Positions 1-64,000 of a stretch of 64,000 bases of DNA are shown here, piece after piece. The first letter of the stretch is position 1; the number at the start of each line of letters is the position of its first letter. The position numbers and the translations under genes were made by a program. Under the pieces are notes generated by a model. It had not been told where the DNA came from. It did not search any database and was given only the letters and a program-made list of their open reading frames with translations. Location of the stretch: assembly GCF_009914755.1 (NCBI RefSeq), contig NC_060933.1, one strand, 5' to 3'. Origin of the DNA: the human T2T-CHM13v2.0 reference genome, Homo sapiens.

Positions 1-3000
1 AAAGCCATTCCAAGAAGGATGGATACAAATAAACCCAGACAGTGAAGACTACAATAAATACCTAACTCTTCAATGCCCAGACACCAAAGAACATTTACAA
101 GCATCAACACCATCCAGGAAAACATGACCTTATGAGATGAACTAAATAAGAGACTAGGGACCAATCTTGGAGAAACAGATATGTGAATTTTCAGACAAAA
201 AATTCAAGTAGTGTTATGGATGAATCTCAAAGATAAATTCAAGATAACACAGAGAAGGAATTCAGAATTCTATTAGATAAATGTAACAAAGAGATTGAAA
301 TAGTTAAGCAGAATTAAGCAGAAATTCTGGAGCTAAACAATGCAACTGGCATGCTGAATAATGCTTCAGAATCCTTTAAGAGTAGAATGGATCAAGCAGA
401 AGAGAGAATTAGTGAGCTTGAAGATAAGCTATTGGAAAATACAGTCAGAGGAGACAAAAGGTAAAATAATAAAAATCAATGATGCACTCCTACAGGATCT
501 AGAAAATAGCCTCAAAAGGGCAAATCTGAATTATTGGCCTTAAAGAGGAGGTAGAGAAACAGATAGGGGTAGAAAGTTTATTCAGAGGGATAATATAGCA
601 GAGAACTTCCCAAACCTAGAGAAAGATATCAATATCAAAGTTCAACCTCAAAAAAGACTACCTCAAGGCATTTAATAATCAAACTCTCAAAGGTCAAGGA
701 TAAAGAAAGGATACTTAAAGCAGCAAGAGAAAAGAAACAAATAACATAAAATGGAGCTCCAGTATGTCTGGCAGCAGACTTTTCAGTGGAACCTTTACAT
801 GCCGGGAGAGAAAGTTATGACATATTTAAAGTGCTGAAGGAAACAAGACTTTCACCCTAGAATAGTATATTTGGTAAAAAATATCCTTCATACATGAAAG
901 AGAAATAAAGACATTTCCAGACAAACAAATGCTGAGGGATTACATCAACACCAGACCTGTCCTACAAGAAATGCCTAAGGGAGTACTTTAATCAGACAAA
1001 AAGAAGAACATTAATGAGCAATAAGTAATCACCTGAAGGTACAAAACTCACTGGGAATAGTAAGTACAGAGAAAAACAGAATATTATAACACTGTAACTG
1101 TGTAGAAAGACTAAATGATGAACCAATAAAAATAATAACTAGAACAACTTTTCAAGACAAAGTACAAAGGGTATCAATTAAAAAACCAAAAAGATTAAAA
1201 GAAGAGGAATGAAATTAAGGCATAGAAGTTTTACTAGTTTTCTTTTTGCTTGTTTGTTTATGTAAATAGTGCTGTTATCAGGTTAAAATAATAGGTTATA
1301 AGATAGTATTCACAAGCCTTATAATCACCTCAAACCAAAAAACACAATGAAGACACAAAAAATAAAAGGCAAGAAACTAAATTACATCACCACAGAAAAT
1401 CACCTTTACTAAAGGAAAACAGGAAGGAAAGAAAGAAAGAAGAGAAGACCACAAAACAACCAGAAAAAAAATCATAAAATGGCAGGAGTAAGTCCTTACT
1501 TATTAATAGTAACATTGAATGTAAATGGACTAAAGGTTTGAATCAAAAGACATAGAATAGCTGAATGATTGAAAAAACAAGACCCATTGATCTGTTCCCT
1601 ATGAGAAACACACTTCACCTATAAAAACACACACTGACTGAAAATAAAGGGATGGAAAAAGATATTCCATTTCAATGAAAACCAAAAAAGAGCAGGAGTC
1701 ACTATACTTATATTAGACAAAATAGATTTCAAGACCAAAACTATAAAAAGAGGACTATAAAAAGGAGAAGTCACTATACAATGATAAAGGGGTCAATTCA
1801 GCAAGGGGATATAACAATTTAAAATACATATGCACCCAACACAAGCACCCAGATATAGGAAGCAAATATTATTAAATCTAAAGAGAGAAATAGGCCCCAA
1901 TACAATAATATCTGGAGACTTTGATTCCCTACTTTCAGCATTGGACAGATCTTCCAGGTGGAAAATCATCAAGAAATATCCAACTTATTCTGCACTATAG
2001 ATCAAATGGATCTAATCGATATTTACAGAATATTGTATCCGATGGCTGCAAAATACAAATTCTTTTCCACAGCACATGGATCATTCTCAAGGATAGACCA
2101 TATGTTAGGTAACAAAACAAATCTTAAAACATTCAACAAAATTGAAGTAATATCAAGCGTCTTCTCTGGCCACAGTGGAAAGTAACTAGAAATTAATAAC
2201 AAGAGGAATTTTGGAAACTATACAAATACATGGAAATTCAACAATATGCTCCTGGATGACCAGTGGGACAATGAAGGAATTAAGAAGCAAAGTGAAAAAA
2301 TTTTTAAACAAATGATAATGGAAACACAACATACCCAAACCTATGGGATACAGCAAAAGCAGTACTAAAAGGGAAGTTTATGGCTGTAAGTGCCTATATC
2401 AAAAAAGAGGAAACATTTTAAACAAACAGTCTAGCAGTGAAACTTAAAGAACTAGAAAAGCAAGAGCAACCCAAACCAAACTGAAATTTAGTAGAAGAAA
2501 ATAAATAAAAAAGATCAGAGCAGAAATCGATGAAATTGAAATGAAAGAAACAATACAAAAGATCAATTAAACAAAACGTCAGTTTTTTGAAATGCTAAAC
2601 AAAATTGACAAACCTTTTGCCAGACTAACATGGACAAAAGAGAGAAGACCCAAATATATAAAATCAGAAATCAAAAAGGAGACATTACAAACTGATACTG
2701 CAGAAATTCAAAGGATCATTAGTGGCTACTATGAGCAACCATATGCCAATAAATTGGAAAATCTAGAAGAAATGGACAAATTTTTAGACACATAAAACCT
2801 ACCAAGATTGAACCAGGAAGAAATCCAAAACCTAAACAGGCCAATAACTATTAATGAGATTGAAGCCATAATAAAGTCTCCAGTAAAGACACGCCTGGGA
2901 CCCAATAGCTTCACTGATGAATTGTACCAAACATTTAAAGAAGAACTACTACCAATCCTACTCAAACTCTTCTGAAAAATATAGGAGGAGGGGACACTTC

Positions 3001-3683
3001 CAAACTCATTCTACAAGGCATTATTACCCTGATACCAAAACAAGACAGACAGAAAAAAAAGAAAGGAAAAAGAAAACTATATGCCAGAATCTCTGATGAA
3101 TATTGATGCAAACATCTTCAACAAAATACTAACACATCAAATTCAGCAATACATAAGGAAGATCATTCATCATGACCAAGTGGGATTTATCCCTGGGATG
3201 CAAGAATGGTTCAACATATGCAAATCAATCAATGTAATACATCCTATCAACAGAATGAAGGATAAAAAACATATGATCATTTCTATTGATACTGGAAAAG
3301 CATTTGATAAATTTCAATATCTCTTCATGATAAAAACCCTAAAAAATTGGGCAATGAAGAAACATACCTCAACATAATAAAAGCCATACATGACAGACCC
3401 ACAGCTAGTACTGTACTGAATGAGGAAAAACTGAAGGCCTTGATGGATGCCCACCATCACCACTGTTGCTTAACACTGTATTGGAAGTCATAGGTAGAGC
3501 AGTCAGACAACAGAAATACGTAAAGGGCATCCAAATTAGAAAGGAAGGAGTCAAATTATCCTTGTTTGCTGATGATATGATCTTATATTTGGAAAAACCT
3601 AAAGACTCCACAATAAAACTATTAGAAATTATAAATTTAGTAAAGTTGCAGGATGCAAACTCAACATACAAAAATCAGTAGCA
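1..3683 (+). mobile_element. Old LINE-1 (L1MA1/2-like), 5' portion: decayed ORF1 and ORF2 EN/RT region; continues upstream of window
   Basis: Degenerate ORF1 (ENFPNL, IIIKLSKVK, ADFSVE) and ORF2 peptides ([33 protein letters not shown]) with many stops/frameshifts; breaks at ...AAAAATCAGTAGCA (3670-3683) and resumes at ~9821. Confidence 0.93.
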
Positions 3684-4719
3684 GTTTCCGTCCAAGATGG
3701 CTGAATACAAAGAGCTCTGGTCTGCAGCTCTCAGCGTGATCGGTGCAGAAGATGGGTGATTTTGGCATTTCCAACTGAGGTACCTAGTTCATCTCATTGG
3801 GACTGGTTGGACACTGGGAGCAGCCCACAAGGGTGGGCCAAAGCAGGGCAGGGCATCACCTCACCTGGGAAATGCAAGGGGCCGGGATATTTCCCTTTCC
3901 TAGCCAAGGAAGCCGTGACAGACTGTACCTGGAAAAATGGGACACTTCTGCCCAAATACTGTGCTTTTCCCATGGTCTTAGCAACCAGCAGACCAGGAGA
4001 TTTTCTCCCATGCCTGGCTCGTCGGGTCCCATGCCCACAGAGCCTTGCTCACTGCTAGCACAGTAGTCTGAGATCAACTTGCGAGGCTGCAGCCTGGCTG
4101 GGGGAGGGGCATCCGCCATTGTTGATGCTTAAATAGGTGAACAAAATGGCCAGGAAGCTCAAACTGGGCAGAGCCCACCACAGCTCAGCAAGGCTTACTG
4201 CTTCTATAGACTCCACCTGTGTGGGCAGGGCATAGCTGAACAAAAGGCAGCGCAGAAACTTCTGTAGACTTAAATATCCCTGTCTGACAGCTCTAAAGAG
4301 GGCAGTGGTTCTCCCAGCACAGTGTTTGAGTTCTGAGAACAGAGAGACAGCCTCCTCAAGTGGGTCCCTGACCCCCGTCTAGCCTAACTGGGAGACACTT
4401 CCCAGCAGAGGCCTACAGACACATCATACAGGTGGGTGCCCCTCTGGGACAAAGCTTCCAGAGGAAGGATCAGGCAGCAATATTTGCTGTTCTGCAATAT
4501 TTGCTGTTCTGCAGCCTCTGCTGGTGATACCCAGGCAAACAGGGTCTGGAATGGACCTCCAGCACACTCCAAAAGACCTGCAGCTGAGGGACCTGACTGT
4601 TAGAAGAAAAACTAACAAATAGAAAGGAACAGCATCAACGTCAACAAAAAGGACATCTACACAAAACCCCATCTGTAGGTCACCAACATCAAAGACAAAA
4701 GGTAGATGGTACCACAAAG
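3684..4719. promoter_or_regulatory. L1 5'UTR internal sense and antisense promoter; retains the ~130-bp segment (approx. 4437-4566) that younger L1PA3/L1HS deleted to escape ZNF93
   Basis: YY1-type CAAGATGG near the 5' end; UTR length ~1035 nt; segment CCTCTGGGACAAAGCTTCCAGAGG...GGACCTCCAGCA present; CpGs largely decayed. Confidence 0.7.
3856..4119 (-). CDS. L1 antisense ORF0 homologue, open, 87 aa
   Basis: MADAPPPARLQPRKLISDYCASSEQGSVGMGP resembles the L1 ORF0 N-terminus (MAGAPPPASLPPCSLISDCCAS); ATG in strong Kozak context (ACAATGG); expression unknown. Confidence 0.7.
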   Translation of the reverse strand: MADAPPPARLQPRKLISDYCASSEQGSVGMGPDEPGMGENLLVCWLLRPWEKHSIWAEVSHFSRYSLSRLPWLGKGNIPAPCISQVR

Positions 4720-5742
4720 ATGGAGAAACCAGAGCAGAAAAGCCGAAAATTCTAAAAAACAGAGCGCCTCTTCTCCTCCAAAGGATTGCAGCTCCTCTCC
4801 AGCAACAGAACAAAGCTGGACAGAGAATGACTTTGATGAGTTGACAGAAGTATGCTTCAGAAGGTCAGCAATAACAAACTTCTCCGAGCTAAAGGAGCAT
4901 GTTCTAACCCATCGCAAGGAGGCTTAAAACCTTGCAAAAAGGTTAGACAAACAGCTAAATAGAATAAACAGAGTAAAGAAGACCTTAAATGACCTGGTGG
5001 AGCTGAAAACCATGGCACGAGAACTTTGGGACACATGCAGAAGTTTCAATAGCCGATTTGATGAAGTGGAAGAAAGGGTATCAGTGATTGAAGTTCAAAT
5101 TAATGAAATAAAGTGAGAAGACAAGTTTAGAGAAAAAAGAGTAAAAAGAAACAAACAAAGCCTTCAAGAAATATGGGACTATATGAAAAGACCAAATCTA
5201 CATTTGATTGGTGTATCTGAAAGTGATAGGGAGAATGGAACCCAGTTGGAAAACACTCTTCAGGATATTATCCAGGAGAACTTCCCCAATGTAACAAGGC
5301 AGGCCAACATTCAAATTCAGGAAATACAGAGAACACCACAAAGATACGCCTCGAGAAGAGCAACCCCAAGAACATAACTGTCAGATTCACCAAGGTTGAA
5401 ATGAAGGAAAAAATGTTAAGTGCAGCCAGAGAGAAAGGTTGGGTTACCCACAAAGGGAAACCCATCAGACTAACAGCAGATCTCTCAGCAGAAACCCTGC
5501 AAGCCAGAGGAGAGTGAGGGCCAATATTCAACATTCTTAAAGAAAAGAATTTTCAACCCAGAATTTCATATCCAGCCAAACTAAGCTTCATAAGTGAAGG
5601 AGAAATAAAATCCTTTACAGACAAGCAAATGCTGAGACATTTTGTCACCACCAGGCCTGCCTTACAAGAGCTCCTGAAGGAAGCACTAAACATGGAAAGG
5701 AACAATCGGTACCAGCCACTGCAAAAACATGCCAAATTGTAA
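4720..5742 (+). pseudogene. L1 ORF1p, disrupted
   Basis: Fragments NQSRKAENSK, TEQSWTENDFDEL, KRPNLHLIGV, ENFPN; frameshifts and stops near 4925, 5114 and 5375; ends GCCAAATTGTAA. Confidence 0.9.
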
Positions 5743-5805
5743 AGACCTTTGATGCTAGGAAGAAACTGCATCAATTAACAGACAAAATAACCAGCTAACA
5801 TCATA

Positions 5806-6513
5806 ATGACAGGATCAAATTCATACATAATAATATTAACCTTAAATGTAAATGGGCTAAATGCCCCAGTTAAAAGACACAGACTGGAAAATTGGATAAA
5901 GAGTCAAGACCCATTGGTGTGCTGTATTCAGGAAACCCATCTCACGTGCAGAGACACACATAGGCTCAAAATAAAGGGATGGAGGAAGATCTATCAAGCA
6001 AATGGAAAGCAAAAAAAAGCAGGGCTCACAATCCTAGTCTCTGATAAAACAGACTTTCAACCAACAAAGATCAAAAGAGACAAAGAAGGCCATTACATAA
6101 TGATAAAGGGATCAATTCAACAAGAAGAGCTAACTATCCTAAATATATATGCACCCAATACAGGAGCACCCAGATTCAGAAAGCAAGTCCTTAGAGACCT
6201 ACAAAGAGACTTAGACTCCCACACAATAATAATGGGAGACTTTAACACCCCACTGTCAATGTTAGACAGATCAACAAGACAGAAGTTTAACAAGGATATC
6301 CAGTACTTGAACTCAGCTCTGCACCAAGCGGACCTAATAGACATCTACAGAACTCTCCACCCCAAATCAACAAAATATACATTCTTCTCAGCACCACATC
6401 ACACTTATTCTAAAATTGACCACATAATTGGAAGTAAAGCACTCCTCAGCAAATGTAAAAGAACAGAAATCACAACAAACTGTCTCTCAGACCACAGTGC
6501 AATCAAATTATAA
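5806..6513 (+). CDS. L1 ORF2 APE-type endonuclease domain as a stand-alone open 235-aa frame (premature TAA at 6511-6513)
   Basis: N14, E43, Y115, D145, N147, T192, D205 and S228-D229-H230 all present at canonical positions; translation unknown. Confidence 0.75.
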   Translation: MTGSNSYIIILTLNVNGLNAPVKRHRLENWIKSQDPLVCCIQETHLTCRDTHRLKIKGWRKIYQANGKQKKAGLTILVSDKTDFQPTKIKRDKEGHYIMIKGSIQQEELTILNIYAPNTGAPRFRKQVLRDLQRDLDSHTIIMGDFNTPLSMLDRSTRQKFNKDIQYLNSALHQADLIDIYRTLHPKSTKYTFFSAPHHTYSKIDHIIGSKALLSKCKRTEITTNCLSDHSAIKL

Positions 6514-9613
<3,100 letters not shown>

Positions 9614-9820
9614 ACAATGAGAACAAGGCAGGGAACATCACACACCAGGGTCAGTTGGGGGTTGGGGGGCTGGGGTAGGGATAGCATTAGGAGAATTAGA
9701 AGAAATACCTAATGTAAATGATGAGTTGATGGGTGCAGCAAACAAACATGGCACATGTATACCTATGTAACAAACCTGCATGTTGTGCATATGTACCCTA
9801 GAACTTAAAGTATAAAAAAA

Positions 9821-11834
9821 GTAGTATTTCTGTATGCCAATAATGAAAAATCTAAAAAAGAAATAAAAAAGTAATCCCATTTATAATAGCCACACATGAA
9901 ATTAAATACCTAGGAATTAACTCAACTAGAGAAGTGAAAGATTTCTATATGCATACTATAAAACACTAATGAAAGAAATTGAAGAGGACACCCCAAAATG
10001 AAAAGTATTTCATGTTTATGAATTGTAAGAATAAATATGTTAAAATATCCATACTACCCAAAGCAGATTGCATCAAATCTATATCTATATATTTCAATTC
10101 TGTCAAAACACCAATGAAATTCCTCACAGAAATAGAAAAAAAAATCCTAAAATTTATAGAGAATCACAGAATATCTAGAATAGCATAAGCTATCCTAAGC
10201 AAAAAGAACAAAACTGGAGTTATCACACTACTTGACTTCAAATTATGCACAGTACCCAAACAACATGGTACCGGCATAAAAACAGACACATAGACCAACC
10301 AGTGGAATAGAATCCACACACCTATAGTGCACTCATTTTTGACAAATGTGCCAAGAACATACACTGGGGACAAGACAATCTCTTCAATAACAGAAAACTG
10401 GATATCCATTTGCAGAAGAATGAAACTGGTGCTGGGAAAACTGGATATCCATTTGCAGAAGAATGAAACTAGATCCCTATCTCTCATCAGGTACAACAAA
10501 ATCAAATGAAAATAGTTTAAAGACTTAAATCTAAGATCTCTAACTATGAAACTACTACATGAAAACATAAGGGAAAATCTCAAGGACATTGGTCTGGGCA
10601 AATATTTCTCAAGGAATACCCCACAAGCACATGCAACCAAAGCAAAAATGGAAAATAGGATCACATCAAATTGAAAAGCTTCTGCACAGCAAAGGAAACA
10701 ATCAACAATTTGAAGAGACAACCCACAGAATGGGAGACAATATTTGCAAACTATCCTTCTGACAAGGGCTTAATAGCCCATATATAAGGAGCTTAAACAA
10801 CTTTATAGGAAAAAATCTAATAATCCAGTCAAAAATGGGAAAAAGATTTGAATGGATATTTCTCAAAAGAAGACATACAAATGGCAAACAGGCATGTTAA
10901 AGGTGCTCAATATCATTGATCATCAGAGAAATGCAGATCAAAATTACAGTGAGATATCATCTCACCCCAGTTAAAATGGCTTATATCCAAAACACAGGCA
11001 ATAATGAATGCTGGTGAGGATGTGGAGAAAAGGGAACCCTTTTTCCACAACTCATTGTTGGTGAAAATGTAAATTAGTACAACTATTATAGAGAACAGTT
11101 TGGAGGTTCCTCAAAAAACTAAAAATTGAGCTATTATAATTCAGCAATCCCACTGCTGGGTGTATACCAAAGAAAGTTAGTGTATCAATGAGATAGCTGC
11201 ACTCCTGTGTTTGTTGCAGCACTGTTTACAATAGCTAAGATATGGAAGCAGCCTAAGTGTCCATCAACAGATGAATGGATAAAGAAAATGTGGTACATAT
11301 ACACAATGGAGTACTATTCAGCCATAAAAAAGAATGAGATCCAGTCATTTGCAACAACATGGATGGAACTGGAGATCAATGTATTTAGTGAAATAAGGGA
11401 GACACAGGACAAACATCTTATGTTCTCACTTATTTATAGGATCAAAAAATCAAAACAATTGAACTCATGGACATAGAGAATAGAAGGACAGCTACCAGAG
11501 CCTGGGAAGGGTAGTAGTGGTGGTGGAGGAGGTGGGGATAGTTAATTGGTGCAAAAGGTAGTTAGAAAGAATGAGTAAGACCTACTATGTAATAGCATAA
11601 TAGAGTGACTATAGTTAATAATAGCTTAATTGTACATTTTAAAATAACTTAAAGGGTGTAATTGGGTTGTTTGTAACTCAGAGGATAAATGCTTGAGAAG
11701 ATGGATACCCAATTCTCCGTGATGTGCTTATTTTACTTTGCATGCCTGTATTAAAACATCTCATATACCCCATAAATATATATACCTACTATATACCCAT
11801 AAAAATTAAAAATAAGAAAAAGAAAAAAAGAAAA
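9821..11834 (+). mobile_element. Old L1MA1/2-like element, 3' portion with 3'UTR and A-rich tail
   Basis: Resumes TTTCTGTATGCCAA; ORF2 C-terminal peptide FVAALFTIAKIWKQPKCPSTDEWIKK; L1MA-type 3' end GCATGCCTGTATTAAAACATCTCATATACCCCATAAATATATATACC plus A-tail. Confidence 0.92.
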
Positions 11835-12862
<1,028 letters not shown>

Positions 12863-13410
12863 TTATTTAATTTTTATTAATTAAAAGTTAAATAGCTTCA
12901 TATGTCTAGTGGCTACCATACTGGATAGTACAGATCTAGACCGATCAAACTTCAGATGGTTGGGATCAATCTGTACCATCCCTCCTAAGCTTCGTCTTCA
13001 AATGATCACTAATAACTCTTCTGAATTCTGTTTTGGATTTCAGTAAGTTATTCCAAAACCAAATGAAGCTCTAGTTTAATTAGACCGAAGTGTCAGTTGC
13101 ACAGGTGTGTGTGTGTGTATGTGTGTATTCAAAGTTTTCAATTTGCTCACATTTGTATTTCCTGTAATTGGTTCTATAAGAAGATAAGCATGTACCTATT
13201 CATTGCCAAACAACTTAAGATAAACACATACAAAAACAAACCTGAGAAATACAGAGCAATACATAATTATGTATCTGTCTTTAAAAGCTAAGAGACAGAA
13301 GGATAAAGATTGAGAATACTTCTTTCACTAACTCTAGCCACTGTTAGAGTGGCTTCCTAAAGAAGACGACAAGACACTTACGTTGCACTCTGTGCAAAAT
13401 TAGCCATTTC
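12863..13410. repeat. Left arm of old inverted duplication (partner 15975-16530); includes 5' part of MER33 on minus strand and (TG)n
   Basis: Exact reverse-complement blocks: 12905-12928/16479-16502, 13153-13168/16223-16238, 13203-13219/16171-16187, 13251-13272/16118-16139, 13319-13342/16044-16067, 13350-13366/16026-16042. Confidence 0.95.
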
Positions 13411-14920
13411 TCCTCTGAAGAGGGCCCAGCTTTTATATTAAAAAATAGCTTGGTTATTTTAAATACAGAATATTATAAAAAATATTCAGCAATCATCAGG
13501 TGGATATTCAGCAAATTATTAACTTCCAAGTATAGCATTTCAAATGTTTTATTGGTTAAATGATTATAATAATATCATCTTTTTAATTTAACTTCAAGTT
13601 TATTATGAGGATAAACATATCTGTAAATATTTCTGATGTTAAATGTGTAATGTAAGCACAGTATACTGTTTTAGGGATTACAACCTAGGAAGAAAATAAT
13701 ACAACAAACTACAAAGCAAAAATGTTTGGCTACCGGCTAAATTTTCAGAATTCTAGAGGAAAAGAAATGGAACTCAAAATAAAAAAGTTACCCTGCACAA
13801 GAAAGTATACAACAGTTTGAATGATCTAACAGACAAACGCCGCTTCCCCTAAACAATAAAAAAGCAACCTAGGTGTTAACGAAGTTCTGGCAGCTTGTCT
13901 GTGCAGGCTACTCAACAAGGCAGACAACCTTCAGAAGGAAGATACTCGCTGTCAGGTTCATCCAGCTATAATTGGAGTATATATTGACTTTCGTCAGTTT
14001 AGCAAAGAGAATATCAACTTACAAAGTGCTAGCTACGATGGAGATGCGATAACTGGAGATCATTGTTAAGATGTCTGCCACTTTCAAAAAGATTTGTCTT
14101 TAGAAGCTAATAGGAATTTTAAATTGCTACAGCAATTGCATGTCAACATGAGCTATTTATTGGCTGTTAACCATAAATGTATAATATATTAATGTGTTTG
14201 AATATACTCTTTCTGTCATTAAATTCAATTAAAATTGAATAATTATAAACATATAAGTCCCTAGAGCCTAAAATCACCAATTTTCAAGGAAAAAAAAGAA
14301 GATAAGAAATTATTCATATTCAATCACATTTTGCCATCAAATTTATTTTTCAGATGAAATATTTGCAACAAATAAAGACTTAAAATTGGGTGCCGTAATA
14401 GAATGATTAATAGATCCTTACTTCCAGATAAAATGATTAATGCTTCCATTATGTATATTATGTAGCGTTCGAGTTAAATATGTCAATATGTTATTGTATT
14501 CAGTGAATAGTTCAATTGATCTTTCCTCTCTTAAATTAAAGCAAATCATTTTATAAAGGAATATGTATTTCAGAAGTACATAGTTCCATAAATAATATGT
14601 TTGAAAGCATGAAATAGATAATGCCTTGGTTTGATAGACCCCAAAACTGAAACTGAAATTACAGTCATTTGGGATAACTAACCTATTGTTTTACATAGTT
14701 TTGTTTCAAGCTTACCAGTGAACAGAAAGAAAAAAAAACTAATCAAATTATTTTCAATGGGGCTACAAAGCATTGCATTGTAACCTGAAATCCAAAGCTT
14801 ACATTGGCTTGAAAATTTGACCAGGCTTACTTAGCTGAAAGAGTCCTTTTAGACTATAAACTTTTGCTAATTTTGTACCAGAAAAACTGGGTTCAAAGAT
14901 TTTATTCTTCATTCTCCTTT

Positions 14921-14922
14921 AA

Positions 14923-14970
<48 letters not shown>

Positions 14971-14972
14971 TT
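14921..14972. repeat. (AT)21 microsatellite within a perfect 52-bp palindrome AAATC(AT)21GATTT
   Basis: Direct reading. Confidence 0.95.
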
Positions 14973-15974
14973 TAAAATATTTTTTAAAAGAGTAATTCAG
15001 AAAAAGGATAAGGAAACTCAATTGTCCTGATCACGTAAGCAAAACTACTTTGAGATTAGCGTTTAGAACCACCCTTTTTCCCTCAATCTGGTTCCTAGTT
15101 CAGGAAAGGTCATTTTATATACCAGAATAAATGAAAAAAATTATTTCTGCCCTACTGCATTGGACTAGTGTCCTCACTAGGAGTTCATGAAACAGTTTCA
15201 ATAAAAATGCAATTACAATAAGGTATTTTAAATCATATTAATATGATTACCTTAGACTCACATTGAAAATACAGAGAATGTTTAATTTTTAGAAAATGTT
15301 AAACACTTTAGTTTAGTAAATCCTATCATGTTTTCCAGTAATGCTAAAAGGTGCACAATACTTTTTCATTTTAGGTGCCCTGTGACTAGAGACTTGGCAC
15401 TTGATGGCTGCAGGGGAATCACTAATGAGCTACAAAGCCTTTACACCTCTAGGTCAGGAGTTTGGCTTAGACCTAGGTTGGGAGTGACAGAAAGTCGTTA
15501 CCATCTCATGATAGTTCAGTGGTTTATATGAAGGAAATTCAGTGTTTCAGGCCACTTTCTAATGAACAAGCATCCACCTTACAAAAAGTCACCACTGCTT
15601 TTGAAAGTAATTGGCAACAACCTAGAGAATGAAAAATTTAACCAAGATTTGTGTTCCTTCCATGCTATGACTACCGTATTCAAGTAAGGAGTTTTTAATG
15701 GAAAAAGACACAGTACATTGCAGATATGCCTATGAAAAGTAAGGCTAGGGAAGAAAAGGGGGGGGAGAATAATGAAGAGAAAAGAGAGAGTCATCCAGAA
15801 TAGAGTAAATCAAAATGCAGTTAAGACATGTCATCAAAAACCTTTACTTACAGTTTATATAGCAAAGGTATTTAATTCAGAAAAGACATGCACCTATTAT
15901 GTTTCTCTTTAGTAAAATTTTAATAATTTTACCTGAGGCCTTTAGATTAGGGCATCAAAAAGATGATAAATGCC

Positions 15975-16530
15975 TGGAAATGGTGTTTCCTTAGCAGAGA
16001 GTTGTCACTACACATGTCGTTATTATCTTCTTTAGGAAGCCATAGTGGCTAGAGTTAGTGAAAGAAGGCTTCTCAATCTTCTTTCTTCCAAGTCTTTTAG
16101 TTTCTACAGACACAGACACATAATTATGTATTGCTCTGTTTTATTCAGGGTTGTTTTTGCATGTGTTTGCCTTAAGTTGTTTGGCAAGAAATAGGCACAG
16201 GTTTATTCTTCTTACAGCACTCATTACAGGAAATACAAGTCTGAGCAAATGAAAAACTTAGAATATGCACATAGACGCATGTGCGTGCACACACACACAC
16301 ACACACACACACACCTGTACCATTGATGTTTTCATTTAATGAAATCTGAGCTTTGTTTGGTTTTGAAATTATTTAATAAAATCTAAAATGTTACTAATGA
16401 TCTTTTGAAGACAGAAGCATAGGAAGGATGTGGCAGAGTGTTTCCAACCATCTGAGGTTTGATCAGTCAGGATCTGTGCTATCCAGTATGGTAGCCACTA
16501 GAAAAATGAGGCTATTTAAATTAAATTAGT
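15975..16530. repeat. Right arm of old inverted duplication; includes (CA)n at ~16288-16314
   Basis: Colinear reverse-complement match to 12863-13410; one 89-nt hand-aligned block gave 17 differences (~81% identity). Confidence 0.95.
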
Positions 16531-16663
16531 GAACACTTAATAAAATTGGAAATTAAGTTCCTGAGTTGCACTAGCCACATTTCAATTGTTCTGTAGCCAC
16601 ATGTGGATAGTATCTAAGTTATCTGAACATTTTTATCATCTCAGTAAGTTCTATTGAACAGTA
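16473..16663 (+). mobile_element. MER33/MER3-like hAT-Charlie DNA transposon
   Basis: CTGTGCTATCCAGTATGGTAGCCACTAG...GCACTAGCCACATTTCAA...GTAGCCACATGTGG...AAGTTCTATTGAACAG. Confidence 0.8.
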
Positions 16664-16979
16664 GGGCCCAGACCACCTTTTCATCCCTATGCTTAATGTT
16701 TTTATATTAAAATATAATATTTTATGTAATAATAAAAATCAAAAGAAATAATTGGAAAGTAATAGTGAAACCTAAGGAAAAACAATGAAAAAATGCATTG
16801 GAGTTGGAAGCTTATATAATGCATGGTCTATAATAATATCCCACTAATTATTATATTGAATGAATGCATTTTTCATTTTTTCAATTTAAGATACTTGAAG
16901 ATTTTGATTTTCAAGAGATACGAGAACTTGATGCCTTCTTTTTTCTTTACAAAGAAGATGATATTAATAATTTGTTATA

Positions 16980-17295
16980 GGCTGGCCCTGGTGGCTCACT
17001 CCTGTAATCCCAGCCCTTTAAAAGGCTGAGGTGGGAGGATCGCTTGAGGCCAGGTGTTCAAGACCACCCTGGGCAACATGGTGAGCCCCTCTCTCTAAAA
17101 AAAAGTAAAAAATTGGCTGGGCGTGTTGTTGTGCACCTGTAGTCCCAGCTACTCAGAAGGCTGAAGTGGTGGGAGGATTGCTTGAGCCCAGGAGGTGGAG
17201 GTTGCAGTCAGTGGTAACTGTGACACTGTACCCCAGCATAGGTGACAGAATGAGACTGTGTCTCAAAATAATAATAAAAATAAATAATAATAATA
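16980..17295 (+). mobile_element. AluJ-like SINE
   Basis: GGAGGATCGCTTGAGGCCAGG, GGAGGATTGCTTGAGCCCAGG, (TAA)n tail; probable TSD TAATAATTTG. Confidence 0.9.
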
Positions 17296-18552
17296 ATTTG
17301 GTGTTATTTTTATACCTTGAATTTACTTAATAGGAAGAAATATATCAATTAGAGGGTACTGGAATCCCTTGGACTTATTTTTTCTTTTTCAATGAATGAT
17401 ATGTTTGCCTGCACAAGCCCAAAACCATAAACCGATCTAGAAGATGAGGACACACAAATACTTCTCTAATATCCCAGAGGTGAAGTTCACCTGCATGTCA
17501 GATATTAGCACTGAGAGGGGATATTCCTATTTGGGAACATTTCTGTCTAAAATATTACCCTCTACATTATTTTATAAATGATGAACTAACTAAAGAAAAA
17601 GTTTCAGAATGTTGGTGGATGGGAAAGGAGCAACTGTTGACAAGTTTAATTTCATTTTAAGCCATTATCACAGGGGATATGTGTATACTATCTTAGAATC
17701 TGCCAATTTTTCAGCTTATTCATAACAGTCAAAGGAAAGATGTTATCTCTATGCTTATAGTGAAAAGCTTTGGAAGTCAGAAAGCAAATCTTTTATTAAA
17801 TTCTTGTCCAGGGTTCATCTGTCAGGTCTAGAAATGACTAGTTATTGTTACCGTGTACACCAAGATCATCTATGAGTGATATGGAAAAATGAAACATTTT
17901 AAAAGAATTCGAGAAGCAGTGGGTCCCTGTTCTTGCCTATCAATTTTGTAATGAAACAACAATTCCTTGTATTTACCTGGACAATTCTTCCAATGCAAGT
18001 CAGATCTATTTAAAGTAGCAGGTTTGTAGGAAAAGGGGTATCAGAGAAGCAGGTAAGATTACATGAAGAGTTAAAGAATAATGTTGCTGTAATGTTAACA
18101 ATCATATTTATAGGAATACAACCAGGGAAATTCTTCAACATATTGGTCAAAGATAAATTAATAAAATTTCCTGTTCAAATATACAGTTAGATTGCTCAAG
18201 TATACTGAGCATTGGAACTTTTTATAAAATGGATCCTTCGGAGTCTTAAATTAGTCTAATAATGGCTTAAAAAAGTGATTGAAATGCAGCAGCTTTGGTG
18301 TCCTGTTTTAACTTTAGTGAAAATACTAATTCTGGATGTTTATAAACAATTTCTACTTCTACTTTCTCTAGAGAATTTCACCCCCTGATACCCACATCAC
18401 AGGAGATAACACAAGAATTTATTTACAATAAATTCAAGTTTCCCTGAAAAATATGGTACGGTAACCTGAGAGAAGATTAACAGATTATTTTCTCATCCTA
18501 AGTGTCTGCTATTTTAGATATTGACCATATGAGAGAATGAGTTTTAAAAAAA

Positions 18553-18815
18553 CTTTTAATTTTTAATTTTTGTAGGTACATAGTAGGTGTATATATTTAT
18601 GGGATACATGAAATGTTGTGATACAGGCATGCAATGTGAAATAAACACATCATGGAGAATGGGATATTAATCCCCTCAAGCGTTTATCCTTTGTGTTACA
18701 AACAATCCAATAACAGTCCTTTAGTTATTTTTAAATGTACAATTATTATTAACTATAGTCACCGTGTTGTGCTATCAAATAATAGGTGTTATTTATTATA
18801 TTTTATTTTCGTACC
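18553..18815 (-). mobile_element. L1MA1/2-like 3'-end fragment
   Basis: TTTAATTTTTGTAGGTACATAGTAGGTGTATATATTTATGGG...ACAGGCATGCAATG; reverse-complement homologue of 11570-11820. Confidence 0.88.
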
Positions 18816-19329
18816 TAGAGTATTTTCTTACATGAATAAAAGATAATGATATTCCATACCATCTTGGGAATGGAATCCCTTGATCCCAGGTGCCTGTGGA
18901 AATGTTCACACTTTTCACGGGTGAGGATAAGTGAGGAAAGAATAAGAGCAGAAGGGCCCTAGAGGGAAACCTTAAAGAACCCGAGAGTAGAGAATGGATG
19001 GAAGTAGGTGATGTTGCTTTTTCTTCCTTCCTCACTGCTCTCCCTTCTGCAAAGGTGAATGTCTTCTTGCCTCAGCTTTATTTTTCAAATTGTAATCAAG
19101 ACCAAAACAAGTCAGACCATTGAGACTCATTTGTTTTCTTTCCGAGTGAAAGCAAACAGATCTAATTTCATTCTGAGACAAGGCAGGTGGGCTTAATAGA
19201 CAGTATGGGGGTGGGCAAAGAGGAGAAATGGTAACTGTGGGAAGACATCAGTTGTAATTTATCTTGACTTAGTAAGACTTTTCCTTTTTGCATGACATAC
19301 TGCTCAACAAATGGAGAGACACTCCAGTT

Positions 19330-19570
19330 AAGTAATTGCTCAGATTATTAGTGTGTTGTGCTGAAAAAGGACTCCTAAGCTGCATTAGCTTGGGTTGACA
19401 TCGCAGATGCTCATCTTCAAGGGGTCAGTACAAGAATGAATCTATTTAACATCTTCATCAATGATCAAGATAATGGAAAAGATACAGCAGGTCCATTAAT
19501 TAACATTAGGAAAGACATTATACTGCAAGGGTAGCTTGCACATTGTAGGGCAGTGTATGAATTTTAAATG
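19330..19570 (+). mobile_element. CR1/L3 LINE RT fragment
   Basis: CTATTTAACATCTTCATCAATGATCAAGATAATGGA encodes LFNIFINDQDNG, matching the CR1 RT motif LFNIFINDLD. Confidence 0.6.
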
Positions 19571-20155
19571 GCCTTTACCATGATAAAACACTTGTCCTTT
19601 GCATTCAAAATTTTAAAGGCTATTTTTGTTCATCCCTGCAGGCATGGCTAAGAAAACAAATAAGTGAACTCTTGCTACTGTGAATCTCTGTGTTCTATTT
19701 GCTAAAGCACAGGGCACTAGGACTGGAACAGCTTTAATTTAAATAGAACGATCCATTTTTTATAGCTGCAGCCCCAAATGATTTCCTCATTTCCCTATAT
19801 GTAACTCTTTCCCAGAATTTCAAGGCAATGGTGTAAGGCAGGGTCAGATACGTAACTTGAAGAGCCCACTGTGAAAAAAAGAAAAGCACTCTTTGTTCCT
19901 AAAGTAGAAACAACCACTAAAGCTACTAAGATATAAAGCTTTTTTCATTTCTTCATTGTTTCTCTATTAACTTGTTATGGTGTTTTTATTTACTATTTAA
20001 TATCATTCTAAGAAAAAAATTGACAATTTAAATTATTAGCATAAATTAATAATCACCTTTATATTGTGTATTGTCAGTTTTAAATGCACACAGGGGAACA
20101 TTTTACTCATATATGAAATCACCAAAATTACGCAATTCATATTTGGTAGCTCATA

Positions 20156-20422
20156 GTAAACTGGTACCAGTTGAGTCGGGGTGCTGCTAAAAAGATACTC
20201 GAAAATGTGGAAGCGACTTTGGAACTGGGTAACAGACAGAGGTTGGAAAAGTTTGGAGGGCTCAGAAGAGGACAAGAAAATGTTGGAAACTTTGGAACTC
20301 CCTAGAGACTTGTTGAATGGCTTTGCCCAAAATGCTAATAACGACATGGACAATAAAGTCCAGGCTGAGGTGGTCTCAGATGGAAATAAGAAACTCGTTG
20401 GGAACTGGAGCAAAGGTGACTT
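20156..20422 (+). mobile_element. THE1/MST-int (MaLR internal) 5' fragment without LTR
   Basis: GTAAACTGGTACCAG..GAAAATGTGGAAGCGACTTTGGAACTGGGTAACAG..GGAACTGGAGCAAAGGTGAC. Confidence 0.88.
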
Positions 20423-20689
20423 CGTTGATTTTGTGTAGAAAGTTTGATGCCTGCTTTTTTCACAGTAAAATGCTGACATAAAAAACAGCCATCCTAAAAG
20501 TTTCCATCTTAGGTGGGCAGCCATTTACCTTTTTCTGCCATCAAATTTTATGCATCAGTTGTACAAATTTAAATATCAGGCAGAAAAATATACATTGGTG
20601 TGGCTCACATTTACAACTTCTTAGTTAAATTTTTACCTTTACATTGCTCTTACTTAGCTCAATTTTAAAAATATAGTATTTTTGTTTAC

Positions 20690-21300
20690 TAGAGGAAATT
20701 GAAAATATAGAAACAATAAAATGAAGAAAGAATTATACACATTGAAGATAGTCAATGTAAATAGTTTTCCACTTCTTTTCTGGTCTTTTCTAAATGTACA
20801 ACTTTAAAAAATACTGGCAGATTCCAACCATATATAAAATTTTACATCTTGCTTTTTATGTAATATTATATTGCAAACATTTTTTTTCATGTTACATTCT
20901 GCCTGGACATTTTTATGGCTGCAGAGTGTATTACCACATGGATTTATTTAATGCTTACTCCATTTTTGGACACAATTTCATTTATAATAAATACTGTGAT
21001 GAACATCTTTTTGAATAAAACTTTTCTCATTTTTCAAGGTTATGTCCTTAGGATACATTCCCCGAAGAACATTACTGGGTAAAAGCATCTCAGACATTTT
21101 AAGTCTCTTGATTCTTGTTGACAAATTGCTTTCAAAGGAGACATACCAGTTTTTACTCCTGCTAGGGATTTACCACAATGCTTGTACTTCGTTAAATGTA
21201 GATTACTGTGATTAATGGTGATGGGCATTTTTATATGTGTTTGTTTTCTAATTCTAATTCCTCCATCGTGAAGTATGGTATCTCCTTCACGTCCTTTTGT
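20690..21300 (-). mobile_element. Ancient L1ME-like 3' fragments
   Basis: AATACTGTGATGAACATCTTT..CCTTAGGATACATTCC..ATTACTGGGT..CAAATTGCTTTCAAAGG. Confidence 0.55.
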
Positions 21301-21584
21301 AGACCACTCACTCTTACAGGCATGATCTCCTGGCAAAAGTATGGCAGAAGAAAACACTGAAACATTTCTACAGAGGTTGTATCATTTCTAATGTCTCCAC
21401 TTCCCTAGCCACCCTGCCTTTTAAAAATTGGGAGAAAATCAGAAAAAAGCTGATATCTCTTTTTTTCAAAGTTTATTTTTCTTGCAAAATAATATGCTTA
21501 TATTGCATAAACTAAACATTGCAAATAAAGCTAAAGCATCCCTTGACCAAGACCACAATGTTGCACAAATTCACAGACTATTTG

Positions 21585-21811
21585 TGACCAGCCTGGGCAA
21601 CATGGCAAAACCCCATCTCTACAAAAAGTAGCCAGGCTTGGTGGCACACGTCTGTAGTCCCAGCTACTTAGGAGGCTGAGGTGGGAGGATCACCCGAACC
21701 TGAGAGGTCAAGGGTGCAGTGAGCCCCGATCATACCATTGCACTCCCGCTTAGGTGACAGAGTGAAATCCTGTCTCCAAAAAAATAAATAAATAAATAAA
21801 AGAAAAAAAAA
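21585..21811 (+). mobile_element. 5'-truncated AluJ-like SINE
   Basis: GACCAGCCTGGGCAACATGGCAAAACCCC..GGAGGTCAAGG-type right arm, A-rich tail. Confidence 0.88.
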
Positions 21812-24800
21812 TCTACAGACCGCCTTACACAGTTAGTTGTGCAGTGTTGATGGAGAGACCCTGGGCTGGACAATATCTGCTTGTCATTCCCAATCTTTAT
21901 CCTCTCATGGGAGGGAAACATTGCTCTCGGTTTTATGTAAATCCCCCCAGATGCTTTTCTTTTTAAAAATTTTTTAAAAATTTCATTTTCTTATTATTAC
22001 CATAGTGGAATGAGCAGAACTGGCTTATCCCTGCCCCTCTCCTTAGCTTGTTTCCTCATAGAACGCTGATGCCTTTTCCCTGCATTAAATTCCAGTTAGT
22101 CCTATTGTTTAGTCCTCTTTCTGTAGTCCGGGCCAGTTGTTTTCCACATTTACATGTTGTGAATATGGTTTTGCATCTCTCTAGCAGTCTGATCCCAGAG
22201 CCCCTCTCCGATTTTTTATTTTTAAAGGTTCAGGATGTTTTGCCTTATTAAGGAATGCTGCGGAGAAACATGTTAGAGAAACATTATTTTAGGATGCCAA
22301 AATCTTTTTCTCTCCCTAAAGCTAAAACACATACAGTTTCACTCTAAGGAACCAATTCTTTAGAAAACTGAGCTAAAACGGAAATGAAATGAAAGGCGGC
22401 CTACATTAAATTTCATTTAGTCCTATTGTTTAATTTATGTTCTGGGCTACTCGATTCCTTTTAGGCCCTAGGCATGCAAGATACTGTTTCCGTGTGCTTG
22501 GTCACTCCTTCATATTTTATCCTATCTTTGGGCCTTATGGATATTTCTGTTCTGGAGGCTTCTGAAATCAGTCGGCTCTCTTTTTGGGAGAGTTGGTAGG
22601 TGGAGTGGGATATGTTTTAGCAGGCATGTTGGTTTATATATTTTTTCCATTAAACCTATTGGCTTTCTTCTTTGTGAGTTTAATAATGTGATGTCTTGCT
22701 TCTGTTGACCAATTTTTAAAGTTTTGATTATTCATTTGTACTCGGATTGTTTTGCCATATTTTCTGAGTAATTTTGTTTGTTTGTTTATTTATTTATTTA
22801 TTTTTAGTACAGCCTTGAAAGAGACATTAGATTTCCTAGGAAAGCATGATGAAAACACACTCTAACCCATTTGTGGACCTTTGCAGATTAGGGGTGCTTC
22901 CATATTGTGAGCCATGTGGCTAAGCAGGATATGATTGCCTCGTTTCTGACCCAGCAGTCAAAGATGCTGTGCTTTGCTGGAGGGAAGTGTTCACAGCTAC
23001 TGCCTGTGTTGTAATTTTTTTTTTTTTTTGAGAATTAACAGAAGACCTGAATTTTTAGAGTTTTCCATATGGTTGCTTTCCTAGTAGGACTAACATTGAC
23101 TTAAAAAAAAATCCACCTCTTCACTTTAAGGAAAAGAAAAGTCCTGAGTCACTTAGTATTCCTTACACTCAGGAAGGCTGACTATAAAGGCTTACACTTC
23201 CTGCTGTGATTGTATCCTTCTTGAAAGAAATGAAGCAGCAACATGAACTTAGTTCCCTTTATCTGCACAGTGATTCTAAGTCTCAGTTTCTGCCGTCTTC
23301 CCTCTCTGACTATTTAATACACTTATCGTTTCTCTGCCTGGCATTCCCCTATAGGAGAGATTGAATTTAACAAATGTACACTAAGAATGATAGCTGACAC
23401 TAATTCAATGAGCAGAAGGTTAAATCCGATCATAATTCCTGAGGTAATGGAGACGGGTCAGGTATGCAGATCTCTGAAGAGTCAAAGAGATTAAAGGAGA
23501 CTACACAGTTCCTTTGACTCTGTAGCCACTAGGAAACTATAATAGCGTTTTAAGGTAGGGTAGTACTGGAGCCTAAAGATTTATTTTTTAAAAAATGAAC
23601 AAAGCATCACAGTCAAGCTGATGCAATAATTTTGCAATCCTTTGAGCTGTTAAACTCAAGAAAGATGTTAGCTAAATGCAATCTGGAATAAATACATTAA
23701 TTTTCACATTTCCTTTTCCCCGTTGCGCATAGTCTTGAACTATTTTAACTCAGATGAACTTTAGTCCATGTTAAAATCTGGAAAGAGTATCTGCAAAGAT
23801 ATAATAAATATAAATAAATTACATTAAGGATATACGAGTGGAAAAGGGAGAAAGAAAAAATTTGCAAACACTTAAAAAAAAACTGCTTGATTTAATGTCT
23901 GTAGATGGAAGCTGTGGATCAGTACTTCCCATGAGACTCCATAGTGGATTGTCGCTGATGGCAACTAACAGAAAACTAACGAAAAACTTGCACCTGGGGC
24001 CCTTGCTGGATTCGCCTCTAACAGCCCTTCTCAGTGGGATGGCAGGATCAGGGTTAAGGCTGATAAGATAATGGAATCTGTGCGTGCCCGGCCTGATTGC
24101 TCCCCTGATCTGATCACTAGTATCGGGGTGACAGCTGCTTTTCCAACCCTCTGGGCAGCAAGTGGCAGAGCAGCATGTCAATTGCATGTGCATATTTAGC
24201 AGTCATATATTGACAATTAAAGAGAAAGTGTTTCACATTTGTATTACCCTTATTAAAGAGTATGTGAAATATTTAGTCAAAGAGTTGGAGGGTTTAGAGA
24301 TCCCATGTGAATTTTTGCATGACAGAGCAGGGTTCTTTTAAAATATACACTTGATCAGTGAATTATGATAATTCTTGCATTGGTGTGCCTGTGTAAAGAT
24401 ATTGAACATTACATATGCAAGTCACATATATACCTCAGAGGAAGACTGTCAAGTTTTAGAATTGCAATAGTAGTACATGACACTGAAATTGGGATGGGTT
24501 TGTTATAATTCAAAATGGAGGTAATGAAATCAGAAAAGAAAAAAAAAGAACTGGAAAGAGAATGTTTTGTTTTCAGGGATTAAAGCTTTCTAAATTAGTG
24601 GGTTAGAATAAAGTATTGTGTCACTAAAGATAGTAAAATGTGTAAATACATTACTTTTTATAGAAAGGAAACTAGTTTATATATACACACACAGACGCAT
24701 ACACAAGTATATCTGTTAGTATATATCCACTTAAAATGTGCATACTCTTATATCTCAGATTTCCACATCCAGGAATAGGTATTCTTCACCTGCCCTTTTC

Positions 24801-27375
24801 ACTTAAATAATGTCTCTTCTTTGTTGTTTGGTTTTGCAATTGAAGGGCACTTCCTTTTCTTCTGTGTAAAAATTGTGTATTTGAAAAATACAAAAGAATA
24901 CATGTAATTGACACGTAAGCAATGAAGCATGATAATTACTGAACACTAGTGAATCTACCATGCAATTAGGATCTGGAACATTATTTATGTAATTGTGTTA
25001 CACTTCTATTTCATCCTATTTTCTACTTCCTATAGATACTCAGTAAACTGAATTTTATCATTTGTTTTCCCAAAATGGTTTTATCATATAAGTACATATT
25101 CTTTTCATAATCTCATTTTTCAAAATTAAGGTATCATTTACATACAGTAAATTTTATTCATTGTGATTTACAATTCTTTGGCTTTTTACAAACACCTACC
25201 CATCAAAATTAAGATATAGAGCAGTTCTATTACCTCTCAAAATCATCCCATGCCACTTTGTAAATCAGTCCCTCCCCTTTTTCCCCACTCTTGGCAACCT
25301 CTAATCTGTTTTCTGCCCCAAGAGTTTAGCCTTTTCCAGAGTGTCATTTAGATAGAATCATATATTATATACCCTTTTGAGCCTTCTTTCCTTCTGCATA
25401 ACGCATTTGAGATTCATTCATGTTTTTGTACATATCAGTAGTTCATTTCCTTTTATGAGTAGTAGTATTCTATTATAGGAATGTATTGCAGCTTGTTTAT
25501 TGATTGGCTAGCTGAAGAGCAATTGGTTTCCAGTTTTTTGCAATTGTAAATGTATCGGCTATCAATATTTGTATACACATTTTTGTATAAATATAAATTT
25601 TCATTTCATCTGGGTACCTACTTAGAAGTGAAATTTCTGGGTCATATGATAAATGTATGTTAAACTTCATAAAAAACTATAAGATGTAGCACGCATTTCC
25701 AAAGGGGCTGTATCATTTTGCATTCTCACAAGCAATTTGTCAAAGTTTCAGTTGCTCTGCACCCTTATTAGCATTTAATATTGTCAGTTGCCTATTTTTT
25801 TCCAAATCTAGCCATTTTAAATTAATGGTATCTCACTGAGTTATAATTTAAACTTTCTCAATGACTAATTATTTTGAGCAACTTTGTATGCTTGTTTATG
25901 ATCTATATGGCTTGTTTAGTGAAGTGTTCACTTTTTTTGCCAATTTTAAAACATATGTTGTCTATTTTCTTATTGAGTTTCGAGAATTTTTATGCACAGA
26001 TACAAATTTGTTTTAATTAGATGTGTGATTAACAAATATTTTCTTCCAGTCTGTGCTTTGTCTTTTCATTCCTTTAACAGTTTTTGAGGATCAGAAATTC
26101 TTAATTTTGTTAACACATAATTTATGAATTTGTTTTATGCATTATGCTTTTGGTACCTAAGAATTTTTCACCTAACCCGAAGTCACAGAGAGTATCTCTG
26201 ATTTCTCCTAGCAGTTTATAGTTGTATGTTTTACATTTAGAGTAGTTACTCACTTTCAGTTACTTTTAGTATATTATGTGAGGTAGGGATCAACATTTAT
26301 ACATTTTTTGCATATGGATAGCTAATTGCTTCAGCATCATTTGTTAGAAAGATTATTCTCAATTGAACAGACTTTTTATCTGTTAAATCAAGTAAACATG
26401 TGTGATCTACTTCTGGATTGTCTACTTAAAAAACTTGATTTAGGTGTCTATTATTTTACCAATGCCATATTGTCTTGATGACTGTAGCTTTAATGTAAAT
26501 CTTGAATCAGGTATTGTAAAATCAGGTACTTTAAAACAAAGATTATTTTGGACTACTTAATTCTTTTAACTGTCCATATAAATTTTTGAATCAGCTTGTC
26601 CATTTCTATGTAAAACTTGCTGAGATTTTGATGAAATTATATTAAATCTATAGATCAGAATGTGGAGAAATGATATCTTAACCACACCAACTCTTCCAGT
26701 TCATAAAAGTCACTTTTTTGATGTTTAAACTCAATGTTATGTAGTTTTCAGCACACAGATCTTGTACATATTTTGTTAGATTTATAACTAAGTATTTAAT
26801 GTTTTGGTACTGTTATAATAGTACTTTAAAAATTTTGATTTTCAATTGTTCATCCTTATTGTATAGAAATATTAGAGAGTTTTAAATATAGAACTTCTAT
26901 CTGAAAACTTAAATCACTTATTAGTACTTTTAGCTTTCTAAAAATAGATTTCAGGATTTTATACAATCTTATTGCCCAAGAATAGAGACAGTTCTATTTC
27001 TTCCTTTTCAATCTGTATTTCTTTTATTTCTTGTGATTGCCTTACTGCACTGTCTTGGACATCTGGTATGATAAACAGGAAAGCAGACATCTTTACCTTG
27101 TTCTCATTGTATGGGGAAAGCATTCAATCTTTCATCAATAAATATGATGTAAGCTGTAGGCTTTTTTGGTATGTGTTCTTTATCAGGTTTTGGAAGTTTC
27201 TTTATAATTTGCCGAACATTTTCTATAAATTACAAATCAGTGTTCAAATCTCTTAAATTTTTCTCTTATCTTTCGAGATGGTGATTTTTTTTTTCTTCTC
27301 TATTACATTTATATAGTGGATACATTGATTGCTTTTCAAATGTTGAACAAACTCAGCATTTTAAAAATAAACCCC

Positions 27376-27712
<337 letters not shown>

Positions 27713-27772
27713 TCATGATGTATTATTATTGTTTTTTTTACATATTGTTGTATTCAAATTTACTGGTATTTT

Positions 27773-28072
27773 GGACAAGCGTGGTGGCTCACGCCTGTGA
27801 TCCCAGCACTCTGAGAGGCCAAGGCGGGCGGATTGCCTGAGCTCAGGAGTTTGAGACCACCTTAGGCAACATGGTGAAACCCTGTCTCCACTAAAATACA
27901 CAAAATTAGCCAGGCATGGTGGCGTGCGCCTCTAATCCAAGCTACTAGAGAGGCTGAGGCAGGAGAATTGCTTGAGCTGGGATGCCGAGGTTGCAGTGAG
28001 CCGAGATCACACCACTGCACTTTAGCTCGGGCAATAGAGTGAAACTCCCTCTCAAAAACAAAAAACAAAAGA

Positions 28073-28103
<31 letters not shown>
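27773..28103 (+). mobile_element. AluS-type SINE
   Basis: Full dimer with long A tail; 17-bp TSD AAATTTACTGGTATTTT (27756-27772) / AAATTTACCGGTATTTT (28111-28127). Confidence 0.93.
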
Positions 28104-28106
<3 letters not shown>

Positions 28107-29071
28107 CACGAAATTTACCGGTATTTTGTTGAGGACTTTTGTCTCTTTATTCATGAGGGACGTTGCTGTGTAATTTTTTCTCTCCACCCGCCCCGCACCT
28201 CCGTCTTGTGTTGTTTTTTTCTGATTTTGGTATTAGAGTATTTTTGGATTTACCAAATGAGTTGGGAACTGGCCCCTATTTTCTATTCTGGAAAAGATTG
28301 TGTCAAATTTGTATTATTTCTTTTTCAAATATTTGGGAGAGTTTGCCAGTGTGGCCCTCTGGCTTAAAGAGTTTTTGGTTGGAAACTTTAATCTAGAAGT
28401 ACACTTTAATTAATAGATATAGAATTATTTGGATTATCTGTTACATGATTGAGATTTCCTAGTCTGGGTCTTTTGAATCATTTGCCCATTTTACCTAAGT
28501 TGTTCATTTCTGGGCATACAGTTGTTTGTAATATTATTATTATCCTTTAAATGTCTGTAGTATTTATAGTGATGTCTCCCTGTAAAAATTCTTAATATTT
28601 GTACTTCATATCTTCTCTCTTACTTTGTTGGTCAATTTGGCTGGACGAGTACAATGTTTTTTTTTTTTTTTTTTTTTCAAAAAATCGCTGTGGTTTTATT
28701 ACTTTTCTCTATTTTTTTGTTCTCAGTTTAATTTCTATATGTTTTATTCATTCTGTTTGGGTATAATATAATTTTATTTTTCCAGTTTTTAAGGTGGATT
28801 CTTAGAAAGTTGCTTTTCAAGTATCGCTCTAGCTGCATCTCACGTATTTTGACAGGTTATGGTTTCATTTTCATTCAATTAAAATATTTTCTAATTTCCT
28901 CTATGACTTTCACTTTCATCTTTGGGTTATTTAGAAATGTTTTGTTTGCTAACCAATTATTTTGGGATTTTCCAAGTATATTTCTCTTACTAATTTGTAG
29001 TTTAATTCCATTATGGCTACAGAACATACTTTGTATGATTTAAATTTCTACAAATTTTAAATGTTTTTAAA

Positions 29072-31030
29072 TTTTTATTTTTTTTTATTATACTTTAAGT
29101 ACTAGGGTACATGTGCACAACATACAGATTTGTTACATAGCTATACATGTGCCATGTTGGTTTGCTGCACCCATTAACTCATCATTTACATTAGGCATTT
29201 CTCCTAATGCTATCCCTCCCCATCCCCCAATCCCCCGATAGGGCTCAGTGTGTGATGTTCCCCTCCCTGTGTCCAAGCGTTCAATTCTCATCTATGAGTG
29301 AGAACATGGGGTATTTGGTTTTCTGTCCTTCTGATAGTTTGCTGAGAATGATGGTTTCCAGCTTCATCCATGTCCCTGCAAAGGACATGAACTCATCCTT
29401 TTTTCTGGCTGCATAGTATTCTATGGTGTATATGTGCCACATTTTCTTTGTCCATTCTATCACTGATGAACATTTGGGTTGGTTCCAAGTCTTTGCTATT
29501 GTGAATAGTGCCGCAATAAACATACATGTGCATGTGTCTTTATAGTAGCAGGGTTTATAATCCTTTGGGTATATACACCAGTAATGGGATCACTGGGTAA
29601 AATGGTATTTCTAGTTCTAGATCCTTGAGGAATCGCCACACTGTCTTCCACAATGGTCGAACTAATTTCCACTCCCATCAACAGTGTAAAAGCATTCCTA
29701 TTTCTCCACATCCTCTCCAGCATCTGTTGTTTCCTGACTTTTTAATGATCGCCATTCTAACTGGTGTGAGATGGTATCTCATTGTGGTTTTGATTTGCAT
29801 TTCTCTGATGAACAGTGATTATGAGCATTTTTTCATGGGCCTATTGGCTGCATAACTGTCTTCTTTTGAAAAGTTTCTGTTCATATCCTTTGCCCACTTT
29901 TTGATGGGGTTGTTTTTTTCTTGCAAATTTGCTTAAGTTCTTTGTAGATTCTGGAAATTAGCCTTTTGTCAGGTGGGTAGATTGCAAAAATTTTCTCCCA
30001 CTCTATAGGTTGCCTTTTCACTCTGATGGTAGTTTCTTTTGCCGTGGAGAAGCTGTTTAGTTTAATTAGATCCTATTTGTCAATTTTGCCTTTTTTTGCC
30101 ATTGCTTTTGGTGTTTTAGTCATGAAGTCTTTGCCCATGCTTATGTCCCAAAGGGTAATGCCTAGGTTTTCTTCTAGGGTTTTTATGGTTTTAGGTCTAA
30201 CATTTAAGTCTTTTATCCATCCTGAATTAATTTTTGTGTAAGATGGAAAGAAGGGATCCAGTTTCAGCTTTCTACATATGGCTAGCCAGTTTTCCCAGCA
30301 CCACTTATTAAATAGGGAATCCTTTCCCCATTTCTTGTTTTTGTCAGGTTTGTCAAAGATCAGATGGTTGTAGATGTGTGGTGTTATTTTTGAGGCTTAC
30401 GTTCTGTTCCATTGGTCTATATCTCTGTTTTGGTACCAGTACCATGCCCTTTTGGTTACTGTAGCTTTGCAGTATACATTGAAGTCAGTTAGCACAATGC
30501 CTCCAGCTTTGTTCTTTTGACTTAGGATTGTCTTGGCGATGCAGGCTCTTTTTTGGTTCCATATGAACTTTAAAGTAGTTTTTTCCAATTCTATGCAGAG
30601 AGTCATTGGTAGCTTGATAGGGATGTCATTGAATCTATAAATTACCTTGGGCAGTATGGCCATTTTCACAATATTGATTCTTCCTATCCATGAGCATGGA
30701 ATGTTCTTCCATTTGTTTGTATCCGCTTTTATTTCATTGAGGAGTGGTTTGTAGTTCTCTTTGAAGAGGTCCTTCACATCCCTTGCAAGTTGGATTCCTA
30801 GATATTTTATTCTCTTTGTAGCAATTGTGAATGGGAGTTTACTCATGATTTGGCTCTCTCTTTGTCTGTTATTGTTGTATAGGATTGTTTGTGATTTTTG
30901 CACATTGATTTTGTATCCTGAGACTTTTCTTAAGTTGCTTATCAGCTTAAGGAAGTTTTGGGCTAAGACGATGGGGTTTTCTAAATATACAATAATGTCA
31001 TCTGCAAACAGGGAAAATTTGACTTCCTCT
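29072..31030 (-). mobile_element. 5'-truncated L1PA7-like element (~2 kb)
   Basis: TTATTATACTTTAAGT..GGGTACATGTGCACAAC 3' end; minus-strand ORF2 peptides (30397-30903, 29281-29523). Confidence 0.93.
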
Positions 31031-32863
31031 TTGTTTTATGATCCAGAATGTGATCTATTTTAGTGTATGTTCCACATACATTTGAAAAGAATGTATAGTC
31101 AGTCATTGTTTTATAAATGTCAATTAGGTTAAGAGGATTGATTGTGTTGTTGAAGTCTTTTATATTCTTACTGAATTTATGTCCAGTTATTTTATTGATT
31201 AGTGAGAGAAGGATATTTAAGTCTCTAACAATAAGTGGTTTGTCTATTTTCCCTTCAATTTTATTAGTTTTCTTCTTTGTATATTTTGATGTACAATTAG
31301 ATGAATGCATGTTTGGAATTATTGTCATTCTACTAAGCTGCTTCTCTTTATTATATTAATTTTCCTGAAGTCTACTTTGTCTACTATTTAGATAGCCACT
31401 ACAGCATTTTTTTTTGTGGTTGTTTGCATGATATATACACTCTCGTCCTTTTATTTTTAATTTGTCTGCATATTTATGTCTAATGTAAGTTTCTTGAATA
31501 CATAATGCAATTGGATGTTGCCTTTCTAATTAATCTAACAATCTTAGTTTTAAATGAATGTGTATTTTGGCATTTTATGTAAGTACTGACATTTTTGGAT
31601 TATTCTACCATCTTGCCAGTTATTTTTTGTATGCACTCATCTGTTTTCTGATTCTTTTGTTGTTTTCTTTTGTATTGAGTATTTATTTTATGATGATTCC
31701 GTTTTATCTATACCATTCACTTATTATTTTTAGTTAGTATATATTTTTATAGTTGTTATTGGGTTCATATTTTAATTAATCATATATTTTATGTTCACAT
31801 CACATATAGTGCTTCATAGAGCCTTATAATGTTATACTCCCAATTCCTCCCTCCCTTCTTTTGGGATCTTTTTATAATTTTATATTCACATGTGCTATAA
31901 ATACACAATAAATTGGTACTATTTTTTGATGTGATAATCCACTATCTTTTAGAGTAACATTATATATTTGTTCATAAATATTATTTCCAGGACTATTCAT
32001 TTCTTTGTATAGATCTAAATTTCTGTGTGATGTCATATTCTTTCTAACTGGGGAATTTCCTTTAACATATCTTGTAGTGCAAGTGTGCTAGTAATGAATT
32101 CTCTCAAGTTTTGTTTGTCCAAAAAAGTCTATATTTTACCTTCATTTTGAAAGGTGTTTTCATTGGGTATAGAATTCCATATTTAAATTTTTTTCTGCAG
32201 TAATTTAATGATATTCTTCCATTGCTTTCAGGCATGTATAATTTCTGACAAAAGTCTGCTGTAACTTTTAAATCTTTGTTCCTTTGTATGTAACTTGTTT
32301 TTCCCCTGGCTTCCTTCAAAATTTTTGATCTCCTTTGGTTTTAAAATTTTAATATAATATAATATAATAAATATAATATAATATTATAATATAAGTGTGG
32401 GTTTTTTGGCATTTATTCTCCATGGCAATACTTGAGTTTCTTAGATCTGGAATTTGCTGCTCTTCCTTAATGTTAGAATTTCCATTTACTTTTTATCTTT
32501 TCTCTTGGTATTCCAGTTACAGACATGTTAGGCCATTTTTTGTTGGTCCACAGCTCTTCAATGTTTTGTTCACCCTCTCACCTTCTTTCTTTCTTCTTAT
32601 TTTTTTGGATTCCAGTTCTATTGACTTTTAGTCAAGATCACCAATTCTTTGTCTTTAGCGTGTTCAAGTCTATTGATGAGCCTATCAAAGAATTCTTCAT
32701 CTCTACTACTATTTTTCATTTCTACCATTACAATTTGAACTTTTATTCTATTATTTTTTACCTCTTTGCTAAAAATTTTTATCTGTTTATGCAAGTTGTC
32801 AACTTTTGCTAGCAGGACTTTTAAAATATAAATAATAGTTATATCAAATTCCTTTTCTGATAA

Positions 32864-33357
<494 letters not shown>

Positions 33358-33758
33358 TAAAGCAATCCATTTGAGAGGTGAACCAATTCTGTGTTTTCTT
33401 CTTGCTGTAATTTATATAATGCTCCAAAGTTTTCAAACTCCTCCAGCATTACTTTGTGCTTAGGATGGGAGTTGAGATAATGGAGGGTTTTTCTGAATAT
33501 ACTTACTCTATACTTAGCTTTTGACATTCTCTGTTAAACTTGTACCTTAGAGAATTTCTCTCTCTGTTTTCTCCTTTTTTCTAGTAGTAGATTACTGTTA
33601 TTATTTACTTGGTACTTGCTTTCCTGGTTGGCGGGGGAGGTGACAGAATGCTTTCTGAGGTTCTGTTTTAGTTTGAGTCCTAGGCATGTGTTGTGTGCCC
33701 GGGTCTTGATTGTGGAGTCTTAGTAAGCCTGCTTCTGAGCAGCTTAGCTGAGCAGGGA

Positions 33759-34603
33759 AGTCTCAGTTTTCTAGGGCTGCTGAAACAAATTACCATTCAC
33801 TGGCTTAAACAACAGAAATTTATTCTCTCAAAATCCTGAAGACTATAAATTAGAAATAAAGCTGTTAGCAGTGTTGATTCCTTTTGGAGACGCTGAAGAA
33901 AGATATGTTCTATGCCTCTCTCTTGGCTACTGGTGGTTCCCAGAATCCTTGGTCTTCCTCGGGTTGTAGATAAATCACTCCAATCTCTGCCTCCATCTTC
34001 ATATAGTGTTCTTTTCTTTGTGTTTCTGTGTCTTCACATGGTCTTGTTTCAAGGACATCTGTGATGATATTTAATGCCTACCCTAATCCACTATGATCTC
34101 ATCTTAACTTGATTACATCTGCCAAGAACCTATTTCTAATTAAGATCACATTCACGGGTACCAGGAATTAGGACTTCAGCATGTCTTTTCTTGAGAATGT
34201 GTTAGTTTGCTAGGGCTGTTATAACAAAAATACCACAGGTTGGATGGTGTAAACAACAGAATTTATTTTCTCACAATTCTGGAGGCTAGAAACCCATGAT
34301 CAAGTTTTCAGCAGCTTTGGTTTATCCTTAAACCTATTTTCTTGGCTTGCAGATGGTCATCTTATTATTGTGCCCTCTCACGGTCTTTTCTTTATATGTC
34401 CATATTCCTGGTGTCTCTATGTGTGTCCAAATTTCCTCTCTTTATAAGGACACCAATGACCCCATTTTAACTTAATTACTTCTGTAAAAGCTCTATCTTT
34501 TAATACACATTTTGAGGTAGTGGGGTTTAGAGCTTCAACATATGAATTGGGATGGAGGGGAAAGAGACACACAAATAAGCTTATAACAGAGGACACAACC
34601 CCA
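33759..34603 (-). mobile_element. MLT1B/C-like solo LTR, split near its end by an MLT1A0-like LTR
   Basis: AGGGCTGC..AACAAATTACCA..GGCTTAAACAACAGAAATTTATTCTCTC..GATTACATCTGC..; terminal GGACACAACCC resumes at 34589. Confidence 0.8.
34198..34588 (-). mobile_element. MLT1A0-like solo LTR
   Basis: TG...CA termini, 5-bp TSD GAGAA/GAGGA; CCAAATTTCCTCTCTTTATAAGGACACCA. Confidence 0.82.
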
Positions 34604-37200
34604 AGCTAATTGAGCGTAGTAGGGCCTAGGTTTTTTTTTTTGCCCTTCGCCCAAATGTAGAGGGTCTGAAAATGAATAGGACTTTTACAAAAAAGTTCTT
34701 TTATCTATTTTCTTACTAAAAAGTTCTACTATTTTCTTATTCAAATCTGCCTGATCATTATTTATAATACCTTTAAAATGTGTTTGTGATCTTTGTGAAA
34801 TCATATTTAATTGCTTTTAACTTGTGGATAATCTAGAGGTTGAATTGACAAATGCTATGCTTCATAAATGATTTGCATATATTTCTTTTAGAAGCCAAGT
34901 GCTACTACCAAAGTAGTTTTACCTTAGCCCTTTCCTTTCCAGGATCACCAGATTAATCTAACAGTCTCTAGTTTGTACCTATAACCCACTGGTTAAGGTA
35001 TTTATCTCCTGATTGTGGTTTTAATAATGGCATGTATCTATCAGGTATGCCTGCCTATTATGTGTCTTTACCAATCACCAATCAGATTTCAGCTCACAGG
35101 GTTATTTCTTCCTTTTGGAGATTTCTCTTACTTCTTGGGAGCCCATTAATGTAATTAGTTTGATGCAGGATCTAGTTCTTTGGTAATATGTGAACCTTCC
35201 AGAATATTTAGTCCATCAAATCTCAAAAAGCAGAAGTGTCTGATAATAAATTTTTGTAATGTCTTTCCATTCCACTTACATAGATATACCTCCACCTTTC
35301 CAATGTTTGCATAGTATTAGATTTTAAGGGTGTAACATTTTGAGAATGATACCTCTATTTGTAGGCATAAAGACTATTCACAGTTATGAGCTATTTCATG
35401 TGATATGCAGTCAGCATAATTGTGCTGAATTTTCATAAACTTGTATCAACATATACTTGTAGAATACACTTCTGAAAGTGGAATTGCTGGGTTAAAGGCA
35501 TTTTGAGAGTTTTTGATACATATTTTCAGACAAATTTAAATGTTGCTAGAAAATATAAAAATGTTTCTAGACTTTTGTATTTAATAATACTTACCTGTTT
35601 TACAAATTATGATATATTATTTCCTAATGATCAACATTTACCCTTTGATGGCAGTAAAATCTTGTTCATATGGAGCATTGTCTAAGAAGGCAAATTGTGC
35701 AGAAGATACTATACTTATTACCTAGGTCCTAGTTTCAGATTTGCCCTGTGTTTGCTTTTTGACTTTCATAAGTTAGCTTGCCTTCTTCATTCTTTGTAGC
35801 TTTATACATGAACTAAAGATGTTGAACTAGAACAAGGGTTATTAAATTTTATTCCAAGGATGGGAAAATGAACCCAATGGGTGGTGCTTTGAAATTCCTG
35901 TCCCTACTTCAAGCAAGACAGCTGCACTTTTATCTTTTTTGTATCAGAAGTACTGAAGATTATTCCATTTGGGGAAAATAAGGTTCTGCTGTTAAAAGTA
36001 GTTTAAAATCTCTTTCCCTAGGTAGATCTAAAGTCACTCCTAGTTCTAAAGTTTTCTTATGATTTTGTACATACTTCCAAATTGCTAGATTTTTCAGTAT
36101 TCGAACTCCAATTATGGCTCCTACGTTTTTCCCCTTCTACAGTCAATGCAAAAATAAACTCACTTATTTAGATGAAAAGTAACAAAGAGCGAGCTGTTTC
36201 TTCCTTTAATCCCTTATCTTAGGCTTCTCTTTTGAATTACAAATGCTTTAGTCTCAACTACATTTTTAAAGAGAGAGGTTAAAAATATGTGACTTCTCAT
36301 TATTTATTATCCTTCAGAGTTAGATTGAATTTAAATATAGAATATCATTTCTTATATCCTGTCTTTTTTTATTTTCTTTAGTGTGTATCCATTGCCTATG
36401 TATTGATCATTTCTTAAGTACTGTTTCTATCCCTATTCTCATCAATTTGTAAGTCCCAGCATACTTTCCCATAGTCACTATTGAATGCTATAGTCACATT
36501 TATTTTGTCTGAACACTACTTTCACCATAATAAGATTTTTTACATTTCTTTGGGAAACTCTAATTACCTTAGGCACAAGAACAAAATTCTTAGTTTAAAT
36601 CTCTTAATCAGGCTTCCTCAGAATAGTCACTGAGGCAAACTGACTCACTCTCCCATGTGCCTGATTATCTCTCTCAGAATGTTTGAAATGCACTCAATTT
36701 GCAACTATGTTAAAAACTTCTACATCTCTACAAGTTCCACTTTTTCCATTGTTAAAGTGTAACCTTCTTCAGGAAATTTTTTCCTACTAACTGGGGATAA
36801 AATGTCCTCTTTTCTTTTATCATTGCAGACAAAGTACTTGCACTTTGTCTATAATGAGAAAACAATAGAACTTTTTGAAATGGATTCTAGTGAGGCTGAG
36901 TTTGTATTAATTTTGTCTACACTGAGCAGAAGTTTGACTATGCTATCTTTAAAAAGAGGTTTAACAGAGAAAGAAGCATAATTAAGACGGTAGAACATAT
37001 ACACACACACATCCCAAAATTTAAAAAGTTAAGATTATGAACTCTGGTTTCTAATTTAAATGAGAACATCTATTAAAATAATCAAATATATAAAAGACTG
37101 TTTCAGCATATTTTGTGCAATTTAAAAGGACCTTCCTTTGATTTGAAAAGTGCTTTATTATACTGTATTTATTCAGTAGTGAAAACTTTAGATAACTTAC

Positions 37201-37585
37201 TGTAGACGATTCCCAGTTTTTCCTTTAGGACCAAGGCACTCATTCCCACACCGTTAGAAATGGTGGCTGAAGAGCGTCAGCTGAGTCCCTCACTGAGGAT
37301 AGCCCTCAACTAAAGAGTGTCATATCAACCAAAGTCATATCCTATCTTTGAGAACAGTCTGCACCCAGTGCCTACTTTGGTGGAATTATAAAGACCTTAT
37401 TTTCTTGCCTTGATTGAGACAGCTCTGATATGTTATCCCAGTTCCACAGCTCACCAAAGGATTGGCTCGGGCCTTTGTCGTGACGTCGCTGCAGCTCAAC
37501 TTTTTCCTTTGCTTACCTACTTCCTTTACAACCCCATAGGTATTGTTCGTGAGGGCACTCCTAAATAAAATTGCTGCAGTCCTGA
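37201..37585 (+). mobile_element. ERVL-class solo LTR (LTR16/LTR40-like)
   Basis: CACTCATTCCC..CAGCTGAGTCCCTC..TATAAAG..ATCCCAGTTCCACAGCTC..GCACTCCTAAATAAA. Confidence 0.6.
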
Positions 37586-37629
37586 CATTTACTGTGTAAC
37601 AACGAAAAAAATGCAAAAATGGCTAATAT

Positions 37630-37870
37630 TTAAACAGCTATTACTATTTCCCAAGCATTGTGCTGAGAACTTCAGATTCATTAAGTCATCTAAACCTCAC
37701 ACCAATATGAGATGGAAATGATTATTAAAATCTCTATTTTACAAATGAGTAAACTCACCTTAGAGAAATTATATAATTTATCCATATTCTACAGCTACTA
37801 GATTGTAAAGCCAAGATCTGAAACTATGTCTGCTACATTCCAGAGATGATGCTTTTAATGACTAAATTAC
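37630..37870 (-). mobile_element. MIR
   Basis: Core ATTTTACAAATGAGTAAACTCACCTTAGAGA. Confidence 0.65.
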
Positions 37871-38733
37871 ACTACCTCCTGCATCTTGAGGACCTGTATT
37901 GAATGCCTGAAAGGGCATTTTGGGATAGAGTACAATTTAATGTTTTTGTCAGTGAAGACCAGTGGGTATATTTTGAAAATTAAATTTTGCTCTATATTTA
38001 TATTGTGAGAAGACATAATTTTTTGGGGGGGTTAAAAATTATTATTATTTTTAAGTTATAAACAGAGTACTGTATTTAGATGTCGGATATTATTGTATTT
38101 TTATCTCTGATGCAAATGAAGGAATGTGAAAATTAATTTCATGTGAGGAAATTCAAGCCTACTTACTGACATTAATAAATGTTGATTTTTTGTTAGAACC
38201 AATCACTGATGTGCTAGTGAAATTCCAATTAATTGTTTGTCACTATTGTAGACATTAATTGGCATTCCATCTATAATTTGTGACATAATAAAAGGCAAGA
38301 TCAAAATACAGATTGTTTTTTTAAATGTATTTCCAAGCTAATTGTACTAGCTACATGACATGACTGATCTTGTCTACTGAGAAGAGATTGACTGTTAATT
38401 TAGTTAAAAAATTCATCTGAAAATTCCTTTGTTTTCCAGGCACATACAGATGTAGTCTTATGTTAGAAAGCTTTTACAAAGCAGAAAAACTGTATATTAA
38501 ATTGCTACTTTTATGTATGTGAAACAACTTTGATATTTATATATATTTTGTAATAAAATATTTTATATTTGTATAGCACTGGTGAGTTTTCACAAATATT
38601 ATCTCATATAATTTTTATCATAATTGTGAGATAACTGAGGTGGTGTTATTAATTTCATTTTCTAGACAAGTAAATAGAGTATCAGGCTAAGTGATTTGTT
38701 CAGATGACTGAGGTAAGAGTCTGTCTGATCAAT

Positions 38734-39099
38734 TGACATGGTGAGGCTGTGTCCCCACCCAAATCTCATCTTGAATTGTAGTTTCCTTAATCCCCACATG
38801 TTGTGAGAGGGACCTGGTTGGGGGTAATTTAATCCTGGGGGCAGTTTCCCTCCTTTGATAGTGAGTGAATTCTCATGAGATCTGATGTTTTTATAAGGTG
38901 CTTTCCCCCTTTTGCTTGGCAGTTCTCCTGGCTGCCACCATGTGAAGAAAGAAGTGTTTGCTTCCCCATCTGCCATGATTGTTAAGTTTCCAGATGCCTC
39001 CCCAACCCTGCGGAACTGCGAGTCAATTAAACGTCTTTTCTGTATAATTTACCCAGTATCGGGTATTTCTTCATTGCAGTGTGAGAATGAACTAATACA
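38734..39099 (+). mobile_element. THE1C/D-like solo LTR, inserted in a MIR
   Basis: TGACATGG..GGCTGTGTCCCCACCCAAATCTCATCTTGAATTGTAG...GAGTCAATTAAAC...GAACTAATACA; TSD TCAAT/CCAAT. Confidence 0.93.
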
Positions 39100-39929
39100 C
39101 CAATGCTGTTTTAACTACACTGACATGAACATATTAATGTTTTCTCCTCCTTGAGCAATTTCTTCTCTATTGCCACCCTTCTGAGATAAAATGTTTTGTT
39201 CTCCCCTTCAGAGGCAAATTTCTCCAGAAAAAAACCTAATTTGCTCCACTCATTTTCAAATTATGTAACCACCACTTGTGAATGTTTTGCAATCTGGTCT
39301 GTTTTCATCACTACAAAAGGGCGGTGCTATCACAGTTCACCAGAAATCCTTGTCACTACAGCATCCACTGGCATTATCACAGATCAAAGGTTTCAGATAT
39401 CATTGTTCACCATCTCTCCTAAACATATTACATATTTTAAGAAAAGTTCATCTCTTTGTTTCCATATTACCGAAAGTTGTTCTTTCCTCTCCTTTGTTAC
39501 CTTCATTGAATACTTTTCCTATCTTTCAAGTAGAGTTGTATATGTATACTAAAGATACATCCTTGACTTTCACCTCTTCTATTGGCATATTGTATCTTCC
39601 ATTTAGTGTTTATGATTTCAATTATCACCTCCATCTAGGTGAGAAGCAATATGGTACAGGGGTTAAAACCATGGCCTCTGGATTCATATTAAATTGAGTT
39701 TGAATCCTAGCTCCAACATTTCTGTGGTTTTGAAAAACTACTTCATTTATACATGTACCAAATTGATTTACCCCTGCTTACCTCAGAGGGTTTGAAGAGT
39801 TAAATGGGATAAGGTATGTAAAAGGCTTAGCCATTGAGATTCCCAATTGTTTTATTTTAGTAAAATTTAATCTCCTTATCATAATGCTATAATACTCTAT
39901 ACCATCTGGCTGCTTCCTACCTCCAGGCA

Positions 39930-40260
39930 AGCAATATTGGTGGTAAAGATTATTTGGTGGCAGAACAGATGGAAGGAAGCAGATGTATTTAAGACATGTT
40001 TTATAGGAAGGATTTACAGAATGGGCATTAACTTGGTGATTCGGATGAAGTGATGAAAAAAGGTTATACTAAAATAACTTTACATTTTCAGCCTCATAGA
40101 GTTGGGTAGATGGTGATGTTATTTACTGAGATAGGAATGACTGAAGGAGGAGTATGATTCTGGAGTAGATTATGAGTTAGGTTTAGAGTATGCGGAGTTT
40201 TGAGTTCCTTTTAGGTATCTAGGTAGAATGATTGAATAGACAATTAAACAGGTAGCAGCA
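39930..40260 (-). mobile_element. L2 fragment
   Basis: TTGGGTAGATGGTGATGTTATTTACTGAGATAGGAA..TTATGAGTTAGGTTTAGAGTATG. Confidence 0.6.
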
Positions 40261-41150
40261 TTCAGAAAAGAAATAGGAGGAAAAGAACTCAGAAATATTT
40301 TAAGAACCACATTAAAATCCACACAGAAAGAATAATACAACTGAAAATATATACAATCAAGAATGTGATAGGTAAGCATATGTAAAACTTAAGTATAAAT
40401 ATTAAAATTATAATAAGTATGAAAGACGTACTAGAAAGTTTATATGTATGCATAACTGGTTCTGAAGAAAAAAGGATATATAAAATATTAATAATGATAT
40501 ACTAGAAGAAAACTTTTCTGAAATAAAAGCTTGTATTATTGTTTTATTCAAAAATATTCATTATGTGGCTAGTATTTTTCAGGTGCTATTTTAGGCGTTG
40601 GGAACAGAACATTGAAAAAGAAAAGATTGACTGTTCTCATGGAATTTATATTTTATAGGACTAATACTTATACCATGTCCCAGGAAAAATTTAAATGAAG
40701 CATCAAGAAGACACACCCTCATGAAGTTATTAAACATCAAGATAAAGAATTTTATGGATGTTTAGTCAATGAATGCAATTTATTTGTGTGGGTGGAGAAT
40801 AATGTTGGCCTCTGTCTTCTCTATAATAATTATCAGTGAGAACACAGAGGATCAATAGCATCAAAACTTTGAGAAAATCAAATGTGTCCCAATAATTTTG
40901 ACACCCAACCAACATTTCCTTCAAATACCAAGGCAATGAATAGATATTCTCAAGTAAATAACAAGTGAAGAAGTACTGTACCCATGCACCTTAGTTGAAA
41001 ATGACCTCAAAACTGGACAATGACATCCAGCCAAAAAAGACACAAAGCAAATTAAAAAACACAGGATAGAGGACCCATACTCTTCACTGAATATACTTAA
41101 GTATAGAAATATTAAACTACTGTGGGAATTTTGTTTGCAGAACAGAATAT
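40260..41150 (+). mobile_element. HAL1/L1ME-like ORF1 remnant
   Basis: AGAAGAAAACTTTTCTGAAATAAA..AGACACACCCTCATGAAGTTATTAAAC..CTGTACCCATG. Confidence 0.55.
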
Positions 41151-44100
41151 ACATGCTATAAACCTTATAATGAACAATTAAATACTACAAGGTGGGGAGA
41201 GAAGAGAAAGGTTTATTATTCCTATTTAATTTTCTTATCTTTTATAGTAGAGGTTCAAAATGATGCTCTAAATTTAAATCATGAGGTTTTTTTTTCCCCT
41301 CTGAAGTGACAATTCCTATCTTTTAATGTTTAAAATTATTTTCTTAACTTTAAAGAATTCTTTTAGGTACCATTATTATGAATAGGTGTCCAAACTACCG
41401 TTTCTTCATTTCGTTTTATTTTCTTATGTTGAAATTCAAATGAATTTAAGTAATTTAGAAATTGAAAATAAGTATGATCTCATTTGAACTGCTGTTCTTT
41501 ATGTGTTACTCTCTGCTCGTCTCTGTGTATAAGTGGGAGTGGCTCCTGGAGTGACAGTCTCCTGATGATAGTAACAAGGGTTGCCTTTGGGGGTTGGGCA
41601 GTATTGCTAATGTGGTCAGTTTCTTACTGTTAATCATAAATGGTAGTATATGGAGAAAACTACCAGGAACTGAAGAAAAGAAACAGTTGAAAGTCATCCC
41701 TGGAAATGGAGCTAGAAGTGGGTGTAAGTTGGGAGTGGAGAATTAACCATCAGAAAGTTTTTAATCTTCTTGGCTCTCTTAGTTCACAGATTGGAAGTCA
41801 GCACATTTTAAACTATGGAGGGCAAGTTATTTAAACAATAGTATTTTACAGAAAACTTTCTAGTTCTGATGCATTTGTTGACTGTTTCAGATCTGACTTG
41901 CTAAATGCTTCCATTTCAAACCTCAAAACAATTTTTAAGATATTTTGTAAGTATATTTGAAATAATCACATATTTTTTCAGGGGATTCTGTAGCTATTAT
42001 TCTGTGTTAATAAATAAGCTAATGTTATATGTGTTTTAGAACCTGGTTGCATCATTTGTTTATTTTATTTTTTGAGACTATCACAAAGCAGCATTTTGTT
42101 TACATAATTATTTCAGAATATATATATCCCTGTAATGCACCAATAGAAGCATAGACGGACAGAGAGAGTGAGACAGAATAGCAGACCAGATTGGATCATA
42201 CTTATTTAAAATTACAAAATGTATATATTATATTATACATCTGTACTACACCTGTTTGCACGCACATACACACACATATATATATTTTCCAATTAAAAAA
42301 CTTAGCGTTTGAGAGGACTTACCTAAAACAACCTGATCTTTCTGATTTAATTTTTACCATTATAAATCAATGCATTAAATGCAGAAAATTACTTCTTCTA
42401 AATTCCTGTGAGTTCCTTACAGTACTAAAATTATTTCATTTTCTAGGATCTTCTTTCAAATCAAACTTTGTGCCTTAAGCAGCTGCTATAGGGCTCAACT
42501 TCTATGTCACCCAGGTCCTAGCAGGAGGATTTGAGGCCAGGATTGCACTAGCTGTCTGGGTTTTATAAGCAAACTTTGGAAAACATAATATTGTACACCC
42601 TTTTACTGTTTCTTTTTTTTTTTTTTTTTCAGAAATGTGCTCTCCTGAAGAAAAATCAGAAATACATTGATAGGTATGACTCAAATTCATTTTATCCACC
42701 ACGAGCCTATTCTTGGGTTTAAAATAATACAGCTAATGCGAATTATCTGTTTTTTTTTCAGTCTCTTGGTACTTTTTCAGAGTTAAATAGTCTACAATGA
42801 ACTATTTAGCTCTGTTCTTGAATTAAATTAAGAACAGCTATCATCAATTAAAAGTACATTCTCTTTTACATCAAAATAATTTTGTGAAGTAAATTTTTAC
42901 ATTGTAAGTGAAAAAGACCTTGTACCTGAAATCTAGTATTGTAGCATTTTAGAGGTGTAAGGCCCGTTGGAGATGATTAGCCTTCCCAGAATGCTAGGGA
43001 TGGCTCAAATGTGTCTCGCCTGCCTTGGAAAGACAGATGTCCCTGACTGGGCAATGCTTCTGGTTCCCTACATTATTTTTCACTTGTTTGCTGCTAGAGA
43101 CCTGAGTTCATGTGGGAAACAGAATTGAAAGGATCCTGGTTGACTAGGGGACCAGGGATCTCAGTGGGATCTAAGTTAGCATCCAGGGTTACTCCTGAAC
43201 ATAGTGATCTATGCAACTCTGTGGGCGCACTACTTCTCGGTCTTTCCTGAGAACCACTTGATGCTCAAGAAGATCAGTTCTTTTCTAGATTCTGGATCTA
43301 AATCTCATCTTAGAAGGAATTTAAAGAGGAATTAGAAAGGGTTTTGCTAAAGTGCTTGGGTTTAGGGATTAGATTCAAGCTGCTTGAGGAAGGCTCTGTT
43401 AAGAAGTCACATTCCAGTCCCCAAAGAATAAGGATTGTGGAAAGTAGTTCATTGAATGGAACTACTCATTAGTAAATTTCTACCCGGCAGAATCTTTCTC
43501 TTTTATCACTGTGACCTCCATTGTTTAACCTATTGCCTGGCATAGAGGAGAAACCCAATATTTGATGAATGAATAATAAGATATGACAACAAGAAAAAAA
43601 AAGAGACATAATTCGGTCTTACTGGGGAGTAAGTTGCACACCAGGTCTTGGAAATGAAGCAATCACTAGAATGGAGAACCAATTTAGTTCTTTAAAGAAT
43701 CATCTGAAGTGTGAAACTAGGGCTCCCTCAGTATCTTCCCACCAACTCATCTTACGGTCTTGGGAGTCCCCTTTTAGAGATTTACTCGTGACAGGAATGT
43801 GGCAGAAGTGGGACTGCCAAGTTCATCGTGACTGCTTCTGGAAAAACAGACCATACAAAGTAAAACAAATAAACAAAATCCAAAACAATTACAAAACAGC
43901 AAGCATGGGACAATGCCTAAAAAAAGATGTCATGTTATGTTGATGTAATATTTTCTTATAGTTAAATTATTCTCTTAAATATTCATTTTCCATGTTTTAT
44001 AAAGAGATCTATATTAATGTATTCAGATCTTTTGGGGTTATATAACCACCTTCTACCTTGAAGATTAAAACAGGGACCTTCCAAATCAGTGAACAAGAAC

Positions 44101-46345
44101 AACTTTCTGCCACCTACAGAAAATCTTGCTGCCATCGTAAGAAATGACAGACCTGTAATATTTATGCCAAAGATAGCATTTCTTGGGTCCCAAATGATAT
44201 AGCTGGAGTCCCTGTATTTACTGGCTTTGTTCCTATTGCTAAACTGTCTTCTATTACAAATAAAAGTTTGCTTTGGCTCACCTTGGAATAAAGAAAAACC
44301 ATTAGCAAAAACTTTATGCTATCTCTTGCCCTAAAGTTCTTCCAGGGGGAAGAGTTTGGAAATCTGTTTTTTCTCTAAGTTGAGAAGGAATTTGTCAAGA
44401 GTCTCTCTGTGGTTTTCTGGCCACCATATAAAAGGTCATAGAAATTCAACTGCTTCTGATGTTGTCATCTTGTGCCTTTGCATCCCAGCTGGAATTTTAG
44501 TGGATGGGGCAGAAAATTTTTGATTTAGCTCCCTAAGCTTCAAACGACATGCACTATTATGGCAATAACACATCCTATAATTTGCTTTTATCAACTAAGT
44601 GATTTTCCCTCTAAATGTGGTATTTGTCTGACGTGCATTGAAATGATTGTTGAAGAATCTTAATGGGGAATTCTGGTTTGCCTTTGGCCTTTGACATAAC
44701 TTTTTCTCATTGAAATAAGGATCAAGGGGAGACTTGATTAATAAACTGTGGGATTAAAACTTTGTCTTAACAGAAGTTGTCTTGGAAACAGAATAAGGAG
44801 GGATGCCCTGATGTGTTCTCCACCCCTGAGGCACCTGAGCGGTCACCGTGGAGAGAGAAGGGACTAGAGACCTGGAGTCGGTAGAGCCTTGGTTAGAGAA
44901 AGACACTGTTTGTTAGAAAGGAAATTCCTTAACAGTTATTTCTGACAATAGAATCGGTGTCCTTGGAATACATTTTCTTTGTTGATTTAAATATTTTACT
45001 TTTTGCTGCTTTAGAGTCAAATTAGTTTGGATAAAAAAATTCGATTTGAACTCAGTGACATAAAGCTGGTCATTTTTAAGCCAAAAACACTAACTGAATT
45101 TGGACTTAAAAACAAAACAAAACAGAACTTTTCTTCTTCAAAGATGCTATAGAGCTAAAAAGAAAAAAAAAAAGTGATATTGTTTGGTTTCTGTTCATAG
45201 ACGTAAGCTTTGGGAGTTAAGTTTTTGCTTTATATATGTACAAATAAATGAATCCAACTATCCCATGTGATATTCAGCTTGTGGTAGAAACTCCTTTTTT
45301 GACTTAAAAAGGTAAAGATCACTTGTTATAGAAAATTTGTTATTAATTTATATCAAGATTATAATGCCTAAAAAATGTAGTGAGTCAAAAGAGATAAATT
45401 TGACATTTTAGAATGGTACGATCTTGTTTTAACTGCAGGTGAAGACTTTGGTTACTGAGGGACGTCGTTTTCTCTTTTAATTAATTTCTTTTCCTGACAT
45501 TTCTCTCATCATGAGGCAAATTTGTTTGTGGCACTTAACCTTTAAGTATTATGTCACTTTTCACTGGAGTCATGCAGTGACCAAGAGTAAGCGAATGTAA
45601 GACATGAAAAGTTTTTTAAGAAGGCAAAAACTTCTCAAACTAAATTTGCCACCAGAAATTTTCTTCTCAACTTGAACTCAGAACTCACTACCTGAGGTGC
45701 TTTTTGTTTTTGCCTTCTTGGTCCTGCTTCCCATCCTTCAGAGCTGAGGAACCCTGTGTTCTGCAAATGGCTTTTCAGGCTCAATCTTCCCTACCCATTA
45801 AATGCGTATATATTTTTTCAATTTGCTTTTCCCTTCGCTGTTCCTTTCTTAGTTCCTGCTGTCAAATCCTACTTATTCTTTAAGCTCACTTTTAATTTCC
45901 TAACCCCTACTTTCTCTTCTCTATTATCTTCCCTCTCCCAGTTTTGGATTATTGATTCCTTCTTTATTCTGAAGCATTCAGTACCTGTCTGTGATACAAC
46001 ATTTACTCTATGATATCATCATGTATAATCTGCCTCCCTTCCTTGAGAGTAACTGGGTTTTACTGGCATTTTAGCACTGGGGAGGAAGGAATTACAGCAT
46101 CTGACCTGAGATCCAATTTCTTACTCCCTTTACTGAGGGCAGGGGTAAGAGATTCCCCTGGAAAAAAGACGAGGCAGGTGACCTGGTCTCATTTCCAGGA
46201 TGATGATATTTTTGGGGAGAAAGAGAACTTATTTGCACATAGTCCTTAGTAGGATGTCCCTGGAAAAGACCTATAGTAAATAGGACCCGCAAAATGAAAC
46301 TTAGCTCCCTGGAGAATGTCATCTGGGCTATATAACATTCAAGGG

Positions 46346-46546
46346 CAGGGATTGATTAATTTTTTTTCTTAAAATGTCGGAGAATAAAAATTTTAGGCAT
46401 GTGAGCCACATGGCCTCGATTGCAACTACTCAACTCGGATTGGAGTGAAAAAACAGACATAGACAAAACATAACAAGTAAACCTGTCAGTGTTCCAGTGA
46501 AATAAAAATGGTGGTTGGCTTGTGGGTCATAGTTTACCAACCCCTG
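46346..46546 (+). mobile_element. MER58A-like hAT-Charlie element
   Basis: CAGGG...GCAACTACTCAACTC..CAGACATAGACAA..TAGTTTACCAACCCCTG. Confidence 0.8.
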
Positions 46547-47271
46547 ATCTAAGGTATAAAATAGAGATGCTTCAGAACTTAAATCCACCTGCTGTGTGGG
46601 GTAATCATAATTGTAAAGCTTCACTTGGAGAACTCAACTATTGTTCTGGGCAGAAACCTATGTCCAGGGAGGGAGGAAGGGTTGGAGGAACCACACTGGA
46701 GGGCCTGCATCTCTCACTATTCTGTCTCTCCTTGATTGCCTGCATCCTCACAATCATTAATAAAGCTTAATTCCAAAGGGGATCTCTGATTTGTGTAGAC
46801 CTGATTTGACAATTCAATCCTGGAGATTGGCTCAACACATTAGCACCAATGTTGAACAATGCATATTTGGTGAAAAGAATTACGCTGGAACACTCACCTA
46901 AGTCTCCTAGTGATATTTGTACCTTAAACGAAGAGCTTCTAAATGCAGACATATACTGCTGCCCTGGTTGGGAATCAGGTGGCCCATCAAACTATCTCAA
47001 GGTGGTCATGATCTTCTCTAACTTGTATCATTGTTGAAATCCCTCATTTTTCTACAGGCGTTTTGAAGATGACTTTCAAATACATCAAGGTCATGTTACT
47101 GATTGTATTTTGCTCTTTAAAAAGAGTCACTTTTCCTCAGAAGGTTTCTCTGTCTGCAATATAACAACACTATAGGGATTAGTGTCCTGGTTTCGTTTGG
47201 AGAGACCTGGTTAGGTTTGACTTTTGACTTGGCATTTCAGTTGAGTATACAATTTGAGAGATCTTTCCACC

Positions 47272-47491
47272 TTCTTTCTTTTTCTTGAGAGATGGGATCT
47301 TGTCCTGTTACCCAGACTGCAGTACAGTAGTGCAATCATAGCTAGCTATAGTCTTAAACTTAAGTCCAGGAGTTTAAGACTATAGTGAGTTATGATTGCA
47401 CCGCTGCACTGCAGCCTGGGTGACAGGACAGTGTTCCCGCCTCAGCCTCCCAAGTAGCCAGGATTACAGGAACAAGCCACCGTGCTTGGCC
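47272..47491 (-). mobile_element. FLAM/Alu monomer containing an internal inverted duplication
   Basis: GAGATGGGATCTTG..CCCAGACTGCAGTACAGT..; ends CCTCAGCCTCCCAAGTAGCCAGGATTACAGG..GCCACCGTGCTTGGCC; 47371-47430 is the reverse complement of 47301-47360. Confidence 0.9.
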
Positions 47492-47530
47492 ACTTCTCTA
47501 TTTGTTTCTTCTTCCTTTTCTTAGTGGAAG

Positions 47531-47650
47531 ATTTATGGACAGAAAAGAGGAAATTGATGTACAGAAAATCGAAGTGAGGTACGGAAGCAGCTGGATTAGA
47601 CATAGCCTGGTGTTTGTCTCATTTGATCATGCTCTTTGAGCAGTTGGCTA
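47531..47650. mobile_element. ERV1-type LTR fragment (MER31-like)
   Basis: TTTATGGACAGAAAAG..GTACAGAAAATCGAAGTGAGGTAC..CAGCTGGATT. Confidence 0.5.
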
Positions 47651-50559
47651 TAACCTTTTGTATTTCTTATACCATTCCGAATGACTCAGAATCTGAAAAG
47701 AAAGCAGCAGAAGAAATTACTAATAGAAGACAGGGCCCTGTCTTCTGAAGCACTCCTCTCTTAATTTGGACAAAAGACATAATTAGGCAGATTTGGCACT
47801 AAATCTTGTTATGTTACAAACTAGCTGTGTTATTCTGACCAAAATATGTAACTTCTCTGAACTTGTTTTTCTTCTGTAAAAAGGAGAAGTCCACCTTTCA
47901 CATGTAGATTTAAAGAGAAAGCTCATTTACAGGTTGGGTGATTATTCTTGTTCTTTGTTGGCCTTTAGCCAGAAGTTATTTGCACATGCACATATGTCAC
48001 TCAGAATTATAATCAAATGTTGAGAAGCCTCCACTACAGATGTTCCTAAAAGAAAAGGGCAGATTTTCTCTTTCTAGTGTGGTTTAAAAGCAGTTCTACT
48101 GGAAGGCAGAAGGATGAACTGGAACAATCTCTAATTATCCTTTATTGTCCTACTAACCTGTCTATTTTATCTGCTTCTTTTTGGCACAAATAGTATCTCA
48201 CCCAACATGATTATTCTAGGAGAAAAAGCCACTCAGCTAGTGCCCAAAACTAGTTAAGTGCTGATTTAGTGAGTTCTGAAGGGATATATGGCTTGACTAA
48301 AATTATTTATGCAGTCGGGGAAGAAACTAATTCACACAGCAGTGCCCTAATTGGCATCAGAGAGGTGTTTCCGTAAAGCCCTTAGGAAAAGCAGGAAGTT
48401 GATTAAATAGGAAAAAAATGCACATGAAAATAGGAGTACAAAGAATGCATAGAAGAATAAAATGCAGTTGTTAAATAATCACCCTGATAATATTTCTTCC
48501 CCCCGAGAAGTTACCTTTGATTTAATGCAGGAGAGAGCACCTGGGAAAATTTCAAATTGAAGTCCCTCCCACACTTCCCCTGCCTATACTAAGAATCCAT
48601 GGCCCAGAATTCAAATACTAAATCTAAGAGAGGCAGGTAAAAAGAACAGTGGAAAACAGATGGCAGCAGTTACAACTAGCAAATTCCCAGTTGGTGGCTC
48701 TCACATTTAGAAGCGGGCATCTGTTCTTCTTCCCCACTGCAAAGTGGTTTTAACTCAGAGGTGTTAAAAATATCTAAGTTGCTGTTTTATTCATTTCTGC
48801 TATTTACTGACTTTAATGACTTACAGTATATCCGATGAAAAGTACAATGTTTACCCAAGCGGCAAGAGACTCAAAACAGAAATATGGGATGCTGTTAAAA
48901 AACCTTGTGGTCTACAAAACAGCATGTATGGTTTTATAGGTGTACCTTGCTTTAAGAAATCAATGGGTACCTTAACGTTTGTGTAAGTTGAAATATACTT
49001 TAAAATGCACCTTGGGTGCTTGACATTACAAAAATCTTGAGAGAGTCATAACCTCTCTGGGCCTTAGTTTCCTCCTCTCTGAAATGGGAATAGTAATGCC
49101 TACATTATTAATCTACTGTTCAGGTCTCTTGTGAAAATTAGGGATAGTATCAGTTGAAGATATTATAAGCCCCTCAAATACTGTAATGCTTAGTCAATGT
49201 TAATGCATTTTATTATTTATAAAAATTCTCATTTTGAAATAAACATCCATTCATAAAAAATTAAAAATGGAGAGTGTGCCTGTGTTCATGAGTAAGAAAG
49301 CCTCAAAAATAAAAGGGGCAGTTAACATAATTATGAATAAAATGTCTATAGCCTCTTTATGTTATTGTAAAGATGCCTTTCCCAGAACCATTTATAACAG
49401 GTACCAGGAAGAGAGTCTTACTGAATTGAATATCATTCAACCCATTGCCTAATGTAGATATTTATTGACTGCTGGCCATCTCATATTTTGTTTTCTTCCC
49501 TTTTTTGATTTAAAAATAGTATTCATTCATTGTAGGAAATTTGGAAATACATAAAACATAAGGAAGAATAGAAAAATAATTTATAATTTAAAACCCAGAG
49601 ACATAAGACCAGTATAGATCTTATGTCACCACACTGAGAAAGCACCAGTAATAAGATTAATTTATTAAAAGCTTTTCTGCTCTCATAAAAGTTAAATTGA
49701 GTAATAGATTTATCCAAAGCATGGTTTGTAATCACAGTTTCTGACCTCACAATCACTCTGAATATTCTTCTTCAATATTATTATTAATAATCACTAACCT
49801 TTTCTGAGTAATTACTATGTACCAGTTGCTATATTAAGGCTTCATATATATTAATCAATATGAAACGCACAACAGCTTCATGTATTTGGCACCATTATCT
49901 ACAAACGTGAAAATGAGAACATTTGATATTAAGGAATATGCCCGAGGGCCCATGGTTAATACATGGTACAGCTGTGATTAAATTAAAAATTAGGGGTATT
50001 TGATTCCGTAATGTACACTGGGATATTCTGCTTCTCTTTAGTATGGTGGCAGCAGCCCAGATTTTGGAATGAGATATGTTGTGGGTGTTGTTGATTCTCC
50101 ACTCTTCATGTGTCTTTTCATGTGGAGGGACTTTCCTATCCAGTCACTTCCTGTGCCTTCATTCTCTTCTCTTCATGTCAAGAAGACTGACATCCCATTT
50201 GTGAGTAAGGAGGTTTAAACTGGGTGCCATTGCCTTAGCCCTTTCTGCTCTTCTCTTTATTTGAGGTCTGCCTGTGTGAAGAGAAGGTGCATTCTCAGCT
50301 GCTCCTTGGCAGTGCGGGCTGTGTGGGTCTGACCAATAGTGTTTTGGAGAGGAGGGTAAATTCAATTCAGGGAGGCATGTCACCCTATTTCTTTGTACTT
50401 AAGTTATCTCTTTCTGTTTAGCCCTTTACCAATAATCATATGTTTAACTCTGATATATATTTCTCAGTTTGTTACATACTTGGGCATAGACAGAAGTGTT
50501 TTTAAATTGATTTTCTATGACTCTTAGCAGATAGTCCCAGATACTTTTCTAACCTTCAC

Positions 50560-50830
50560 TGTCTTTGTGTGAAACCTTGGGCAAGTGACTTCACTAATCC
50601 ATGTCTCAGTACCTTCAGTTATAACACAGGACATACTTTTTCCTTCCTCATGGGTTTTTGTTAGGTTTAAGTGGGTTCATATGTACAAAAAATACTGAGA
50701 TATTTTCCCCATTTTGTGATGTGAACACTGAGGCTTAGAGAGTTTCAGCAACTTGCACAGGATCACACAGCTAGCAAGAAGAAAGGCAGGCACCGCATTT
50801 CAAACCACATCTGAAGTTCATACTCTCTCA
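50560..50830. mobile_element. Two adjacent MIR fragments in opposite orientation
   Basis: ACCTTGGGCAAGTGACTT..CTCAGT (+) followed by CCCATTTTG..ACTGAGGCTTAGAGAG..AACTTGCACAGGATCACACAGCTAG (-). Confidence 0.7.
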
Positions 50831-51619
50831 AGACATGACTCTGATAATTATGACAGGACCTGGGGTAGAGAGCATGGACTCAGATCCTTCTGTAAGAGTG
50901 GGCCAGTGTCAAGGAGGTCACTAAAGGACAGCAGAATGATGCCTTGAACCGAGCAGTACAGAATCTTACACAGGTTGTAGAAATAATGTCTTGGAAGCTG
51001 ACATGAGGGTGCTATTTTCTTTTTGTTGTTGTTGATTTTTTTGTTTGTTTGTTTATTTAAGAAGAGTGTTTTTCTATCACTTTTTCTTTTTGAACTAAGG
51101 TTGAGATTTTTAAAGTACTTTTTTTGTTTTTTAAGATAGAATCACATAGCTTGTGATCAGGTTCTCATGCTTCAGAATGCTATGGCTGTGTTTTATTTTT
51201 CCACTTCCTCTAATTAGATGTTTGAGGTCATGTCTCCCTGCACCACTATCACCATTCTCAGACCCCATTAGTCTCTTCTATCCCTGTCCTCCTGTCACCC
51301 TCAACTTTGAAAGCAGTGTATCCCTGTCCTTTTTTTTCACCCTCGAACTCGAAAGCAGTGCAGTATTGTCTAAGGAAGCATAATATGTAGAAAGGATTAG
51401 ACACGGTTTAGGGGAAAGTTTGGTGATGCATCTGCTCTGAGAGTACAGAGAATTGGCTTAAAAGGGCATCAGAGTAAAAGACCAGTTTGCAGAATGAATT
51501 GTCTTGTGCTTGTGATTGTCTTTCTTGTGGAAAAGGCCATTTTCTCAAGGGACAACTTGAGTTTAGTCATCATTTGGAACAGGTACAGATTCTTACATAA
51601 AACTAATATACATGAAAGC

Positions 51620-51840
51620 AACATTTGTTGAGTGCACTGTACTTGATGTTTTGACCCACATTACCTCAATTCATCTTCACAATAATACTAAAAGATGAAT
51701 ATTATTATCCTTGCTTTTACAAAAAGAGAACTGGGGCTCAAAGTGGTTGAATACTTCGCCCAGGGTCAGGTACTAGTAAGTGCAGGCACTGGTAAGGCTC
51801 ATGCTCTAGTTTGTCTCTTTCCAAAGCCTCTGCTCTTTTT
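51620..51840 (-). mobile_element. MIR
   Basis: ATTATTATCCTTGCTTTTACA..AACTGGGGCTCA..CTTCGCCCAGGGTCA..CTAGTAAGTG. Confidence 0.65.
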
Positions 51841-54599
51841 GCTCTTTCTTGCATGAATTGGTTTATTAAATATGAATGGGGGAAGTTCACTAGAAGGCTT
51901 TTTCCTCAAAAGAAGCCTAGGAATCCCTTCTCTGCTTGTAAGTGGACACATTAGTATGATCTCCATGTCCATCTATAAATTATCTATAGTATGATCAATT
52001 CTGAAATTGGGAAGGACAAACTTGGGCAAATAGCTGCTCTTTACAGAAAGTCTAATTGGAAAGAGAATGACTATGCTCTGTGCCATGAAGTTTTCAAGAG
52101 AAATGTTGCAAGGGATAGAAATCTTGATAGATATGAATTTTGTTTTGAAAAGCTCCGTATGAGAAAATCTTCCACGAGGGACATCCCTTTTACCAACTTG
52201 GCAAAGACTAAAAATACAGAGCATCCAGGATCAAAGCGTATTCGTGATGCGAAGAACTATCCCCTGACAATCAGGCTGGAAGAAGGAGGTATCCTTTAAT
52301 CTTTTCCCTTTGTTTTATTACTTTTTTTTTCTGAGGGGAAAAATTCTCTTTTTTATTTTCTCTTGCTGACTAACTCTTCCCTTTAGTCATTTTCATCTCA
52401 CGACTCATGGCAATTTTCCCTCTTTACATTAAGAATGAATATAAACACAAATCACGTTTGAGTTTCTATTTCAGGGCCTTGTTTCTCTCCTCAAATGTTC
52501 AGAGGTAAGCAACAGAAAGTTGGAGTGAGCATAGCACTAAGACTTCAGCAGGATCAGAAGTTTCCATCTTCCCTCTTTGCTCTGTGCATGCCAGAGTTAT
52601 GGAGAAAAATGTTTCTTGTGGCAACAGGAAAGCAGTTTGAATCAATCAAAGATCATTTATAGTTTTTATAAACTGGAGAGAAGAAATAGGCTTGAACGAT
52701 CTTTAGATTCCAGGGAAGTTCTATAAAGGGAACCAGAAGTAGTTATTTATAAATGAAACTCGAGGTTTTTGGTAAGGGGCTTATGTGCTAGAGATTGCAC
52801 AGCTTCATTCAATGTGTCCTAGTTTTTAGGACAAAAGCCAAAATAAGGGGCGGAGGATTATTGCACATAGCTTCCTGTCTGGGAGTCTAATATGGGTGCA
52901 CACATTGATGCCAAGGTTCGCTTTTGAGTTGTTACTTTCAAAAAAGCTTCATTTATTAAAAAATAAAATCATCATTATTATCTCATTACAATATAGGCCC
53001 TGGATATGAAAAAAAATTGATTACCTGATCTTTAGTTCCCAACTCCATTCTATCTCTAATTTTGTTGCTTGGGGATTATTGGTCTATCAACACTCTTCCT
53101 GAATAATCAATCTGGTTAATTTAGCCTATAAACCACTTTTCCCCTTGTGTCTGGTGTAACATATTGTTTAGTAATGTGCCCAGTAAAGCAGAAAAAGTAA
53201 CTCCCAGGAATAGAAAAGGAAACGGCACTCAGATTTTGAACTTGAGTATCTTGCATTTTACCCATCTGCTGGGCTGTGCGGTAACTCACTTTTTATTTAT
53301 TTTGTTTTTAGCCATATGACTAACTCTACCTCATTGTGCTCAGCAGCTGAACAAAATGCACAGTGCTATATTCTGAGGCGCCCACTCATTCTTTATTGCT
53401 TTTATGACAAAGCTGTCCCTCCACATGTCTGCTGTGCCCTCTGACCCAAGGCGTTTACTTCAAGTAAACATGCCAGATGGTGGAGAAAAGTGATGGGTCA
53501 AAGAACAATGCTCGAGGGTCAGGAGTCACCAAATCCTTCTTCACAAAGCAAACTTAAAAGCAACAATTTCACCAAATGCTCTGGAGTGCTTTCACAGTGG
53601 AAATGGAGGTGGGAAAGGTAGACCTTAATTACATATTTTGCTTTCAGGGCCTAATGGTTTTAGGTACAGTGTCTATTGGCTAATTTGAACGTAAGCAATT
53701 TATGAGAAACGATAAGAAAACAAAGAGGACAGATGGATCACTCTTGTACTCAGCAAAGAGCAGCAAGGTGAATAGTTTGTGTGTGAATGAGTATTCTAAG
53801 CTCTGGCCCAAAAATTACACAGGTAATTTAGATTCCTTATCTTTTCTAGGGGCTATTGTTGAAAGTTGAGGCCTAAAGGATGCCATTGTCTAAAATACAC
53901 TAGAACCCTAACAAGGCTCTAGTAACCTCCAAGGAAGCTTTTAGATGAGATCTTCCATTTTTTTCCTTGTCTAGTATGGTGCTGCGTAAATCCAGATATA
54001 TGAGCATTTGAGGAGTTACTGTAAATATCTTAAGCACGAGGATGTGTCTTTTTAATGTTGCTGTTTTCAAAAGTAATTTAAGAAAATGTTCATTAGCCAT
54101 TTTACAGGCTGTGTATTTTAGAAAGAACATTAGAAATAGTAGTTACTCCTTACAGATAATCTGGCATAGGTAGGCACTATTACCTCTCTTTTTCAGATGA
54201 TGATGGCATAACATGTCTGTAAAATGCACTGGATTTATACACAGTATCCTAATATATTTTTAAAATAATTTAAAGAGGGAAAAATTTTTGAATTTTTCCT
54301 GTTCAGTGCATTGAAACATATCCATGTTCCTAAAACTCTTTCTGGGTTAAGTACTATCATATTTGACTTTCAAGATAAAGTGTCTCTCCTAATTGCCAAG
54401 CGTAAGAACTTATTTTTTGTGTGTGGTAAAGTGAATTCTCTAGCTGGGATATGGTATAAAATAGAGTTAAATTGGAATTCCTAATGGAGAGGTTATTTAT
54501 AGGGCTGAATGTGTGTCCTTAATAAGTTACCAAGATTCTGTGATAGATCACCTGTGAAGAGATTGGCAGTAATAGTTACTTTTCAAGAATTACCAAATT

Positions 54600-55095
54600 A
54601 ACATTTAATAATATTAATAATAACCTCCAGTTATTGGATGTCAACTATGCACGAGAAACTTTATGAGCTACTTTATGAGATACTTTATATCCATGCCTAA
54701 TTTAATTTTTCCAACTTTAGCCAAAACGACAGCAAGAGAGTTTACAAATTACCAATTGCTGGGTTTATCGGTTTATATATGTTATCTCATTAAGTCCTCA
54801 AAACAACCCTGGAAAGTAGGTACAATCATTAGTGTCCTTTCATATGTGAGAAAACTGAGGTTTAGAGAGATTGAACAAGTTATTTACTTCAAGATCATAC
54901 ACTTGATAAATGGCAGACATAGATTGAAACCCAGGCACAAGTTCTTACACTATTCTATGTATTATTATCTCTACTATATTAGTAATAAACAGAAATTCAG
55001 AGATGTTGCGTCTGCCCAAAGTCACACTACTAGCAGGAGGCAGAGGGCACATCCAAACTCAGGTTTTTTTTTCTGACTTTAAAGCCCACACTAGA
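54600..55095 (-). mobile_element. MIR cluster
   Basis: GAGAAAACTGAGGTTTAGAGAG; CTGCCCAAAGTCACACTACTAG. Confidence 0.65.
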
Positions 55096-55199
55096 TATGG
55101 CAGTTGCTCTCTCAATAGAGCTACATTCAAACACCCTAGAAAAGTAACTGATGTTCTCCATTGTTTCTGTAAAAGGTACAAATTGTTACTCACTGCATC

Positions 55200-55722
55200 A
55201 TCAGTATTCATGGCTAGTGGGCTACTTTCTGTTATGCTTGCACACTTCTGCTCCTAATCACTGAGTTTTGTGTTTAGAGATGTGTAGTTTCCAAACCTCT
55301 TTATACCAATTGAACATGTTACTGTAGTTATATAATTATGTTAATTGTCACATAAGCCAATGGTAAATATAAATGTGGAAATAGAACTGTTATTTCCATG
55401 AAACCTAAACTGGATGAAAAGACAATAAAGGGAAGGTACAAAGATATTCAGCCAAATTAAGTATGAGTGATGCAATTGTAAAAGATTGAGAGAAAATAAT
55501 AAAATCTGAGACAAATTCTTCATTCACAACGGCTTCCCAATTTTATTTAAATTTTGATTCCACTTAAAAGAATCCCAAGTTCTTGAATAAAAGACCTTGG
55601 TTCTAAATCAAACTATTGGCCAATGAATGGATATACATGTTAGCTTAAAATAAAATATTTAAGTTATATACTTATAATTTTCTGATTGCCTGATGATTCC
55701 TGATAAGGGGGTTTCTTGTCTG
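55200..55722 (+). mobile_element. Tigger-like (TcMar) DNA transposon remnant
   Basis: Decayed HTH-like peptides RTVISMKPKL and AKLSMSDAIVKD* resemble Tigger/pogo N-termini. Confidence 0.45.
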
Positions 55723-56537
55723 TTTAAGGTGGCAAAACAGAGGTGCAGGCTGATTAACTCAGTAACTTAGATCCTGCCATCTAGTACAGTGGCAGAGCTA
55801 AGACAAAGTGGCAGAGCAAGAAACAGGATTTAACTCCATGGCTCTGTTTAACTCTATAGTTCTCCACAGTTTATGCTTTGTCTTTTACTGCCTCACCAAT
55901 GTCATAAATTTGAGGGTTAGGAATCATATGCCAGGAAACCCCATGGAAAATTGTTGTGTCCACATGGACTTCAAAATTCCCCCTACTCCATTCCCGCCCT
56001 GAGAAAAACCTTCCTCTTTCTCAGTCAGGGATTAACCTATTTGATTTTCAAAAACTCTAGGGAAAGATATTTCATCACATCACATTATGATTATCATTGT
56101 TATAAGAATTTTATTTTCCTTAGAGACTCTACCAATATACCCTCCTGCTAAGATGCAGAGCTTTTAAGCAATAGGAAAGAACAGAAATGACTTTTAATGA
56201 CATGACAACATTGCTGAAGATATAAGTCCCAGAACTTCTCTAACTTCATGCTGTCTCCCCTAGCTACTTACTTGACACTTTCTGAATTACTCATAACTGA
56301 AAAAATACACTGTGTTTTAGGCTTGGTTATTAACATCACATTAGAAATAATTTATTTAACCAGTTTCTATCTGTTGAATTAACAGAAATACCAGCTCTCC
56401 TGGAGAATTTCCAGAGAATGATTCGTGATCATATTTTCTTGAGAATTGAAGTGGTATAATGCTGAACAAGAGAATAATTGCTATATATACAGATACCCTC
56501 TTTTCTCAGGACTTGTTTATGTGATGTCCAGGTTCCT

Positions 56538-57018
56538 TGTATTAGTTACTATGGCTGTGTAACAAATTACCCCAACTTAGTGGCTTATAACAACAATATT
56601 TATTTACTGTCTTTCCTGGTTTCTGTGGTTCAAGAATTTGGTTGCGGCTTGGCTAAGCTATTCTGGCTTAGGGTCCCTCATGAGATTGCTGTCAGATGTT
56701 GACTGGGGTGAGTCATTTGAAGCATTGACTGGGACTGGGAGATCTACTTGCAAGGTGGTTTTCTCACGTAACTGGCTGGTGGTGCTGATTGCGGGTGGGA
56801 GGCTTCAGTTCCTCTCTACTTGGGCCTTTCTAAAGGGCTGCTTGAGTGTCCTCGTGGCGTTACAGCTGGCTTATATTCAAGAATCCAGTGTAGAAGTTGC
56901 AGTACATTGATCTAGCCTGAGAAGTTATGCACCATCATTTCTAGCATATTCTATTGGTCACCTAGGATCAAAAGGAGCAAGGATCAGGAGGGGACTGTCT
57001 TAGAACCTGGCTACCACA
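56538..57018 (-). mobile_element. MLT1 (H-J class) solo LTR
   Basis: TGTATTAGTT..GCTGTGTAACAAATTACCCC..TTAGTGGCTT...GGCTACCACA. Confidence 0.8.
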
Positions 57019-57219
57019 AACCCCTGCTTTGTCCACCTGGGATCATGGCAATGATCAAAATTTGTTATTGTAATGATAGCTGTCTGTCTTCTCTTTCAGA
57101 ATTTAAGTTCCTTTACTGTCTGTGTTGTGTTACGTATTTTCTCTTTCTTAAATGCATAGGTTTTTAGAAGTCTTTTTAACTCCTTTTCATCTCTTCACTC
57201 TGAGTCTGGATTTGATGAC

Positions 57220-57768
57220 TGCGTTAATTATTTGTTGCTGCAGAACAAACCACACCAAACCTTAGTGGTTTAAAACCACAATTGCTTGTCTGCTTATAAT
57301 CATGTGGGTCAGCAATTTGTGCTGGGCTAAGTTGAGTGGTACTGTGACCATCTGTCTTGCCTGGGGTCAATCATATAACCCAAGTCATCTGACAGTTCGG
57401 ATGGAGCTAGATGATCTAAGATGACCTCACTCATATGTCTGGTGTTTGGCAGGTTGTCAACTCCTTGATTCTTCATTATGTGGCCTCTCCAGCAGGTGAG
57501 CTGGAGCTCATTCTCATAGTGGTCTTAGAGTTGCAATCGCATCTGGAAGAGGCAAACCCCAGAGTGTAAACACATTTCAATTCTCTGCTTGTATTATGCT
57601 AGCAAATATTCCATTGACTAAGGGAAGTCACATGGGCAAACCCAGAGTCAAGAGATTGAGAAATTGATGTCACTTCCTGATGGGAGCATTGGCAAAGTCA
57701 CATTGCAAAAGGGAGAGATACAGGATGGGAAGAATTATTATGGCCATCTGTGCAAACAGTCTGCCCAA
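57220..57768 (-). mobile_element. MLT1 (G/H class) solo LTR
   Basis: TTGCTGCAGAACAAACCAC..CTTAGTGGTTTAAAAC..AAGTCACATGG..GCAAAGTCACATTGCAAAAGG. Confidence 0.8.
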
Positions 57769-58920
57769 ATAGCTTTCCTCTGAGCCTTTGGGTAACCTTT
57801 CTTTATTTGTATCACCCTGTAAGCTATAAGCTCCCTGAGGCAAGGGCCATGGCTGGTTTATATTTTTCTATATATTTAGCACTTTTCCCACTGTTACATA
57901 AATATTAGTTGAATTGAAATGAATATAAAAACACTTTCAGGGAAAGAGATTGTGGAAAAGGCAAGTAGAAAATAAAATGGAAAGACTCATGCTGTATTGA
58001 CAATTTTCAACTGGTTTAGTTATTTAAACAAAGCCTCAATCCAAGCATACTAAACCATTTGATTTTTAAAAATTACATTATTAGTTGTTTGCCTGAACTC
58101 ACTACCTGTTTGGTCAAAAAGATTGGATAAATTGTGGGTGTGTAGATAAAATACAAGTATAGTATGCCAATCAACATCACACGTTCATATTGCTGGTTCA
58201 CATTAGATGCTCAATAAAGCGCAGCTGTGACGTCTCTTGTTCAGTAATCATGGGACTGCTCCTGTTGCCAACTTTGCCTGTAGTTCACCAAAGTCAAGTT
58301 GCCCACGGTAAGATAATTTTTTTTTAAGATTATTGTTGATAGGTTCCAAAAGTGTATTAGGTGGTTAAATTCCTCATTGTTACCAATGGATTAGTGAGTC
58401 AAGCAATAAACATTAACTTATTAATGTCAGTAACACTTTTACTTTCAGTATTCAATCTAGTTTTATTTATGTTTTATCATCTGTGGCAGTAGTTTTCAAA
58501 TTAAGAGTATGTAAATATTCAAAATATTTTGTTCTCAGAGTCGGGGAGGTAATCAAAAAATATTTTTGATAAGGCTGCATAGACAATCCAATATTCCCAA
58601 CTTCTTTGTGTTTGACTAGAATTTTATTGACTAGAATTACAGTGTGTCAATTTGGATTATTTCGTCCTGATCAAAGTTATGGAATATCTGATTAATGAGA
58701 AAAAGAAAAGCAGATTGATGTGTATATATTGTAGCTTATTAAGTAGATCAACTCTTTCGAAGCATGAAGCCCATGGAAAGAAATAGTAAGAGGAGTTTAC
58801 TGGTGAAAGCTGAGAGACTAAAGTCTGTATTAAGTTCCTTAACATCTGGGTGGTCAATATGGTTGTAAGTAATAGGTCTTATGAGAATTATGCAATTAAG
58901 ATAGTTATAATGGGGACGGG

Positions 58921-59575
<655 letters not shown>

Positions 59576-59799
59576 CCATGGAGCAGGAGTAATCATGATC
59601 ACATTGTGTGTGATCATGAAATCTTGCTAGGGTTTCAAAAAATAATTATACGAAATTTTTGATCTGTGGTCTGAATAATGAATATGATTGGTAGTACTGA
59701 GCATAGCCAAGGATGTTGACTCCAGGGGGATGGTATTAATTAAAATATCTTTCAGATAATTCAGAAAATATAAGCAAAATGTTTTGTTATATTCATGGC

Positions 59800-60420
59800 A
59801 TGTTTTTATTGCAGGTGACAAAAATTGAACTCAAATTGGTTCAATCAAAAAGAGTGAATTTATTAACTTGTATAACTGAAAATTTGGGGGACAATGCTAG
59901 CTGAGAGTACAAGTGGATAAAGACCTCAAATGATGTTGGCAGCAGGAATCAGTATCTCTCCGTATCTTAGCTTTGCTTTTCAGTTTTTATTGCTTAGGCA
60001 GGCTTTTCTCAATCTTGAAAAAAGAAGCCAGCAGCAATTCTAGGTTTATATTTTACCAGCTTAGCAACTCCCATTAAAAAATTGTCTCTTTTTCAATAAT
60101 TCCAGCAATTGTTTGGAGTATTGAGACTGGGTAGACTCTGAAAAGGTGATTATGATTATACCAATCTTTGAGTGTTTATGACTTTGATTAGTAAAGCTTG
60201 AACCATGTAACATCCGGAGGGCTGGAGGTTGGGGTTGGCCTCATCTACTCTCATGAATCAAGAGGCATGATGTGTGTAATTGGTATATGCAGAGAATGCC
60301 TTTCACAGAAACTGTGGAAATATAATACTGACGAATTGATGTGGGCACTGGGTCCCTGACGAAAGAGCACTTTCTGGCTATGATAGACAGGATGGCTTTG
60401 GAGGTCACCCAGAAAAGACT
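59800..60420 (-). mobile_element. Ancient MLT1 (K-N class) LTR remnant
   Basis: ATTGCAGGTGACAAAAA..AACTCAAATTGG..AATTTATTAACTTGTATAACTGAAAA. Confidence 0.5.
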
Positions 60421-61599
60421 GAAATCCCCAAGGATCAATGCTACAGGGAAGAAATTGAGAGCCTATGCTTGTTGATTGATTTAATAAGTTATATATCAAT
60501 CTGACTTCAGTCTTATGTATTTATTTGACACTTAGTTGTTAAACATCTAATATGTGCCAGGAATGGAATTTTACATGTTTGGCTAGGATTGTAATTTTAG
60601 TTTAAGTGAGAATTAGAATTGTCTGGGCAGGTCTGGCAGAGGTGTGGTGTGAGTTAGTAAAAAACAATTGTATGAGGACCTCAGAGCCTCTTGGGAAGTA
60701 CATTTGAGGGAAGGTGAAAGTCTTTGAAGTTGGAGGAGAGAGGCAAGTGCAGCATGGTGTCTCCCATTCAGATCAATTCCCTAGCCCAGTTAGCCTTGAT
60801 TTGTGTATGAACCCCAGGGAAGGCAGTGGGATTAGAAGTCAATATTGAAGGAGCTGTAAGACAAATGGTAACACTGCACTGCAACCTCCTTCTGCAGAGA
60901 GAAACCCGAAGGAGAGAGAAACATTCTCTCACTTTGCTGCTGAATAGTCGGATGGCTTTGGTATCTTGAGAACTACAGTGTCTGGGATATGGTGGGAAAA
61001 AATAGCTCCCAGTAAACTCCTAACAGGCATAAGTTTAGGGTAGAGAGAGAGTATTTATTTATGAAGTTGTGGATGATATTCTTTGGGTTCCTTCGAGAAC
61101 ACGTGGGACCATTGCTTTTTTAGAATGGGAAAGTGATGGTCAGTACCATAAAATGTAGGTTTTTACAAATAAGAGGGACATTTGAGTTACATATAGTTTG
61201 GTATAGTTCAGTAATTTCCAGTACTATTGGAATATCTTATTTGTCCTTTATTAATACAAGGGGCTGTGGAGTGGACTGGACTTAAGAAGGATTAACCTTA
61301 AAAAGTCTGATTTTTGGACTGGTGCATTAAAAACTGTAATAACATCCAGGGACATGTTGGAAGTAGACACCATTATTTCTCAAATATACTGATTACATAA
61401 TCTGCAATTTAAAAGAAGATGGCCATAATTATCTAATGGATTTTTGGGAGGCTATGTCAGAGATGTCTGGCCTTGTAAATGATCCCACACAGAAGATGAT
61501 CAAATGCACTTCTCTCTGAACTGCTCTATTTTCAAATTTATTAAGGAAACTAAGGGAGCTTAATTAGCATAGTGGTAGGCCAGAAGACATAAAATAATA

Positions 61600-62110
61600 A
61601 AATGTTGAGATTACAGAATAGTGGGCTGTAATAAAAGTATGCTTAAAGTGTAACATAGAGGAATAAATGGAAATAGGCAAGTTCACAGAAGAAGACATTT
61701 GAATTTGGCTTTGAAAGATGATTTGAAGTTGACTAGATATAGAGATAATGAGGAAAGACCATCCAAGTTGGAGGAAACAGAAATGCAAACACATCAATAA
61801 TCCCATGTTTGGAACAATGTGTAATCTTTTATATCTTGCTTATGAGTTTAAATTTTATCTTGTTAGACGTTAGGAGTCACAAAATGATTTAAATTGAAGA
61901 ATGACATAATTTGATCTTTGTCTCAGAAAGATTGCTTTGACATAATTTTGGAGGTCTGGAGATAGAGAAGAGGAGAAAAGACTAGTTAAGCCTGTCATTC
62001 ATAAGCAAGGCTAGCAAGGTCAAACTCCAAGCAAGAAATGATGAAGACTTTGATTTGGTCAGTGATGGGGAGCTGAGAGGAAGTGGTGCATTTTTGAGAA
62101 AGACTGATGA
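61600..62110 (-). mobile_element. L2 fragment
   Basis: AAGTTCACAGAAGAAGACATTTGAATTTGGCTTTGAAAGATG..GACATAATTTGAT..GAAAGATTGCTTTG. Confidence 0.6.
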
Positions 62111-62428
62111 ATTGTGTATTCATAAATCAGATAAGACACTGTATATTTCTATTTACCTAATTTTTATTATATGTACTTTAACATAGTTTTATACTTTAGA
62201 TGGTTGGATGTGTTATAGCAAAGGACTCAAATTGTCTTAGTAGGTGGTGGCTAAATATTCATCAAATAGCTTTACTTTCTGTTGGGGTTTGCTCTTGAGT
62301 TTATTTCAAATTATATGAAAGGAGAGAGAATGAATGTGAAAAAGGAAATTAGTAGTCTACTGTATTTTAATATAGCATGGGTTTTATTTGAATATGCCAA
62401 GAAGATACAGAGTAATTGACAGTCTGAT

Positions 62429-62430
<2 letters not shown>

Positions 62431-62467
<37 letters not shown>

Positions 62468-63125
62468 TTATACTTTAAGTTCTAGGGTACATGTGTACAA
62501 CGTGCAGGTTAGTTACATATGTATACATGTACCGTGTTGGTGTGCTGCACCCATTAACTCGTCATTTACATTAGGTATATCTCCTAATGCTATCCCTCCC
62601 CCCTCCCCCCATCCCATGACCGGCCCTGGTGTGTGATGTTTCCCATCCTGTGTCCAAGTGTTCTCATTGTTCAGTTCCCACCTATGAGTGAGAACATGCG
62701 GTGTTTGGTTTTCTGTCCTTGAGACAGTTTGCACAGAATGATGGTTTCTAGCTTCATCCATGTCCCTACAAAGGACATGAACTCATCCTTTTTTATGGCT
62801 GCATAGTATTCCATGGTGTATATGTGCCACATTTCCTTAATCCAGTCTATCATTGATGGACATTTGGGTTGGTTCCAAGTCTTTGCTATTGTGAATAGTG
62901 CCACAATAAACATACAAATGCATGTGTCTTTATAGCAGCATGATTTATACTCCTTTGGCTATACACCCAGTAATGGGATGGCTGGGTCAAATGGTATTTT
63001 TAGTTCTAGATCCTTGAGGAATCGCCATACTCTCTTCCACAATGGCTGAACTAGTTTACAGTCCCACCAACAGTGTAGAAGTGTTCCTATTTCTCCACAT
63101 CCTCTCCAGCACCTGTTGTTTCCTG
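62431..63125 (-). mobile_element. 5'-truncated L1PA4/5-like 3' end (~0.7 kb) with (TTTA)n tail
   Basis: TTATACTTTAAGTTCTAGGGTACATG..; TSD GACAGTCTGATTT (62418-62430) / GACAATCTGATTT (63126-63138). Confidence 0.93.
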
Positions 63126-64000
63126 GACAATCTGATTTTTTAAGAGAATGAATGAAAGCGTTCAAATAGGCTGCCCTTTGTCAGAATTTATGTAAGCATT
63201 CAGATTCTTAAGGTTGTGTTATTATACAACTAGGGAAAAATTTTCAATGTCAAAATGTGATTTAAAATATAAATATGCACTTAAAAATTTTGGAATAATT
63301 GACATATTATATGGGAAAGCCAAACTATGACAGTATTGTGACCTTCTTAGCTCTATTTCTGTAATATTTCCACTCTCGGATCAATCAAGTTCTTCAACTG
63401 AATGTTTAGTTCAAACTTAGATTCTGGAGACAGTCCTGTTTCTGATCGGAGAAAGTTAAGAAACCTGAGGAAGATAGCTTGGGAGGACCTATATTAAGTG
63501 TCTTTGGACAGGTATAGTCTGATCTAGTGTTCTTGATTTGTGAATTGGAATCCTGATACCAAACTCTAACTTGTGTCTCAGTTTCAGTGACGTGTTTTAA
63601 TTTTTGTCCTATGTCTTAACCCTGCTTTGATAATTCATCTAGTATTCCTGCTACTTGAGATTATAACTCATACTTTATGTCTATCTAGAACTGAAGTCCT
63701 CAAAATCTGGGGCCATGCTATCTGTTACTACGACTCTCTGACAATCCAACTACCTTTGTCCTTGAATCAGCGGCCTCCAGGTGTCACCCTACTCTGTACA
63801 CTGTCTACTGAGAGATTCACATCTATTCTATACTAGTAGCTGGATCTTATTGCTGGTCTCTTTTGACTTCTTCTGTCCATTTGCAGACTGTTCTCTGATT
63901 TCAAACCCTAACAGACCACAATCTCCTATATTTATGCTAAAATAATGGTTTTCAATTTTCCCCAAAATCTGTGGAAATGGTTCAAGTAGTCTATGTTTAT

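What the first reader, a model, noticed from the sequence alone, without database searches (positions are those of the whole stretch)
12863..16530. Ancient ~550-bp inverted duplication of mostly unique DNA around a 2.6-kb spacer, possibly the centre of a larger hidden palindrome
Seen: 12863-13410 is the colinear reverse complement of 15975-16530, with six exact blocks of 16-24 bp, a shared (TG)n/(CA)n tract and a shared MER33 5' end. Hand alignment of one 89-nt block gives ~81% identity. Most of each arm is not a recognisable interspersed repeat, so repeat annotation would not explain it. Inference: the duplication post-dates MER33 insertion. The left arm is cut mid-MER33 by the L1 stack, so the mirror image of sequence right of 16530 may continue upstream of the window. 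Such arms could form a long intramolecular RNA duplex (ADAR editing, back-splicing or exon looping), support spacer inversion or gene conversion, or be a duplicated enhancer.
Basis: partly seen in the sequence, partly recalled or inferred. Interest (0 to 1): 0.8.

Follow-up and report, generated by a model that had tools for sequence, protein, structure and literature searches.

The report
Ancient small inverted duplication, L1-split
About 0.7 kb of non-coding human chromosome 9 DNA was copied in reverse orientation 2.5 kb away tens of millions of years ago and has since decayed much as unused DNA does, so it is a real but ordinary genomic fossil.

Summary
The inverted repeat is real. 12863-13416 is the colinear reverse complement of 16543-15961 (437 matches, 97 mismatches, 69 gap columns; 81.8% identity). 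The Smith-Waterman score is 411, against at most 30 in 20 shuffles.

It is not a dispersed repeat. The arm interiors occur only twice in the whole genome, and the 2,544-bp spacer is unique.

Both arms contain one complete ~190-bp hAT-type MITE with its 8-bp target-site duplication, so the duplication came after that insertion.

The missing 166 bp lie at window coordinates -3847..-3682. They were separated by a 16.5-kb nest built on one antisense, 5'-truncated L1 with a 7-8 bp target-site duplication. Homology stops about 30 bp beyond the MITE, and no larger palindrome exists within the +/-60-100 kb searched.

Whole arms are 81.6% identical (K2P 0.213). I found no RNA family, no coding potential and no strand-biased wobble substitutions.

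Best reading: a one-off DNA-level fold-back or template-switch duplication that is now a neutral relic. Transcription and cross-species conservation could not be tested here. Interest is low.

The parts
1..12862 (-). The in-window part of a 16.5-kb insertion block that splits the left arm. The whole block runs from window coordinate -3680 to 12862 (chr9 = 23994000 + coordinate). It is built on one antisense, 5'-truncated L1 of about 2.2 kb, in pieces at -3671..-1930, 11831-12069 and 12400-12862, with a decayed T-rich tail at the left end. That L1 is interrupted by nested plus-strand L1s and Alus. OUTSIDE THE WINDOW, just left of the block, lie two further parts. (a) The L1 target-site duplication, left copy: TTATTTA at -3688..-3682, then G. 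(b) The outer piece of the left arm at -3847..-3682 (L013:6153-6318), which mirrors 16697-16536. It holds about 30 bp of unique flank, the MITE's TSD copy ATCTAGAT (-3821..-3814) and the outer ~130 bp of the MITE, starting CAGTACTGTCC at -3813.
   Evidence: The three L1 pieces are colinear on the minus strand against a plus-strand L1 in the window. L1 ORF1, endonuclease and reverse-transcriptase domains hit in 9 of 107 ORF pieces, all on the plus strand, at 3033-8058. The Alu-like repeat at 12046-12427 matches many places in the window. Outer arm piece: BLAST 16535-16689 vs -3680..-3837 on the minus strand, 81.0% over 158 columns, E 1.9e-33; alignments (MITE outer part 108 matches, 19 mismatches, 85.0%).
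12863..12869 (+). L1 target-site duplication, right copy: TTATTTA, then A. The left copy lies at -3688..-3682, outside the window.
   Evidence: Both copies align to the same 8 nt of the right arm, TTATTAAG at 16543-16536.
12863..13416 (+). Left arm, inner piece. It holds the inner ~64 bp of the MITE (to 12933, ending GGATAGTACAG), the MITE TSD copy ATCTAGAC (12934-12941), then about 480 bp of unique DNA with (TG)n at 13105-13126.
   Evidence: The interior 12990-13410 has only itself and the other arm in the genome; all 3 first-look candidates were scored and the third is a 38-nt match over the (TG)n tract.
13417..15960 (.). Spacer of 2,544 bp: unique, AT-rich (GC 31%) and with no internal mirror symmetry. 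It contains a perfect (AT)n microsatellite at 14918-14975.
   Evidence: The genome search gave only self, its own (AT)n and one 110-nt 76% match. The inner symmetry test scored 29, against a shuffle maximum of 39.
15961..16697 (-). Right arm, intact, 737 bp. It holds unique DNA at 15961-16473 with (CA)n at about 16265-16315, the complete MITE at about 16474-16665, and about 30 bp of outer flank.
   Evidence: For 15961-16470 the genome search found 2 candidates, both scored: self and the other arm.
16474..16665 (-). It has imperfect terminal inverted repeats and forms a hairpin.
   Evidence: The genome search gave 914 first-look candidates, of which 40 were scored. The 39 non-self matches are 70-85% identical and none reaches beyond query positions 39-230, which correspond to 16662-16471. 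DNA fold -22.6 kcal/mol, z = -3.13, with 0 of 200 shuffles folding as well.

Best explanation
This is a fossil of one DNA-level inverted duplication.

Sequence of events:
1. A stretch of about 0.72-0.74 kb of unique, AT-rich intergenic DNA already carried a complete ~190-bp hAT-type MITE, with its 8-bp target-site duplication, and a (TG)n tract.
2. That stretch was copied in reverse orientation 2.54 kb from its source. The most likely route is fold-back priming or short-range template switching during break repair or replication.
3. The two arms then drifted apart to 81.6% identity.
4. Later a 5'-truncated L1 inserted by target-primed reverse transcription into the MITE of the left arm, leaving a 7-8 bp target-site duplication.
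5. Further L1s and Alus nested into that L1. The outer 166 bp of the left arm now lie 16.5 kb away, 3.7 kb upstream of the window.

Today the structure most probably does nothing. It lies in a stretch with no annotated gene and shows no sign of selection on pairing. Its arms share at most 24 identical bases in a row, too few for efficient homologous exchange.

Shown: the anatomy, the two-copy status, and the order MITE, then duplication, then L1, then nested insertions.
Inferred: the copying mechanism, neutrality, and an age of roughly 40-70 Myr. The age takes 0.107 substitutions per site per arm at 1.5-2.5e-9 per site per year; that rate is recalled, not taken from a call.
For: Arms:
- 559 matches, 126 mismatches (71 transitions, 55 transversions) and 71 gap columns over the whole arms; 81.6% identity, K2P 0.213.
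- Significance: E 4.6e-102; Smith-Waterman 411 against at most 30 in 20 shuffles.

Not a repeat family:
- Left-arm interior: 3 of 3 candidates scored, giving self, the other arm and a 38-nt match over the (TG)n tract.
- Right-arm interior: 2 of 2 candidates, self and the other arm.
- The spacer is unique.

The MITE pre-dates the duplication:
- Family copies elsewhere cover only 16471-16662 (39 of 39 scored non-self matches).
- Arm homology runs about 30 bp further out and about 510 bp further in.
- The left arm keeps both TSD copies, ATCTAGAT and ATCTAGAC.

The L1 insertion is later:
- The two left-arm pieces overlap by 8 nt on the right arm, which is the TSD.
- The block ends are the 3' end and the truncated 5' end of one colinear antisense L1.
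- The L1's star-branch divergence is 0.139, against 0.107 per arm. Both are of similar age.

No retrocopy marks: no poly(A) and no flanking direct repeat longer than 8 bp.

Neutral look:
- 36 vs 35 transitions compatible with G:U pairing on the plus vs minus strand RNA.
- 0 of 4 Rfam matches reach their gathering score.
- 0 of 14 ORF pieces match Pfam.

The 2.54-kb spacer lies within the 766-70,466 bp range (median 3,428 bp) of sequenced human fold-back inverted duplications (PMC3907307, passages read).
Against: - The mechanism is not shown. The junctions are blurred by about 18% divergence, so microhomology cannot be read, and no outgroup genome was available to say which arm is the copy.
- The arms (0.107 per arm) look slightly less diverged than the L1 that inserted into one of them afterwards (0.139). 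This could mean early arm-to-arm gene conversion or some constraint. However, the L1 figure is inflated by source-gene heterogeneity; the other six copies gave 0.093-0.135.
- Differences are mildly clustered. There are 7 exact runs of 16 nt or more against 2.88 expected (P = 0.006). The longest run (24 vs 22.9, P = 0.38) and the window dispersion (P = 0.18) are ordinary.
- One outer-flank test scored 30 against a shuffle maximum of 27, so the outer edge may extend a few tens of bases further.
- The genome search works by shared words. It did not list the left-arm MITE piece among the 40 scored matches, so 'two copies only' is a lower bound.
- Absence of transcription rests only on the gene table sent with the finding.
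Confidence: 0.75

Rival explanations
1. Remnant of a once larger palindrome whose outer parts were deleted or have decayed beyond detection.
For: The outer edge lies only about 30 bp beyond the MITE and is fuzzy. One outer-flank test was marginally above the shuffles (30 vs a maximum of 27). The left flank was disturbed by a 16.5-kb insertion nest.
Against: The L1 insertion has a clean TSD, and the arm resumes exactly on its far side, so nothing was lost there. The right flank 16698-24000 has no low-copy inverted match in +/-100 kb. The left flank -60000..-3848 has none to the right of 16698; none of its 13 low-copy matches goes there. Identity is about 85% in the MITE right up to the edge and then drops to background, which is not a gradual decay.
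Confidence: 0.07
2. A functional inverted repeat: transcribed as one RNA that forms a long imperfect hairpin (an ADAR, Dicer or MDA5 substrate, or an aid to back-splicing), or a duplicated enhancer retained by selection.
For: Cofolding the two arms as RNA gives -588.6 kcal/mol, against -262 to -274 with a shuffled arm (5 shuffles). 446 of 547 left-arm bases pair with the other arm. The 547-bp inner part of the repeat is still only 2.5 kb from its partner. There is a slight excess of long exact runs, and the arms are slightly less diverged than the later L1.
Against: No gene is annotated in the window (gene table sent with the finding). No Rfam family reaches threshold. Transitions compatible with wobble pairing are 36 vs 35 on the two strands, and 55 of 126 mismatches are transversions that break pairing on either strand. 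There are 71 gap columns. The outer part of one arm was removed 16.5 kb away without visible consequence.
Confidence: 0.05
3. RNA-mediated copy: a local transcript was reverse-transcribed and inserted by L1 machinery (a class 1 templated sequence insertion), or was joined to the adjacent L1 by template switching of the reverse transcriptase.
For: The left arm abuts the 5'-truncated end of an L1 at 12862. Such insertions are known in humans (PMC5110952, abstract read).
Against: The arm continues on the far, poly(A)-tail side of that L1 with a TSD. The L1 therefore inserted into an arm that already existed, which excludes the chimaera. Neither arm has an A-rich tail or a flanking direct repeat; the best are 8 bp (ATTTTAAA) around the left arm and 7 bp around the right arm, in AT-rich DNA. 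A source only 2.5 kb from a random retro-insertion site would be a coincidence.
Confidence: 0.04
4. Two independent insertions of one dispersed transposon family, or a single transposon with long terminal inverted repeats spanning -3847..16697.
For: Both arms contain a hAT-type MITE end, and the outer arm edges lie near MITE termini.
Against: The arm interiors and the spacer have no other copy in the genome. Homology crosses both MITE termini into flanking DNA and includes the MITE's own TSD. A (TG)n tract sits at the same position in both arms. Arm identity outside the MITE is 81.5%.
Confidence: 0.02
5. A by-product of aberrant hAT transposition (alternative or reversed-ends transposition of the MITE) that duplicated flanking DNA in inverted orientation.
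For: A hairpin-forming hAT MITE (z = -3.13) lies within about 30 bp of the outer end of the duplicated segment.
Against: Such events put breakpoints exactly at element termini (general knowledge, recalled). Here both termini and both TSD copies are intact inside each arm, and homology extends beyond them on both sides.
Confidence: 0.03

Closest known systems
Fold-back inverted duplications with a single-copy spacer (Hermetz et al. 2014, PMC3907307; passages read)
   Same: The architecture is source, single-copy spacer, then inverted copy. The 2,544-bp spacer falls within the reported range of 766-70,466 bp (median 3,428 bp).
   Different: The reported cases are megabase-scale, terminal, pathogenic and linked to deletions or dicentric chromosomes. 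This one is 0.7 kb, interstitial, ancient and fixed. The 2-8 bp inverted microhomology seen at their junctions cannot be read here.
Short-range replication template switches in great-ape genomes (Walker et al. 2021, PMC7954356; abstract and section headings read)
   Same: A nearby template is copied in reverse orientation in a single event. A section heading reports enrichment for AT-rich sequence, and this locus has 31-36% GC.
   Different: The paper describes small mutation clusters. A 0.7-kb copy placed 2.5 kb away is much larger than my recollection of those events; the sizes were not read.
Class 2 templated sequence insertions: a DNA patch inserted at a double-strand break (Onozawa and Aplan 2016, PMC5110952; abstract read)
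   Same: A stretch templated elsewhere in the genome is inserted without L1 hallmarks.
   Different: Those are described as coming from distant regions and as polymorphic. Here the source is 2.5 kb away and the copy is old.
Large sex-chromosome palindromes kept alike by gene conversion (PMC8327919 and PMC8981503; search listing and abstracts)
   Same: Two inverted arms surround a unique spacer.
   Different: Those arms are kilobases to megabases long, more than 99% identical, and carry testis-expressed genes. These arms are 0.7 kb, 81.6% identical and gene-free.
Inverted Alu pairs as editing substrates (general knowledge, recalled; context from abstracts)
   Same: Imperfect inverted repeats of a few hundred bases, a few kb apart, at roughly 80% identity could form dsRNA if co-transcribed.
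   Different: There is no evidence that this locus is transcribed, and the arms are unique DNA rather than Alu.

Membership tests
Local inverted segmental duplication (inverted repeat with spacer) | Two colinear reverse-complement arms, far above chance | tested here: met
   E 4.6e-102; Smith-Waterman 411 against at most 30 in 20 shuffles; 81.6% identity over 685 ungapped columns.
Local inverted segmental duplication (inverted repeat with spacer) | Arms are not copies of an interspersed repeat family | tested here: met
   Only self and the partner arm were found for both arm interiors. Caveat: the search is word-based and no Dfam library was available.
Local inverted segmental duplication (inverted repeat with spacer) | Arms share earlier insertions together with their flanks | tested here: met
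   A complete MITE, both copies of its 8-bp TSD, and a (TG)n tract at the same position in both arms.
Gene-conversion-maintained palindromes (sex-chromosome type) | Arm-to-arm identity above 99% and long arms | tested here: not met
   81.6% identity, arms of about 0.73 kb, longest identical run 24 bp.
Gene-conversion-maintained palindromes (sex-chromosome type) | Genes in the arms or spacer | tested here: not met
   No annotated gene (table sent with the finding). 0 of 14 ORF pieces of 50 aa or more match Pfam.
Independent insertions of one transposon family (MER33/Charlie-type) | Homology limited to the element and ending at its termini | tested here: not met
   Family copies cover 16471-16662 only. 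Arm homology runs about 30 bp beyond one end and about 510 bp beyond the other.
hAT-type MITE (the element inside the arms) | 8-bp target-site duplication, short terminal inverted repeats, many dispersed copies | tested here: met
   The TSD copies ATCTAGAT and ATCTAGAC agree at 7 of 8 positions. The termini CAGTACTGTCC... and ...GGATAGTACAG are 12 of 16 complementary by eye, read. There are 914 first-look candidates in the genome. The name MER33 was not tested.
L1 insertion by target-primed reverse transcription (the event that split the left arm) | Target-site duplication, 3' A-rich tail, 5' truncation, T-rich nick site | tested here: met
   The TSD TTATTTA(G/A) lies at -3688..-3681 and 12863-12870. 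The block's left end is the L1 3' end with a decayed T-rich tail on the plus strand, and its right end is mid-ORF2. The pieces are colinear. The site reads TTATTT|AA.
L1-mediated retrocopy of the arm (class 1 templated insertion) | Poly(A) tail and TSD flanking the copy | tested here: not met
   Neither arm has an A-rich tail. Only 7-8 bp chance-level direct repeats occur, in AT-rich flanks.
Fold-back / template-switch inverted duplication | Single-copy spacer of about 1 kb to tens of kb between source and inverted copy | tested here: met
   The spacer is 2,544 bp and unique; the reported range is in PMC3907307.
Fold-back / template-switch inverted duplication | Inverted microhomology at the spacer/duplication junction | tested here: inconclusive
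   The inner arm ends fade over about 50 bp (13366-13416 / 16026-15961), so the junction cannot be placed to the base.
dsRNA-forming inverted repeat (ADAR/Dicer substrate) | Arms can pair as RNA | tested here: met
   Cofold energy -588.6 against about -268 kcal/mol with a shuffled arm; 446 of 547 bases paired between the arms.
dsRNA-forming inverted repeat (ADAR/Dicer substrate) | Both arms lie in one transcript, with A-to-I editing or small RNAs observed | not testable with these tools
   No expression or editing data are on hand, and no gene is annotated in the window.

The most novel reading that the evidence does not exclude
The two arms are co-transcribed in some tissue as part of an unannotated non-coding RNA. 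They would then form a ~550-bp imperfect hairpin of non-Alu origin that is edited by ADAR or sensed as dsRNA. Its slightly lower divergence than the L1 that later inserted into it, and its excess of long exact runs, would reflect weak selection or early arm-to-arm gene conversion.
Probability: 0.04. Interest if true: 0.45.

Novelty: new member of a known kind. Interest (0 to 1): 0.15.

Why it matters
It matters little biologically. It is one more small, old, probably neutral inverted duplication in a gene-poor, AT-rich stretch of 9p.

It has some value as a worked example:
- Three dated layers can be read from sequence alone: MITE insertion, then inverted duplication, then L1 insertion with later nesting.
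- Two look-alike outer 'arms' turn out to be unrelated dispersed repeats: the L1 3' ends at 11570-11813 / 18559-18797, and the Alu pair at 12164-12388 / 16976-17204. This shows how easily a larger palindrome can be over-read.
- If outgroup genomes fix the breakpoints, the locus could serve as a clean natural example of a sub-kilobase fold-back or template-switch duplication ending next to a hairpin-forming MITE.

Tried and rejected
1. Further-out arm segments:
- 11570-11813 vs 18797-18559 (82%) looked like an outer arm, but both are L1 3' ends with other copies nearby.
- 12164-12388 vs 17204-16976 (74%) are Alu-like repeats that match other copies better, up to 82%.

2. L1 chimaera (arm joined to the L1 5' end by reverse-transcriptase template switching): rejected, because the arm resumes beyond the L1's 3' end with a TSD.

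3. Larger palindrome:
- Of four flank or spacer tests, three were at shuffle level and one was marginal at 30 vs a maximum of 27.
- No low-copy inverted matches were found.

4. Retrocopy marks: none.

5. Rfam over 12500-17000: 4 matches at E up to 1, none reaching its gathering score, three of them on the (CA)n tract.

6. Pfam on 14 stop-to-stop ORFs of 50 aa or more in 12863-16700: 0 hits.

7. The first genome search with 16544-18558 was swamped by the Alu (7,603 candidates, 40 scored) and said nothing about the flank. The local 264-kb BLAST was used instead.

8. The first column shuffle for exact runs was unfair because the gap columns are clumped. It was redone with each gap counted as one event.

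10. Warburton et al. 2004, on human inverted repeats, is not held. Only its title was seen in a reference list, so no genome-wide frequency of comparable repeats is given.

The time between MITE insertion and duplication was therefore not computed.

12. No specific search was made for prior description of this locus, so its absence from print is not claimed.
Full report
**1.

The repeat finder found a chain of inverted segments on one anti-diagonal between 12885-13366 and 16026-16522. They are 109 nt at 84%, 96 nt at 76%, 73 nt at 82%, 95 nt at 86%, 45 nt at 89% and 17 nt at 100%.

BLAST of 11000-19000 against the window joined them into one minus-strand match, 12863-13366 vs 16543-16026, with E 4.6e-102. 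A gapped local alignment runs 12863-13416 vs 16543-15961 with 437 matches, 97 mismatches and 69 gap columns, which is 81.8% identity over ungapped columns. Its Smith-Waterman score is 411, against a mean of 21.7 and a maximum of 30 for 20 block shuffles.

Seven exact blocks of 16-24 nt are present. The (TG)n/(CA)n tract sits at the same place in both arms.

**2. It is not a dispersed repeat**

Both arm interiors were searched against the whole 3.1-Gb assembly that holds the window.
- The left-arm interior (12990-13410) found three candidates, all scored: itself, the right arm, and a 38-nt match over the (TG)n tract.
- The right-arm interior (15961-16470) found two candidates, both scored: itself and the left arm.
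- The 2,544-bp spacer found itself, its own (AT)n tract and one 110-nt 76% match.

The search works by shared words and is not exhaustive. In one search it did not list the left-arm MITE piece among the 40 scored matches, so these counts are lower bounds. It did find the partner arm at 73-74% identity both times.

**3. The transposon inside the arms**

The outer part of each arm is a short hAT-type element. Searching 16470-16700 gave 914 first-look candidates, of which 40 were scored. The 39 non-self matches are 70-85% identical, and none extends beyond query positions 39-230, which correspond to 16662-16471. The element folds as a hairpin (DNA, -22.6 kcal/mol, z = -3.13, 0 of 200 shuffles as good).

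In the left arm the element starts CAGTACTGTCC and ends GGATAGTACAG. It is flanked by ATCTAGAT and ATCTAGAC, an 8-bp target-site duplication of the hAT type. Arm homology crosses both termini, about 30 bp outward and about 510 bp inward. The name MER33 could not be checked, because no repeat library is on hand.

**4. The left arm does continue upstream, but not far**

I fetched 100 kb on each side of the window and ran BLAST locally. The rest of the right-arm element, 16535-16689, matches the minus strand at window coordinates -3680..-3837 with 81.0% identity over 158 columns and E 1.9e-33 (alignment).

The upstream piece ends in TTATTTAG at -3688..-3681. The piece inside the window starts TTATTTAA at 12863-12870. 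Both align to the same eight bases of the right arm, TTATTAAG at 16543-16536. This is a 7-8 bp target-site duplication around a 16.5-kb insertion block.

The block's left end (-3671..-1930) is the 3' end of an L1 in antisense orientation. Its right end (11831-12069 and 12400-12862) is the same L1 further towards its 5' side. The three pieces are colinear against a plus-strand L1 of the window. The element stops mid-ORF2 at 12862, so it is a 5'-truncated L1 of about 2.2 kb.

Between the pieces lie nested plus-strand L1s and Alu-like repeats. Nine of 107 ORF pieces hit ORF1, endonuclease or reverse-transcriptase domains, all on the plus strand at 3033-8058; the Alu-like repeats appear. So the left arm was split by an ordinary L1 insertion that later became a landing pad for more insertions.

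**5. There is no larger palindrome**

- Beyond about -3847 and 16697 the alignment falls to background.
- Of three outer-flank tests and one spacer test against shuffles, three were at shuffle level (26 vs max 30; 29 vs max 34; 29 vs max 39). One was marginal (30 vs max 27).
- The right flank 16698-24000 has no low-copy inverted partner anywhere in the 264 kb.
- The left flank -60000..-3848 has 13 low-copy matches, none to the right of 16698.
- Two pairs that mimic outer arms are dispersed repeats: the L1 3' ends at 11570-11813 / 18559-18797 (82%), and the Alu-like repeats at 12164-12388 / 16976-17204 (74%, lower than their matches to other copies).

**6. Whole-arm statistics and dating**

Summed over four separately aligned parts, the arms show 559 matches, 71 transitions, 55 transversions and 71 gap columns. 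That is 81.6% identity and K2P 0.213, or about 0.107 per arm. Identity is 85% within the MITE and 81.5% in the unique part.

For the L1 that split the arm, I compared its 3' 891 bases with six genomic copies. The best 39 scored copies were 73-78% identical to it, and six of them were fetched. A star-tree estimate from pairwise distances gives a branch of 0.139 for this copy and 0.093-0.135 for the other six.

The L1 must be younger than the duplication, yet it looks slightly older. This estimate is inflated by differences among L1 source genes, so I read the two events as close in time. A period of early arm-to-arm gene conversion, or weak constraint, is not excluded.

At 1.5-2.5e-9 substitutions per site per year (a recalled rate), 0.107 corresponds to roughly 40-70 Myr.

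**7. Signs of function were looked for and not found**

- No gene is annotated in the window (table sent with the finding).
- Rfam gave four matches at E up to 1, none reaching its gathering score, three of them on the (CA)n tract.
- None of 14 ORF pieces of 50 aa or more matched Pfam.
- As RNA the arms would pair well in silico: -588.6 kcal/mol against -262 to -274 with a shuffled arm, with 446 of 547 bases paired between arms.
- The substitutions do not preserve pairing. Transitions compatible with G:U pairs number 36 on one strand and 35 on the other, and 55 of 126 mismatches are transversions.
- Differences are mildly clustered: 7 exact runs of 16 nt or more against 2.88 expected, P = 0.006. 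The longest run (P = 0.38) and the window dispersion (P = 0.18) are ordinary. I leave this small heterogeneity unexplained.
- With at most 24 identical bases in a row, present-day homologous exchange between the arms (spacer inversion, gene conversion) should be very rare. This is general knowledge, recalled.

**8. Mechanism**

No poly(A) tail and no convincing direct repeat flank either arm. The arm also pre-dates the adjacent L1. An RNA-mediated copy is therefore unlikely.

Breakpoints do not coincide with MITE termini, which argues against aberrant hAT transposition.

The architecture of source, 2.5-kb single-copy spacer and inverted copy is that of fold-back or template-switch events. In 21 sequenced human fold-back inverted duplications the spacers were 766-70,466 bp, with a median of 3,428 bp (PMC3907307, passages read). 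Short-range template switches are described as widespread in great-ape genomes and linked to AT-rich sequence (PMC7954356, abstract and headings). This locus has 31-36% GC.

I therefore favour a single DNA-level event: a 3' end at a break or stalled fork annealed back about 2.5 kb away, copied about 0.73 kb of the opposite strand, and was rejoined. The end of copying lies about 30 bp beyond a hairpin-forming MITE, which may or may not be a coincidence. This step is inferred. The junctions are too decayed to show microhomology, and without outgroup genomes I cannot say which arm is the copy.

**9. Verdict**

It is an ordinary, probably neutral relic of a known kind of rearrangement. The idea of a large hidden palindrome is not borne out, and the functional ideas have no support so far, although transcription, editing and cross-species conservation remain untested here.

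Noticed in passing
window 4200-11830 (+): A long plus-strand L1 with recognisable but broken ORF1 (5117-5739), endonuclease (5791-6510) and reverse-transcriptase (7336-8058) domains, and a poly(A) end at 11813-11830. Its 3' part is present twice: 8068-8505 ~ 9875-10312 and 8599-9537 ~ 10427-11373, at 65-71%. So two L1 3' portions lie in tandem, or one is nested in the other.
   Followed up: partly
window 14918-14975: A perfect (AT)n microsatellite of about 58 bp, self-complementary, inside the spacer and about 250 bp from its geometric centre. It has no evident link to the duplication.
   Followed up: no
window 12164-12388 and 16976-17204: An inverted pair of Alu-like repeats (74% to each other) brackets the duplication 4.6 kb apart. 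If the region were ever transcribed, these would be as good a dsRNA source as the unique arms.
   Followed up: no
upstream of window, -47037..-46629 and -41521..-41113 (L009): A direct pair of 413 bp at 80% identity, 5.5 kb apart, with no other copy in the 264 kb examined. It is either a low-copy repeat or a small direct duplication.
   Followed up: no
window 20153-20422 and downstream 92229-92495 (outside the window, L017): A direct pair of 271 columns at 87% identity, 72 kb apart, with no other copy in the 264 kb. It is probably a young interspersed repeat and was not identified.
   Followed up: no
window 15170-15257 (-): A weak full-length match to the plant C/D-box family snoR20a (34.9 bits, gathering score 42, E 0.006) inside the spacer. 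It is below threshold and most likely chance.
   Followed up: no
window 13260-13275: The 16-nt perfect palindrome ATACATAATTATGTAT lies within the best-preserved 22-nt block of the arms. The right arm has one change. A run of this length is expected by chance.
   Followed up: no
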